Part shown: positions 1 through 55,772 of the stretch, piece by piece
How positions within the stretch are numbered: the stretch's first letter is position 1
Layout of the letters: the number at the start of each line of letters is the position of its first letter
IMG/VR virus record: IMGVR_UViG_3300031589_000003
Span: 1-55,772 of that record
Length of the DNA: 55,772 bases
DNA from: a virus
Taxonomy: Duplodnaviria; Caudoviricetes
Strand: one strand, 5' to 3'
Made by a program: the position numbers and the translations under genes
The notes under the pieces: model-generated
What the model was told of the DNA's origin: nothing
Databases searched by the model: none
The model's input: the letters and a program-made list of their open reading frames with translations, nothing else

Positions 1-161
1 GAGTACTAGGGTCATCACCTACAAGTTGACCTTTAGCATTACGAGCACGTACTACTTCTGTCTCTACTATAGTAGTTTCCTCAGTTACAGTAACCATTGC
101 TTGATTAGATGCTGAACCTGCAGTAGAAGTAGTTAGACTAGGCATTACTTCACCAGCCATA
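1..161. repeat. Terminal overlap, left copy (matches 55614-55772); circularly permuted assembly
   Basis: Identical to the window end apart from one substitution and a 2-nt indel near the 3' end; an ORF reads through the junction. Confidence 0.95.
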
Positions 162-304
162 ATAGCTTCTACATGCTCATCTGCATACCATACGTCACCA
201 TAGGCAGCTTCACCAGCTACAGGGCCACCACTAGCGTCTAATACTTGACCATCAACAACAGTGTAGCCTGCAGCGTTTAGTTCTTTTTCTTTATTGTTAA
301 ACAT
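1..304 (-). CDS. Hypothetical protein, 5' part; continues across the junction into 55540-55613 (~125 aa total)
   Basis: Manual translation from ATG 304: MFNNKEKELNAAGYTVVDGQ...EVMPSLTT, joining the 55540..55758 ORF. Confidence 0.8.
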   Translation of the reverse strand, partial: MFNNKEKELNAAGYTVVDGQVLDASGGPVAGEAAYGDVWYADEHVEAIMAGEVMPSLTTSTAGSASNQAMVTVTEETTIVETEVVRARNAKGQLVGDDPST

Positions 305-308
305 TTAG

Positions 309-617
309 TTAAGTCCGTTTCTTTGATGGGGGGTTCGATGCACCACACATTAGGCCCCCCTTATTCATGAATCCCATTTTATTACGTACTGCTTTAGGTA
401 AGGATGCTGCGCCCTTGTTAGGAGCTTTAGTTAAGCCACCATCTTGCATAGCATTGCCAGCCATCATCATACCTTGGTTTTTCATATCTAAAGAATCACC
501 ATTTGCCTTGGATGGACCTGTATTAATTACAGAACCGCCCATGTTATACATGCCCTTCTTTACAGAGCCACCCATGTCGTACATGCTCTTCTTAGGTTTT
601 TTACTTCCGTAATTCAT
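309..617 (-). CDS. Small basic Met/Gly-rich protein with four [FYM]xxGG motifs
   Basis: YDMGG, YNMGG, MQDGG, MNKGG; GGAGAG RBS upstream; tight operon packing. Confidence 0.8.
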   Translation of the reverse strand: MNYGSKKPKKSMYDMGGSVKKGMYNMGGSVINTGPSKANGDSLDMKNQGMMMAGNAMQDGGLTKAPNKGAASLPKAVRNKMGFMNKGGLMCGASNPPSKKRT

Positions 618-629
618 TGTGTCTCTCTC

Positions 630-797
630 CTATTTCTTTATCTTAGCTTTAGCTGTTTTACTCAGGTCTTTAAAATGTACAACCTTCTTAGAAGACTTTG
701 ACATAGTAGCACCTGTCATAACTTTACCGTCAGGATGCTTATGGGTCTTACCCGTCCATTCCCTACCGTCAATAGTATAGTGTTTTACACCCTTCAT
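630..797 (-). CDS. Small basic hypothetical protein (55 aa; not in ORF track)
   Basis: MKGVKHYTIDGREWTGKTHKHPDGKVMTGATMSKSSKKVVHFKDLSKTAKAKIKK; ATGA overlap with the upstream gene. Confidence 0.75.
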   Translation of the reverse strand: MKGVKHYTIDGREWTGKTHKHPDGKVMTGATMSKSSKKVVHFKDLSKTAKAKIKK

Positions 798-1045
798 TTA
801 CTTACCTTCCTGTAGGTTTTGGTTTTGGCTGCAATTTTTTTAGGTTGAGCCACATGCTGCTTACCTGCCTTAGTGCCTTCTCGTTTAGCTCTGGTTGTAG
901 CGGCGTACTCAGAAGGAGTAAGAGACTTAATAGCCTTAGCAGGTAGATAACGCTCACCAGTTTTAGCGCTGGGCTTTCCACTCTTAGTACCCCACTTTTG
1001 ATTACCCCAAGCCTTTAAGCTCTTCTGTGACTTAGCTAATGCCAT
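794..1045 (-). CDS. Basic protein resembling the C-terminal half of DUF5872 proteins
   Basis: SQKSLKAWGNQKWGTK, GERYLP, AATTRAKR, GKQHV motifs; start moved to ATG 1045. Confidence 0.7.
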   Translation of the reverse strand: MALAKSQKSLKAWGNQKWGTKSGKPSAKTGERYLPAKAIKSLTPSEYAATTRAKREGTKAGKQHVAQPKKIAAKTKTYRKVSK

Positions 1046-1046
1046 A

Positions 1047-1121
1047 CTAACAGCAGTCACAACCTGTGTGGCACTTCTTATTCAGTAATGCACACAACAG
1101 TCGTTTAATATACTTTCTCAT
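1047..1121 (-). CDS. 24-aa Cys-rich micro-ORF (MRKYIKRLLCALLNKKCHTGCDCC)
   Basis: ATGA overlap with the upstream stop; ends 1 nt before the next ATG, exactly filling the gap. Confidence 0.55.
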   Translation of the reverse strand: MRKYIKRLLCALLNKKCHTGCDCC

Positions 1122-1294
1122 TTGTATCCGCCACCCTTTGCTTTATATTGCTTAGCTACCATTTGAGCCTTACGTGCAGACCACTGACCAGGCTTACCAC
1201 CCGAAGACCCCGCCTTTACAGAAGCTACAAGAGTCTTACGCATACTAGGCTTAGTGTAGTTACCCGCTGCGTTTACTGTAGATTTCTTAGCCAT
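1118..1294 (-). CDS. Basic protein resembling the N-terminal half of DUF5872 proteins (58 aa; not in ORF track)
   Basis: NYTKPSMRK...GGKPGQWSARKAQMVAKQYKAKGGGYK; GGGGAG RBS; TAATG coupling. Confidence 0.8.
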   Translation of the reverse strand: MAKKSTVNAAGNYTKPSMRKTLVASVKAGSSGGKPGQWSARKAQMVAKQYKAKGGGYK

Positions 1295-1506
1295 TAAGCA
1301 GGCTCCCCATTATACTTTAACTCAGCACAGTTAGGTTTTATACTTGCATGACTGTACGTAGCTCTAATCTTTAGTGCTTCATTTAAAACGTCTACTTGGC
1401 ATTCTTCTTCAGTGCTAAATACGTAGGGACTAGTAACAACGTCACAATGCTCAGATAGAGCACTCATACATACCATTATTATACCAAAGTATCCCATTAC
1501 TACCAC
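1294..1506 (-). CDS. Small putative exported Cys-containing protein
   Basis: Hydrophobic N-terminus and 4 Cys; fills the operon gap. Confidence 0.6.
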   Translation of the reverse strand: MVVMGYFGIIMVCMSALSEHCDVVTSPYVFSTEEECQVDVLNEALKIRATYSHASIKPNCAELKYNGEPA

Positions 1507-1778
1507 TTTACTTTATCCGCCCAATAAGCTGCACTCATCTTACCCTTAGCTATGTTCTTACCGTGCCTAGCCTTAAAACTCTTACGCTTAGCCTTCATGC
1601 GATCAGATTCACCCTCTTTAGGCTTTCCTGCTGTGGATGCTCCCTGCTCACCAAAGCGGATGAGCTTAATGGTTTCACCTTCTTTGGCAAGTACAGCGTG
1701 GGACTTACTAGGATGCTTAGGTGTACGCTTGGGTTTGTTGTAACCTGCAAATGTCTCACCTCTATACTCAATAGCCAT
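1500..1778 (-). CDS. Basic hypothetical protein (DUF5754-like)
   Basis: KLIRFGEQG...RKSFKARH...SAAYWADKVKW pattern. Confidence 0.7.
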   Translation of the reverse strand: MAIEYRGETFAGYNKPKRTPKHPSKSHAVLAKEGETIKLIRFGEQGASTAGKPKEGESDRMKAKRKSFKARHGKNIAKGKMSAAYWADKVKW

Positions 1779-2131
1779 TAGTTAGGTCCATTTCTACTCA
1801 TAATCTCACGACCATAGTATTCTAAAGTCTTCTCAGCTAAAGCTATACGTTGCTGTAATTCAGTAATACGGGATATAGTCTTAGTTAATGCATCTGCTTC
1901 TTCCCATAGATCTTCTATTTCTTCAAATGCACCATCAATGTAATCACTATTTTCTTGTACATCACGCTTAAGATTAACATTATCCTCAATAGCCATACGG
2001 CTACCTAGTTGTGATACAGTCTCTTCTAAGTTTGATATAATAGAAGCTTGTTGTGACACCCACCACACTCCACCTGCAAGCTGCACTGCCATAGCTACTA
2101 CAAGGGCTACAGGTAACTTAAGGTTTTCCAT
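1778..2131 (-). CDS. Membrane-anchored coiled-coil protein
   Basis: N-terminal TM segment (LPVALVVAMAVQLAGGVWWVS) followed by heptad repeats. Confidence 0.7.
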   Translation of the reverse strand: MENLKLPVALVVAMAVQLAGGVWWVSQQASIISNLEETVSQLGSRMAIEDNVNLKRDVQENSDYIDGAFEEIEDLWEEADALTKTISRITELQQRIALAEKTLEYYGREIMSRNGPN

Positions 2132-2136
2132 AGCTG

Positions 2137-2454
2137 TTATCGCTTTCCTGCGTTACTGTTACGGGGTATGCTTCTATTAGTACTAGCTTTCTGAACACGT
2201 AAGTTAGACTTAGCATTATTACGAGGATTACCGTCCTTGTGGTCTACATCCTTACCGTCACCCTTACTTACTGCTCCACCCTTCTCCATAGCATAACGTG
2301 CCTTCTTACGAGCACGGTTATCCGCCATACGCTTAGGAGACTTGTCATACTTACCTTCACCACTCATGGTGTAGTTACGCTTGCCAGCTGGCTTTTTCTT
2401 GCCCTTCTTAGGAGTCAGCATAGGGTCTCTTCCTGTTAGGTTCGAGTACGTCAC
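2137..2454 (-). CDS. Small basic HNH-motif protein
   Basis: KDVDHKDGNPRNNAKSNLRV...NRS; start uncertain (ATG near 2421 plausible). Confidence 0.7.
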   Translation of the reverse strand: MTYSNLTGRDPMLTPKKGKKKPAGKRNYTMSGEGKYDKSPKRMADNRARKKARYAMEKGGAVSKGDGKDVDHKDGNPRNNAKSNLRVQKASTNRSIPRNSNAGKR

Positions 2455-2668
2455 GCTTGTCTATCATACCCTCTAAGTACATAGCTCTCTCTACGTGATC
2501 TAAAGTATACTTAACTCCAGTGTCAGCTAAGATAGCCTCTCTTACATAGAATACATCAGACTTAGGAATGTGTATCTTTAGTAAGGCATTGTTATTCTTA
2601 GATGCCAGAGCATTATAGAAGTCCTCTAATACGGACTCACTTGGGTATAGTTGTATTCGTTTTTTCAT
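2408..2668 (-). CDS. Hypothetical protein at the head of the late operon
   Basis: Protein-like ORF; ATG 2668 preferred over TTG 2677. Confidence 0.65.
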   Translation of the reverse strand: MKKRIQLYPSESVLEDFYNALASKNNNALLKIHIPKSDVFYVREAILADTGVKYTLDHVERAMYLEGMIDKRDVLEPNRKRPYADS

Positions 2669-2677
2669 TAAAGTCAA
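2649..2677 (-). promoter_or_regulatory. Promoter TTGACT-N16-TACAACT
   Basis: Same geometry as four other copies. Confidence 0.55.
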
Positions 2678-2759
2678 GTACTAATGTTAAGGGGTGTGAG
2701 AAAAGTAGTATTACTAGGGGTTCTGTTATTACAGAAAGGAGAGAGGAGACAAGGAGTGA

Positions 2760-3035
2760 CACTTATAGTAACTACAGAAGCCCTAGTAATACTTAATAGT
2801 AACTACTTCCTTCATTATAACTACAAGGTTAGTAACTACTACAAATATTATAATAGACTATGTTTAACATACTGTCAATAACTATTTCAATGTAATTACA
2901 TAAATTACTATAACTACATAGTATTACTATATAGTAACTACTTATCTTATTTATAACTTGTATATGTTATTACTATTTAGTAGTTATTACTTTTTTATGT
3001 AGTTACTTAATAGTTTAACTACCACTACCACTACA
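2760..3035. repeat. AT-rich non-coding region with TAGTAACTAC repeats; candidate replication origin
   Basis: Copies at 2766, 2797, 2830, 2932, an inverted partial copy at 2999-3007, and TATAACTAC variants. Confidence 0.55.
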
Positions 3036-3038
3036 GTA

Positions 3039-3067
3039 AGTTATACTTATTCCGTAAACCGTGTCAA
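3039..3067 (-). promoter_or_regulatory. Promoter TTGACA-N16-TATAACT
   Basis: Exact motif, oriented toward the late operon. Confidence 0.7.
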
Positions 3068-3126
3068 CCCCTAATCGTATATTAGCTAGTTATTGTAACA
3101 ATTCGTGAACACAAAAGGCATGGGGG

Positions 3127-3903
3127 TCAGTCTAGTGGGTACACCTTATTGGACTTACTCATATTAACATAAGCGGGTAGAACTTGTAAGTTCCAGGGTA
3201 CATGTAACCCACAGACGTTTTCACCTCTAAGAGGGACTATATGGTCTACATGGTAGTCTTCACCAGTAAAGGATCTACAATCCCGCATATGCTCATATAT
3301 GTCTAATATCTGTTGCTTTTGCTCAGGGTTCAACCATTTAGGTGTAGCTTGTTTACTACGTTTATCACGTAAAGCTCTATCTCTTTTAGCTTTAGCTTTT
3401 CCTGCAGGGCTTTTCCTGTATAACTTAGCAGTATCCTGACCTTTTGGACTAGCTCTATGTTTAGCTTCCTTGTTGTTCTTACATGTTTTACATTCATGGC
3501 TAGGCGTTCTGTAAGTACTACCACTCTTACGCTTACGCTTGCGCATAGGGAACTGCGATAAGGGTAACTCTTCATTACAGTTGCCACATACCTGGACAGC
3601 TTTAGCCATGATATCCTTACGCTTTTGTTCTTGCCTCTCAAGTTCTTCTTTATGCCAAGCATCCCACTTAGCTTGGCCTAGCTGTTGCTTCTCTTCGGGA
3701 GATAGTTGCGGTTTACGTACACTACTCAGGTATTCCTCCCGATTTAAGCCTGTTGCAGAGCCTTTCTTTGCGTTGTACTGGTTTGTGTATTCTCTTCTGC
3801 AAGCCTTACACCTAGCTGTAGGTGTCTGTTCACCACTGGCTAAGCGAATCTTGTCAAACTCATGTAAGTCTTTAGTTTTACTGCATATGCTGCATTTCTT
3901 CAT
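3127..3903 (-). CDS. Free-standing HNH endonuclease with Zn-ribbon repeats (homing endonuclease-like)
   Basis: Four CxxC pairs; C-terminal YHVDHIVPL...GLHVPWNLQVL...NMSKSN; AAGGAGG RBS before ATG 3903. Confidence 0.85.
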   Translation of the reverse strand: MKKCSICSKTKDLHEFDKIRLASGEQTPTARCKACRREYTNQYNAKKGSATGLNREEYLSSVRKPQLSPEEKQQLGQAKWDAWHKEELERQEQKRKDIMAKAVQVCGNCNEELPLSQFPMRKRKRKSGSTYRTPSHECKTCKNNKEAKHRASPKGQDTAKLYRKSPAGKAKAKRDRALRDKRSKQATPKWLNPEQKQQILDIYEHMRDCRSFTGEDYHVDHIVPLRGENVCGLHVPWNLQVLPAYVNMSKSNKVYPLD

Positions 3904-3926
3904 GTTAGCCTCCTTGGTGTACGTAT

Positions 3927-3955
3927 AGTTATACCTATGTATATACATCTGTCAA
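3927..3955 (-). promoter_or_regulatory. Promoter TTGACA-N16-TATAACT
   Basis: Exact motif just upstream of the HNH gene RBS. Confidence 0.75.
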
Positions 3956-4508
3956 TAGGGGAGTGACTCATTGTAAAAAACCCGTGTGTGTATTTGTACA
4001 TATACGTATATCGTATACCCCCACCCTGGCCCCTGCCCGTACCCCTATAAGAGGTGACATATCGTTTTTCTAGGGTATTAATAGTGCTAAACTACTGTAA
4101 AGTAATACTTTTAATAGTGTTAGGTGAACCCTCTTTTGGCTAAGTTACTGTAATTGCTAGGTGTTTCCTGACAGTGAACGAAATAGCACTCACGATGCAT
4201 GTAATACACCCCTACCCCCCATTTGCGTTGCACACATATACCACCCCTAGAAAACCATGCCGCATTGCATAAAGGAATAGATACGCGCATGTAGTATATA
4301 CTCGCGAGGCAACAATTAGTTTATCTAACTAGATCAACACCTTAGATAAACTTAGCGCCAATCAATATCAAATGTTACAGCTATTCTTTAATGAAAACAT
4401 AAACTTAAACTATTTCCGTGATCATCTAAATTAATTATTGTGTTATTCAATTCATTCTGTGCATAGTGATTACATCGAAAGCGACAAGAGATAAACCGAA
4501 GCAGCGTA

Positions 4509-4520
4509 GCTCTTCAACAA
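4509..4520 (+). promoter_or_regulatory. boxA-like antitermination element (GCTCTTCAACAA)
   Basis: One mismatch to boxA GCTCTTTAACAA; at the start of the early arm. Confidence 0.55.
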
Positions 4521-4596
4521 GTCTCAGCGTCCTAACGGCGAACACGGTGCAAGGCCCTGAGAAATAAAGACTAAGACTAACGACTAAAAGATTTAC

Positions 4597-4626
4597 TTGA
4601 CTAACTAAACTAAATAATACTACGAT
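4597..4626 (+). promoter_or_regulatory. Early sigma70-type promoter TTGACT-N18-TACGAT
   Basis: Near-consensus -35/-10 with an A-rich upstream region, ahead of the early genes. Confidence 0.6.
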
Positions 4627-4640
4627 AAGACAACAAAACA

Positions 4641-4860
4641 GCCCTAGTTATCTGGATGGATGGCAGCAAGCGAATTAGCAGTCTAAGCAACTGCATAGTG
4701 ACGAAACCCGATTGTTACAGGCATGACAAAACCTGTGACATTGAGCAAGGGATGTAGGCACAAGGGATCACTGAAAGTGTGGTTTGAGAGTGGTGATATG
4801 AAACAATCCACCTACAGTGCTGGTTGCTTTGTAAAGACATCCAGGCCAAGGGTCACTATA
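4641..4860 (+). ncRNA. Putative large structured RNA (multibranch plus pseudoknot), family unknown
   Basis: Nested helices CTGGATG/CATCCAG, GCAGCAAGC/GCTGGTTGC, GCAGT/ACTGC, TGTTACAGG/CCTGTGACA, TGTAGG/CCTACA, and crossing ATAGTGAC/GTCACTAT. Confidence 0.6.
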
Positions 4861-4953
4861 GCTATGTCTTCACTAAGCAACAATAACGTCTGCTTAGCTT
4901 GGGTTTATCTCTACGGTGATATAAGCCTTAACCCTAAACATTTGGAGAATATC

Positions 4954-5220
4954 ATGTATAAAGTTGAAAAGAATGTACCAATGCCAAACGCAACTCGCAA
5001 TGGCGTTCCTTACTACAAATACCCTTTCTTCACAATGAATGTAGGTGATAGCTTTGCGGTGCCTGTTGATCCTACCACCACGTTGAATTACATTCGTGTG
5101 GCACATCGCCTATCAGCAGGTATCTGGCACCAAAGGAAGCGCAAGGATAATGATGGGCGTGACTTCTCAATCCGCACAGATAAAGTGAACCGCATTGTCA
5201 GGGTATGGCGCACAGCATAG
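4954..5220 (+). CDS. Early small protein of the KYPF..M.VGDSF...RVWR phage family, probably DNA-binding
   Basis: GGAG RBS before ATG 4954; motif recognition. Confidence 0.75.
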   Translation: MYKVEKNVPMPNATRNGVPYYKYPFFTMNVGDSFAVPVDPTTTLNYIRVAHRLSAGIWHQRKRKDNDGRDFSIRTDKVNRIVRVWRTA

Positions 5221-5265
5221 ACTACCTTGACAGATAGGCATTGAGGTGCCTATTCTCTAGATAGT
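5221..5265 (+). other. Intergenic long imperfect hairpin; possible RNase III site
   Basis: ATAGGCA/TGCCTAT core with extended flanking pairing and no U-tract. Confidence 0.4.
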
Positions 5266-5284
5266 TTAACTTAGGAGCGTAACA

Positions 5285-5899
5285 ATGTTTACAGATGTAC
5301 AAGATAGAAATATCCTAGCGCGTAACATTCTTAAGACGTATGGCCTAGCTACACGTAAAGAGAAGCTTGACGGGTTACGTTGGTACAAGAAAGCCAAGCG
5401 TGAATGCCGTGCTCTTGCTCTTGCTAAGGGTGTGACACTACGTCATTCAGTTGGTGTGGTTGCTGCTACTAGTCCAAACCTTAACTGGAACAAGAACGTC
5501 CACACAGCTGGACAAGTTATTGACGGGTATCAGCAAGGCTTAGACCATGAAGCTATTGAGGGATGCATGGCTTACAAGTCTAATCGCCTTAAGGGTTACA
5601 AGGTTATGCGTGATCCTAATCGTAGCCAAGCTATTCTTAAGACGCTGAACGGCCCTAAGATTAGTGCTTTCTTTGACAATATCATGGGTGGTGATAGCGT
5701 TACAGTGGACGGCCACGCAAGAAACATAGCGTATGGTGAGCGTGTGCAGCTTAAGTCTGACAAGGCTAACATTGGTGTGGCTGAATACAGAACACTAGCG
5801 CAAGCATATCGTGACGCTGCATCTATACTAAATATCAAAGCCTGTGACCTACAAGCTATCACTTGGGTAGCATGGCGCAGAATGCATGGGATCAAGTAA
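5285..5899 (+). CDS. HhH-GPD DNA glycosylase-fold-like early protein (DUF7178-like)
   Basis: WY...VAATSP...W..N; GPKISAF; VTVDGH; LQAITW motifs. Confidence 0.65.
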   Translation: MFTDVQDRNILARNILKTYGLATRKEKLDGLRWYKKAKRECRALALAKGVTLRHSVGVVAATSPNLNWNKNVHTAGQVIDGYQQGLDHEAIEGCMAYKSNRLKGYKVMRDPNRSQAILKTLNGPKISAFFDNIMGGDSVTVDGHARNIAYGERVQLKSDKANIGVAEYRTLAQAYRDAASILNIKACDLQAITWVAWRRMHGIK

Positions 5900-5900
5900 C

Positions 5901-6044
5901 ATGACAAATATACCACAGGATTGGGAAATTATAGAGCTATTCGATAGCACAAACTTGACGGTAGCACAGGTAGCAGCGCACTTTGGTGTCACTACCTACA
6001 TGGTGAAACGTGTCTTAATGGCACAAGATGATTGGAATGACTAA
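5901..6044 (+). CDS. Small helix-turn-helix protein (47 aa; not in ORF track)
   Basis: LTVAQVAAHFGVTTYMVKRVL; TAATG coupling to the next gene. Confidence 0.65.
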   Translation: MTNIPQDWEIIELFDSTNLTVAQVAAHFGVTTYMVKRVLMAQDDWND

Positions 6045-6268
6045 TGTTTATATGTATCGCAACAAAGCCCCTGAATGATCGCACTGATGGTTTCCGCTTT
6101 AATCTGTGTGGCTTCAAAGGATTGACACGCAAGCGCCAGAAAGTATCACGCTGGGGCTTAGCTAAGGGTAAGGCAATGCAAGCTTTGCACTTTGGCAAGC
6201 GCTCTATCTATATCGAAAAGAGTGTCAACAAAATCACATCACGCCGTGTGCGTCACTTTGCAGGGTAG
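6044..6268 (+). CDS. Basic hypothetical protein
   Basis: Coupled ORF in the early operon. Confidence 0.65.
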   Translation: MFICIATKPLNDRTDGFRFNLCGFKGLTRKRQKVSRWGLAKGKAMQALHFGKRSIYIEKSVNKITSRRVRHFAG

Positions 6269-6321
6269 ATAAGTTTTCTATCATACGGTGATATTCTAAC
6301 AGTAACAGTAGAGGTGCTATC

Positions 6322-7053
6322 ATGACTAAAGGTATTGTAATAAGTCTATATGACTTCACAGGTGAAGCACTGAAACCGTGGGCAGATGCTGGCTACACTT
6401 GCCACGCCTTTGACATTCAACATTCCCTCAGTGATCCAGAGGTGCAGACCTTTGATGGTGGCGGCAGTATAACATACAACTATGCTGACCTTCATGATCA
6501 CAACTGGTTGAACGCCATACAATCAGAGTTTGGTGACAAGCCTGTGGTGTTTGGCATGGCCTTCCCTGTCTGTACTGACATGGCTGTATCAGGTGCGGCA
6601 CACTTCAAGCGCAAGGCACAGGCCAACCCCTTCTTTCAGGCTGATGCAGTAGGACATGCGACAGCAGTGGCAAGGATGTTCAACGGCATGGCTATCCCTT
6701 ACTTCATAGAGAACCCTGTGTCAGTGTTAGCTACCATGTGGCGCAAGCCTGACTATCGTTTCCACCCCTATGAGTATGGCGGCTACATCCCTGACGATCA
6801 GATAGAGCACCCACGCTGGCCTGAGTACATCGCACCACGTGACGCCTACCCTAAGAAAACCTGTCTCTGGACTGGCGGCGGTTTCGTCATGCCAACTAAA
6901 GTGGCTGTGACAGTCAAGCAGGGCTATGCCAAGCAGCATCTAAAGCTTGGCGGTAAGTCACAGCGCACCAAAGACATACGCAGTGCCACACCCCGTGGCT
7001 TTGCCATAGCAGTCTATGAGTTTAATAGTATTGATGAAAAGGAGTACGCATAA
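6322..7053 (+). CDS. DNA (cytosine-5) methyltransferase, short phage type
   Basis: ISLYDFTG (motif I), AFPVCTD (motif IV-like catalytic Cys), IENP (motif VI), KKTCLW, RSATPRGFA. Confidence 0.8.
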   Translation: MTKGIVISLYDFTGEALKPWADAGYTCHAFDIQHSLSDPEVQTFDGGGSITYNYADLHDHNWLNAIQSEFGDKPVVFGMAFPVCTDMAVSGAAHFKRKAQANPFFQADAVGHATAVARMFNGMAIPYFIENPVSVLATMWRKPDYRFHPYEYGGYIPDDQIEHPRWPEYIAPRDAYPKKTCLWTGGGFVMPTKVAVTVKQGYAKQHLKLGGKSQRTKDIRSATPRGFAIAVYEFNSIDEKEYA

Positions 7054-7277
7054 TGGACATGGATAAATATTTTAGGCAGTTAGTAGGCTGCAAGATTGTA
7101 AGCTTTTACTTTCAAGAGGATGACTATGGTGCAAGAGATTGGCCTGTGTTCATCATACAAAAGCCTAACAGTGAGGGTGGTGGTGAGCTTATGGTTTCAC
7201 TATCACAGGATGAAGAGGGCAACGGCGGTGGCTTTGCTTTCATAGAGGAGAACATTATCACAGCATCCATAGATTAA
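7053..7277 (+). CDS. Hypothetical protein
   Basis: AAGGAG RBS; SQDEEGNGGGF motif. Confidence 0.7.
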   Translation: MDMDKYFRQLVGCKIVSFYFQEDDYGARDWPVFIIQKPNSEGGGELMVSLSQDEEGNGGGFAFIEENIITASID

Positions 7278-7333
7278 GCAACACCACCAGCCACCCTATA
7301 CTAGTAACGGTTAGAGAGAAGAGGAATAGAACT

Positions 7334-7594
7334 ATGAAACGTAATTACAGGACAGCATACAATCAGCTTAAGAAGATTGGCGTGCCCGTCTATGAGGGTG
7401 GCTACAACGGTGATGATACCTTCCGCATATCAGCAGAGGAAAACTATGATACCGTGTGGGCTGACTACTACAAAGAGTTTGATGCATCACTGGATGACTT
7501 TGGTGTGAACCATAAGATCAACGATATCCTGACTGACAATGGTTTGTACGCTGAGTGGGAGAATGGCGGAGTATTAGGAGTGGCACAACAATGA
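7334..7594 (+). CDS. Hypothetical protein
   Basis: GAGG RBS; GLYAEWEN motif. Confidence 0.75.
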   Translation: MKRNYRTAYNQLKKIGVPVYEGGYNGDDTFRISAEENYDTVWADYYKEFDASLDDFGVNHKINDILTDNGLYAEWENGGVLGVAQQ

Positions 7595-7797
7595 TTACTA
7601 TCACACGCAGAAGCCCTTTGACGGGTAGAACAAGCACTATGCGGATGGACATATCAGAGGGTGCTTTACAGGCTTGGCAGGGAGGTATGCTAATCCAGGA
7701 TGCCATGCCTAACTTAAATGCAGATGAACGTGAGTTTGTAATGACAGGCATCACACCCTATGAGTGGGATAATATGTTTGAAGAAGAGGAGGTATAG
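7591..7797 (+). CDS. Conserved phage early protein (LIQDAMPNLNADEREFVMTGITP.EW)
   Basis: AGGAG RBS before ATG 7591. Confidence 0.75.
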   Translation: MITITRRSPLTGRTSTMRMDISEGALQAWQGGMLIQDAMPNLNADEREFVMTGITPYEWDNMFEEEEV

Positions 7798-7799
7798 CC

Positions 7800-7979
7800 A
7801 TGTTACTTAGAGAGTTGACAAAAGCATTAGCTTCTGGCAAGGATGTTAGGTGGGCTAGTGATGGCTACAAAGTATGGTGGTTTGGTGATATGATCTGTGC
7901 CATCTACGAGAATAACGGTTTCAATTGTGCTCTGACTACTGAAGAGGTAGAGCGGTGCTACATCAAAGGAGAGAAGTAA
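7800..7979 (+). CDS. Hypothetical protein (59 aa; not in ORF track)
   Basis: GGAGG RBS; MLLRELTKALASGKDVRW... Confidence 0.65.
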   Translation: MLLRELTKALASGKDVRWASDGYKVWWFGDMICAIYENNGFNCALTTEEVERCYIKGEK

Positions 7980-8113
7980 TGGACAAGGTAACAAAAGCTA
8001 AGATACTAGCAATACTGAGTGAGCACGTTACCATCCCTAAGAAGGATGAAGACCGTGTGATTGATGGCCTGTATAAGGCATATGTTGAAGTAAGAGAGGA
8101 ACAAAAGGTATGA
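7979..8113 (+). CDS. Hypothetical protein (44 aa; not in ORF track)
   Basis: AGGAG RBS; TAATG and ATGA coupling at the two ends. Confidence 0.6.
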   Translation: MDKVTKAKILAILSEHVTIPKKDEDRVIDGLYKAYVEVREEQKV

Positions 8114-8298
8114 TATTATTACAGCTTACAGCTAATGAGCTTACTGTACTAAATGAGGTGCTACATAGTGACATGGATTTAAGCAGCTTTGAAGCCCCTG
8201 ACTATTCTGACACAGAGCTTATGAAGTATTACAGTGATCGAGCTACCTTACTTGAAAAGGTAACAGAGGAGATAAGCACATGTTTAAACACGCAATAG
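8110..8298 (+). CDS. Hypothetical protein
   Basis: Coupled ORF with GAGG RBS. Confidence 0.65.
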   Translation: MILLQLTANELTVLNEVLHSDMDLSSFEAPDYSDTELMKYYSDRATLLEKVTEEISTCLNTQ

Positions 8299-8744
8299 CT
8301 AGTAAACTAGCAATAGCATTAACTATTCTTGCTACACCAGTAGCTGCACAGGATAGCGTCAACGGGACAGTGAAACACTTTTACTACTCGTACACTGAGG
8401 AAGTACCTGAGACTAAGCGGGTATGTGAGATAATCCAGGTTCCTATATATAAGGAGGTAAACAAGGGTACATCTGGTGCTGACGTGTTTGGTGGGCTACT
8501 TCTTGGTGGACTACTAGGCAAGGCCTTGACAGGGGATGACAAGGGTGCAGCGGCGGGTGCAGTTATCGGTGGCATAGCATCTGCTGAACACAACAAGACA
8601 GAGCAAGTGATCACTGGCTATCGTAATGTACGAGAGTGTTCTGAGAAGACATACACTATGGAATACCAGAGAAAAGCCTATGACTACAGTGAGTTGACCT
8701 TTAGGCTGGATGGCAACACATACACTGTTATGTTTGAAAGGTGA
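8280..8744 (+). CDS. Exported glycine-zipper protein
   Basis: Signal peptide (…ATPVAA-QD); GGLLLGGLLG...AAAGAVIGG zipper. Confidence 0.75.
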   Translation: MFKHAIASKLAIALTILATPVAAQDSVNGTVKHFYYSYTEEVPETKRVCEIIQVPIYKEVNKGTSGADVFGGLLLGGLLGKALTGDDKGAAAGAVIGGIASAEHNKTEQVITGYRNVRECSEKTYTMEYQRKAYDYSELTFRLDGNTYTVMFER

Positions 8745-8986
8745 AGCTAATGCAGCCTATACAAAAAGCCGCCGTGATGCCTGACTTTGACTTCAACGAT
8801 ATGTGTAAAGATATAGCGTGTGAATGGTTATCAGAAGTGTGTCACGAATACCCGTATATTAATGATCCCAATGGTGAAGTGATATATACACAACAAGCCC
8901 AAGAACGTTATGATGAAATACTTGACATGGTTAGACAATTAGCGTTCAATTATATAATAGTAGAAAAACAAATGGAGACTATCTAA
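8741..8986 (+). CDS. Hypothetical protein
   Basis: Coupled ORF; start uncertain. Confidence 0.6.
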   Translation: MKLMQPIQKAAVMPDFDFNDMCKDIACEWLSEVCHEYPYINDPNGEVIYTQQAQERYDEILDMVRQLAFNYIIVEKQMETI

Positions 8987-9261
8987 TGCCTTATATTGAA
9001 AATGAAGAAGAAGCAGCACGTTCAGCAATGTACAAAGCGGAGCGCGAAGCTAAGCAGAAACCCCTACGTGAAGGGTTTGACTGCCTGACAATTGACCAGC
9101 AACAAGCACTCATGTATATATTCAAGACGCTTGATGATTTCAATGATGAGAACCGTGATATGGAGGGTGACTGCTATCATTCAACATGGATTAAGTTGAC
9201 AGGTTTGTATGGCAAAATGATTACTGCCTTTCCAAACGTAAGAGATGAAGAGGATAACTAA
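8986..9261 (+). CDS. Hypothetical protein
   Basis: GGAG RBS, TAATG coupling. Confidence 0.7.
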   Translation: MPYIENEEEAARSAMYKAEREAKQKPLREGFDCLTIDQQQALMYIFKTLDDFNDENRDMEGDCYHSTWIKLTGLYGKMITAFPNVRDEEDN

Positions 9262-9262
9262 C

Positions 9263-9445
9263 ATGGACAGGCTTATTATACGCAAGAAGAAACACTACTC
9301 AAACAAATCTTGGAATGTAGAACTAATACAAGGAGAGCTATCTTTTTACAGGGCGTATGAGGCCACTGAATACAAAGCAGACAAGGCAGTAGAGCGCCTA
9401 CAATATCTTTACCCTGATGCAAGTATGGAGGTATTCAGCCCATGA
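9263..9445 (+). CDS. Hypothetical protein
   Basis: GAGGA RBS before ATG 9263. Confidence 0.65.
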   Translation: MDRLIIRKKKHYSNKSWNVELIQGELSFYRAYEATEYKADKAVERLQYLYPDASMEVFSP

Positions 9446-9627
9446 CCCAGCAGCTAGTAGTGATCTGCGAGTATCAAGCAGAGCGTCAGTTTGACTACCT
9501 CCACCGCCGCATGAGCTACGCCGACACTGCGTCAGCACAAGACTATTGGTGGCGTCAGATACAAGACCACAGTGCAGCCCTAGAAGCTCATCGCTCTGAT
9601 GCAAGTATGGAGGTATTCAGCCCATGA
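9414..9627 (+). repeat. 32-bp perfect direct repeats (9414-9445, 9596-9627)
   Basis: CTGATGCAAGTATGGAGGTATTCAGCCCATGA twice. Confidence 0.95.
9442..9627 (+). CDS. Hypothetical protein bounded by the direct repeats
   Basis: GGAGG RBS and ATGA lie within the repeat. Confidence 0.65.
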   Translation: MTQQLVVICEYQAERQFDYLHRRMSYADTASAQDYWWRQIQDHSAALEAHRSDASMEVFSP

Positions 9628-9806
9628 AAGATAAGTTTAACACAGAGAACCTTGTAGGCGCTCACCAATATCACAATGAACTACAGCGACAGATTGACGA
9701 TGCAGATTGGATGGGTAAGTATGAGGATACAGAACATCTTGTACGCCAAGCTAAGCAGGTCAAGGACTGCATTGATGAAGGAGACCAGTACTATACATTA
9801 TTCTAA
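9624..9806 (+). CDS. Hypothetical protein
   Basis: GGAGG RBS, ATGA coupling. Confidence 0.7.
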   Translation: MKDKFNTENLVGAHQYHNELQRQIDDADWMGKYEDTEHLVRQAKQVKDCIDEGDQYYTLF

Positions 9807-9827
9807 CAGGATGGCGAAGGAGAGATA

Positions 9828-9920
9828 ATGTATGCTATACCTATAGTTCTTATAATAATTTATCTAGCAGGTGCAGTGTACTTTATTTATGATACATTTC
9901 AAGGAAACAAGGATGATTGA
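9828..9920 (+). CDS. 30-aa single-pass membrane peptide (not in ORF track)
   Basis: AAGGAG RBS; MYAIPIVLIIIYLAGAVYFIYDTFQGNKDD. Confidence 0.6.
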   Translation: MYAIPIVLIIIYLAGAVYFIYDTFQGNKDD

Positions 9921-9991
9921 AACAAACACAGATGATCCATGTGACGATTGGTCAGACAAGCCTATACCTAAAACAAAAGAGGAGCAAGAGA

Positions 9992-10924
9992 GTGACAAGA
10001 AAGTTCAGCCCAATAGTCCCAAGAGGCAACCACCCTTTTCGTTATCTGGTAGAGTTTTATTTTCAATCAGATAAGTTTCGTGATGTATCTGGTGAAACAC
10101 AGAAGACCAACACTAGACATCTTAACAAGGTTTGTGATACTGTCCTAAAGGATGGTAGGAAGGTAGGTAGTATACGAATAGATAAGATAGGTGTTAAACA
10201 ACTCAGCGAAGCATATGCTATTTGGAAACGTATTGGTGTTCGCACTGCTAACATTAGATCAGAGTGCCTATCCGCCGTTTACCGTGTAGCTATGCAAGCT
10301 GAGATAGTCCAGGTTAGTCCTATTGGTTTAGTCGATAAGACTGCTGGCAAGCCAAGACGGGTAAGGTGGACGCATGATAACGTCAAGTCATTCTTAGACA
10401 CTGCCTACGGTGATTTTGATTATCGTTCTATCGGCTTGATAGTACACATGGCCTACGAGTGGGCGCAACGATTAGGTGATATGCGTAGACTAACTTGGGA
10501 TGCTCTAGACTTAGATGCCCAGCGCTGTGACCTAGTACAACGTAAGAGAGGAGCAGAAGTACACCTACCTATACCACCACAACTAAACAAGATGTTAATC
10601 CTACAGAAAGAAGATTGGGGCTTTCAACAGTACGTAGCTCCAAGAGTTAAACGTAGAGCAGGAGCATACACACCCTATCAAGAAGTAGAAATACATCAAG
10701 TTATCAATGAGGTAAAGGAGAAAGCTAATCTACCACCTGAGCTTACAGGTATGGACTTGCGGCGTACAGCTATCACTCAGATGGTTGAGGCTGGCTCAGA
10801 TCAGTTTGAAATCATGCAAGTGAGTGGACATGCCAACCCTAGTTCTGTTACACCTTACTTGGTAAACACATTCACGGGTGCATCCAATGCATTAGCAAAG
10901 AGATGGGAAAAGAAAAATGAGTAA
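9992..10924 (+). CDS. int: Tyrosine recombinase/integrase
   Basis: Catalytic R (AQRLGD), K, DLRR, SGH and Y (VTPY); GTG 9992 with GAGGAG RBS preferred over 9917. Confidence 0.9.
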   Translation: MTRKFSPIVPRGNHPFRYLVEFYFQSDKFRDVSGETQKTNTRHLNKVCDTVLKDGRKVGSIRIDKIGVKQLSEAYAIWKRIGVRTANIRSECLSAVYRVAMQAEIVQVSPIGLVDKTAGKPRRVRWTHDNVKSFLDTAYGDFDYRSIGLIVHMAYEWAQRLGDMRRLTWDALDLDAQRCDLVQRKRGAEVHLPIPPQLNKMLILQKEDWGFQQYVAPRVKRRAGAYTPYQEVEIHQVINEVKEKANLPPELTGMDLRRTAITQMVEAGSDQFEIMQVSGHANPSSVTPYLVNTFTGASNALAKRWEKKNE

Positions 10925-11720
10925 AGTAAGCGACTACCTAGACACGCTTAACCTGACTGATGGTCTATCGTTTCGTGGCATGTGTCCTATGTGTCACGCT
11001 AGGAATGACTTCAGTGCAACTAACAAGGATGGTGTGATTGTATACAACTGCTACAAGCTGTCCTGTAATGTTAAGGGTGCGTATGGTAGTGGCTTAACAG
11101 CTACAGAGATACAAGCAAAGATCAACGCTTGGAGCATGTCAGTAGAGGGAAACAAAAAGAAAGAGCTAGAACGTATGGTATTACCTGAGTATGTTGTTAC
11201 ACCTAAGCCAGAGCACAAGCTATTCCATAGATTTGTAAACAGATGGAACATACAGGGTGAAGATCTTATGTATGACGTGAAGGACAGACGCTGCGTGTTC
11301 CCCTGTACTAGTAACGGTAAGCTAGTCGATGCTACTGGTAGAGCCTTGGACGGTGCTAAGCCCAAGTGGTACAGGTACTCTGGGCTAGGGCATTACTTTA
11401 CAAAGTGCATTGGCATACCGAATGGTACTATACTTGTAGTAGAGGATGTGATAAGCGCTATAACTGCTGCGAGAGTATGTCCTGGCCTAACCGCTATGGC
11501 TTTGCTTGGTACATCACTTACTGAAGATCATAAGGCAAAGATTGGAGAGTATAGCAGGGTTATCGTAGCGCTAGACCCTGACGCTGTACCCAAGACGTTG
11601 ACCTTTACACGAGAGATTGTGTCTTGGACAGGTCTACCTACTAGTGCTTTACGTCTTGACGATGACATAAAGTATGCATTAGAGTCTGACATTGAGAAGC
11701 TTAAGGAGTTTGTAGGTTGA
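10917..11720 (+). CDS. DNA primase (Zn-binding plus TOPRIM)
   Basis: CPMC...CYKLSC; VVEDVISA; ALDPDA. Confidence 0.88.
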   Translation: MSKVSDYLDTLNLTDGLSFRGMCPMCHARNDFSATNKDGVIVYNCYKLSCNVKGAYGSGLTATEIQAKINAWSMSVEGNKKKELERMVLPEYVVTPKPEHKLFHRFVNRWNIQGEDLMYDVKDRRCVFPCTSNGKLVDATGRALDGAKPKWYRYSGLGHYFTKCIGIPNGTILVVEDVISAITAARVCPGLTAMALLGTSLTEDHKAKIGEYSRVIVALDPDAVPKTLTFTREIVSWTGLPTSALRLDDDIKYALESDIEKLKEFVG

Positions 11721-11814
11721 ATAAGAACTACTATATAAACGAACTAACTAAGAAAGTAGAAGAACTAGAAGAACGTATAGCTAAACTAGAAACAGAGATT
11801 AAGGAGCGCAAGAA

Positions 11815-11994
11815 ATGAAAGTAATAGCAATACTATTGTGGATAAACTTTATACCAGGCCAAGGTATACGATATCACCACTTAGGTACGTTTGACAATAA
11901 GACACTGTGCATGGCTCAACTAAAGTTTGCCTCAGTTATGGTAAATGACAAGTCAGAGACAATAGAATGTATTAAAATAGAGGTAGAACACTAA
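11815..11994 (+). CDS. Small putative exported protein (59 aa; not in ORF track)
   Basis: AAGGAG RBS; hydrophobic N-terminus, 2 Cys; TAATG coupling to thyX. Confidence 0.6.
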   Translation: MKVIAILLWINFIPGQGIRYHHLGTFDNKTLCMAQLKFASVMVNDKSETIECIKIEVEH

Positions 11995-12653
11995 TGATTA
12001 AATCTACTTACATAGAGCACATGGGCAATGACCTAACTGTAGCTAACGCTGCACGGGTAAGCTTTGGTAAGACTTCTGAGATGGATGTGAATGACGTATG
12101 GAGTCCACCTAAACTTAAGGCTAAGGACGATAAGCTGATCCGTTACCTTGCCAAGCACAAGCACATCAGCCCCTTTGGGCATTGCTTTGCATCGTTCCAC
12201 GTCAAGGCTCCAGTGTTTGTAGCACGTCAGCTAGTCAAGCATAAATTCCTGCGTTGGAATGAAATATCTAGGCGGTACGTGGATGATGATCCAGAGTTCT
12301 ATGAGCCTAACTTCTGGCGAGGACGTAGCCTTGACAAAAAGCAAGGCAGTGAAGGCCATATCACCCTAGTGCTAGACCAAGAGATACAGTGGCATAGGCA
12401 GCTGAGTACTTACAAGACACTTCTAGCAGATGGAGTAGCCCCTGAGCAGGCACGTATGGTACTACCCCAGAGCATGATGACTGAGTGGTATTGGTCAGGT
12501 AGCCTTGACGCCTTCGCTGATATGTGTAACCTACGGTGTAAAACAGATACACAAGCAGAAACACGTGAGGTAGCTAATCAGATTGACCGAAAGATGCTTG
12601 AACTATTCCCTGTATCATGGGATGCACTAACTGAGGAGGAAAACAATGATTGA
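11994..12653 (+). CDS. thyX: FAD-dependent thymidylate synthase
   Basis: AARVSF, H.SPF, ARQLVKH...[15 protein letters not shown]. Confidence 0.95.
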
Positions 12654-12876
12654 TCTATACGAACTAGAGCCGCACATCATGGACTGCTGGTCAGTCTGTA
12701 ATGACCTTGAGACAACATTCAGACAGATTGGTGACGGTGAACGTGAGCCTACTCAAGATGAAATGATGAACGCACTGATGGGTATGCAGCAACTATACCA
12801 GTGGAAGTTTGAGCAGTTGTTCTTTAAGTATGAACAGATACAGAAAGTACAACGTGAAGCAGTAATAAATGACTGA
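12646..12876 (+). CDS. Hypothetical protein
   Basis: GAGGAGG RBS. Confidence 0.75.
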
Positions 12877-13087
12877 TGTAGCTAGACTAGAGGTAAAAGT
12901 TATGAGTATGTGTGGTGAGATAGAGAATCTACAACAAGAGCTAAAAATAGCTAACGAGAAGATTACAGAGTTGCAAAAGCAATTAAACTATGCAACAGAG
13001 TTTGATGAGCAAGACATAAGAGAGTTTAATGAGGAAGAACGCAAGAGATCAATAGAGAGAGCAAAAGCTAACAATGTTCACAGTTGA
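12869..13087 (+). CDS. Coiled-coil hypothetical protein
   Basis: Coupled ORF with heptads. Confidence 0.65.
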
Positions 13088-13310
13088 GTTTGAGAAAGAT
13101 GCATCTGTCATCACCAGTTTAGATGAGGGTGACGCATTTAGTGATGTTGAAATGATAGTAGGAGAAGATAATACAGTTTATATTAGGCAGTTTGATGAGG
13201 ACTTAGATCAGTACCAGATGTTGTACATGTCTTATCAACAACTAAGAGATCTATTTCTATCAATGAATAGATCAGAGGGTATGTTCTACGCAATAGAAAA
13301 AGGGAACTAA
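13074..13310 (+). CDS. Hypothetical protein
   Basis: Coupled ORF. Confidence 0.7.
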   Translation: MFTVEFEKDASVITSLDEGDAFSDVEMIVGEDNTVYIRQFDEDLDQYQMLYMSYQQLRDLFLSMNRSEGMFYAIEKGN

Positions 13311-13313
13311 AAG

Positions 13314-13481
13314 ATGAGCAAGAATCTAAGACAACTAAAGGATCAGTTATCTGACCTAGAAGCTAAGCGTATGTCAATTATAAAGACTACTAAAAAGCTA
13401 ACTCCTAAGCGTAAAGAGCTTGAGATAGAGATTGCTTATACGCAACACGAGATAGTTACGATCAGGAAGGTGTACGCATGA
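13314..13481 (+). CDS. Small coiled-coil protein (55 aa; not in ORF track)
   Basis: MSKNLRQLKDQLSDLEAKR...; fills the gap, ATGA coupling to the helicase. Confidence 0.6.
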   Translation: MSKNLRQLKDQLSDLEAKRMSIIKTTKKLTPKRKELEIEIAYTQHEIVTIRKVYA

Positions 13482-14701
13482 TGGAGTTCGCTCTTGTCAA
13501 GACGCTCTTAAACAAAGAGTTCTATGAAAACAACAAAGGAGTTCGTTGTCCAGATAAACTATTCACTAAGGATATACGTCTTGTAAAGAAGACCATTGAC
13601 TATGCTATGGAGACCTACGAGAAAGACCTAAGTGTAGCAGAGCTAGAAGCTTTGTTCTTTAGTAACAACACCTTAACTACTGCTAACAAAGAGTCCTACA
13701 AGGATGTCTTCCGTAGGATCAACAAAGAAGAGGCCATGTCTCAGGGTATTGCCAACGAAGTTATGGCTAATATGTTTCAAAAGGTGGTAGGTGAAGAGGT
13801 AGCTAACATTGGCTTTGAGTACATCAATGGTGGTGATCATAGTCTAGAGCCGCTGCGTAACCTGATACAGAACTACCAAGATGACTTCATGCCTAACCTC
13901 AAGGTTGATTGGGATGATATGTCTATTGACGCCTTGCTTAAGGCCAACGCTATTGAGTGCCAGTGGAAATGGAACATCCCATCACTAAGAAAGAAAGTAG
14001 AAGGCATTAGCGCTGGGCATCTCATTATTGTAGGTGCTAGACCTAACACGGGTAAGACAAGCTTCCATGCCTCTACCTTAGCCTCTCCAGGCGGGTTCGC
14101 TAGTCAGGGTGCTAAGTGCATGGTGTTATGTAATGAGGAGCCATCACATCGCGTAGGAGCGAGGTATCTTAGTGCTGCTACCACTATGTCAATGGAAGAG
14201 GTTAAGGGCAACTACGCACTCGCTGCTGCTCGCTACAAGCCTGTCACAGAGAACATCTTTGTTAAGGACAGCACAGGCAAGGACATGGCATGGGTAGAGG
14301 CTATTGTTAAGGCTTACTCCCCTGATGTCGTGGTACTGGACATGGGTGACAAGTTTGCCTCTAAGGGTGGCTCTGACTCACACGTATACCTCAAGGATGC
14401 AGCCATCCATGCACGTAATATTGCCAAGCAGCACAACTGCGCTATCATCTGGATGTCTCAGCTATCAGCAGATGCAGAAGGGAAGGTCTACGTTGATCAG
14501 AGCATGATGGAAGGCAGTAAGACAGGCAAGGCTAGTGAAGCTGACTTGATGATCCTGATCTCACGCAACAAGTTAGTTGAGGGTGCAGATGAGCAAGATG
14601 AACAAAGGCACTTGAACATTGCTAAGAATAAGCTTAAGGGTGGGTGGCATGGTGTCGTACACTGCGAACTAGACGGAGATCGTAGTCAGTACACGGCGTA
14701 A
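13478..14701 (+). CDS. DnaB-like (SF4) replicative helicase
   Basis: GARPNTGKTS Walker A; VVVLD; IWMSQL; KNK. Confidence 0.92.
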   Translation: MMEFALVKTLLNKEFYENNKGVRCPDKLFTKDIRLVKKTIDYAMETYEKDLSVAELEALFFSNNTLTTANKESYKDVFRRINKEEAMSQGIANEVMANMFQKVVGEEVANIGFEYINGGDHSLEPLRNLIQNYQDDFMPNLKVDWDDMSIDALLKANAIECQWKWNIPSLRKKVEGISAGHLIIVGARPNTGKTSFHASTLASPGGFASQGAKCMVLCNEEPSHRVGARYLSAATTMSMEEVKGNYALAAARYKPVTENIFVKDSTGKDMAWVEAIVKAYSPDVVVLDMGDKFASKGGSDSHVYLKDAAIHARNIAKQHNCAIIWMSQLSADAEGKVYVDQSMMEGSKTGKASEADLMILISRNKLVEGADEQDEQRHLNIAKNKLKGGWHGVVHCELDGDRSQYTA

Positions 14702-14713
14702 GAGGATGGATGG

Positions 14714-16762
14714 ATGAGACTAGTATTAGACGTTGAGAACACAACTACCAGACGTAACGGTAGGCTACACATGGACCCCTTTGAGCCAAGCAATACACTT
14801 ACTCAAGTAGGTACACAGAATATAGACAACGTTAATGAGACAAACATCTTTACGTTAGACCATGTAGAAAAGAAAGATAACTCTGGACTACAAGCTAAGC
14901 AGATACAGCTGATCCTAGATCAGACTACGCTACTAATTATGCACAACGCACAGCATGACCTCATGTGGTTGTGGGAGTGTGGCTTTACGTATGATGGTGA
15001 CATATATGACACTATGTTAGCTGAGTATATTTTACTGAGAGGAAAAAAAGACGTACTGAGCATGGACGGTTGCGCCCAGCGCCGTGAACTAAACTTCCAG
15101 AAAGATGATACTTTAAAGGAGTACTTTAAGAAAGGGTATAACACAAATGAAATACCTCTTGATGAGCTTAGCTTTTATTTGCGGCGTGACCTTGACGTTA
15201 CTCGCGAGTTGTTCTTTGCAATCGAAGCCGACTACGCCAAGCCTGAGTCCGACTCCCTACTACGAGTCAAAAACGTTACCTTCAGAACCTGTAAAACCCT
15301 TACAAGAATGTACATGTCGGGAGTCAGGGTGGATAAACCCGCCTTAGAATTAGTACGTAAAGAGTTTGAAGAAGAGAAGATAGCTATAGAAGAGAGGCTT
15401 ACAAAACAAGTACGTATGCTTATGGGAGATACACCAGTAAACCTCAACTCACCAGAGCAGATGTCATCTGTAGTATACAGTTGCACTCTCAATGAGAAGA
15501 AAACTTGGGTTGACTTGTTTGATTATGTAAACAATAAGGCTGAGTTCAAAGAAGTAGTAACTAAAAATACAGAGCGTACATACAAGACCAAAGCTTTTAC
15601 CTGCCCTATTTGCAAGGGTAAGGGTAAGACGTTCAAGCAGAAGAAAGATGGTACGCCTTACTCTAAGCCTAACAACTGTAAGGATTGCAGTGCTAGAGGC
15701 TACCAGCTAAAGAAGCTAGACAAGCTTGCAGGGCTGGGGTTCTTCCCACCTAACAAGGCTTGGGTTAGTGCAAATGGTTTTGGAACAGGAAAGGATAGAT
15801 TAGATGTTCTCATATCGAATGCTAAAACGAGGGGCTTGGATTATGCTGTCAGTTTCCTTGGTGATCTACGTAGGTTATCTGCTGTTAGTTCCTACCTTAG
15901 TTCCTTTGTGGAAGGTATCTCAGACTATACCAGAGGTGACTCCTATCTCCATGTCACTCTTACCCAACACATCACAGCTACAGGTAGGTTTAGTGGTAGA
16001 AACCCTAACATGCAAAACATGCCAAGAGGAGGGACATTTCCAGTAAAGCGTGTGTTTATATCTCGCTGGGATGGCGGTCTGATCTGTGAGGCAGACTTTG
16101 CTCAGCTTGAATTTAGAACAGCAGCTTTCCTAGCACAGGATGAGACAGCTATGGAAGAGATTGCGACAGGCTTTGATGTACACAGCTACACTGCCAAGGT
16201 TATCACTGATGCTGGTCAGCCTACTACCCGTCAAGAAGGAAAGGAGCACACCTTCGCTCCCCTGTTCGGGGCCAGTGGATATGGTAGAAGCAAAGCAGAA
16301 GCTGCTTACTATGAAGAGTTTATCAACAAATACAAGGGTATAGCTAAGTGGCACAAGAATCTAGGCAACGAGGCTATACGTCTAGAGAAGATTACTAACG
16401 TGTCAGGTAGGCAGTACGCTTTTCCTGGCATTACTAGGAGAGCTAACGGTACACCTACATTCTTCACTATGATTAAGAACTATCCAGTGCAGGGCTTTGC
16501 GACAGGTGACGTAGTTCCTGTAGTCCTGAATGAATTAGAAGATAGATTAAAACCGTTGCATTCTTGTCTAGTAAATACAGTGCATGACTCAACAGTAATT
16601 GACATACACCCAGACGAAGAAGTTCAAGTAATACAGATAATTAACGACTTGAATGAAGACTTAAACGATCTAGTAGAGAAGGCATACGGTGTGACTATGA
16701 ATGTTCCTCTACTATTAGAAGCAAAGATAGGCATCAACTGGCTTGACACAGTTGACGTTTAA
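14714..16762 (+). CDS. polA: Family A DNA polymerase with 3'-5' exonuclease and inserted DnaJ-like Zn finger
   Basis: LDVE, HNAQHD, TGRFSGRNPNMQN, ADFAQLEFR, KEHTFAPLFG, NYPVQ, VHDS; CPICKGKG...CKDCSARG. Confidence 0.96.
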   Translation: MRLVLDVENTTTRRNGRLHMDPFEPSNTLTQVGTQNIDNVNETNIFTLDHVEKKDNSGLQAKQIQLILDQTTLLIMHNAQHDLMWLWECGFTYDGDIYDTMLAEYILLRGKKDVLSMDGCAQRRELNFQKDDTLKEYFKKGYNTNEIPLDELSFYLRRDLDVTRELFFAIEADYAKPESDSLLRVKNVTFRTCKTLTRMYMSGVRVDKPALELVRKEFEEEKIAIEERLTKQVRMLMGDTPVNLNSPEQMSSVVYSCTLNEKKTWVDLFDYVNNKAEFKEVVTKNTERTYKTKAFTCPICKGKGKTFKQKKDGTPYSKPNNCKDCSARGYQLKKLDKLAGLGFFPPNKAWVSANGFGTGKDRLDVLISNAKTRGLDYAVSFLGDLRRLSAVSSYLSSFVEGISDYTRGDSYLHVTLTQHITATGRFSGRNPNMQNMPRGGTFPVKRVFISRWDGGLICEADFAQLEFRTAAFLAQDETAMEEIATGFDVHSYTAKVITDAGQPTTRQEGKEHTFAPLFGASGYGRSKAEAAYYEEFINKYKGIAKWHKNLGNEAIRLEKITNVSGRQYAFPGITRRANGTPTFFTMIKNYPVQGFATGDVVPVVLNELEDRLKPLHSCLVNTVHDSTVIDIHPDEEVQVIQIINDLNEDLNDLVEKAYGVTMNVPLLLEAKIGINWLDTVDV

Positions 16763-16771
16763 TGTATAACT
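16743..16771 (+). promoter_or_regulatory. Promoter TTGACA-N16-TATAACT
   Basis: Exact motif upstream of the SSB-like gene. Confidence 0.75.
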
Positions 16772-16806
16772 AACTTTCCTAGCATAGATAAAAAGGTAGA
16801 AAAACT

Positions 16807-17676
16807 ATGAGTACACAACTAACAGTAGCAAATGAATCAGGGCAATCCCTAGCAGAAATGATGGGCGTAGCTAATACAAATAGTCCATCTTCTAAGTCAA
16901 CCCTAGCACGGCTGACACAGGTACACCAAGCAGCTATGGGGCTGATGGAAGTAGCTGGTAAGAAAATCAAGACAGAGGTAATGCCTGTAGGTGTTTACAA
17001 GCTGACCTTGGATGAAGACACAGCCATCTATTCAGAGAACCCTAAGATCCGTATCTTCGCTATCCGCCAGCAGTGGACACAGTTTGACAGTGAGTTGAAC
17101 GCCATGAATAAGACAGTAATGGCTACTGATCTTAAGGGTGACTTCAAGGATACTAAGGGTGGCTTTAACTTAGGGCGTCCAGGTTACATCAAAGATTGGG
17201 ATGCAACATCAGAGACTACAAAGAACCTTATCCGTTCTATCAGCCGTACTATGGTTGTCTTTGGTCTTATTACTCTTGATGATGCTACAGATGCAGATGG
17301 TAAGAGTATCACGGGTGACTACGTTAATATGCCATTCGTTACAGACGTTAAGAACAAGCTTAGTGTCAAAGCATTGAATGGCTACATCTCTACTATAGCA
17401 CGTAAGAACAAGCTGCCTATCCAGTACAACGTAACTCTAGGTGCAGGTATACATGACTTACCCAATGGCAACCAGTATGCGTCCTACACGTTCAGCGCAC
17501 CTGATCTCGTAGATGTACAAGAGGGTGACAATGAAATCCTCAAGGACTTCTTGGAGTTTGTTGAAGTTACTAACACTGGCATCCTAGCTAAGTGGGATGA
17601 GAACAATCGTCAGGACGTAGATGATTATGAAAAGGAGATCATTGCTTCTATTGTTGACGTAGAGGAGTTTGAGTAA
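16807..17676 (+). CDS. Putative ssDNA-binding/recombination protein
   Basis: Acidic C-terminal tail (DVEEFE); position after the polymerase. Confidence 0.55.
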   Translation: MSTQLTVANESGQSLAEMMGVANTNSPSSKSTLARLTQVHQAAMGLMEVAGKKIKTEVMPVGVYKLTLDEDTAIYSENPKIRIFAIRQQWTQFDSELNAMNKTVMATDLKGDFKDTKGGFNLGRPGYIKDWDATSETTKNLIRSISRTMVVFGLITLDDATDADGKSITGDYVNMPFVTDVKNKLSVKALNGYISTIARKNKLPIQYNVTLGAGIHDLPNGNQYASYTFSAPDLVDVQEGDNEILKDFLEFVEVTNTGILAKWDENNRQDVDDYEKEIIASIVDVEEFE

Positions 17677-18530
17677 TGGAGCATCCTGCAGAGCTATCCC
17701 TTCACAGCTACATGAACTCTGTTCTTGCTGGTAAAAAAGGAATGGATCAAAGCATAATTGATAAAGTTATGTCTGATGTTGGAGATGCTATGAATAAGCA
17801 ATTCAACGGAGGTCCACGGGATGCATTTAGGTTAAGGATGTCCAACATTGGGCGTCCTACTTGTCAGCTTTGGTTTGATAAGAATGAGCCTGAGTACAAG
17901 ACAGCATTCCCGCCACGCTTTTTAATGATGATGATGATTGGTGACATTGTAGAGGCTGTGTTCAAAGGCTTACTACGTGGTGCTGACGTTGACTTTGAGG
18001 ATAATGCAAAGGTTACGCTTGACTTAGATGGGCGTAAGATTAATGGCGAGTACGACATGAAGCTAGACGGTAAGGTAGATGACGTTAAGTCTACCTCTCC
18101 TTGGTCCTACGCTAACAAGTTTGCCAGTTTTGAAGCACTCAACTCTGGTGATGGGTTTGGTTACATTCCACAGCTTGTAGGCTATGCAGAAGCAGAAGGC
18201 GCTCCTGTAGGTGGCTGGTGGGCAATCAATAAAGGTACAGGTGACTTCAAGTATGTCTCTGCAGCTAACGTAGACAAAGAGAAAGTCTTAGATGAGATGA
18301 AGGCTACAGTAGCTTACATTGACGAAGACAAACCTTTCAAGCGTTGCTTTGAGGCAGAGCCTGAGACCTTCTATAAGAAGCCTACAGGCAACATAAAGCT
18401 TAGTAGAGCCTGTGGCTTCTGTGATTACAAACAACGTTGTTGGCCTCAGTTACAGACTCTTCCCTCTGTAATGTCTAAGGCTAAGGAGCCACCAATGGTA
18501 GACTACGTACACATTGAAGTTCCACAATAA
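17676..18530 (+). CDS. PD-(D/E)xK (Cas4/RecB-like) exonuclease
   Basis: RMSNIGRPTCQLW, GEYD...DDVKS, QLVGY, CGFCDYKQRC. Confidence 0.85.
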   Translation: MEHPAELSLHSYMNSVLAGKKGMDQSIIDKVMSDVGDAMNKQFNGGPRDAFRLRMSNIGRPTCQLWFDKNEPEYKTAFPPRFLMMMMIGDIVEAVFKGLLRGADVDFEDNAKVTLDLDGRKINGEYDMKLDGKVDDVKSTSPWSYANKFASFEALNSGDGFGYIPQLVGYAEAEGAPVGGWWAINKGTGDFKYVSAANVDKEKVLDEMKATVAYIDEDKPFKRCFEAEPETFYKKPTGNIKLSRACGFCDYKQRCWPQLQTLPSVMSKAKEPPMVDYVHIEVPQ

Positions 18531-18945
18531 AGGAAGATACCGCAGCGGTTTAGAGAAAGACATTGCTGCGGTACTCAAAGATAACCAGAAGAAAGTTAGG
18601 TACGAGTCTCTAAAGATTGAGTGGGAAGACTTAAGATATAGAACCTATACCCCAGACTTTTTGCTAGACAATGGCATCATAATAGAATCGAAGGGTATCT
18701 TTGATAGTGATGACAGACGAAAACACCTAGAGATACAGAAGCAACACCCAGAGCTAGACATACGATTTGTGTTTAGCAATGCTAAGGCTAAGCTGTACAA
18801 GGGTGCTAAGTCTAGATACTTTGAGTGGTGTGACAAAAATAACATACTATGGTCTCATAGAGTTATTCCTAAAGAGTGGCTTAAAGAAAGGGGTAAGCCT
18901 ATACTAGCAGAAAGAATACCCCTTAAAGAAAAGAGGAGAAGTTAA
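18514..18945 (+). CDS. T7 gp3-like endonuclease I (Holliday junction resolvase)
   Basis: YRSGLE, YTPDF, IIIESKG.F, HPELDIRFVF, IPKEW. Confidence 0.93.
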   Translation: MKFHNKGRYRSGLEKDIAAVLKDNQKKVRYESLKIEWEDLRYRTYTPDFLLDNGIIIESKGIFDSDDRRKHLEIQKQHPELDIRFVFSNAKAKLYKGAKSRYFEWCDKNNILWSHRVIPKEWLKERGKPILAERIPLKEKRRS

Positions 18946-19319
18946 TGGGCGATAGACCTAAGACAGGCAACGATGCACTAATAATAGCTCCAGGTGAGGT
19001 TGCCTTAATTATCCAAGCTATTGATTGGGATGCAGCAGATGGCTGGGATGGTGAGATAAAAACTAACATGGTCATGAACTCAGATGGTGATGTACCTTTA
19101 GAAGTTATGGGACACATGGTAGAAGTATTAACTATGATGACAGCTTTTCTTTCTGTATCAGATGACCACCCTGAAATCTATGACATTGTAGAGATGAGAA
19201 GAAATGAGCTTTTGGGCCTTGACATAGTTGGTGGAGTACAAGATAACAAAGAGAGTGTAACTAAAGTGGGTAACGTCTACACAATAGACAAGTGGACTAA
19301 GACAAAAGGAGACTGCTAG
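18945..19319 (+). CDS. Hypothetical protein
   Basis: AGGAG RBS. Confidence 0.7.
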   Translation: MGDRPKTGNDALIIAPGEVALIIQAIDWDAADGWDGEIKTNMVMNSDGDVPLEVMGHMVEVLTMMTAFLSVSDDHPEIYDIVEMRRNELLGLDIVGGVQDNKESVTKVGNVYTIDKWTKTKGDC

Positions 19320-19320
19320 T

Positions 19321-19575
19321 ATGGATGACTTAGAAGAAGACAATAGCTATGACCCTGTAAACAGGCCAGCGCATTACAATCTTGGTGGTGGCGTAGAGTG
19401 CATAGACTACATCAAGCAGGTACTAGGCTTAGAAGGATTCATTGCGTATTGTCACGGTAACTTCATAAAGTATCAACACAGGTATCGTTACAAGCAGAAC
19501 CCACTAGAGGACATGCAGAAAGCACAGTGGTATCTAAACAAAATGTTAGAAGCAATGAAAGAGAAGCACAAATGA
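19321..19575 (+). CDS. DUF3310 protein (T7 gp1.7-like nucleotide kinase domain)
   Basis: VNRPAHY, ECIDYI, GNFIKY, EDMQKAQWYL. Confidence 0.85.
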   Translation: MDDLEEDNSYDPVNRPAHYNLGGGVECIDYIKQVLGLEGFIAYCHGNFIKYQHRYRYKQNPLEDMQKAQWYLNKMLEAMKEKHK

Positions 19576-20057
19576 TTAGTCAAGACGATATAGAAGCAAT
19601 GCAACCTCAGAAACCACATGAGCAAGTGGCTGAGTTTATTACAGCTTTTAGTGGATCTCTTGACCCTCGCTTGTGGGTTAAGCTGATTGATGAAGAATTA
19701 GAAGAGCTAATGGCTGAGAAGTATGGTACGGTAGAGCACTTGAAAGAACTTTGTGATCTGTTATATGTATCTACAGGCTTAGCGCTCACTGCTCCTGATC
19801 ATGTAGGTATGCTTATGCGTAAAGAGGAGCGTGAACAAGTTATTAAGCAGCAAGGAACGGTTAGTCGTATGCTAGACAGTGGCTTAGAACAGTATAGTGC
19901 TAATGTATTCATGGAAGCTTTTGCCCGTGTACATAATAGCAACATGTCTAAGCTAGACAGCAAAGGAAGTCCTATCTTACGTGAAGATGGCAAGGTTATG
20001 AAGGGGCCAAACTACAAGAAGCCTGACCTTAGAGATTTACTGGATAAGGCAGCATGA
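19572..20057 (+). CDS. MazG-like NTP pyrophosphohydrolase
   Basis: LIDEELEE, KELCDLLYV, VHNSNMSKL, REDGKVMKGPNY..PDL. Confidence 0.88.
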   Translation: MISQDDIEAMQPQKPHEQVAEFITAFSGSLDPRLWVKLIDEELEELMAEKYGTVEHLKELCDLLYVSTGLALTAPDHVGMLMRKEEREQVIKQQGTVSRMLDSGLEQYSANVFMEAFARVHNSNMSKLDSKGSPILREDGKVMKGPNYKKPDLRDLLDKAA

Positions 20058-20215
20058 AGTTTGATATTAGAATGACACTAGATGTAGATGAGCGGGATAA
20101 TATCCTGCCTATAGCAGAAGAGATGTACGAGGAAGTAGTTACTCAACTAATCCAAGACATGATATACGACATAGATGGCGCAGAGATAAAACATATAGAG
20201 GTTAAACAAAAATGA
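20054..20215 (+). CDS. Small acidic hypothetical protein (53 aa; not in ORF track)
   Basis: ATGA overlaps at both ends. Confidence 0.65.
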   Translation: MKFDIRMTLDVDERDNILPIAEEMYEEVVTQLIQDMIYDIDGAEIKHIEVKQK

Positions 20216-22107
20216 GTAATCAACTACCAACAGACTACCAATCATTTATTCACAAGTCACGGTATGCTAAGTACCATGAAGGCACAGGACGTGAGTCATG
20301 GGATGATACAGTAACACGTTATTCAGTAAATATCATCCGCGACTTAGTTGACCCTGAGACAAAGTATAAACTAGAACAAGCTATCTTGGGCCTAGAAGTA
20401 ATGCCTTCTATGCGTAGCTTAATGACAGCAGGTTCAGCAGCAGAGCGTGACAACACCTGTATGTATAACTGTAGCTTCTTACCCGTAGATGACCTTAAGT
20501 CCTTCGATGAGGCTATGTTCATTCTCCTCTGTGGCACTGGCGTGGGCTTTAGTGTAGAGAGGCAGTTCATCACTAAGCTTCCAGAGGTGCCTCAACTCTT
20601 CCAGAGCGAGACTAACATCGTTGTCAGGGATAGTAAGGAGGGGTGGGCTAAGTCTTTGCGTCAATTGATTGCGCTCCTATATAGTGGTGAGATCCCAACG
20701 TGGGACGTATCTAAAGTACGTGCAGCTGGTGCACCGCTTAAAACGTTTGGTGGTAGGGCTAGTGGCCCAGCACCACTTGTAGACCTATTTAACTTTACTA
20801 TCAACACATTTAAGAAAGCAGAAGGGCGTAAGCTTTCATCTGTTGAGTGTCACGACATCATGTGTAAGATTGGTGAAGTAGTCGTGGTAGGTGGTGTACG
20901 GCGTAGTGCTATGATTTCATTGAGTAATCTATCAGATGATCGTATGCGTACAGCTAAGTCAGGCTCATGGTGGGAGAACAATCCACAACGTGCCTTGGCT
21001 AACAACTCTGTATCCTACACTGAGAAGCCTGACAGCCTGTCGTTTATGCGTGAGTGGATGTCTCTGGTTGAGTCTGGCTCAGGTGAGCGTGGCATCTTCA
21101 ACCGTGAAGCATCTAAGAAGCAAGCAGCTAAGAATGGTAGACGTGATCCTAACTATGACTTTGGAACTAATCCATGTTCGGAAATAATTTTACGCCCATA
21201 TCAGTTTTGTAATTTAACAGAGGTAGTAGTACGAGCTACAGATACTTTAGATACTCTATCAGAGAAAGTACGTCTTGCTACCATCTTAGGTACAATTCAG
21301 GCTACCTTCACTAAGATGCCTTACTTGCGTAAGCTTTGGCAGACAAACACTGAAGCTGAACGTCTGTTAGGTGTGTCACTCACAGGTATTATGGATAACC
21401 CCCTAATGACACTAAAGAACAGAGGATTGGATAAAACACTTGAGCATCTTAAGTCTGTCGCTGTTACTACTAATGCTGAGTGGGCTGAGCGCCTTGGCAT
21501 CCCTGTGTCTGCTGCTATCAGCTGTGTTAAACCTTCGGGTACGGTATCACAACTGGTTGATTCCAGTAGCGGTATTCACGCTAGGCACTCACCCTATTAT
21601 ATTCGTACTGTACGCGGTGACAACAAAGATCCTCTAACACAGTTCATGAAGGATCAAGGCGTCCCTAATGCACCAGAGGTATTCAAGCCTGACCAGACTA
21701 CAGTGTTTAGCTTTCCTATGAAAGCCCCTGCTGGTGCAGTATGTACTGCTGACATGTCTGCTATTGAGCAGCTTGAAATGTGGTTAGCCTACCAGCGTAA
21801 CTGGTGTGAACACAAACCATCTGTCACTATTAACGTGAAGAATGATGAGTGGTTTGAAGTAGGTGCTTTTGTGTACAAGTACTTTGATGAGATGTCAGGC
21901 GTATCATTCCTGCCATTCAATGATCATACGTACCAACAAGCCCCTTACCAAGACTGCGGCAAGAGTGACTATACAATGCTTAAATCATTAATGCCAAAGT
22001 CTATTGACTGGACTAAGCTTTCAGAGTATGAAAGTGAAGACAACACTGCAGGTAGCCAGACATTAGCGTGTTCAGGTGACTCCTGTGAAATCGTAGACCT
22101 AGTATAA
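20212..22107 (+). CDS. nrdJ: Class II adenosylcobalamin-dependent ribonucleotide reductase
   Basis: PSMR, YNC, GGVRRSA, GTNPCSEI, VKPSGT, C-terminal CSGDSC; no beta-subunit gene. Confidence 0.93.
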   Translation: MSNQLPTDYQSFIHKSRYAKYHEGTGRESWDDTVTRYSVNIIRDLVDPETKYKLEQAILGLEVMPSMRSLMTAGSAAERDNTCMYNCSFLPVDDLKSFDEAMFILLCGTGVGFSVERQFITKLPEVPQLFQSETNIVVRDSKEGWAKSLRQLIALLYSGEIPTWDVSKVRAAGAPLKTFGGRASGPAPLVDLFNFTINTFKKAEGRKLSSVECHDIMCKIGEVVVVGGVRRSAMISLSNLSDDRMRTAKSGSWWENNPQRALANNSVSYTEKPDSLSFMREWMSLVESGSGERGIFNREASKKQAAKNGRRDPNYDFGTNPCSEIILRPYQFCNLTEVVVRATDTLDTLSEKVRLATILGTIQATFTKMPYLRKLWQTNTEAERLLGVSLTGIMDNPLMTLKNRGLDKTLEHLKSVAVTTNAEWAERLGIPVSAAISCVKPSGTVSQLVDSSSGIHARHSPYYIRTVRGDNKDPLTQFMKDQGVPNAPEVFKPDQTTVFSFPMKAPAGAVCTADMSAIEQLEMWLAYQRNWCEHKPSVTINVKNDEWFEVGAFVYKYFDEMSGVSFLPFNDHTYQQAPYQDCGKSDYTMLKSLMPKSIDWTKLSEYESEDNTAGSQTLACSGDSCEIVDLV

Positions 22108-22125
22108 ACATAAAGGAAGTAAAAC

Positions 22126-22317
22126 ATGTTAGAATCATTAGCCATGGTCCTCTTTACAGCCATCCTAACTATGGGTGTAACAGAGGAGGTTGTAATACCT
22201 ACAGCCAATAAAGTAGTTGAAGTAGCTACACCTGTAGTAGAACAAGCAATTGAAGTAGCTACACCTGTAGTAGAACAAGCAATAGAGTATGTTCTGCCTT
22301 CAACACCAGAAGAGTAA
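22126..22317 (+). CDS. Small membrane-anchored protein with an 11-aa tandem repeat
   Basis: EVATPVVEQAI twice (33-bp unit); AAGGA RBS. Confidence 0.6.
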   Translation: MLESLAMVLFTAILTMGVTEEVVIPTANKVVEVATPVVEQAIEVATPVVEQAIEYVLPSTPEE

Positions 22318-22369
22318 TACTAACACCTAAGCAAGTGGCTAAACTGCTTACCTAACTCTAGGAGACAAG

Positions 22370-22606
22370 ATGTATACTATCATAACTCGTGAGCAATGCA
22401 ACTTCTGTGATGCTGCCAAGGCTATCTTAAAGGGTAAAAGCTTTCCCTACACAGAATATAACGTACATTCGCCTAGCTCTAAGTGGGTACTAACCTTACT
22501 TAAGAGGACTAGCATGACTACAGTACCACAGATATTTGGACCTAAAGGTGAATTGATTGGAGGATATACAGAACTAAAGGAGTTACTAAAAGGAGATGAT
22601 CGTTGA
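22370..22606 (+). CDS. Glutaredoxin
   Basis: CNFC, TVPQIF, IGGY. Confidence 0.9.
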   Translation: MYTIITREQCNFCDAAKAILKGKSFPYTEYNVHSPSSKWVLTLLKRTSMTTVPQIFGPKGELIGGYTELKELLKGDDR

Positions 22607-23196
22607 TAAAAAACTGTTTAATGTGTGATGTCGTTCTAGAGGCAGGTACAAACTGGTACACCCCTATGATGAAAAAGAAACATTATAGATGTATACCATG
22701 CCACAGTAAGATGGGGCTAGTTACCAACCCTAAAAGAATGTATGTGAATGGTAAGTATATAAAGGCAACACACCCATTATATAAACCAGGAAGGTACAAG
22801 ACGTTTAATGACGCAGCCTTTGCTGGTACTTATAAGTTAGACTCTATCAAAGAGGGTTACGTCTACGTCATAACTAATAAAGCATGGCCTGAGTGGGTTA
22901 AGATAGGTATGGCTATTGATGCAGAGGACAGGCTAAACGGTTATCAAACAAGTAGCCCTATGCGTGACTTTATATTAGAGCATTCTGTTGCATCTAATGA
23001 TAGGCGTAAGTCAGAGAAAGAGGCACACACAAGGGCCTTACCTTTGTCGCTTGACTCCAAGGGAGAGTGGTTTAAACTGTCGGTAGAACAGGCAATAACA
23101 ATACTGGATAACTTAAATGAATACGGATACACTAGAGCCACCAAAGAAGCCAACCCGATCCCGAAGGAAGACAACTTACAAGGGAGCCTCTTCTAA
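22603..23196 (+). CDS. GIY-YIG-like (T5orf172/MUG113) domain protein with N-terminal Zn ribbon
   Basis: GYVYVI...WVKIG...RL..YQT..P...E..AH...GEWF. Confidence 0.8.
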   Translation: MIKNCLMCDVVLEAGTNWYTPMMKKKHYRCIPCHSKMGLVTNPKRMYVNGKYIKATHPLYKPGRYKTFNDAAFAGTYKLDSIKEGYVYVITNKAWPEWVKIGMAIDAEDRLNGYQTSSPMRDFILEHSVASNDRRKSEKEAHTRALPLSLDSKGEWFKLSVEQAITILDNLNEYGYTRATKEANPIPKEDNLQGSLF

Positions 23197-23833
23197 GCCT
23201 ACCTCTGGCATTGTACCTAAGACAGATAACCAAGCCAAGCTAATTAATGCCATAGCCAGTAGCAAACAGGTGTTGATCCTTGGCCCTGCTGGCACTGGTA
23301 AGACCTACGTTACAGCCACATGTGCTGCAGACTTGTACATCCTAAAAGAGATAGACAAGATTGTTATCACTAGGCCCCATGTAGCTGTAGGTAAAGACAT
23401 TGGGTTCCTGCCAGGTACACTTGAAGAGAAAGCCCAGCCTTGGGCGTTACCTGTGTTAGACGTACTGGTGAAACATCTAGGGCGTGGTGCTGTAGATACG
23501 GGACTGAAGGCGGGTAACATCGAAGTAGCAACACTGGCGCTCATGCGTGGGCGTAGCTTTGATGATGCATTCATTATAGTAGATGAAGCACAGAACATTG
23601 ATATACCAGAGATCAAGATGCTACTCACCCGTGTTGGTGAAGGTAGTACTATTGTACTCAACGGTGATATACAGCAGTCTGACTTAAAGGGTACGTCTGG
23701 TTTAGCTAAGATCATTCATCTCTCTAAGAAGTACATGTTAGATGCACCAGTAGTTGAGTTTGGTATTGATGACATTGTGCGTAGTGGCATATGTGCTGAG
23801 TGGGTCAAGGTGTTTATGAAAGAAGGTCTATAA
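23117..23833 (+). CDS. phoH: PhoH family ATPase
   Basis: GPAGTGKT, GFLPG, MRGRSF, DEAQN, GDIQQSD, DIVRS. Confidence 0.95.
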   Translation: MNTDTLEPPKKPTRSRRKTTYKGASSKPTSGIVPKTDNQAKLINAIASSKQVLILGPAGTGKTYVTATCAADLYILKEIDKIVITRPHVAVGKDIGFLPGTLEEKAQPWALPVLDVLVKHLGRGAVDTGLKAGNIEVATLALMRGRSFDDAFIIVDEAQNIDIPEIKMLLTRVGEGSTIVLNGDIQQSDLKGTSGLAKIIHLSKKYMLDAPVVEFGIDDIVRSGICAEWVKVFMKEGL

Positions 23834-23870
23834 AAACAAAAAGGGGCTGCTTAGTGCGGCCCCTCTTGTC
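23832..23870. terminator. Intrinsic terminator between the convergent arms
   Basis: AGGGGCTGC/GCGGCCCCT stem; A-tract on the left (U-tract for the - strand), weaker pyrimidine tract on the right. Confidence 0.8.
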
Positions 23871-26800
23871 TTACTGCTTAAGATAGTCTTCTAGAGTATC
23901 AACGTAGTCCATAAAGAACTTCAACTCCTTGTATGTCATCTCTGAAACAGCCCCCTCAAAGTTGTACCTAGTTTTCATGGCACGTAGAGCCTTAGTTCTT
24001 AGCTGCTTACTACCTACCATGTTAGCTTTTCTACGCATAGCTAGTAGCTGTGTTTTTCCTGGGGCATACTCATTAGTATACTCACGTATTTCAGACTTAG
24101 CTTCAGTTAGAGTCTTGCGTAACATATCCTTACGCTGATCAGAATCCCCCTCAATGAACCGCCTGTCACGCAACAGCTTATCTGTAGACCTCTCTAACAC
24201 AGGAGCTAGGTAAGAGTTAAACACCTTGTCGTACTCTGCCATTTGGCTACGCTCACTAGCAGTCCACTCAGCCATGTTAGCCATAGAGTAGGCTTTCTCA
24301 GTAGAGTTTCTTCCTCTCTTAACAGTGATACCAAAGATACGAGCCAGTGGGTTAGCATCATATATCTCACCCTTACGTGAGGCTACATTGAGTTGCTCCC
24401 CTGTAAGTGTGTCTACCTCACCAATGAAGGCTTCAATGATATTGTCAAAGTACTTCGTAGAGCTTTGAGTAAACACTGCACCAGCAGTCTTAGCCTGACG
24501 TGCATCCTTTGCTGTGTCTGTCTCTGTGATGAAACCAGTAAGCTTATTAACGGCATCAAGAGGGCGTGTGAAACCTGCAGCGAAGTTACCGCCTGCCTTG
24601 GCTAGACCACTAAGAGCTAATTTACGTCCACCTTCTTCTTGATTAAGAATAGTATCAACGATGTTAGTTAGGTCATTACCAAACTGTGCATCACTAGCAA
24701 GCTGACCAACAGCAAGTTGAGATGTAAGCTCTGTGATAAGCTCTTTATTTACAGTCTCACCCTTACGCATAAGATTACCTACACGTCCTGCTACAAGCCA
24801 CAGAGAGAAGGGAAAGGTGTTCTTAGCATCTATAATAGTGCCACCACCTATATCCATATCGTATACGCCTAAGTTCTTATCTTGACGTTCCTCATCAAAC
24901 TGCATAGCCATAACAAAAGCAGTAGTACCTACTGTGGCACGTGAGAAAGCTTCTATGTCACTAATCTTTGTACCCGTCTGCTTAAGCTGAGAACTAGCAA
25001 TCCTAGTTGCAGACTCCACCATTGCGAGAGGGGAGTGTTGGTACGTTGTAGCAATTACGTTATTAAAGAAACGCCCAAAGGGTAGAATAGTACCGATCAA
25101 AGGCATGTTAGAAATGCTTTCAACACCCTTAGCCATTTGACCTAGAAGTTGATCTTGACCTGTATAGTTTTTAGAGTATACAGACTTAAGTGTTGTATCT
25201 AAAGCAAGACTAAGCACACCATCGTCAATGTCATTCAGTGTACCATCAGCTAATACATCCTGCAGGCTTTTATTTTTATTTATGCGTAGGTGCTTATCTA
25301 GTTCAGTCATAAACATTTGAGACTTAGTAAAGGTGTCTTGTATCTTAACACCCGTCAAACGGTTCATAGCCTCTGTGACTTTTTCAGTACGCTTAAACCA
25401 CTTAGCATCTTCATCAATACCAAAGCGCTTAGAGCTACGCTCAACACCACCAGAGAAACTTTCAAACAAGGTCTTAGATACATCTTTGTGCTGCTCTAAG
25501 AAACTCATATATGCATCATGAGTAGTGAAGGGGTCCATCAGGTTCTTCATCCGCTGGCCTTGCATAGTTTTATATACACCAGCTATACGGCGAAGTTCTT
25601 TACCCTTAGCTGAGTTACCATGAAACAATGATGCAGTCATCAAGCTAGTAGAGCTAAACACATCCGAAAGAGCCTGTCCTGCAGCATACTGACCAAAGCC
25701 CATAACGTTGACAGCTGTAGTAGCAGGTGAAGATACAAGTAACCTACGCCATACAGACTGACCATACTGGCCTAGCTTAGCACGTCCTGCTTTAGCTTCC
25801 TCTTCTGCTATATCTTTCTTGATGTCAGTACGGCCCGTGATGCTATCAATCATAGCCGTGCCATGAGCAAGGCCACCATCAATAGTCTTACGTGTTTGTG
25901 ACATGATGTTAAGCATCTGTGCAGAACTACGAATATCTTTAGCTAACAAGTCACCTAGAGTTATCTTAGCAGTGCCGTAGTCACCTAGACTAACACCAAT
26001 AGAGCCTTGCAGCTTAGTGTTAATAGTAGCTAGTTCATCTTCAGGTATCTGACGTACAAGGTTAGTCATAACATCAGACACAGTAGCGTTACGGCCCAGC
26101 TGCATCTTGTTATCTTTGAATATCTTAGCTAGGCCACCCTTACCATTTTCGCCTAACATAATGTCGTGTACTAATTGTACGGGTGTTACTTCTGGGTCAT
26201 AAGAAGCAGAGCCTCGTTTCCACTTAGTCTCCCACGAATCAAAAGCTTTATTGATAGTCTCTACACTACGTTTAATTTCTTTAGGAGGTAATGCTGCAGC
26301 TATCTCAGCATCAATCTCTTGACGCATAGCGCCACGCTCTAGCTGCCCTGCTGTGTCACCTAAGCCACTCTTGCCTTTACCTGCACGTCCAAGTAGCTGA
26401 GCACCTGCACCCACTGCCCCTAAGCCGAAGCTGAAGGTGGTCTGTAGGCTGCTGTACTCTTCTTGTGAACCAACATCTAGCATGACGTTCTGTATCTGGT
26501 AGTCGTTAAGCATAGCAAACGTGCCATCTAAAGCAGCCGTACCATACAAACTATAGCGCTGGGCTTTCTTCTCAACAACCTCTAGTACTGTGCGTTCTGC
26601 ACCTTCACGAGCACCCGCTAGGAATATCTCTTTCTCTTTAGTTGCTACGTTCTTAATAACACGATCAGCTGTAGGGCCTTTAACGCCCTTCTCAACAAGG
26701 CGAGTAGTAGCACGAGATACAGCTGTATCAACTGCTTTCTTTTGTGCAGCAGTGTCTAAGCCTTCACGTACTGCACGTTCACCAGCCTCTTTAGCTACCT

Positions 26801-27326
26801 GCTTGATGAATGCCTTACCACCTTGAGTAGCACCATATGCTGCAGCCTTACCTAGTCCACCTGTCATAAGACCAAGGTAGTTCGTTGGATCAGAAGCAGC
26901 AGCAAGGATATAATCCTTTACGCCATCTACTGCACCAAAGAAGCCATCATTAACAAACACGTTACCTAAGTCATCATACAGATCGTATGCATCTTTAGCT
27001 AAAGCTTTTTGCTTGTCATCTGCCTTAGAGATAAAGCGTACCTCACCACCTGTAGATACGATATTAGTATTAAAGAAACGCATGTGATCCACAAAGTCTT
27101 CAACTACAGCGTCACCTTCTTTGTCTTTGTAGTCTACGCCTTTACGTGCAATCATATAGCTGCGAATCTTATTGAGGTTCTCATACTCTAGAAGATCGTC
27201 CTTCTTTAGTTTACCTCCACCTACTACATCCTCATCTTCTATACTAGCTTCTTCTACCTCTGCAGTTTTCTGTTCTGCTTCAGTAGGCCCAGTGTCTAAC
27301 GTGTATTTAAAATTATATTCTGACAT
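23871..27326 (-). CDS. Large internal virion (ejected) protein
   Basis: 1151 aa, helical, last gene of the structural arm; LPFGRF motif. Confidence 0.7.
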   Translation of the reverse strand: MSEYNFKYTLDTGPTEAEQKTAEVEEASIEDEDVVGGGKLKKDDLLEYENLNKIRSYMIARKGVDYKDKEGDAVVEDFVDHMRFFNTNIVSTGGEVRFISKADDKQKALAKDAYDLYDDLGNVFVNDGFFGAVDGVKDYILAAASDPTNYLGLMTGGLGKAAAYGATQGGKAFIKQVAKEAGERAVREGLDTAAQKKAVDTAVSRATTRLVEKGVKGPTADRVIKNVATKEKEIFLAGAREGAERTVLEVVEKKAQRYSLYGTAALDGTFAMLNDYQIQNVMLDVGSQEEYSSLQTTFSFGLGAVGAGAQLLGRAGKGKSGLGDTAGQLERGAMRQEIDAEIAAALPPKEIKRSVETINKAFDSWETKWKRGSASYDPEVTPVQLVHDIMLGENGKGGLAKIFKDNKMQLGRNATVSDVMTNLVRQIPEDELATINTKLQGSIGVSLGDYGTAKITLGDLLAKDIRSSAQMLNIMSQTRKTIDGGLAHGTAMIDSITGRTDIKKDIAEEEAKAGRAKLGQYGQSVWRRLLVSSPATTAVNVMGFGQYAAGQALSDVFSSTSLMTASLFHGNSAKGKELRRIAGVYKTMQGQRMKNLMDPFTTHDAYMSFLEQHKDVSKTLFESFSGGVERSSKRFGIDEDAKWFKRTEKVTEAMNRLTGVKIQDTFTKSQMFMTELDKHLRINKNKSLQDVLADGTLNDIDDGVLSLALDTTLKSVYSKNYTGQDQLLGQMAKGVESISNMPLIGTILPFGRFFNNVIATTYQHSPLAMVESATRIASSQLKQTGTKISDIEAFSRATVGTTAFVMAMQFDEERQDKNLGVYDMDIGGGTIIDAKNTFPFSLWLVAGRVGNLMRKGETVNKELITELTSQLAVGQLASDAQFGNDLTNIVDTILNQEEGGRKLALSGLAKAGGNFAAGFTRPLDAVNKLTGFITETDTAKDARQAKTAGAVFTQSSTKYFDNIIEAFIGEVDTLTGEQLNVASRKGEIYDANPLARIFGITVKRGRNSTEKAYSMANMAEWTASERSQMAEYDKVFNSYLAPVLERSTDKLLRDRRFIEGDSDQRKDMLRKTLTEAKSEIREYTNEYAPGKTQLLAMRRKANMVGSKQLRTKALRAMKTRYNFEGAVSEMTYKELKFFMDYVDTLEDYLKQ

Positions 27327-27329
27327 GGT

Positions 27330-29033
27330 TTATCCCTCTAAGGCAGTACCAAATGTTTCAACTAAGAAAGACTTATCCATAGGTAACGTCTTTTTATTCT
27401 CTTCTGCCCAATCTGACATAGCTTCTATGATACCTTCAGGCTCAATGCTGTACAAGTTATCTCTAATGAAGTCAAGAATATCATCACCATGATCAACGAA
27501 TATCTGAAGGTCTAGCTCTGTTAGCGTACCCCTGTCTAAAGCCCCGTCAAAGATAGAAGGCTTTATGCCAAACTTTTTAGCAGCCCTCTCTCTGATAGAC
27601 TCAACACGTTCCTTCTCTATCTTCTTGAAGTTATCCTTACCAGCATACGCTAAGTCTAGATTGCGTACAGGTAAGCCCTTCTTTTTACGTTCACCACGAG
27701 ACATTTCATCCCATTCCTCACGAGTAACAGTAGACATTGCCTGTGCCATAGTCTTTTGGTTATCTATATTAAGCTGTGCTGTTTCTGCTGCAGCACTAAG
27801 TCCAAGAGCGCTATCTACAGCATTAGCTAGTTTTGGGGCGTACTGTGTAATTTCAAGAGGATCTGCATCTTGTTCGCTTGTTGTCGCAACTTCAAGTTCA
27901 ACTTCAGGGGTTACTTCAGGTTCACCTTCAGGTTGAGGACGTACTTTAGGTCTAGCAGCAGCTGCCTCATCCATATCAACTTCTGGTAGTAGCGAAACCT
28001 CAACCTCTGGGGTAGTAAAACCTGTAGATGTTGTGTCTGTACTAAATGCGTCTTCTGTCTGTGTGTCTGCATCAGTCTCAGTAGTACCAAGAGCTAAGCT
28101 GTCTACGTAGGAGCCGCTAAGGAAGCTACGTAGATAACCGTCAGCACTGTCTGTGAAAGATTCACCATACGTATCTACCATATCTTGAATAGTAGAACCT
28201 ACCGTAGAAAGATAAAGTTCATCCATCTCGGCTTGCGCTTTAGGCAACCTAGCCTTGGCTGCAGCTAACTCATCTTGATCCTCAGAAACTCGTATTGCCC
28301 CTATAAGACCTTTAATCTCTGTATCTAAAGTGGAGTACGCACCTGTGTCTTCTACTGCCTTGGTCAAGGCATTTATAGTACGTGTAAACCCATCCATATC
28401 CTCAGAAGGTCTAAACACTTTAATGTCATTGAATGTAATAAACGTACCAGGCACAAGGCTCTCATAATCTTGCTGTGCAGACATTTGATTAACATCATAG
28501 GCGGTATAGCCATCTTTTATAACTTCTCTGTCAAGCCTTGCACGAGCCATGTCCATCTGCTTGTCACCCCTAAGGCGATCCATGAAGCTACGCTCAGGCA
28601 TATCTTTTGTAACGCCCTTGCCTTCATAGCCTAGCCCGTAGGTCTTCCTGATAAGATTAGTGGTGTCTGTGTCCATCACAGAGAAACCCTCTGGTATATT
28701 AACTAGTGCTTCAATGTCTGATGCACCAAGCTTACCACCACCTGCATCTTCTCTAGCTTTTGTTACCTTATTAGCTAAGGTTGTTATTTCTTGTGGCCCT
28801 GCAGCTATAGCAGCTTGGATAACACGCTCAGATGCACCATTATCACGTAGCATATTAGATATGCCTACAACCTGTTGGACTACAGCGTTACGCTTAGATA
28901 AAGTCTGGGTATTACGATCAGCAAGTGTACGCTGGTTCTCTTCAAATGCACGGGCTTCATCGCCCTTCTTCTCAATGTCTTTCACCCTAGACTCTAGAAA
29001 GCCTGTAGCAAATGCCTGTACATCAAAACCCAT
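27330..29033 (-). CDS. Internal virion protein (putative)
   Basis: N-terminal FATGF motif, acidic linker, position among ejection genes. Confidence 0.6.
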   Translation of the reverse strand: MGFDVQAFATGFLESRVKDIEKKGDEARAFEENQRTLADRNTQTLSKRNAVVQQVVGISNMLRDNGASERVIQAAIAAGPQEITTLANKVTKAREDAGGGKLGASDIEALVNIPEGFSVMDTDTTNLIRKTYGLGYEGKGVTKDMPERSFMDRLRGDKQMDMARARLDREVIKDGYTAYDVNQMSAQQDYESLVPGTFITFNDIKVFRPSEDMDGFTRTINALTKAVEDTGAYSTLDTEIKGLIGAIRVSEDQDELAAAKARLPKAQAEMDELYLSTVGSTIQDMVDTYGESFTDSADGYLRSFLSGSYVDSLALGTTETDADTQTEDAFSTDTTSTGFTTPEVEVSLLPEVDMDEAAAARPKVRPQPEGEPEVTPEVELEVATTSEQDADPLEITQYAPKLANAVDSALGLSAAAETAQLNIDNQKTMAQAMSTVTREEWDEMSRGERKKKGLPVRNLDLAYAGKDNFKKIEKERVESIRERAAKKFGIKPSIFDGALDRGTLTELDLQIFVDHGDDILDFIRDNLYSIEPEGIIEAMSDWAEENKKTLPMDKSFLVETFGTALEG

Positions 29034-29036
29034 AAC

Positions 29037-29615
29037 TTAAACTCCCTTCGCCATAAGGCCCATAGGTTCAGCAGGTGCGCTTACTTCCATGCTCATATCT
29101 TCTTCAACGTCATCGACAGGGGCTTCTGTGCCTGTACTACTCAAGGCTTCTTGTAGCCCCTGAAGGAGTGCTACCCCTGGATCTTCCTGCCCAGCGCCCT
29201 TCTTATCTGCATCAATAAAAGCTAACTCAATGGAAGCTTGTAGGCGTTTTCTCTCATTCTCTTTAATGTCTTGCTCAGGATTAGTAATATCATCACGTAC
29301 CACAATGTCATAGTTTGACATAGCTGCTTTAATGAAGGAGTGAATAACTGGTGCAATGACCATGCTAACATCAATAGAGTGCAAACCGTTCATAACCCCA
29401 GAAGTAAGTAATGTCTTAACCAGTGGTGCAAGAGGCATGTCGTTACCTAGAATAACAGATAGGTCATCCATTACTTCATCATCAGCTAACTTATCAATGT
29501 AATACTTTGTTGCCTCTTCAAAGTCTACCATTTCAGGAGGGTTTTCCCAAGGCCAGTTGTTAGGCAAGTCAGTTAAAGACTGTCCAGGGGTGGGTGCTTC
29601 TAATAGAGATGCCAT
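29037..29615 (-). CDS. Conserved hypothetical virion-associated protein
   Basis: PTPGQSLT...PWENPP; C-terminal GLMAK. Confidence 0.65.
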   Translation of the reverse strand: MASLLEAPTPGQSLTDLPNNWPWENPPEMVDFEEATKYYIDKLADDEVMDDLSVILGNDMPLAPLVKTLLTSGVMNGLHSIDVSMVIAPVIHSFIKAAMSNYDIVVRDDITNPEQDIKENERKRLQASIELAFIDADKKGAGQEDPGVALLQGLQEALSSTGTEAPVDDVEEDMSMEVSAPAEPMGLMAKGV

Positions 29616-29627
29616 TTTATATATACC

Positions 29628-30050
29628 TTACTTAGTGAAACCAGCGCCAAAGTAGAGACCTACAATAGCTGATACAATGTGTGTGTCTAGGGGTGTTATT
29701 ACGAAGCCACGTGCAGACTGCCAATGTACTGTGCCATCACCACCAAAGAGCCAGTTGAATAAGCCACCATGTATTTCAGTGTAGCCTACAATAACGCTTA
29801 CTTCAGGATACCATACAGCAACTAGCTTTGGCAAGACTATAATAGCAAATATTGAAGATAATGCTATGAGTCTACGTGTCCACGCAAAGTGTGTGTCAGA
29901 CTTGCCATGCTCTCTGGCTTGCTGCATACCGCTGATCATCATCTCTTGCTGCTTAGCTTTGTTCTTAGTGTTCTGACCCCAGATAGACATGACTGCGCCT
30001 AGCACGGTGGAGAAGAGCATAGTGATAAGTTCTAGGGGTAAGCCAAACAT
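29628..30050 (-). CDS. Multi-TM membrane protein, putative holin
   Basis: 2-3 TM helices; WTRR and GLYFG motifs; adjacent to a lysozyme-fold gene. Confidence 0.55.
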   Translation of the reverse strand: MFGLPLELITMLFSTVLGAVMSIWGQNTKNKAKQQEMMISGMQQAREHGKSDTHFAWTRRLIALSSIFAIIVLPKLVAVWYPEVSVIVGYTEIHGGLFNWLFGGDGTVHWQSARGFVITPLDTHIVSAIVGLYFGAGFTK

Positions 30051-31045
30051 TAGAGTTTTAACCTATCAATAAGAGCATTGTAGTATTTAGTACCTTTAGT
30101 ACCAAAAGCATCCTTGCCTGTTTTTCCTGTCTCTAGCCATGTATCAGCACCACTCCAACCTTGATTGTGTGCATAGCCCAGCACCGCAAGTTTCTCCTTT
30201 AAAGGGAGCATTTTATATCTCTCTGATTTGTTTATAAGATACGAGTGGTTTTTTGCAGTGTAAGCAGCAAAAGCTTTTTCCTGTAGTTTAGGATCATTGC
30301 GGTAAGCTTCTCTTTCCTGTGCTGTGTGACCCAAGGTAATACCTAGAAGCTCTGCAGCGTCTTGCTTAGCTACTTTACCTAGCTGGTACATACCATCGTA
30401 GTGTTTGTTAGCTCCACCTTTAATGGTGTAGGGGTTTTCCTTTCCACCAGACTCAATAGCAGAAATTTCTTCACGATAGGCGTCCCACATTGTAGAGGAG
30501 ATACCTATTTCAGCCTTTACAATACCTTTAGCTTCTGCAGTCATAGGTGCAGAAACCTCTCCATCTTTACTGGCTGACATGAGACCAGCAGACTGAGTAG
30601 CAAGACGAAGCTGAGTATTCTCTGGTGTAGCACCGCCACTCTCCTTTAATGATTCTGTAATTACTTCTTCTTCAACTACATCTACGTCACCTATATCTGC
30701 TGGACCCATTCTTTTCTGTTTTGATTGTTCAACAGCATCAAGAGTTTCCTGGGATAAACCTCCAAACATAGCTTCGTAACTGATCTGTGTATCTTGCCTA
30801 TCTGGAGTTTTATCAGAAAAAACTTTATCAGCGTCATCTTCACTAGAGAAATATCCTAATAGTTCATCTAACATCTTGTCATAAAAATCAGGCTCATCAC
30901 TTGAAGTGTCAGTATTGCCATCATCAGGCTTAGATGCAATACCTTTAGGTATAGCTTTAGGTCTAACGTTTTCTTCTTCAGTTAAAGCTTTACGCTGAGC
31001 ATAAGCTCTAGTCATAGTGTTGGGGTCAAAATTAAAATCAGTCAT
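30050..31045 (-). CDS. Lysozyme/lytic transglycosylase-fold protein with a long acidic N-terminus
   Basis: ISAIESGG...YDGMYQ...YAHNQG. Confidence 0.75.
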   Translation of the reverse strand: MTDFNFDPNTMTRAYAQRKALTEEENVRPKAIPKGIASKPDDGNTDTSSDEPDFYDKMLDELLGYFSSEDDADKVFSDKTPDRQDTQISYEAMFGGLSQETLDAVEQSKQKRMGPADIGDVDVVEEEVITESLKESGGATPENTQLRLATQSAGLMSASKDGEVSAPMTAEAKGIVKAEIGISSTMWDAYREEISAIESGGKENPYTIKGGANKHYDGMYQLGKVAKQDAAELLGITLGHTAQEREAYRNDPKLQEKAFAAYTAKNHSYLINKSERYKMLPLKEKLAVLGYAHNQGWSGADTWLETGKTGKDAFGTKGTKYYNALIDRLKL

Positions 31046-31063
31046 GTCATTATACCTATATTA

Positions 31064-33943
31064 TTATCCAAAGATAACCTTATCAACGAATGTACCAGCA
31101 AGCTTAGAGAAGATAGAACTTTTTGATGCTGCAGCTGCATCAACCCCTGCCTCATTCTTAAGGCTCTGTAAAGCAATACTTGTTGCACGATCCGCATTAT
31201 TGTTCTCTGTCTGGAAGGCAAAGCTCATAATGTCTCGCTCTGTCTGCCAGTACGAATCTAAGTTACGTGCAGTAAAGCCTGCCATTGTTTTAGCGAAGTC
31301 CATGTTAGACTCATTCTGAGCGGCTGTGTTAAGTGTAGTTAAGTTCTGACGCCACTGGGCATTAGACTGTGCTATTACAAGGCCATTCTGTGCATTGAAC
31401 AAGTCACGCTGTTGCTGGATCTCAGAGTTAAACTCACGCAGAGCATTGACTGAGTTGACGTTGAACTGATCCATAGCATTCTGCTGAGAAGCATTGAACT
31501 GACCTGTTTGACTAGCTAAGTTAGCAAAGAACTGATTAGTCTGGTTCTCACTAGAAGCATTAAACTGTGCTGCAGCATTCTCAGCAGCTTGATCTGTGAA
31601 CAAAGCTTGGATGTTTTGCTGTGACTTAAACATAGTCGTTTGCTGCTCGTTAGACAAGTTAGTCATGTCCATCTGCATAAAGTTCTGTGCATTCTGTACA
31701 GCTGTTTGCTGACGGTTGTTTAGGTTAGCCATATCCAAGTTAGACAAGGCTGCAGCTTCTGCCATCACCATAGCTTGACGGTTAGACAGATTGTTAAGGT
31801 TCATAGTGTTAGCAGAACGAGAGTTTTCAAGAGCGATATTCTGCTCTGCAGTAAAGTTCATGTTAGCTATGTCACCGACACGTGCTGAGTTTTGTACACG
31901 TGCTTGGAAGGCTTGGTCAAACTCCATGCCAAGGAACTGAGCACGTTGTTGTGCAGACAGCATAGCACGTGCTTGACGGTTAGATAAGTTCTGACCCTCA
32001 AACTGTGCCTGTACTTGTGCGTCCATCTGAGCAATAGGTAGTGCAGCTTCCATTGAAGCTTGAATGATAGCTTGCCCTGCCATGCTAGAAGCACCAAGAC
32101 CTCTGGCAGCTAACGTAGCTGTAGCTGCTCTCATGGAACCAGCAGCCCATGCAGGTGTATTACCACCCTCAAACTGTTGCATGAGACCTTCTAGTTGTCC
32201 TTGTACAGTAGCTTGTGTAGAAGGTGTAGCAGTAGCCGCTTGGATCTGCTCGTTGAATGTAGCAGCCTTCTCAGCATCGGCTACACCAGAGATAATCTCA
32301 CCAGCCTGTATCTCACGTGCAGCAGGGGCATTAACCATAGTGGCTGTACCCTGAGCAGCAGTCATACCAGTAACACCAGATGTAAGCTGTTGCTGTGCTA
32401 TAGGTTGAGCTTGAGTAGATACTGTGCCTTGAGCAGCAGTCATACCAGCTGTCTCTGCCTGTATTCCTGTATAGGCTGGCGTAAATGCTGCAGTCTGTAC
32501 TGAGGGTGTTACCTGTTGATTAGCTTGTTGTACAGTACCTACTGTGGCTGCCTCTGCAAAAGGAGCAATAGGTACAGTCTGTCCTGCATCCACAGGTACA
32601 AAGTCTGCAGCTTGTGGTTGCATGTACTGAACGTTAGACTGCATAGGTTGCATAGTCTGTGCAATAAGGTTAGCATCACGCTCAGCTTGCTGTTGTACAA
32701 ACGTACCTTCTGCAGCGTAGATAGGCTTCTTAGTCATTCCACCTTTGCTCATAGCCACACCAACAGCACGAGCCTTACGGCGAAGACCTTCACTGCTATT
32801 CATAAAAGTCTTGGCAGAATTTATGTCATCACCACCAAAGCCATTCATCCTAGCTATTATAAGCAGGGCTGAATCTACTGTACCACCTTCAGCATAGCCT
32901 TGTACAGCACCGCCTTTGTTTTGCCCTTGTACAGGAGTAAAACCAGGAGGTACGTATGTAACAGGAGCGCCATTAACTTCAGTTACAGTAACTTCTTGAC
33001 CTAGATTATTAGCATATAAAACTTGCTGAGAGCCACTAGAACCCATAGTAGGGGCAACAATTGTAGGGTCAACTAAGCCTGGTGTACCAGCGTAATTAGT
33101 CTTGTATGTTACCTCTTTAGGTACTGCAGATAGTCCTGCTGTTTGTAAAGGCTTACTAAATGTACCTGCTTGCTCATTACTGATAGATGTATTAGCTGAT
33201 ATTTGTGGTTGGTTGTAATAAGAAGGGGGTGTTACTTGTTGGGTAACAACCTGTGGCACAGCTTGAACGGGTACTGCTGCACCTGCGGGAGCGGTAATAG
33301 AAGGTGCTTGTACCGAAGGAGTAAAAGAACTAGAGGTACTAGGAACCACAGGTTTCTTTTTTTTCTTTTTTATCTTATCAAATGCTGCCCACTGTAGTGA
33401 GTTATCTAGATTACCGCCGAACATTTGATTCTGTCTATCATACTCTTGTGTGTATGCTGCATTAGCCTGCTCTTGCCACTCAGGAGTTGAGGTAGGAATA
33501 CTAGCTATTGTATTTGTAGCAGGATTTAACCCCTGTGCAGCTAGGCCATCTTGAATAAGTTGTGCATTAGCTACATGATCATTAACCATAAAGTTATATA
33601 GCTCCCCTGTTTCAGGGTTTATCTGGCCTCCGTAGAGTTCTTTATTAGCTTCAGTACTATCAAGATATCCATACTCGTTCTTAGCTGTTTGAACAGCTTC
33701 GTAGTGTATTCTTAGACCTTCATCTTGAGGGCCTGATGTAGGAGCGCCAACATAAAAGTCACTTGTACCTGCATTATAACCATTACTGTAAAGAAAATCT
33801 GATACAGCTTGATATGACATAGGATCGCTAGGATCAATGCCAACAGCTGCTACAGCCTCATTCATTGAAGCTGTAGAGGCACCTGTTGTCTGTGCAGCAT
33901 ATTGTATATCCGCTAATTTTATGATGTCTTCTTGAGTTGCCAT
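31064..33943 (-). CDS. Gln/Asn/Ala-rich internal virion (DNA pilot-like) protein
   Basis: Repetitive NLSN.QQ and QFNA helical segments; xxxGG motifs; variable N-terminus. Confidence 0.7.
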   Translation of the reverse strand: MATQEDIIKLADIQYAAQTTGASTASMNEAVAAVGIDPSDPMSYQAVSDFLYSNGYNAGTSDFYVGAPTSGPQDEGLRIHYEAVQTAKNEYGYLDSTEANKELYGGQINPETGELYNFMVNDHVANAQLIQDGLAAQGLNPATNTIASIPTSTPEWQEQANAAYTQEYDRQNQMFGGNLDNSLQWAAFDKIKKKKKKPVVPSTSSSFTPSVQAPSITAPAGAAVPVQAVPQVVTQQVTPPSYYNQPQISANTSISNEQAGTFSKPLQTAGLSAVPKEVTYKTNYAGTPGLVDPTIVAPTMGSSGSQQVLYANNLGQEVTVTEVNGAPVTYVPPGFTPVQGQNKGGAVQGYAEGGTVDSALLIIARMNGFGGDDINSAKTFMNSSEGLRRKARAVGVAMSKGGMTKKPIYAAEGTFVQQQAERDANLIAQTMQPMQSNVQYMQPQAADFVPVDAGQTVPIAPFAEAATVGTVQQANQQVTPSVQTAAFTPAYTGIQAETAGMTAAQGTVSTQAQPIAQQQLTSGVTGMTAAQGTATMVNAPAAREIQAGEIISGVADAEKAATFNEQIQAATATPSTQATVQGQLEGLMQQFEGGNTPAWAAGSMRAATATLAARGLGASSMAGQAIIQASMEAALPIAQMDAQVQAQFEGQNLSNRQARAMLSAQQRAQFLGMEFDQAFQARVQNSARVGDIANMNFTAEQNIALENSRSANTMNLNNLSNRQAMVMAEAAALSNLDMANLNNRQQTAVQNAQNFMQMDMTNLSNEQQTTMFKSQQNIQALFTDQAAENAAAQFNASSENQTNQFFANLASQTGQFNASQQNAMDQFNVNSVNALREFNSEIQQQRDLFNAQNGLVIAQSNAQWRQNLTTLNTAAQNESNMDFAKTMAGFTARNLDSYWQTERDIMSFAFQTENNNADRATSIALQSLKNEAGVDAAAASKSSIFSKLAGTFVDKVIFG

Positions 33944-33955
33944 TTCAGCCTACCT

Positions 33956-34210
33956 TTATTTATCCATTGTCATGTATACTGCGCCTGCGATAAACGTCAG
34001 TACGGCGACAGTGGTTACTTTTATTGCTGTTGTCCAGATGGACTTGCGAGTATCACGCCAAGCTTCAATTAAACTTCTCATTTCTGTAATGTCTCTGTGT
34101 GCATCATCATCAAGTAGACCGATAGAACGCAGAGCTTCCTTAGCTCCACGCCTAGCTGCACGGTCCAGCATTGCTTCTAGTTCATCATGTGTGATGGTTA
34201 CTTGGCTCAT
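33956..34210 (-). CDS. DUF6127-like membrane protein (possible holin/antiholin)
   Basis: AARRGAKEALRSIGL.D..A..DI.E.RSL..AWRD plus C-terminal TM. Confidence 0.7.
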   Translation of the reverse strand: MSQVTITHDELEAMLDRAARRGAKEALRSIGLLDDDAHRDITEMRSLIEAWRDTRKSIWTTAIKVTTVAVLTFIAGAVYMTMDK

Positions 34211-34231
34211 ATTTTAACTCGTTCTTATTAA

Positions 34232-34585
34232 TTAAGCATTAAGGGCGTCTAAGTCATCCCAGATAGTTGTAGCAGCAGTAGCAGGAACAAAGGCTATATC
34301 ATTGCCATCGCTATCTACGCCTGATGTCCATGTCTGCACACCATCAACAACACTAATGCTTGTCAGATAAGTAGTCAGATCATCCTTGCTAGTAATCTCA
34401 GCAATAGCATCTGATATGTCTGCACCATCGTCAGATATACCTAGCATAATCCAATCCTGTGGACTTGCTGTATTAGGATCAGCAACGGCGTACATCCCGC
34501 CTGTGTCTTGTGGAACCCCAAAGGTCAGCCATGTAGGGATAGTACCTTCTGATGTTAGGCGGTATTTTACAACTTTATGCGGCAT
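34232..34585 (-). CDS. Hypothetical protein of the tail-fibre cassette
   Basis: Coupled ORF with GAGG RBS. Confidence 0.7.
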   Translation of the reverse strand: MPHKVVKYRLTSEGTIPTWLTFGVPQDTGGMYAVADPNTASPQDWIMLGISDDGADISDAIAEITSKDDLTTYLTSISVVDGVQTWTSGVDSDGNDIAFVPATAATTIWDDLDALNA

Positions 34586-35435
34586 CTTTATTATCCTCTA
34601 GCAGCGGTGTGTTTGTCAGTGATGTTTCGTCATATATTACAAAGCCACGGCTCTCTGCAAAATCACTTGGGCAATGCGCCCACTTGTCTGCACAAGCTTC
34701 TAGCCATTGCACCGTGTGATGATGCTCTGGGGCTTTACCTTCTTTAACTAATTCGTTTTCCCAGTTAAGGTACGACATGACTTCTAGCTGTGCCTGTGCT
34801 GCATTGATGCCAAGGTCAAACAAGTATATCATGTTACCTTCATCAATTACACCATTGCGTGGTCTAGCACTATTAAGAGCCTGCTTCATGCAAGTCATAA
34901 TGTGATACTTAACTTCTTCTAACTCGTAGTCAGCTTCTGTAAGCTCATCCTTGCCAAGCTTCTTCATCAGGTTGTCGTACTGGTTAGTAAAGAAGTTTAG
35001 CTTACGAACAGCAGCCTCTACATATCCACGACCACTGGCAGCTTGTGCCTGCATCTCGTTGATCTTAATCTCTAGCAACTCCTGCTCAAGATCGTCTGTC
35101 TCTGTGGTCAGCTTACGTTCTAGCTTCTTCAGCTTTACTTCTTTCTTCTTCATCTTGAAGTAGCCCTCTTGCAGAGCAGCTTTAGTCTTCTCAATCTCAG
35201 CTAGTGAATGCTTCACAGAACGGATAGGCGTGATTGCCGTAACGTCTAGTGTGACACTCATCATCTGCGAGTGAGACTTGTAGAAGTTGCTAGACGCCTG
35301 TGCAATTGCAGGGGCTTTCTCAGCAATGTTAGCCAGCATGGACTTGTACTCAGGCTTCGCAGATGGAAGCTGAATGTTAAGGTCTACTGTGGCTAGTGCC
35401 GTTTCTTGAATCGTATCTTTCATGGTTTTCTCCAT
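34575..35435 (-). CDS. Coiled-coil protein of the tail-fibre cassette
   Basis: Long central heptad region; GGAG RBS favours ATG near 35423. Confidence 0.7.
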   Translation of the reverse strand: MEKTMKDTIQETALATVDLNIQLPSAKPEYKSMLANIAEKAPAIAQASSNFYKSHSQMMSVTLDVTAITPIRSVKHSLAEIEKTKAALQEGYFKMKKKEVKLKKLERKLTTETDDLEQELLEIKINEMQAQAASGRGYVEAAVRKLNFFTNQYDNLMKKLGKDELTEADYELEEVKYHIMTCMKQALNSARPRNGVIDEGNMIYLFDLGINAAQAQLEVMSYLNWENELVKEGKAPEHHHTVQWLEACADKWAHCPSDFAESRGFVIYDETSLTNTPLLEDNKDAA

Positions 35436-35450
35436 TGTTATTATTCTTAT

Positions 35451-36464
35451 TTACAAGCCGCCGTGGGCAGTAGATACAGCCGCTGTAGCTTCACCAGCCT
35501 GTTGAGCAAAAAGTAAGTCCCCGAAGTCTAAGGCGTTTCCAGCAGATGCAATTGTTACATAATCTATTACGTTAGTTGACCCACCAAAAACCGCCCGTGT
35601 TGCATTTGCTGCTGCTGCTGCGTTACTTCTGTTTACACTAGGGTCACCAAAATCTGTAGCATTTCCAGCAGACGCAATTGTAACAAAATCTATAGTTGAA
35701 GTACGACCAGTACCAGAACCAAACAAAGCCCGTGTACTGTTAGAACAACCATTCATTTTGTGTCCAGCTACTGTTAAATCGCCAAAGTCTGTAGAATTTC
35801 CAGCAGATGCAATTGTTATAAAGTCTATAATATTTGAACCACTACCATCGCCTGTTTGACCTGCTGCAAACAAACCTCTAGTAGCAGATGCAGCAGAAGC
35901 AAGGTTCATACGTGCAGCAGTCATATCGCCAAAATCTGTAGCATTGCCTGCTGACGCAATTGTTACATAGTCCATTGTATTAACTTTAGAACCTGTTTCA
36001 CCACCGCCACGGACTCCTCTGGTAGAACTAGCTAAACCAGATGGCCCTTGTACTGTAGCAGTAAGATTACCAAAGTCAGATGCATTGCCTTCAGATACAA
36101 GACCGTACAAATCTATCGTATCTACATCGCCACTCTCACGACCTCCAAAAGAAAGACCCCTAGTTGCGCTTGAACAACCGCCTAATTTAAATCTTGCAGC
36201 AGTTAAGTTACCCCAATCAGTTGCATTACCAAGGACTTCAATAACAACTGTTTGAATATCATTTCTTTTGTTATCACCAGAAGTAGCACCACCATGCCAA
36301 AAAGCTCTTGAAAACGTATTCCCAGTAGTAGGCCACAGCCCACCCTTGGTGTAGCTTAGTGCTTCAGCAAGTGACCACACGCCAGATGCTGCATCGTCTT
36401 GGTAAGGGCCAGCAGGTGCTGTCGGAGTATCTGTCATTATGTTGCCAAGAAATCTTTTAGGCAT
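35451..36464 (-). CDS. Beta-propeller-like repeat protein (receptor-binding paralog 3)
   Basis: ~43-aa repeats D[YF]VTIASAGNATDFGDL; N-terminal SGVWSL..WP. Confidence 0.75.
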   Translation of the reverse strand: MPKRFLGNIMTDTPTAPAGPYQDDAASGVWSLAEALSYTKGGLWPTTGNTFSRAFWHGGATSGDNKRNDIQTVVIEVLGNATDWGNLTAARFKLGGCSSATRGLSFGGRESGDVDTIDLYGLVSEGNASDFGNLTATVQGPSGLASSTRGVRGGGETGSKVNTMDYVTIASAGNATDFGDMTAARMNLASAASATRGLFAAGQTGDGSGSNIIDFITIASAGNSTDFGDLTVAGHKMNGCSNSTRALFGSGTGRTSTIDFVTIASAGNATDFGDPSVNRSNAAAAANATRAVFGGSTNVIDYVTIASAGNALDFGDLLFAQQAGEATAAVSTAHGGL

Positions 36465-37408
36465 TATGATAGTCCTCCGTGGGAGTTTGAGGTAGCCGCA
36501 AGATTTTGTTTACCCACAGATAAGTCACCATAGTCTGCACCGTTGCCAGTTGAAGCTATGGTCACAACATCTACTTCGGGATTGTTGGGATGAAAGGCTC
36601 CAATCAATGCTATTGTCTCTGATGATGTAGCGGCAGGCCCCCCGTCAGCAAGCGTCAGATCTCCGAAGTCCGTGGCGTTGCCCGTGGAAGCAATGGTAAT
36701 ATACTGTATTACGTTTGATACACCGCCGGATGCTTGACCCCCAGAAAACAGACCTCTGGTTGATGAAGAGCATCCCGCAAGGCCATAAATTGTTTCAAGC
36801 AAGTCTCCAAAGTCACTAGCATTACCAGTTGAAGCAATCGTTACATATCCCATTGTGTTTGCACGTGCTCCTGCACTATCACCCCCTCCTGCAAAAACAG
36901 CCCGAACACTAGAAGCTAATGCACCGGGCCAATACATTTGTGTAGTCAAATTGCCAAAATCTGAGGAATTACCTGTAGATGCAATAGTAACATAGTCAAT
37001 GACGTTGTAGACACTCCCACCTGGAACATAGCCTCCACCGAACAGCGATCTAGTGCCGTTTGAAGCTGAAGCAATCGTAAGCTTGCCGGGACTTGATAGA
37101 TTTCCAAAAGTAGATGTACTGCCACCAGACTCATAAGTTACAAAATCAATAAGTCGGTAGTTTGTTGAATCCTGCCGACCACCTCCAAACAAGGCTCGTG
37201 TCGCAGAACCTGAAGCTCCATAGAGACGGCGTTGAGTAGACATTGTTCCGAAGTCCACTGCATTACCTTGCGTGGTTAAATTAAAGGCGTCAATCGTTGT
37301 GCTATCATCACTGCCTCCAAATAAAGCTAGTGATGCAACAAACACAGGCCACCCTGTTCTATTCTGATACTGCGTTGAGAGGCTCCATACACCTTGATAA
37401 TTGGGCAT
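36464..37408 (-). CDS. Beta-propeller-like repeat protein (receptor-binding paralog 2)
   Basis: Same repeats; N-terminal QGVWSL..WP. Confidence 0.75.
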   Translation of the reverse strand: MPNYQGVWSLSTQYQNRTGWPVFVASLALFGGSDDSTTIDAFNLTTQGNAVDFGTMSTQRRLYGASGSATRALFGGGRQDSTNYRLIDFVTYESGGSTSTFGNLSSPGKLTIASASNGTRSLFGGGYVPGGSVYNVIDYVTIASTGNSSDFGNLTTQMYWPGALASSVRAVFAGGGDSAGARANTMGYVTIASTGNASDFGDLLETIYGLAGCSSSTRGLFSGGQASGGVSNVIQYITIASTGNATDFGDLTLADGGPAATSSETIALIGAFHPNNPEVDVVTIASTGNGADYGDLSVGKQNLAATSNSHGGLS

Positions 37409-38583
37409 TATGAAAGTCCTCCGTGACCGTTTGAATTTGTCATAGGAGCATCACTTGTTGTTCCAGTTAAATCAGCAAAATCTGTAGCGTTACCTGTTGA
37501 GGCTATTGTTACTGTTACAATGGCATTACCACTATCAATAAAAGCACCAACAGTGTGTGAAGACGCTGCACGAAGATTAAGCCCCGACATTTTTATTAAA
37601 TCTCCAAAATCTGTAGCGTTTCCAGTGTTTGCAATAGTGACGTAATCAATTGAGTTTGTGTTAGTAGACCCTGTAAATCCACCTGCGGTAAGACCCCTTG
37701 TGGGTGACGAACATCCTCCTTGCCCACGCCTAACTAAGGTACTATCTCCGAAGTCCGTAGCATTTCCAGTGGAAGCAATTGTAACATAGTCCAATACATT
37801 TTGTTCTGCGCCTGATCCACCTGATGCTCCACACGCTCTTACGCCTCTTGTAGTGCTACAGAAACCGCTAGATTGCTGGCAAGATTGTGTAAGATTTCCA
37901 AAATCAGTAGCGTTACCAACGGAAGCAAAAGTAATATAGTCAATCACATCAGAATTAGCATCTCCTGCACCACCCACACAACCTCTTGTAGAACTTCCAA
38001 ATTGTGCGCCAAATTGTTTGGCAAAAGTTGCATCACCAAAGTCTGTAGCATTACCTGCTGAAGTAGGGTTTACATAATCTAAGGTATTAAGGGTAGCTGT
38101 GCTTGCATTTCTACCACAAGAAAAGACTGAGCGAGTAGATGATGACATAACATTACCACTATTACGTCCGACAGTTAAATCACCGAAGTCAGCAGCATTT
38201 GCTTGAACATTAATATTAAACCTATCTATATTTACAGTACCACTACCAAAACCTGCAACCATTGCATATACAGCCGCAACAGGAGTAAAACTAGCACTAG
38301 CATCACTGGGGGCAGATGTACCAAAAGCATTAATAGCCCAAACGTTAGCGGTGTAAGCTGTTCCGTTAGTAAGGCCAGTAACTACAAGAGGTGAGCTTGT
38401 ACCAGACGTACCTATGCCAGCAACTTGCGCCCTAAAACCTGTAATATCAGATGTACCTTCATCAGAAGGCGCAGTAAATGCTACGCTAACCTGCCCATCA
38501 CCTGCTGTACCAGCAACACCTGTCGCTTGATCAGGGGCGTTCAGCCCGTCCTGTCCTATAAAGCCGCCTTTGCCATTAGACAT
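37408..38583 (-). CDS. FN3 domain plus beta-propeller-like repeat protein (receptor-binding paralog 1)
   Basis: VTGLTNGTAYT.NVWAINAFG FN3 signature followed by the repeats. Confidence 0.78.
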   Translation of the reverse strand: MSNGKGGFIGQDGLNAPDQATGVAGTAGDGQVSVAFTAPSDEGTSDITGFRAQVAGIGTSGTSSPLVVTGLTNGTAYTANVWAINAFGTSAPSDASASFTPVAAVYAMVAGFGSGTVNIDRFNINVQANAADFGDLTVGRNSGNVMSSSTRSVFSCGRNASTATLNTLDYVNPTSAGNATDFGDATFAKQFGAQFGSSTRGCVGGAGDANSDVIDYITFASVGNATDFGNLTQSCQQSSGFCSTTRGVRACGASGGSGAEQNVLDYVTIASTGNATDFGDSTLVRRGQGGCSSPTRGLTAGGFTGSTNTNSIDYVTIANTGNATDFGDLIKMSGLNLRAASSHTVGAFIDSGNAIVTVTIASTGNATDFADLTGTTSDAPMTNSNGHGGLS

Positions 38584-38593
38584 TAATTAATCC

Positions 38594-38956
38594 TTAGTCT
38601 GTCATTAATTCGTAGCTAACCAAATATGTTAGGTCACTGGCTGCAGAAGCTGTAACTGCAAGAATGTCTGTCTCATCTAAGTAAAACCCATTGTCTTTAC
38701 CTACGACAACTAAGGTTGCATCAGCAGGTACAGATATAGTTTTAGCTATGGCAACATAGTTTGAACCATTGTCTATACTTACTTCCACTGTAATATCAGC
38801 GGCATTAGAGCCATCAATATTAGCAATAATTAGTGAGTTTATTTTAGCAACTTTATCAGCAGCAACATCAACGATAGATGCTCTACTTGTTGTTACTGCG
38901 CCAGCCGCCATCACGGGTGTGATAGTTGCTACGTTGATTAGATTTACTACGGCCAT
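38594..38956 (-). CDS. Small beta-sandwich tail-fibre adaptor-like protein
   Basis: IIANIDG...ISVPADATL...YLDETD pattern, directly after the fibre gene. Confidence 0.65.
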   Translation of the reverse strand: MAVVNLINVATITPVMAAGAVTTSRASIVDVAADKVAKINSLIIANIDGSNAADITVEVSIDNGSNYVAIAKTISVPADATLVVVGKDNGFYLDETDILAVTASAASDLTYLVSYELMTD

Positions 38957-38967
38957 TTATTTATCCT

Positions 38968-41862
38968 TTATCCAAATACTATTGCTGCGGCAATAGCAAA
39001 GCCTTTACTTGCTGCAGTTGCAACGGAATCGTCTACATACTTTTTTACCGACTGTTGTGTTGGCACTAACGTAGCTGAGTCACTTGACATATCGTCTTCA
39101 TCTGCAAATGCAGTTACGGTAATTGTACCATCTGCTAAACTACCAAAGTTTACCGCACCTGTAGTTGTGAAGGCAGAGGAGCCAATATTAATTGTACCAA
39201 AGCCAGAAGTAATTGATCCGCTATTCAAAGCACCTGTGGTTACTACATTAGCACCACCAACACTGTGACCTGCAAAGTATGTTGAAACTGTATCAACATT
39301 GGTCATTCGCATTGTGCCAGCGTCATTGATTAGTATGCCATCGCCTGATGCTACAGCAGTTGTACCTCTTGCTGTGTCGCCGTCAATTAAGTTTATCTCT
39401 GCGGCTGTAGAAGTTACACCATCTAAGATATTTAGCTCAGCAGCTGTAGAAGTAACACCGTCTAAGATATTTAACTCAGCAGCTGTAGAAGTGACTCCAT
39501 CTAAAATGTTTAACTCTGCTGTAGTGGATGTTACACCATCAAGTATGTTTAGTTCCGTTGCAGTAGATGTTACTGCTACATCCTCATTAATTTTAGGGGA
39601 CGTTAAAGTTTTATTAGTAAGTGTGTCTACAGAAACACGAGATAGTAATGTTGAGTTAGCACCTGCTGGTAACATTAAAGTATTTGTAACAGTTGCAGAG
39701 TGCGGTTGTCCGTATACCTTTTGTCCGTGACTATTACTTTCGCAGTTAAATACTATTGCACCTGAGTTAGTATTACCTCTTACAACAACTGTACCTGTCC
39801 CATGTGGAGCTAAGTCAAGATCAGCATTAGAGGCTGTAATAAAGTCACCGCCAACAAGAGTTGTACCATTAAGTATGGCACTTGTCAAGGTCTTATTAGT
39901 AAGAGTTTTAGTTGTACTTGCCATAAATGTATCAAAGTCAGATACAAGTGCCTGCTTCATTACATCGGCATCACTAATTACAACACCGTCTGTGCCTGCA
40001 AGGGTAACTGTAGCCTGTGTAGTTTCACTACCGTCAAGGATGTTAAGCTCTGCTGTAGTAACTGTAGCACCGTCTAGTATGTTAAGCTCTGCACCTGTAG
40101 ATGTAAGTCCAGATACGTTATTAGCTGCACCTGCTACAGTATCCACATAAGCTTTAACACTTTGTTGTGTAGGTACAAGAGTAGCACTATTAGATGACAT
40201 ATTATCTTCATCGACAAACGCTGTAATTCCAATAGTACCGTCATTCAGAGAACCAAAGTTTACCGCACCTGTAGTTGTGAAGGCGGAAGACCCTATGTTA
40301 ATAGTACCAAAGCCTGACGTAATAGAACCAGCATTAAGCGCACCAACTGTAGTTAGATTTGCTTGCGTGTTCAAGTTATTCTGCATGTAAGTGTTAATGT
40401 CGCTCATAGCGACCTGCTTCATAGTACCTGCGTCATTGACTACAACACCATCAGCATCAGCTAATGTAGTAGAGGTAACACTAGTGCCGCCATCCATTAT
40501 GTTTAGCTCAGCAGGTGTAGCGGTAATAGCTGTGTTACTTGCTGCAGCCAGTACTGGAACAGTACCACTTTGGTTGGGTAGGTTTATTGTACGATCTGCC
40601 GTTGGATCAACGATTGTCAGTGTAGTTTCATGAGCGTCAGCAGTAGCACCTTCAAACACAATAGCATTAGCTGCATTCATAGTGACCGTATCAACTACCG
40701 TCTGTGTACCGCCAACAGTCAAGTTACCTGTAATTGTAAGGTTATCTGCTACTGTTACTTCTGATGTAGTGTGACCAATAGTTATTGCAATGCCAGATGT
40801 TTCTGTGGCAACTTTTAACGCACCTGTTTTATTAGTGATATAAGAGTTAGTTCCATCATGGTACAGTGCCATGTCACTGCCAGCACCAAAGTTAAACTTG
40901 TCACTGTCAGGTACAATCAAGTCACCACTAGCATTTACGGTAACAACTTTAGATGCTTCAGACGTACCAAGTGTAGTTACATCAAGATAGTTTAACTCTG
41001 CAGTTGTAGCAGTAACCCCATCTAGTATGTTAAGTTCGGTAGCCGTAGATGTTACACCGTCTAGTATGTTTAGTTCTGCTGCAGTGGATGTGACACCATC
41101 TAAGATATTAAGCTCAGCAGCGGTTGCTGTAACTAATGTACCACCTAGTTTTAAACCATTTGAGGTATCGTGTGAAGCAATGTTAAAGTCAAAAGCACCA
41201 TCAGCAAAGGTAGTATTACCAGTTATTGTAATAGTTGAACCATCTGCCGTTATACTATCAAGTGCAATATTACCTACGTTAGTAATGTTAGCATCGCCAA
41301 AGGAAGTAGCAGCTAAGGTTGTAGCGCCAGTTACTGCAAGCGTACCTGCAATGGCTGTGTTACCGCTGGTGTTTGCAACAGTAAACTTATTGCTGTCCAT
41401 AGTCAAGCCACCATTAAGGGCTGTAACACCCGTTACGGTAAGCGCACCAATAATACCAGCGTTTGCATCAACGTCTAGCGTGTCAATATGAGCAGTGCCA
41501 TCTAGGTGTAAGTCTTTAAACTCTAAAGTAGATCCACCTAGATCAACATCATTATCAGTAACAGGGGCTATAAGACCATCTGAAATACGTATCTGTTCTA
41601 CTGCAGAGCCACTTACTTCAACAAAGACACCATGCCTATTATTACCAGTATCAACAACTATTTTATTTAAACCATCTGGGTCAGCTATTAAAGGTACAAA
41701 GGAACCTTCGTCACTATCACCATCATGCCTGTGACCTGTAGTTGCGGAACTACTATAAGTAAAAGCATCTCTTAGCTTGTTGTACTCTGCATTAATAGGT
41801 GCAGCCTTAACGACTGCTGTAGGTACGATATCTGAAGTAGACTGCCGTGAATAACCTGCCAT
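38968..41862 (-). CDS. Tail fibre protein with 13-aa TSTAAELNILDGV repeats
   Basis: Thr/Gly-rich; tandem repeats; duplicated PTQQSVK.YVD block; C-terminal KGFAIAAAIVFG. Confidence 0.85.
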   Translation of the reverse strand: MAGYSRQSTSDIVPTAVVKAAPINAEYNKLRDAFTYSSSATTGHRHDGDSDEGSFVPLIADPDGLNKIVVDTGNNRHGVFVEVSGSAVEQIRISDGLIAPVTDNDVDLGGSTLEFKDLHLDGTAHIDTLDVDANAGIIGALTVTGVTALNGGLTMDSNKFTVANTSGNTAIAGTLAVTGATTLAATSFGDANITNVGNIALDSITADGSTITITGNTTFADGAFDFNIASHDTSNGLKLGGTLVTATAAELNILDGVTSTAAELNILDGVTSTATELNILDGVTATTAELNYLDVTTLGTSEASKVVTVNASGDLIVPDSDKFNFGAGSDMALYHDGTNSYITNKTGALKVATETSGIAITIGHTTSEVTVADNLTITGNLTVGGTQTVVDTVTMNAANAIVFEGATADAHETTLTIVDPTADRTINLPNQSGTVPVLAAASNTAITATPAELNIMDGGTSVTSTTLADADGVVVNDAGTMKQVAMSDINTYMQNNLNTQANLTTVGALNAGSITSGFGTINIGSSAFTTTGAVNFGSLNDGTIGITAFVDEDNMSSNSATLVPTQQSVKAYVDTVAGAANNVSGLTSTGAELNILDGATVTTAELNILDGSETTQATVTLAGTDGVVISDADVMKQALVSDFDTFMASTTKTLTNKTLTSAILNGTTLVGGDFITASNADLDLAPHGTGTVVVRGNTNSGAIVFNCESNSHGQKVYGQPHSATVTNTLMLPAGANSTLLSRVSVDTLTNKTLTSPKINEDVAVTSTATELNILDGVTSTTAELNILDGVTSTAAELNILDGVTSTAAELNILDGVTSTAAEINLIDGDTARGTTAVASGDGILINDAGTMRMTNVDTVSTYFAGHSVGGANVVTTGALNSGSITSGFGTINIGSSAFTTTGAVNFGSLADGTITVTAFADEDDMSSDSATLVPTQQSVKKYVDDSVATAASKGFAIAAAIVFG
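39376..39572 (-). repeat. Five imperfect 39-bp tandem repeats in the tail fibre (second array of ~4 at ~40980-41130)
   Basis: Visible at the protein and DNA level. Confidence 0.85.
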
Positions 41863-41865
41863 ATT

Positions 41866-44010
41866 TTATCTCCTGTCACCTAGACCGTATGTAACAGAGA
41901 AAGCCTGGATGGTATGGCTAGGGTCTGTCCCATTTGTTACATATTTAATTGATATTGATTTACCTGAACCTGACACGTTTGTTGACCTGATAGGAGAGGG
42001 ATTACCATCGTATATTTCTTCTGAATCAAACTTAGCTTTATCATAGAAAGCTGCAGCACCTTGCGTAGTTATAGCATAGTCAGAGGCTAGAGTTAAAGAC
42101 GTATCACCATAGTCATACTCAATACCCATTGCTATATTAACTAAGCCCTCTGATCGCATGTAAGTATTAATATTATAGATAGTCTTACGAACCTCTGGAT
42201 CTCCCATATAGATAAAGGGAGTCTGGAAGTAACTAAATATAGCAGCGCCATTAAAGTCTTCGCCTGTCTCTTGTCGTGATACAAATCCAGCTGAGTCTCC
42301 ATGTATGATAAACTCTTCTTTATCTACATACCCGCTTGCAACTTGATTAACTTCTATGCCAACAATCTGAGAGAACTCAAAACCTCTACCAGCATCACCG
42401 CTACGTCTAACACCCCCAATAATACCTAGTGATTCTTGATCTTGAAAGAACATACGAAACTGAGACTTCTTTTTTAGTACAACTGTCTTAATTGTAGTTA
42501 AGTCTTCGTTTGCAGTGTATGAATCAAAGATAGACTGAATGGGTTTTGATAGAGAAGCAAGCTCAATATCGCCAATACGATCTGTAGCTGATATAGGACG
42601 TACACCATCAGGGGCTAGGAAGATAAGCTCCCCATTAAACTCTACTACACTATCTGGAGCCGTACACCCTAAGTTACTTGTTACATTTTGTAACACAAAG
42701 TTAGCTTGGTTATCTCCTACTAGGCGTTTAATATTATTTGCACCAAAGATATATAGTTGATCACGGAAAGATTTGATCTGAGTTATCTTGAAACCTACAT
42801 TGACTACTCCCGCTCCGTTTGCAGGGTTGAAGTCTGTTTCAGCTACAGGTGAGCTAAAGTGTAGGTGGTAAGGTTCTCCAGCATCTCCTGCTAAGAATAA
42901 GTGGTTATTAAAAACTGCAACTAGGGTAGGGTCAGTAGGAGCATTACTATCTGTAATCTGTATATAGTTACTACCGTCATAGGTAGCCGCTGGGTTAATA
43001 CCGTCAACCAATGCAAACTTAGGAGCGCCCCAGTTAAAGTTTTCAAAACGTACTTGTGTAACACCCGTCATAGTAGGAGCAACAGGTCTGTACTGACCAG
43101 CGCCAGAGCCTACCTCAATATTACCTGTAACTGCACCACTGGCTGCTATCTGAGTAATTGTATTAAAAAAGTTTGTACTTGTTACTGTAGCATCTGCTGC
43201 TGGGCCTGTTATTATTTCAACTAGTGCCGCACCTAGATAATCAGTTCCTGTAACAGTAAGAGTTATACCTGATACATCACCGCCAGCAGAAAAGATAGTA
43301 ACCTTTCTAGGTTGTAAAGATGCAGCAGTAGTAAAATTAATTGTGTTGCTTGAGTGCAGAGCGCCATTAATAGCTAGGTTAGCTGCGCCACTAGTAGTTT
43401 GTGCAGCACATACGCCATTCCTGTCATTAGCTACAAGGCTAGAGTCTACAGCAGTCCAACCTATAACTGTAGGGGTTGCGGTAACTGCAGTTGACTCTTC
43501 AGATGTACCACCTGTAATAATATTACCTGTAGCAAATATCGCAGTAGGTAGTTTTCCAAAGTTAATAACAACGCTGTTAGATGAAGTAGATATTACTGTA
43601 CCTGTAGCTGCTACACCTGAGTCATCAGCTGCGCTTACAACACCCGTAACTGTTTCACCAACTGTAAGGTCAGTACCCTCACCACTGGTTACAACAACCG
43701 TGTAGTAGTGGTTATACCAATGCAAGTAGTTATTTCCACTAGCAGGTTTTCTTGTCCCGAATATACCTTGTTGTACATCAGCAGAAACATGCACCCCCAA
43801 AACAGGGACACTATTAGTTGAGTCACCTGTAAGTTCACCATAAGATCTTGAATAACCGCTAATACGGCGATACCCGCCCAAAAGAGCAGGTTCATAATTA
43901 ATTAGTCTATAAGCTGATCCAGCAAACTGACCACCGTGAGTAAGGGGGTCTAGGTTGTTGAAAAGTCCACCACTACAAGGTGTAGCAAACGTGGATAGTT
44001 GTTCTGCCAT
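41866..44010 (-). CDS. Tail nozzle (tubular protein B-like) with inserted Thr/Gly-rich domains
   Basis: N-terminal GGL...NYEP...GGYRRI.G; position after the adaptor; beta-rich. Confidence 0.75.
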   Translation of the reverse strand: MAEQLSTFATPCSGGLFNNLDPLTHGGQFAGSAYRLINYEPALLGGYRRISGYSRSYGELTGDSTNSVPVLGVHVSADVQQGIFGTRKPASGNNYLHWYNHYYTVVVTSGEGTDLTVGETVTGVVSAADDSGVAATGTVISTSSNSVVINFGKLPTAIFATGNIITGGTSEESTAVTATPTVIGWTAVDSSLVANDRNGVCAAQTTSGAANLAINGALHSSNTINFTTAASLQPRKVTIFSAGGDVSGITLTVTGTDYLGAALVEIITGPAADATVTSTNFFNTITQIAASGAVTGNIEVGSGAGQYRPVAPTMTGVTQVRFENFNWGAPKFALVDGINPAATYDGSNYIQITDSNAPTDPTLVAVFNNHLFLAGDAGEPYHLHFSSPVAETDFNPANGAGVVNVGFKITQIKSFRDQLYIFGANNIKRLVGDNQANFVLQNVTSNLGCTAPDSVVEFNGELIFLAPDGVRPISATDRIGDIELASLSKPIQSIFDSYTANEDLTTIKTVVLKKKSQFRMFFQDQESLGIIGGVRRSGDAGRGFEFSQIVGIEVNQVASGYVDKEEFIIHGDSAGFVSRQETGEDFNGAAIFSYFQTPFIYMGDPEVRKTIYNINTYMRSEGLVNIAMGIEYDYGDTSLTLASDYAITTQGAAAFYDKAKFDSEEIYDGNPSPIRSTNVSGSGKSISIKYVTNGTDPSHTIQAFSVTYGLGDRR

Positions 44011-44729
44011 TATTGAGCACCAGTTACAGAGTTAAAATGTCTACCTGTTACAGTAGAAGTTATATACAAGGGTGTATCAAGTAGTAGACGCCGCATGTTA
44101 TCAATACCATCCATAAACTTCTTCTCATGGATCTGCCCACTCTGATCATTGGAACGGAAACGCATAAGATACATCATAGCTCCATCAATAACAACTGTGT
44201 TAAACCTTTGAGGTATCACAGACACATCATTGAATGCTGTTAGGTCAGCAGGAAAGGAATAGTAGCGATACTCAATATCATAGGCAGCATCTGGAATGGG
44301 TGTAACACCAAACTTAGAATCTTGTGTCTGGTAAATACGCAGAGGTACAGACCTAGACGTAGCCCCGCCAATATCTTCTATAGGTCTAAAGCTACGTAGG
44401 TAATCTGCAAATGTAATTACAGGAAGCTTACGAGGCTCGTTCTGTTGTGTTTCGTTTTTCTTAATGTAGAAAGTATCCCAATCTACCTTTGATAAGTCTG
44501 CAGGAAAGTCATACACACCCGTACCAACAACTAATGTTTGTGTATTAGTAGTAAGAGTGAAAGGCCATTCCTGCGATATTTGTAGTATTTCTCTTATGCT
44601 CGAATTAATAGCATCCTTAGAAAGCGCTTGTAAGTTACGTACATCTAAAAAACCTGACCCAGCTGCGTCTAGCTCTGTCTCATTTATGCGTCTAAGTAAT
44701 TGATTTACTAGATTGATGTATGTAGCCAT
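44010..44729 (-). CDS. Head-tail adaptor (tubular protein A-like)
   Basis: TYINLVNQLLRRINE...AINSSIREI...WPF; ATG 44729. Confidence 0.78.
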   Translation of the reverse strand: MATYINLVNQLLRRINETELDAAGSGFLDVRNLQALSKDAINSSIREILQISQEWPFTLTTNTQTLVVGTGVYDFPADLSKVDWDTFYIKKNETQQNEPRKLPVITFADYLRSFRPIEDIGGATSRSVPLRIYQTQDSKFGVTPIPDAAYDIEYRYYSFPADLTAFNDVSVIPQRFNTVVIDGAMMYLMRFRSNDQSGQIHEKKFMDGIDNMRRLLLDTPLYITSTVTGRHFNSVTGAQ

Positions 44730-44753
44730 GAAAGAACTTCCTTTGAGCAAAGT

Positions 44754-44782
44754 TAGAGGGGCTAGTTTCCCAGCCCCCCTTA
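44754..44782 (-). terminator. GC hairpin with GAAA tetraloop after the capsid genes (partial terminator/processing site)
   Basis: GGGGCTGG-GAAA-CTAGCCCC; weak U-tract. Confidence 0.55.
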
Positions 44783-44791
44783 GTTTAGCAA

Positions 44792-45274
44792 TTAAGCCAG
44801 TGTATCACGATCTACTGTTTGAGCAGTATGGTCTCCGACTTCAGAGACATCCATCAACATACAGTAAACACGTAGTTTACCTGCGCTGAAGGTTGCACCG
44901 TCACCCGCAAAGGTTACGTCCATTGTATCTGCAACAGCATTGACAAGAACACCTGCTTGAGCTACTGTTGGTGCGTATGCAAGATCTGCAGCACCATCAA
45001 TATCAAACGCAGCTACGTACTCGTTAGGGTCAACCGCTGTACCAAGAATAGCAGTAGCGTTAGAACCTGTGTTCATAGTAGCAGATTCCATTACTTGAAT
45101 ACCTGCCCATAGAATGACAGTATTACCAGGAATAGTAAGTGCCTGAATAATGTCACCAGCTGAACAATCAACCGCACTTGCAGTGAGGTCAAGAGTGTTT
45201 TCAATCATGTAAGGCTTCCGTGAAGGATTACCTGCTCCACGAGTGGGTGCTAAAAATGTAGTTAAAGTAGCCAT
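44792..45274 (-). CDS. Capsid decoration/cement-like protein
   Basis: Small beta-rich protein right after the MCP; strong GGAGGA RBS. Confidence 0.65.
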   Translation of the reverse strand: MATLTTFLAPTRGAGNPSRKPYMIENTLDLTASAVDCSAGDIIQALTIPGNTVILWAGIQVMESATMNTGSNATAILGTAVDPNEYVAAFDIDGAADLAYAPTVAQAGVLVNAVADTMDVTFAGDGATFSAGKLRVYCMLMDVSEVGDHTAQTVDRDTLA

Positions 45275-45288
45275 AAGTTTATCCTCCC

Positions 45289-46359
45289 TTACGCTGCGTT
45301 ATATTTAGCAGTTACGATTGCTTCTGGACGAAGAATCTTCCTGCCGTATAGATGCATTCCACGGACAATGTCCGAAAATGAGTCTGGGTCACGATATGAC
45401 TCAACTTTGTTGATCTGCTCTGCAGAAGCAACAGCCGAATCGTGTCCAGCAACAATCACACCGTAGTTGGTGTCCTGGTTGGCTGAACCTGATGTACCTG
45501 ATCCTGTACCTACTGAAGGTAGGTTATTGGATTGATAGATACGGAAGCCGTGTAGGTTGTTCAATACAAGACCATTCTGGAGACCTGAGCCACCCTGATC
45601 TGCATTTAGTACCCGTGAATCCTCGTCTTTTAAGAGTTCCATGAATACGGCGTCCAAGACCAGCCAGCGACCACGAGAGTCAACATTCTGTTGGTCAAGC
45701 AAGCGACCCATACGTGCAATAACCTGCAAAGGTGATGCAACAGATGTGCTTGCAGCAGTAGCGCCACCAAAGCGAGGTGTCAAAGGAATAGAGTGATCCC
45801 CTGCAGAGCTTGTTGTGATGTTGCCAAACGAACCCTTGTTCAACTTCATAGTTGTCAACAATTCGTCAGTACCAGCAGTATCTACAGCGAGTGTGCCGTT
45901 TGTTACGTCATTGACTGCATCTGCATCAGCGTGTAAAGCAGACTGCTTGTAACCAGACAAATAGCCAAGGCATTCTTGGTCCATTTGGTCAGCCAAACGA
46001 TAGGCTGCACGATCAGTTGCAAGTTGCATGAAATCGACATGGCTATGGGCCTCTTCGATATCGTCAATCTTGAAAGCAAAGTAGTTGCTTTTGTCTACTA
46101 CAAGCTGAAAATCTTCATCGTCAAGATCCTGGGCTGTGATCTGAGCACCACGTGTGTACTCTTTCACGGAAACCTCTGGTTCCTTCATAATTTTAACGGT
46201 ATCGCCTTGGTTTGCGATCTCACCAAAATAGTCGTTGTTAGTAATAGCATTAGCTACAGCGCTCTTGCGAAACGCAAGCTGTACCTGTTTGCTGTAAATG
46301 ATAGGGCTGAAGTTACCATTTGGTAAGTTCCCGTACCCTGTTGCGGTTGAAAAAGCCAT
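45289..46359 (-). CDS. Major capsid protein
   Basis: P.IYS, DYFGEIANQGDTVKI, FKIDDIE, D.VRGMHLYGRKILRPEA. Confidence 0.93.
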   Translation of the reverse strand: MAFSTATGYGNLPNGNFSPIIYSKQVQLAFRKSAVANAITNNDYFGEIANQGDTVKIMKEPEVSVKEYTRGAQITAQDLDDEDFQLVVDKSNYFAFKIDDIEEAHSHVDFMQLATDRAAYRLADQMDQECLGYLSGYKQSALHADADAVNDVTNGTLAVDTAGTDELLTTMKLNKGSFGNITTSSAGDHSIPLTPRFGGATAASTSVASPLQVIARMGRLLDQQNVDSRGRWLVLDAVFMELLKDEDSRVLNADQGGSGLQNGLVLNNLHGFRIYQSNNLPSVGTGSGTSGSANQDTNYGVIVAGHDSAVASAEQINKVESYRDPDSFSDIVRGMHLYGRKILRPEAIVTAKYNAA

Positions 46360-46526
46360 GTTATATTCTCCTTTAGATGATGAATGGCTGGTTAATATAG
46401 TTACACATTCATATCCGAATGAAGAGGGCCGTTCTTTTTAGGGTATCATACTTGTAGAGGTAGCGCAACCCCTATTAGTTTGGTCCTATAGTCAAATGGG
46501 TAATTCTTTTCGGTTTGTGTAAAGAT

Positions 46527-46555
46527 AGTTATATCTACAATTAACTAAAAGTCAA
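46527..46555 (-). promoter_or_regulatory. Promoter TTGACT-N16-TATAACT for the capsid operon
   Basis: Exact motif, ~170 nt upstream of the MCP start. Confidence 0.75.
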
Positions 46556-46558
46556 TAG

Positions 46559-47473
46559 CTATTTCATATCATAGACAAACTTTCCACTGCGAATTGATTC
46601 CATGATAGCATCTGCATGTTTTTCATATTCACGAGTAGACATTTTATTCACTTGAGATTCGCGCCACTGTGCTGCAGTATCGTCTGTCTCAGGGGAATTT
46701 CTTGTTCTAGCTTTGACAGAGCTTGCTGCTGCCTTATCACTAGAGTTATCTTTCTTATTGGTAATGTTTTTGTCAGACTTGTATAAGTCAATCACACGAG
46801 AAACGGACTTAGCATCCTCTAGGTTCTCATACAAGGCATCCTGTACCCACTTAGGCTGTTCCTCTGCCCAGTTGTGGAATGCGTCATCACCACGAATAGT
46901 TTTAAAGTCAGGGTGAAAGCTCATTAGCTCTGCTTCTGCTTTTTCTTTCTTAGCTGTAACACGTAGCTCTTCTAGCTCCTGCATACGGCTGTCTAAGTCA
47001 CTTGAGCGCTCTTGCGCCTTCTTGTCTGCAATAGCCTCAACAATGGATGCTACGTCAGGGTATTTCTTTGACCAAGCTTCAATGTCCTGATCTGTCTTTG
47101 GTAGTACAAGCTCATTGTTAGCAGCTTTCTTTAGCTGACCTTCAAGGCTTCCTATGCGGTCTTTAAACTCTGACTCTTTTTTAGCCAAGTGCTTTTGTAT
47201 ATCTGCGTAACGTTTCTTATAGCTGCGCTCTTCAGCAGTCAGACTTTTGTCATCTGCTTCTTGTGCTTCAGGTGTCTCTTTGGTAGCTTCTTGTTCGGGA
47301 TTACTCTCATCCTGAACTTGGGCTTCCTCAGTTCCCTCGCTATCGGGTTCTTCTTGTTCTGCTCCGACATGATTCTTCATAAGCTCTTTAAGCTCTGCCT
47401 CTTCTTTTGCAATACGTTCTGCATTACGGTTGTTCTTGATATACGTAGTTTCTTGTGCTTGGGCTTCAGCCAT
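46559..47473 (-). CDS. Capsid scaffolding protein
   Basis: Acidic coiled coil; YKKRYAD, HPDF...F..W..EQP; directly upstream of the MCP. Confidence 0.85.
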   Translation of the reverse strand: MAEAQAQETTYIKNNRNAERIAKEEAELKELMKNHVGAEQEEPDSEGTEEAQVQDESNPEQEATKETPEAQEADDKSLTAEERSYKKRYADIQKHLAKKESEFKDRIGSLEGQLKKAANNELVLPKTDQDIEAWSKKYPDVASIVEAIADKKAQERSSDLDSRMQELEELRVTAKKEKAEAELMSFHPDFKTIRGDDAFHNWAEEQPKWVQDALYENLEDAKSVSRVIDLYKSDKNITNKKDNSSDKAAASSVKARTRNSPETDDTAAQWRESQVNKMSTREYEKHADAIMESIRSGKFVYDMK

Positions 47474-47529
47474 AGTTTGTTTCCTTATTATTATTATTAG
47501 GGGCCAGCATCATTACTGGGTGTCCTCGT

Positions 47530-49767
47530 TTATTTGTTTTTCTTCTTGGAGCGCTTAGAGATAAAGCCGCCTTTGCTCATTCCTCTATCTCCACCCCCTG
47601 TTTCTTCTAGTTCTTCGTCTTCAAAGCCCTCAAACTCACCACCTTGAGCAGTACCATATCCTGCGTCCACTGCACCTTGTGCAGCAGTAGTAGCAGCTTT
47701 TTCAGCAGTTTTTTCAGCGGCTCTGTCTTGCATTCGGCTTGCTAGTGACGGGCCATCGTCATTACTATTACTAGGAGTACTATCATTATTTGGATTGTTA
47801 GCAGAACCTGTAATTATCTTACCGTTAATCTCGGTTCCCGGTTTTATAGAATTTCCTGCATCATCTACAAGCTGACCATTAACGTATTTAGCACCATCAA
47901 AAGGCGTCACTATATTAGCTAAAAATTCTGAAAAGCTATTACCCGAAGTAGTTGCATTGGCATCCGTTGATGAATTTGACGAACCTCCTCCATTTTCAAT
48001 ATCTTTTCTTTTCTTAAGTTCGTCTTTTAAAGAATTAATACTGCGTTCCATAACAGTCTTACCTGTAACACCTTTTATAATCTTACCTGATAATCCCTTA
48101 TCTAGGAAATTATTAAGAAAAGAATTTAAACCTTTACCAGACTCTAAACTTTCAAGCTGTCCCTGAAGGGCGTCTGTTGTTTGAGTTGAATAGTAATCTT
48201 CAGTAGACGGGGGTTCATTACTATCATTTTCATTATCCTGACCCACGCTAGTCTGTGTAGTAACTCCTACCTGTGTAGCACTCCAGCCCTCTGCTATCCT
48301 TGCATCATGCTCTACTTGTTGAGCGGGTAGAGTGAATGCCTGTGATGTAAGTCCATCAGGGCTGTATAGCATTACCATACGTACAGCTGCAGTAGTAGCA
48401 GGTGCTACACCCCGTGCTCTATCTATTCCAGAGCCACGACCATACTGTGTGGAAACGTTAGCTGCCATAGTGTTTGCATTACGGCCATCCTCTAAGCCAG
48501 CCTCATTGTAGCCAACCCTTTGTTGTGGGACCATACCGCCTGCAGCCATGCCCATCTCTTGTAGTACAGCCATCTCCTCTGGTGTAAGAGCGTCCATGTC
48601 TTGTTGGCCTTCAGCAGCTACAGGCTCACCACCAATGCGTCCATCTACTTCCATCTTCATCATGCCCTGCTTGGCTTCTGATCGTAGGTCTTCAAAGAAC
48701 TTTACACCATAGAAACGTAGCACATCAGCGGGTACAACATATTCACCTTCGCTTAACTGAGCAGGTACATCATCCCGTACTTCTGAGGCCATTGAGCCTG
48801 GAGGTATCTCGTTACCGCTTACAGGGTCAACTCTCATGCCATCATCAGCAATACCACCCTCTTCAAAGAGTTCAGCCATTTGAGATTCGTTATTCATTGC
48901 TAATCCGCCTTCATTAAAGTTTGCTGTAGGTAGCTTATGTACTGTAACTCCAGCCGCACCAAGTTTATTATTAGTTACTGCAAATCCTTCGCCCAGTGTT
49001 TCTGTTATGTAGGAGCTAAGTTCAGGTTGTGTGAAACCTTTTTGATAAGTATCCCTAGTTGTTATAATAGACATAGGCTCTGGGCCAACTGTACCCTTAG
49101 CGTCCATTACATCCCTGCCACGTGTAGTTATAACGGCCCTACCATTAGGCTCAAGTACACGTCCAATATCTTTTACAATAGTATCTCTAACATCCCTTGG
49201 TACTACGTTTAATACGTTTAGATTAGTTACTTTTTTATAAGAGTTTGATGGTATGTCAGTAGGATTATTAAAGTCAGGTGTGAAGTCACCTTTGGGGAAA
49301 GGCTCATACGTATCAAAGCCAAGCTCTTTCTTTGATAGTCCTAAACCTGCACCAAAGTCTAAAGTTTTACCTTCACCTGATAACTCTGTTAGTAGTGTAT
49401 CAGCTTTCTTGTAAGTAGGGAGTGTCCCTGCTATCTGAGTACGCGCTGCGTTTTCAGCGGGAGGAACCCTGTCTGCTGCAGCTACATCATCACCCTTGCG
49501 TAACATACCCTTAAGAATAGGGCCTCCCACAGGTAAAACAGCTGCTAACTCAACAGCAGTAAGACCCGCCGCCTTTAGATAATTAGGGTCATCTTTTTGT
49601 ACTTCATTAACAATATCAGAGACACCCTTAACCGTACCAACAGGCGTAAAGTCTAAACCTGCATCTAACATCTGAACACTCATAGGTGTTTTTTTTCTAT
49701 AGGAACCTGTTAAGGGGTTATACTTTTCCCAGAGACTCTCTTCTTCTTGTTCTTTTATGTCAGCCAT
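47530..49767 (-). CDS. Multidomain head-operon protein: helical leader, class I SAM methyltransferase, DDVPAQLSEGEYVVPADV domain, low-complexity tail
   Basis: TLDFGAGLG, TYEPF, NLNVLNVV, GRAVITTR; FNEGG/FEEGG/MAAGG/MSKGG motifs. Confidence 0.8.
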   Translation of the reverse strand: MADIKEQEEESLWEKYNPLTGSYRKKTPMSVQMLDAGLDFTPVGTVKGVSDIVNEVQKDDPNYLKAAGLTAVELAAVLPVGGPILKGMLRKGDDVAAADRVPPAENAARTQIAGTLPTYKKADTLLTELSGEGKTLDFGAGLGLSKKELGFDTYEPFPKGDFTPDFNNPTDIPSNSYKKVTNLNVLNVVPRDVRDTIVKDIGRVLEPNGRAVITTRGRDVMDAKGTVGPEPMSIITTRDTYQKGFTQPELSSYITETLGEGFAVTNNKLGAAGVTVHKLPTANFNEGGLAMNNESQMAELFEEGGIADDGMRVDPVSGNEIPPGSMASEVRDDVPAQLSEGEYVVPADVLRFYGVKFFEDLRSEAKQGMMKMEVDGRIGGEPVAAEGQQDMDALTPEEMAVLQEMGMAAGGMVPQQRVGYNEAGLEDGRNANTMAANVSTQYGRGSGIDRARGVAPATTAAVRMVMLYSPDGLTSQAFTLPAQQVEHDARIAEGWSATQVGVTTQTSVGQDNENDSNEPPSTEDYYSTQTTDALQGQLESLESGKGLNSFLNNFLDKGLSGKIIKGVTGKTVMERSINSLKDELKKRKDIENGGGSSNSSTDANATTSGNSFSEFLANIVTPFDGAKYVNGQLVDDAGNSIKPGTEINGKIITGSANNPNNDSTPSNSNDDGPSLASRMQDRAAEKTAEKAATTAAQGAVDAGYGTAQGGEFEGFEDEELEETGGGDRGMSKGGFISKRSKKKNK

Positions 49768-49948
49768 TAACTTTATCCCTCAAGTACTTCAAGTTACGAT
49801 AAGCTGCAATCTTACCTTGAGCACGATAAAACTCAACAGGGTCAGATAATGTCTCAGCACTTTTGTGTTGCTGTGATATGCACTCATCTAACTCTTGAAG
49901 AAGTGCATCCCATTCTACTTTATTGTTTACAAGGCTCTTAAGCGACAT
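49760..49948 (-). CDS. Small conserved protein downstream of the portal
   Basis: YRAQGKI...LKYLRD motif; ATG 49948. Confidence 0.75.
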   Translation of the reverse strand: MSLKSLVNNKVEWDALLQELDECISQQHKSAETLSDPVEFYRAQGKIAAYRNLKYLRDKVNG

Positions 49949-52079
49949 TACCGCTGAACCCTTGCTCTCCTGGTACTGGTGCGACACCCGTTCCTATAGT
50001 ACCACCGCCAGCACCTGTCTGGTCTTGTACCTGAGCGCCAGCAGGAGCGCCCTGTGGAGCAGGAGCACCACCTTCAGGGCCTGGGACACCTTCAGGAGCC
50101 ATAGGGGGCTGTGGGGGCGCTTGGAAGGCTTTGAGTATCTCTGCCTGTATTGCTGCGTCCTGCATGGAGTTAGTCACTTTGTCTGGATCAAGGTTCATGC
50201 TCTTAGCAATCTCACGAATAACGTAATCCATCTTAGCGAATGGTGCAAGTGCTGGGTTAGATGCAACCTGCAAGAACTGCATTAAGCGCTGTGAGCGAAC
50301 TTCATTAGCCATTAAGCTCTCTGTACCAGATGCCTTAACCTCTAAGTCACCCTTGATGCTGCTATCAAAATCAAACTGCATGTTGAATGCAAAGAAAGCT
50401 TTACCCATAGGAGCGATAAGATAGTCATCTACATTCTTAACCACACTACGAATAGAGCCGTTAGCAGCAGACATAAGCATACTAATACCTGAAGCAGTAC
50501 GTCCAACACCACTGACACCCGTTTGACCATGAGCAAAGGAAGGGAATCCAGTAGACTCATCAGCTAATACTCGTGCTTTATCAAAGAGTTGCATGTTTTC
50601 CTGTGCTACGTTGGGGAACTTAGTGCCAAACAAGGCTTGACCAGGTGCACCCCCCTGTCTTCGTAGGACTTTTCCTGGGTACATAGTTAAGTCTTGGCCT
50701 GGAACCAAGTTTGTCTCATCTACTTCAATGATAAGATTACCACTTAGAGAAGCATTGTCAATAGCCATACGCATAAAGCCATTCATCAATGTCTGTGTAT
50801 CGTCCATGTTCTCAGCAATACCTACGCCAAAGAAGGAATAAGGGTTGTGCTCATAGGGTACAGAGTAGTAAGGGATACGTGAAGGCTTGAATGGGTTAAG
50901 CACACAACGAAGGACTTCTCCGTTACACACCCAGATATTGCAGTTTACTTCGTTTAAGTCTTTATATTCTTTGGGTATCTTAATACCATTATCTTCTAGT
51001 ATATCTATATCAACAAAGCCCCAGAACTCAAACACTTCCCAACGCTCTGAGTTACCAATAGTACTATCGTCATCTTCCATCTTCTGTTCCCAATGCTTAC
51101 GCACATAGTCAGAACCAGAAGCAACGACAGCTTCAATAGAATCTTCCATAAAGTAAGGGCGATTAGCTAGAGAACGTATTTGTGTACGAGACATCTTGTG
51201 ACGCTCAACTACATACTCTGCATCATCCATGCTTGAAGCTTCAGGGTCAGGGTAGAAGTTCCATATAGATACATGATCTGTAGAAGGTACAGTCTTTACT
51301 ATAGGGTCATACTCACCTTCTTCATTCCAGTTAGGATACTCTTTATCTGTAGCGAAGGGGCCTTTCATAACACCTGTACCTAGCAGTGCCATCTCAAAGG
51401 CCATACTACGTAAATGCTTAGATGCACCCGACTCGTTTAACTGATCGTGTACTTTCTTTTCCATCTTCTTAGCTGCTACCATAGCAGGATGGAATGTTAC
51501 AGTAGTAGGAGAAGTACCGTCACCCTCAATGAGTTTATCTGCTACTGGAGTTAGTTTATTTTCTAAACCACCTAAGCGTTTCTCTAATGAGCTTCTAGTC
51601 TCACCTGGTTTTAGTTTAGTGTCTGGGCCAATCAAGTAAGGCTTAGTAGGCTCCTGACCAAAGGCACTCTTTAATTCTTCTACACCTGCTTCTGCATTAG
51701 GGTCTAGATTAATGTGTACAGACTCAGCAACGCCATCAGGTAATACAGAGGGATCTATCGAAAGCGGAAACTTATTATTTCCAAATAGAACATCAATAAT
51801 CTGCCCATAAGCAGCGAGAGTTTTAGTCTTAGTGACTTTAATAAATACCCTAGATTTTTCACTAGATGTGAATTGCACGTCTGATCCGTAAAGACCACGA
51901 TAGTTTCTATAAGCACGTAGCCACCTTTCTTCATCCCCTAATCTAGAGTCTTCTGCTCTTTTGAATCGCTCATTAACAAACGCAACAATACTACTGCTTG
52001 ACGCAAGGAGTTTATCGTCTTGTGCTTCTGCAGCAACTACGTCATCAGTCTCAAACGAAAGATCATCTATTTCTGCCAT
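49938..52079 (-). CDS. Portal protein
   Basis: ALLGTGVMK, NFYPDP, PYSFFGVG, RTASGISML; Pro/Gly tail; follows terL. Confidence 0.92.
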   Translation of the reverse strand: MAEIDDLSFETDDVVAAEAQDDKLLASSSSIVAFVNERFKRAEDSRLGDEERWLRAYRNYRGLYGSDVQFTSSEKSRVFIKVTKTKTLAAYGQIIDVLFGNNKFPLSIDPSVLPDGVAESVHINLDPNAEAGVEELKSAFGQEPTKPYLIGPDTKLKPGETRSSLEKRLGGLENKLTPVADKLIEGDGTSPTTVTFHPAMVAAKKMEKKVHDQLNESGASKHLRSMAFEMALLGTGVMKGPFATDKEYPNWNEEGEYDPIVKTVPSTDHVSIWNFYPDPEASSMDDAEYVVERHKMSRTQIRSLANRPYFMEDSIEAVVASGSDYVRKHWEQKMEDDDSTIGNSERWEVFEFWGFVDIDILEDNGIKIPKEYKDLNEVNCNIWVCNGEVLRCVLNPFKPSRIPYYSVPYEHNPYSFFGVGIAENMDDTQTLMNGFMRMAIDNASLSGNLIIEVDETNLVPGQDLTMYPGKVLRRQGGAPGQALFGTKFPNVAQENMQLFDKARVLADESTGFPSFAHGQTGVSGVGRTASGISMLMSAANGSIRSVVKNVDDYLIAPMGKAFFAFNMQFDFDSSIKGDLEVKASGTESLMANEVRSQRLMQFLQVASNPALAPFAKMDYVIREIAKSMNLDPDKVTNSMQDAAIQAEILKAFQAPPQPPMAPEGVPGPEGGAPAPQGAPAGAQVQDQTGAGGGTIGTGVAPVPGEQGFSGNVA

Positions 52080-52082
52080 AAT

Positions 52083-53660
52083 TTAATATCCGAATGTTGG
52101 GTCTGACGCTTGAAAGCCAGACCTTTGTGTTGCGGGGTTAAAGTCCCATAGTGAGCTTCTTGGTCTAGTCATAATACCATACCTTAAAGCATCATACAAG
52201 TGATCTTCTGAGTTTGTATCAACATCTTCAGAGTTTCTTTTGTCTAAAGGTATTGATGGTATCTGCGCTAGTAGATTGGTGCAGGTAGACATGAATACCA
52301 AGCGTGGTTTCTCAGTAAACTCATCTACCTGCAAACGGCGATGTAACTCATTTTTACCAGCCACTCTTGAGCCACGAGAACGGTCAGAAGGTCTCCAACG
52401 ACAACCCTTCATGTTCATTTGTTCTGCTAATGACGGGCCAGTATCCCCACGTTTGTGCCACAGGGAAGAGTCCAATACGCCGTATCTCATTGTACCATCT
52501 TCAGCCTCTGCATCAAGAATCATATCTGCTAGATCAGTGGCTGTTACTTTACTACAATAAAGTTCTCTGTATACGATAAGCTGCTCATCAGGTGCTACAG
52601 CTATCCAAACAACACCTGTGTAACTCCCATATCCATAGTCACAAGCTCTAAATCTAGACCATGACTTAGGTATGCTAAAAGGATCTATAACGTGTATAGC
52701 TCTGTTAAACTCAGGGAAAGCTGCCCCTTCATTTACATCCCAGTTACCTTCAAGTAGTTGTTTTTTCTGATGCTCAGGTAGTGAGAGTAGCATTGCTTCA
52801 TACTCACCGCCCTGTGACAAATAAGGGTTATCAAATAGGCTGGCAGGGATAAACCTACGTTTAAATAGAGGTTCACCCTCTCTGCTATGCCCTTTAGGGA
52901 ACGTAATAGTATCCCCTGTTTCTATACTAGTAGCCCAGAATGCCTCATTGCGAGGTGCTGGGTCAATAAACATCTTTTTAACCCAAGCATGTCCGTTTCC
53001 ACCTGGGTTTGTTGTGGCTCTCATGTACAAACCTAGCTCATTACTATGTGCAGATCTCAAGCGTGACCTCATATAATCCCAGGCGTAGTTTGTATTCCAC
53101 TGCGTCAGTTCATCGAAGCCTATCCAGTTAAACGCCTGCCCTTGGTAGCGGGTAACATCCATGTCTTTGTCCAAGTAGGACATCCAAAGTCTGCCCCCTC
53201 TAGGGCTAGTCCACTGTGACTTACGTTCTGACCACTTTATACCTGGAATTGCTTTAGGGTATAGCTCTTGACTCTTTTGTATTAGCTCTCGTAGCTCTTC
53301 TGTAGTGTGTCGTACCAGCAAACCACTAAAGTTAGGGTTGCCTAAGCCATGTAGAGGGTCTGCAAGCATGGCGTAGCTTTTACCACCACCCGCACTGCCT
53401 CCATATAGTACTTCACGCTCACTAGAACTAAGAAAGTCAGTCTGAGGGCCAGCATTAGGCTTAAAAACTACGTCTTGAGCTACTTCTACTTCATACTGAG
53501 GGGGTAGAACTGTCGCTGGTACTGTCTTCTTCGTCTTCTCCGTGGGTACTATAGGCTCCAATGCGGTTTTTTTCAAGGGTTTCGATTTCCTTGAGGATTT
53601 TTTGGAGCCGCTGGGCAAGGAACCGTTTAGCTGTAGTTGCTTTTTTACGTTTGAGGTCAA
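52083..53660 (-). CDS. terL: Terminase large subunit (start uncertain, likely downstream of 53660)
   Basis: YGGSAGGGKS, FDEL, ATTNPGG, DYGY, DHLYDALRY. Confidence 0.93.
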   Translation of the reverse strand: MTSNVKKQLQLNGSLPSGSKKSSRKSKPLKKTALEPIVPTEKTKKTVPATVLPPQYEVEVAQDVVFKPNAGPQTDFLSSSEREVLYGGSAGGGKSYAMLADPLHGLGNPNFSGLLVRHTTEELRELIQKSQELYPKAIPGIKWSERKSQWTSPRGGRLWMSYLDKDMDVTRYQGQAFNWIGFDELTQWNTNYAWDYMRSRLRSAHSNELGLYMRATTNPGGNGHAWVKKMFIDPAPRNEAFWATSIETGDTITFPKGHSREGEPLFKRRFIPASLFDNPYLSQGGEYEAMLLSLPEHQKKQLLEGNWDVNEGAAFPEFNRAIHVIDPFSIPKSWSRFRACDYGYGSYTGVVWIAVAPDEQLIVYRELYCSKVTATDLADMILDAEAEDGTMRYGVLDSSLWHKRGDTGPSLAEQMNMKGCRWRPSDRSRGSRVAGKNELHRRLQVDEFTEKPRLVFMSTCTNLLAQIPSIPLDKRNSEDVDTNSEDHLYDALRYGIMTRPRSSLWDFNPATQRSGFQASDPTFGY

Positions 53661-53958
53661 TGTCTACTCTTCTTCTTAGCGCTTGCTGCGTAATAGGTCT
53701 ACCTGTCTGTTTTTCTAACCATATACAGACATCTGCGTAACTATACTGCTTTAAGTGTCTCTTTGCAAGCTCTAATGCCTCTAATTCGTAAGGGATAGGC
53801 TCTAAAAGTGCATCATTATCGTAGCAAACCTTATATCCGTAAGGTACACCCTTGTTAGTATTACCTAGTCTTACTACTGTATGCCACTCTTTTTCTTTAC
53901 CTTTAGGTGGTTTAGGTAGTTCCCAGTAACCTATATCTTCTGTTATCTTTAATCTCAC
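53491..53958 (-). CDS. Protein resembling an isolated serine-recombinase DNA-binding domain
   Basis: VPYGYK...LEPIPYELEAL...YSY..V..WL. Confidence 0.6.
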   Translation of the reverse strand: MRLKITEDIGYWELPKPPKGKEKEWHTVVRLGNTNKGVPYGYKVCYDNDALLEPIPYELEALELAKRHLKQYSYADVCIWLEKQTGRPITQQALRRRVDIDLKRKKATTAKRFLAQRLQKILKEIETLEKNRIGAYSTHGEDEEDSTSDSSTPSV

Positions 53959-53969
53959 AATAACACTAC

Positions 53970-54341
53970 TTATTCATTAGAACCTTCTTTGGGTGGAAGG
54001 TAGAATACACCGCCACCACTAGAGGATACGTCCAATCTTTCTACTTTACCCAAGCCAGCACGATCAAGTAGGTCTTTAGCGGCAACCATCTTATCACGAA
54101 TGCCTAGTTCAGTAGGGTCATACAAAGCACCAGCCATAGACATAGCTGCTTTAGGGGCTACTTGTGCAAAGTAAGTACGTGTAGCCTCTCCTATCTCATC
54201 TTTAAGAGACTCAACTATAGAACGAGTAGAACTAGTCTCGCCATAACCCGCTAGTTTCTTAGCTTGTACAGCATCACCTTGAGCCTCTTCAAAGAGAACC
54301 TCTAGGAAACGCCGTTGATTATCTGTTAAGTTACGTGTCAT
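53970..54341 (-). CDS. terS: Terminase small subunit
   Basis: LTDNQRRFL...AKKLAGY; AAKDLLDRAG; C-terminal LPPK. Confidence 0.75.
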   Translation of the reverse strand: MTRNLTDNQRRFLEVLFEEAQGDAVQAKKLAGYGETSSTRSIVESLKDEIGEATRTYFAQVAPKAAMSMAGALYDPTELGIRDKMVAAKDLLDRAGLGKVERLDVSSSGGGVFYLPPKEGSNE

Positions 54342-54377
54342 GGTGTTACTACTTTCTTTGTATAAAGATAATACATG

Positions 54378-54851
54378 CTATTTGACCTCTTCAGCTAGTA
54401 TTGCTGCACCCCAGAACAAACCAGCAGTACCTATGCCAAATACTATAACACAAGCGAGGACAGTTAAGAAGTAAAATATCCTATCCCTCTTATCTGCTTC
54501 AGCCTCAAGTGCATCCTTACGCCGTTTACGAGCTTGGGCCTGTTCGTGTACAACCATATCCCACATACCTGGAGGGCCATATAATCGTGTTGTAGACCTC
54601 AAATCGTCCATACACTCTTTGTGCTTCATCTTAGCTTGAGCTATGGCGAAACCTTCTTCTTCAGTAGAGGTAAGGCGACCCAGTGGGCCTTTGTGCCTGC
54701 CCTTCTCAGCAATACCAATCTCGGCTTCAAGGTTAGCTAATTTACCGAAAGCAGGCATAATGCTATTAACATCTTTGCCTGCCTTTATTGCGTTGCTTAT
54801 ACCGCCAGCTATGCTGCTTACTGCACTTGCAAGAGCTAAAACTTCAATCAT
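54378..54851 (-). CDS. Membrane-anchored hypothetical protein
   Basis: C-terminal TM helix; IKAGKDV motif. Confidence 0.65.
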   Translation of the reverse strand: MIEVLALASAVSSIAGGISNAIKAGKDVNSIMPAFGKLANLEAEIGIAEKGRHKGPLGRLTSTEEEGFAIAQAKMKHKECMDDLRSTTRLYGPPGMWDMVVHEQAQARKRRKDALEAEADKRDRIFYFLTVLACVIVFGIGTAGLFWGAAILAEEVK

Positions 54852-54878
54852 GCAAATACAGTCCTATATTCAGTTAGC

Positions 54879-55097
54879 CTATTTAGGTTCTTCGTTTAGA
54901 ACACGGCTAATGTCACCACGAGTAATTCCAATATCTCTTAAGTCTTTGTCTGTCATTCCGTGAAGCTGCATTGAAGCTATGCGGCGGTTTGCTTCTTTTT
55001 GGCGACTCTCAATAAAAGCATTAAAGACTTTTACTAGCCATGCTTTAAATGATGCACCAAAGCGTTGTGTTTGTGTGATTACTAATTCCATGTCCAT
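54879..55097 (-). CDS. DUF1127 (YjiS-like) small protein
   Basis: RRIASMQLHGMTDKDLRDIGITRGDI; AAGGAG RBS. Confidence 0.82.
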   Translation of the reverse strand: MDMELVITQTQRFGASFKAWLVKVFNAFIESRQKEANRRIASMQLHGMTDKDLRDIGITRGDISRVLNEEPK

Positions 55098-55173
55098 TCT
55101 CCTTTTTTATATAGGGACGAACATAGTTATACTTAATTAAAACCTATTTAGTAGATACAAGTTTGCATACCCG

Positions 55174-55539
55174 TTATCTATTAGGGTTATACCTTTCCCG
55201 TACAGATATGGTAGCCTCAATAGTATTAGTAGTCTGGGCATACAAGACAATCTTATCACCAGCGTGTAAGTGCATGACACTACTATCTAGTACATTAAAG
55301 GAGCTATTAGCTGCTATGCTGTGATCTTTGAGTAAGTAATGATACGTGCTGTCAGCTTTATGAAAAAACTGTACGAAGATCTTCTTAGCACCTGAGTTAT
55401 TGTTATTCAGGAATAGAAGATCAATAGTAGCGCTATGCGTTGCAGGACATGTATACAGAACATCAGCCGCTGCATCAGCAGTAGTGGAAGCTATAGTCTT
55501 AGCCTCTGTAGAAGTCTTATATATAGCTAGTTCTACCAT
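55174..55539 (-). CDS. Small beta-sandwich virion protein, similar in pattern to 38594-38956
   Basis: LYTCP...LFLNN...SIAANSS...LHAGDKI. Confidence 0.65.
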   Translation of the reverse strand: MVELAIYKTSTEAKTIASTTADAAADVLYTCPATHSATIDLLFLNNNNSGAKKIFVQFFHKADSTYHYLLKDHSIAANSSFNVLDSSVMHLHAGDKIVLYAQTTNTIEATISVRERYNPNR

Positions 55540-55758
55540 CTAGTCTTTCTTAGCTTTCTTCTTACCAGTAACTCTCTTCTTAATCTTTGTAGTCCAAGCT
55601 TCATTAATATCAGGAGTACTAGGGTCATCACCTACAAGTTGACCTTTAGCATTACGAGCACGTACTACTTCTGTCTCTACTATAGTAGTTTCCTCAGTTA
55701 CAGTAACCATTGCTTGATTAGATGCTGAACCTGCAGTAGCAGTAGTTAGACTAGGCAT
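55540..55758 (-). CDS. 3' part of the junction-spanning protein starting at 304
   Basis: RARNAKGQLVGDDPSTPDINEAW motif. Confidence 0.75.
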   Translation of the reverse strand: MPSLTTATAGSASNQAMVTVTEETTIVETEVVRARNAKGQLVGDDPSTPDINEAWTTKIKKRVTGKKKAKKD

Positions 55759-55772
55759 TACTTCCAGCCATA
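55614..55772. repeat. Terminal overlap, right copy
   Basis: Matches 1-161. Confidence 0.95.

Follow-up and report, generated by a model that had tools for sequence, protein, structure and literature searches.

A predicted multi-hairpin leader RNA at the head of the early operon of a marine podovirus represents a modular, previously unnamed RNA family

The window analyzed here, a DNA stretch of 55,772 nucleotides, originates from an uncultured HMO-2011-type marine podovirus. At about positions 4633-4826 of its + strand, comparative analysis points to a multi-hairpin structured RNA of about 195 nt that is conserved and covarying. This RNA is one subtype (subtype A) of a modular, previously unnamed family of early-leader RNAs, whose predicted family-wide invariant core consists of a first hairpin (Pc), a 6-nt purine-rich linker and a second hairpin (Pd) with a 14-nt loop of consensus UGAYWUGAAWCAR (drawn by eye from alignment A1). 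What is new here is that about 47 further viral contigs, with differing 5' domains, have this Pc-linker-Pd core in common.

The subtype A set comprised 26 model matches, 25 of them distinct, from the window and from uncultured contigs. In the model-fitted alignment of the 25 distinct sequences, 93.1% of the cells pair and nine pairs are double-changed, versus zero to two in slid controls; the covariation score is 0.210 versus 0.116 in shuffles, and none of the 500 shuffles reaches 0.210. An unfitted MAFFT alignment of subtype A gives 91.7% of paired cells and eight double-changed pairs. The structured RNA announced by the original prediction, which had been made from the window alone, is thus borne out by covariation in 25 distinct relatives. 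With the raw MAFFT alignment, RNAalifold missed one hairpin (Pa) and proposed a long-range helix resulting from gap placement; a hand-set structure and a model-guided alignment were used instead. All-against-all column covariation was swamped by clade-defining differences and was abandoned. Since G.U pairs are found at fixed positions (for instance in 24 of the 25 sequences in Pc) and would be A.C on the opposite strand, the + strand is the folded strand. The RNA fold is no more stable than dinucleotide shuffles: z is -1.09 for 4641-4860 (29 of 200 shuffles equal or better), +0.11 for the core 4633-4826 (107 of 200) and, for the fold of one relative, +0.89 versus dinucleotide shuffles. A folding energy no better than that of shuffles had been named beforehand as an argument against the RNA, yet covariation is clear and this comparison is therefore not decisive.

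The hairpins follow each other on the + strand. At the 5' end, P1 (4641-4667; G4641-C4667 and C4642-G4666) encloses an insertion hairpin, P1a (4647-4652/4659-4664, loop UGGAUG). In group B, P1 is GGCC/GGCC, with a C-G to G-C exchange. Only eight sequences have P1a, which is 97% paired with one double change; a similar hairpin with a UGGAU loop was seen by eye in subtype D. The next hairpin, Pa (4678-4694, GCAGU/ACUGC, loop CUAAGCA), corresponds to an internal arm already proposed from the window (GCAGT/ACTGC, 4678/4690); it is conserved and supported by covariation, with both-side changes in two of its five pairs (U-A/C-G/U.G and G-C/A-U) and 94% of cells paired. A joining strand of invariant columns, (A)GUGACGA-N-ACCCGAUUG (4695-4712), then leads to Pb (4713-4740, UGUUACAGG/CCUGUGACA, nearly invariant loop CAUGACAAAA). 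Pb coincides with the second proposed arm, TGTTACAGG/CCTGTGACA (4713/4732), and is likewise conserved with covariation support. It has nine pairs in the window clade and in L031/L051, with a C-G to U-A change in two sequences, and contains three internal non-standard pairs (G.A, A.G and U.U) in 13-17 sequences; in subtype A', a short unrelated hairpin replaces it. Downstream lies a second strand of invariant columns, UUGAGCAAGGGA-N-GUAGGCACA (4741-4766). CCC 4707-4709 may pair with GGG 4749-4751 (P2), the arms of which show no variation in the alignment.

The second invariant strand includes GUAG 4754-4757, the 5' arm of helix Pe, whose 3' arm is CUAC 4812-4815. Pe is what remains of the predicted helix TGTAGG/CCTACA: these four pairs are conserved, with one-sided changes only and imperfections in subtype A', whereas the sixth pair of the proposed helix clashes with Pd. 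The two hairpins Pc (4767-4783) and Pd (4790-4811) are conserved and covary. Pc (AUCAC/GUGGU) has the loop UGAAAGU in the window and other loops in relatives. The linker (4784-4789) is UUGAGA in the window and UUGAGA, GGUAGA, UAUAGA, UAGAGA or others in the family. The proposal that TGTAGG/CCTACA encloses hairpins with T-loop-like loops (UGAAA and UGAGA) was not upheld as regards the loops, UGAGA being located in the Pc-Pd linker and the Pc loop being variable among relatives. Pd (GUGG/CCAC, 14-nt loop UGAUAUGAAACAAU) exists in four stem versions (GUGG/CCAC, GCGG/CCGC, ACGG/CCGU and AUGG/CCAU), with two of its four pairs double-changed and 100% of cells paired. The conserved core ends with a 3' tail, CUACAGUGCUGGUUG (4812-4826), conservation declining past AGUGCUGG. 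Between this core and the first gene, an extended 3' hairpin (4821-4884; AAGACAU 4834-4840/AUGUCUU 4864-4870 at its center) has every cell paired (100%) and, in two of six sequences, a double change from U-A to C-G. Half of the RNA nucleotides are invariant and many of these are unpaired. A candidate closing helix, AAGC/GCUG (4668-4671/4819-4822), is broken by eye in L031, L051, L044 and the L039 group and was therefore excluded from the structure.

The long-range part of the fold fared differently. A large pseudoknotted structure spanning 4641-4860 had been proposed, closed by GCCCT/AGGGT (4641/4849), CTGGATG/CATCCAG (4652/4838) and GCAGCAAGC/GCTGGTTGC (4663/4819) and crossed by an 8-bp pair, ATAGTGAC (4695)/GTCACTAT (4852). 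All the complementary segments listed do occur in the window where they had been placed, GCAGCAAGC/GCTGGTTGC including one A.G mismatch that had gone unmentioned, but neither the closing helices nor the pseudoknot are conserved, and the conserved element stops near 4826. The 3' partners of these outer helices and of the pseudoknot (4819-4859) are missing from 17 group-B sequences (alignment A1), in which the core is retained. In six distinct sequences of the window clade, departures in these pairings are unpaired cells only, except for one alignment-dependent double change in GCCCT/AGGGT. Furthermore, compensatory changes assign CTGGATG to the local hairpin 4647-4652/4659-4664 and CATCCAG to the 3' hairpin 4834-4840/4864-4870 (U-A to C-G in two sequences). 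The outer helices and the pseudoknot thus look like accidents or alternatives of the window clade. Of the earlier global fold, about half was correct: its local hairpins stand, its long-range closing helices and pseudoknot fall.

Conservation might also result from translation, either of a leader peptide initiated at ATG 4723 (MTKPVTLSKG...) or of a first gene considerably lengthened at its N terminus. No stop interrupts ORF 4723-5220 in the window; the open frame joins three different first genes in frame (those of the window, of L055/L036 and of L048), and 21 of the 25 scored sequences share the same first 10 residues. However, the ATG is ACG in two of the 25 sequences, and 21 of them have a stop, at codon 14 (two sequences), 16 (two), 34 (one) or 38 (16), that is, at four different codons. 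In addition, L031/L051 have a 2-nt indel within the conserved part, the substitutions that alter residues are those that compensate each other in Pb, Pc and Pd, about 90 nt are equally conserved 5' of the ATG, and the sole purine-rich run is 2 nt from it. The ORF is thus not conserved and 4723-4953 is not supported as translated, in agreement with the original prediction of a non-translated RNA; we grant this explanation a next to negligible probability.

The Pd pattern was found in 58 viral contigs, of which three resemble chance matches in GC-rich coding DNA and about 47 do not belong to subtype A. In total, the family includes at least 57 IMG/VR contigs and further metagenome contigs. Candidates L028-L030, L095, L096 and L100 matched short patterns and were rejected as coding DNA or chance. 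A core model trained on subtype A only matches 39 of 39 expected sources and none of 16 controls. Among the 36 distinct cores, 96.2% of the cells pair versus 76.9% in shuffles, seven of nine pairs are double-changed, and the covariation score is 0.531 versus 0.167, a value of 0.531 being reached by none of 500 shuffles. For Pc alone, all five pairs show both-side changes across these 36 cores; 38 of 39 sequences, with 14 distinct stems between them, have a hairpin of 4 or more continuous bp ending at its position, as do about 20% of shuffles. Moreover, the full subtype-A model retrieves all 29 tested sources of other subtypes at E <= 0.01. The 5' domains (P1/P1a, Pa and Pb) differ, are swapped or are missing between lineages and subtypes, and partial or mosaic forms occur, for instance Pc-Pd alone in leaders of about 110 nt. 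A long hairpin located a few nt 5' of the Shine-Dalgarno sequence also occurs across the family (15 of 17 representatives of all subtypes, z from -2.1 to -6.4); it resembles an RNase III site and may be cleaved as one.

The locus could alternatively be a DNA-level or replication element, for instance an origin, a primer transcript or a regulator-binding array, rather than act through a functional RNA fold. The RNA is housed in a conserved non-coding block of about 1 kb between divergent gene modules, where the cumulative GC skew has its minimum, although GC skew is confounded with gene orientation; neighboring blocks in relatives hold palindromes such as GTGATCAC. Against such an element, the compensatory changes pass via G.U, the fixed G.U pairs fit a + strand RNA only, and stems stay across the family while loop lengths change. 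We therefore consider it very improbable.

The RNA matches no described family, as had been anticipated. Rfam 15 gave no match at gathering score in the whole window or in 12 related loci, and the five matches obtained at E <= 10 on 3900-5000 concern eukaryotic families without exception and fall far short of the threshold (best 21.4 bits versus 90). ARAGORN detected no tRNA or tmRNA gene in the window. When 4400-5300, two leaders of other subtypes and the 46-nt core were compared by blastn with 50,697 phage records, nothing or chance matches in endolysin genes of Xanthomonas phages turned up, and an exact-pattern scan of prokaryote genomes (185,579 species) gave no match.

A sigma-70-like early promoter (4597-4626, + strand) consists of a -35 box TTGACT (4597-4602), an 18-nt spacer and a -10 box TACGAT (4621-4626), with nine of 12 consensus matches in a consensus scan. 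TTGAC and ACGATA(A/G)G are retained in all relatives reaching that far, including sister phages with a different leader. The RNA would start near 4633 and lies about 7-15 nt 3' of the conserved -10-like hexamer, at the head of a + strand early operon of about 19 kb of co-oriented genes. The first early gene (ATG 4954, RBS GGAGA 4944-4948; feature 4944-5220, + strand) encodes 88 aa with a weak DUF7303 match. Carriers of the RNA differ in their first gene; whatever this gene is, the RNA always stands just 3' of a TTGAC(T/A) promoter and 5' of it, in the other subtypes too. A DUF7178 gene is found 65-1011 nt 3' of the core in most loci extending far enough; its predicted model (pLDDT 94) shows a weak likeness to HhH-GPD DNA glycosylases (best E 8.5e-3, TM about 0.55). 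We claim no link between DUF7178 and the RNA, which is missing from 17 of the 18 loci found via DUF7178. Sister phages carry unrelated leaders at the same position, and the subtype-A model matched none of the whole records of three cultured relatives (CRP-603, CRP-2 and CRP-207) at E <= 10; hence, the RNA is dispensable or replaceable.

In public RNA runs, six short contigs (88-160 nt, depth 2-4) from four metatranscriptome runs of four studies map on 4492-4773. They reveal no ends and no strand-specific expression, and part of them may be DNA carry-over. Because they are short, of low depth and extend 5' of the promoter (4492-4596) and thus of the predicted RNA start, they demonstrate no discrete RNA. 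The RNA had been placed at the 5' end of the first early transcript: it does lie at the head of the early operon, 3' of a conserved -10 box, but "first" is uncertain given the contigs covering 4492-4596.

Half of the nucleotides being invariant, many of them unpaired, the joining strands could form the ligand pocket of a riboswitch-like sensor tuning the early operon to the state of the host. Its promoter-proximal position within a 5' untranslated region would suit such a sensor, as would the adjacent hairpin abutting the RBS, a possible expression platform, and the alternative pairings that, in the window clade, connect the core with the loop of the 3' hairpin (the long-range helices described above). 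However, these pairings are not kept outside the window clade, the downstream genes are inconsistent, with four kinds of first gene among the carriers of subtype A alone, truncated or mosaic forms keep only Pc-Pd while 5' domains are swapped or absent, and no Rfam riboswitch matches. A sensor is thus improbable.

The main rival to the function proposed below, possible but rather doubtful in our opinion, is a released trans-acting small RNA, either cleaved off at the long hairpin that follows it or transcribed from a promoter of its own, that would serve early as a decoy or sponge of a host protein or as an anti-defense mimic. Such an RNA would be transcribed before anything else, offers conserved hairpin loops for binding, could be freed and protected by the long hairpin, and sits at a hot spot where close relatives differ from each other, as anti-defense loci do. 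Pa, with its 5-bp stem and 7-nt loop (C/U)UAAGCA (CUAAGGA in subtype D), is anticodon-arm-like, by eye only. Furthermore, some relatives (subtypes A' and D and L038/L088) have a second TTGACA between the RNA and the first gene, with a promoter-like site there in L038; transcripts initiated there would not contain the RNA, a situation easier to reconcile with a separate trans-acting RNA than with a leader. On the other hand, no intrinsic terminator was found directly after the RNA. A search of the phage genome itself for repeats of the core or for antisense targets gave only short matches at chance level (all E of 2 or more). The RNA is unlike any Rfam family, host RNAs included, received no tRNA-like call, has a pattern unmatched in the prokaryote genomes scanned, and the RNA-library contigs are short, of low depth and reach 5' of the promoter.

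The function that we would put first, although tentatively, is that of a cis-acting leader that binds a factor or RNA polymerase (nut/put-like). Host RNA polymerase would transcribe the RNA from the 4597-4626 promoter, and the nascent leader would form, through its conserved loops and joining strands, a cis binding platform for a host factor, a phage factor or RNA polymerase itself. The outcome would be either processive early transcription or control of the processing or translation of the first early message, the downstream hairpin possibly serving as an RNase III-type processing site. The partial and mosaic forms are more readily explained by independent binding modules than by a single compact fold for catalysis or ligand binding, and this modularity argues against a compact ribozyme or riboswitch. 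The long hairpin before the Shine-Dalgarno sequence, the co-oriented operon of about 19 kb and the lack of an RNA polymerase gene among the scanned proteins of the window phage also fit a cis-acting leader. By contrast, in 4400-24300 we detected no convincing internal intrinsic terminator for antitermination to overcome, the sole strong one (23842-23864) being the operon end; the unrelated leaders of sister phages, the three cultured relatives without the RNA and the unexceptional folding energy also count against it.

Resemblances to nut sites were looked for with the boxA patterns CGCUCUUA and UGCUCUUUA, the latter being the rrn boxA (PMC2724277, from which the consensus was taken). A boxA-like GCUCUUCAAC (= GCTCTTCAAC) lies at 4509-4518, some 200 nt from Pb and on the 5' side of the 4597 promoter; some relatives have GCUCUUUAAC and about half have a different sequence there. 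Such a motif is expected by chance 0.34 times per window, and at least one match occurs in 31 of 100 shuffles. The Pb apex UGACAAA is that of P22 boxB, GCGCUGACAAAGCGC (PMC11480772); subtype A' lacks it, and in two of 25 sequences C replaces its closing U. A more specific scheme, which we regard as rather unlikely, is that abundant marine podoviruses have in common their own RNA device, used as infection begins. Borne by the earliest nascent transcript, Pc-linker-Pd would capture host RNA polymerase or some host factor with no phage protein devoted to the task; its exchangeable 5' domains would adapt it to various hosts, and the RNase III-type hairpin would free the RNA from the message. It would thus be a new and widespread put-like or decoy class.

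Marine Roseobacter, SAR116 and SAR11 hosts are infected by HMO-2011-type and related podoviruses, which rank among their commonest viruses. To our knowledge, almost nothing is known about how these podoviruses, which lack their own polymerase, take over transcription. A covarying RNA at the head of the early operon, absent from Rfam, provides a concrete handle on this takeover. RNA-only transcription modifiers form a very small class; should the core prove to bind RNA polymerase or some host factor, it would be the second natural one or a new kind of phage decoy.

Among the known systems, the DNAVirus_N catalogue of candidate structured RNAs from IMG/VR was built from intergenic regions by covariation and holds candidates of 29-151 nt (PMC10690425); compared by description only, this size range would fit the Pc-Pd core or subtype C, and the covered part of that text makes no mention of a marine podovirus early-leader family. 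Phage 5' UTR riboswitches are likewise promoter-proximal, with conserved unpaired junctions and a patchy distribution, whereas the present family has no constant class of downstream gene, includes truncated and mosaic forms and matches no Rfam riboswitch. The early region of T7-type phages contains tandem host promoters and RNase III sites between the leader and the early genes. The window phage is also a podovirus, with strong sigma-70-type promoters and long hairpins just 5' of early RBSs; we know of no conserved multi-hairpin RNA between promoter and processing site in T7.

The nut sites of lambda and P22 and the put RNA of HK022 make early transcription processive. As in the nut-containing lambda N leader, a promoter is followed by an RNA module, a long hairpin and the Shine-Dalgarno sequence of the first gene, with a boxA-like GCUCUU(C/U)AAC nearby and a Pb apex, UGACAAA, identical to that of P22 boxB. 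However, boxA of a nut site belongs to the same transcript as boxB and lies a few nt from it, whereas the boxA-like motif is about 120 nt upstream, beyond the promoter, and missing in about half of the relatives. P22 boxB is a short stem with a GNRA-like pentaloop (U-GACAA-A), whereas the boxB-like apex would have just one closing U-A pair, with a 2x2 internal loop (two mismatches) below it, and is not family-wide; moreover, nut has no counterpart of the family-wide Pc-Pd core. Nut sites work with a cognate arginine-rich N protein encoded downstream; the first genes downstream of the present RNA vary from carrier to carrier. HK022 put is an RNA-only processive antiterminator made of adjacent stem-loops, about 70 nt long. 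HK022 depends on host RNA polymerase, as the window phage would, and both RNAs have a patchy distribution among related phages. The present family is longer (110-215 nt versus about 70 nt), has variable 5' domains and no predicted internal terminators. In layout only, it resembles put in having two adjacent stem-loops (Pc-linker-Pd, in 39 of 39 family sources) 3' of early promoters, tied to the promoter and not to a gene.

The window (55,772 bases) spans an IMG/VR virus record in full, for which CheckV estimates a completeness of 73. From its genes, it can be assigned to an uncultured HMO-2011-type marine podovirus, since its DNA polymerase shows 73.5% identity with the Roseobacter phage CRP-603 enzyme and 56% with its Puniceispirillum phage HMO-2011 counterpart, and since it encodes a DnaB-type helicase, a ribonucleotide reductase, a large terminase subunit, ThyX and an integrase-family protein. 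The coding strand is + between about 4.95 and 23.8 kb and - outside this interval. The early-leader RNA (about 4633-4826, + strand) lies in the 3'-terminal portion of a non-coding gap of ~1 kb, bordered on the left by an endonuclease-like ORF (3127-3948, - strand) and on the right by the first + strand gene (RBS GGAGA at 4944-4948, ATG at 4954). HMO-2011-like phages are usually regarded as lytic; a Phage_integrase-family ORF (9917-10924, E 8.9e-16) lies inside the early operon. A 52-aa ORF (5886-6044) weakly resembles sigma-70 region 4, below the cut-off (E 0.0022). The DUF7178 protein (phrog_3842, 5285-5899), whose gene in most loci follows the RNA core at a distance of 65-1011 nt, gives an all-helical AlphaFold2 model (pLDDT 94.2) whose best PDB matches are weak ones to HhH-GPD DNA glycosylases (Ogg, MutY, AlkA, Mag2; E 8.5e-3, TM about 0.55).

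The original prediction proposed a large pseudoknotted RNA at 4641-4860, with three outer closing helices, internal arms and an 8-bp crossing pair. All the complementary segments that it listed are present, with one A.G mismatch inside GCAGCAAGC/GCTGGTTGC. This stretch folds at -63.0 kcal/mol (z -1.09); 200 dinucleotide shuffles give -58.25 +/- 4.35, and 29 of them are at least as stable, so that the native sequence does not stand out. The z-scores are -0.65 for the opposite strand, +0.11 for the conserved core (4633-4826) and +0.89 for the core of one relative. Furthermore, by our own arithmetic, ~0.4 perfect 8-bp complements are expected by chance within 220 nt. What was observed in the window alone is thus no more than chance gives, and the case for the RNA therefore rests on its relatives.

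A blastn search with 901 bases around the site gave no match among 50,697 phage records, and among 18 related loci gathered via the second gene (DUF7178), only one (L009) carries the element. Exact scans with conserved words identified carriers in 8-9 IMG/VR contigs and 25 metagenome contigs, and none among 185,579 prokaryote species, each represented by one genome. Removal of duplicates left 26 unique stretches, 25 of which were not cut short and were aligned; we refer to them as subtype A. Their conserved block extends from the -35 hexamer to AGUGCUGG (~4824), and the following 130 bases up to the start codon are unconserved across clades. Searches with the covariance model of the full subtype A (195 positions, 33 pairs) gave 26 matches. 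At E <= 1, the 19 other loci searched yielded only a spurious match (E 0.74); the complete records of CRP-603, CRP-2 and CRP-207 were also without a match.

In the model-guided alignment, 93.1% of 799 cells are standard pairs and 9 of the 33 pairs show double-sided changes, versus 0-2 in slid controls, in which 3' partners were shifted by 1-3 columns. The covariation score (0.210) was reached by none of 500 shuffles (0.116 +/- 0.008). An unfitted MAFFT alignment gave similar values (91.7% paired, 8 double-change pairs versus 0-4 in slid controls, score of 0.190). Since related sequences inflate double-change counts, the slid controls and the numbers of stem versions are the stronger arguments. 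These data bear out a conserved folded RNA with covariation. Five helices are supported: P1 (4641-4642/4666-4667; two pairs in the window, but most relatives have GGCC/GGCC), Pa (4678-4682/4690-4694; one position takes three pair states), Pb (4713-4721/4732-4740), Pc (4767-4771/4779-4783) and Pd (4790-4793/4808-4811; four stem versions). Pa and Pb correspond to predicted internal arms (4678/4690 and 4713/4732). Pc and Pd lie within the third arm, TGTAGG/CCTACA (4753/4811), whose helix, conserved as Pe (4754-4757/4812-4815), shows one-sided changes only. P2 (CCC 4707-4709/GGG 4749-4751) is invariant and hence offers no covariation to score. The folded strand is the + strand, as RNA, because fixed G.U pairs would become A.C on the opposite strand; a DNA element is a less likely reading of the site.

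The outer helices and the pseudoknot fared differently: the 17 group-B sequences of subtype A lack the 3' arms of these pairings (4819-4859), although they keep the core. In the six distinct sequences having these arms, departures are by mismatches only for CTGGATG/CATCCAG (87.8% paired, three pairs departing), GCAGCAAGC/GCTGGTTGC (85.2%, five pairs) and the 8-bp pseudoknot (85.4%, four pairs). GCCCT/AGGGT is 96% paired, with a single double change hinging on how L051 is aligned. The same bases are better accounted for by two local hairpins, since 4647-4652/4659-4664 is 97% paired and also occurs in L031, where the supposed 3' partner is missing, and since AAGACAU/AUGUCUU (4834-4840/4864-4870) is 100% paired, a T-to-C change that breaks CATCCAG being offset in it by an A-to-G change. 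This 3' hairpin reaches about 4821-4884, absorbing GGTTGC of the third closing helix. Just 3' of it, a second hairpin (CUAAGCA/UGCUUAG, 4873-4897; 7 bp, 11-nt loop), common to the window and L047 only, repeats in its 5' arm the Pa loop CUAAGCA.

Translation of 4723-4953 would offer another explanation for the conservation. The ORF starting at ATG 4723 is open through to the first gene in only 4 of the 25 sequences (the window, L055, L036 and L048) and stops at codon 14 (two sequences), 16 (two), 34 (one) or 38 (16) in the others. Moreover, the ATG is ACG in two sequences, L031 and L051 have a 2-nt insertion within the conserved part, substitutions that would alter residues coincide with compensatory changes in Pb, Pc and Pd, and about 90 bases 5' of the ATG are equally conserved. 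Translation thus does not account for the conservation, and a leader peptide is a less likely reading. In the four window-clade sequences, the frame (to 5220) runs in phase into three distinct first genes; in the remaining 21 sequences, it meets an early stop. This open frame, though odd, probably results from chance and shared ancestry.

The element belongs to a wider family. One relative found via its first gene keeps the Pd hairpin alone, and a scan with the group-B form of Pd identified 58 IMG/VR contigs, of which three seem fortuitous, in GC-rich coding sequence, and about 47 are not subtype A. Subtype labels and several shared motifs, read by eye from printed sequences, serve as leads. 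Subtype A' has the layout of A with Pb replaced by a short unrelated hairpin; subtype D shares GUGACG, a 5' hairpin (UGGAU loop) and a Pa-like one (loop CUAAGGA); in subtypes C and E, the leader measures only about 110 nt. All leader types lie directly 3' of a TTGAC(T/A) promoter and 5' of the first gene, and have in common Pc, a 6-nt linker and Pd. In 38 of 39 distinct cores (14 different stems), the linker is immediately preceded by an uninterrupted hairpin of 4 bp or more, versus about 20% of shuffles. The core model, trained on subtype A alone, matched 39/39 expected sources and 0/16 controls. In its alignment, 96.2% of cells are paired (76.9% in shuffles), seven of nine pairs show double changes (2-3 in slid controls) and the covariation score of 0.531 was reached by 0/500 shuffles (0.167). 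With the full subtype-A model, each of the 29 sources of other subtypes tested was also detected at E <= 0.01, with about 100-106 bits (A'), 28-48 bits (D) or 19-27 bits (C/E). A conserved, base-paired, promoter-proximal RNA is hence well supported, as part of a modular, unnamed family built around two core hairpins. Read by eye, Pa may resemble an anticodon arm, which is a lead.

In line with the unknown family of the original prediction, the RNA has no match in Rfam 15; neither have 12 loci of the wider family, and no match to the other-subtype leaders or the core was found in cultured phages. In the literature searched, no RNA of this kind is described for HMO-2011-type phages or roseophages. 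The family may already stand, unnamed, in a bulk catalogue of 8,495 candidate RNAs from IMG/VR (PMC10690425).

Sister phages carry, behind the same promoter, unrelated leaders of about 300 nt (L004:2266-2700, L005:2096-2500, L006:1522-1950). By eye, these share with subtype A a hairpin loop CACGACAAAAC (like the L046 Pb loop) and GUGACG; they carry GUGACG...CCGAUAGG words and have CGTTATTTGA(C/A)AT in common with L002 and L003. The ~650-nt non-coding block 5' of the promoter (3950-4600) is conserved as a whole in relatives, with invariant stretches such as TACATCGAAAGCGACAAG (4471-4488), a CGCG-flanked hairpin near 4283-4312, C-rich runs near 4208-4250 and, in relatives, repeated GTGATCACAAA palindromes. 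This block might represent an origin, operators in an array or additional RNAs. Six RNA-library contigs from four studies map to 4492-4773, three of them covering 4492-4596, upstream of the predicted start, which may reflect an additional upstream promoter or DNA carry-over. Such a promoter is perhaps TTGTGT 4437/CATAGT ~4461, under the scan threshold. The best promoter-like site of the region is 5227-5256 (TTGACA, 18 nt, TATTCT; 10/12 matches); its spacer contains an inverted repeat, ATAGGCA/TGCCTAT, found as a hairpin module directly 3' of the RNA in L038, L088 and L006; in group B, this module has longer loops.

A long irregular hairpin is predicted between the core and the first Shine-Dalgarno in 15 of the 17 representatives, which cover all subtypes (longest uninterrupted runs of 7-17 bp; z -2.1 to -6.4, roughly estimated from 30 mononucleotide shuffles each), and the first gene varies even within subtype-A carriers. 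On the + strand, the single strong intrinsic terminator prediction is at the operon end; this stem-loop (23842-23864; nine pairs, seven G-C), where the + and - gene blocks converge, is the sole convincing terminator-like site of the early operon. Tentatively, the nascent early transcript might be a nut- or put-like platform binding a factor or RNA polymerase, as suggested by an RNA that is promoter-tied rather than gene-tied, its modularity, its conserved loops and linkers, and the long hairpin before the first RBS. The main rival, a released trans-acting RNA, seems only slightly less likely; it is favored by locus variability, a possible processing hairpin and consensus -35 hexamers 3' of the RNA in some subtypes. 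A riboswitch is a less likely reading.

A boxA-like GCTCTTCAAC is present at 4509-4518, and GCUCUUUAAC in L005, L009, L031 and L045, rrn boxA being UGCUCUUUA (PMC2724277). This site, upstream of the 4597 promoter, is insignificant by itself, and about half of the relatives have an unrelated sequence there. The Pb apex of the window, UGACAAA, which is not kept across the family, is also that of P22 boxB (PMC11480772).
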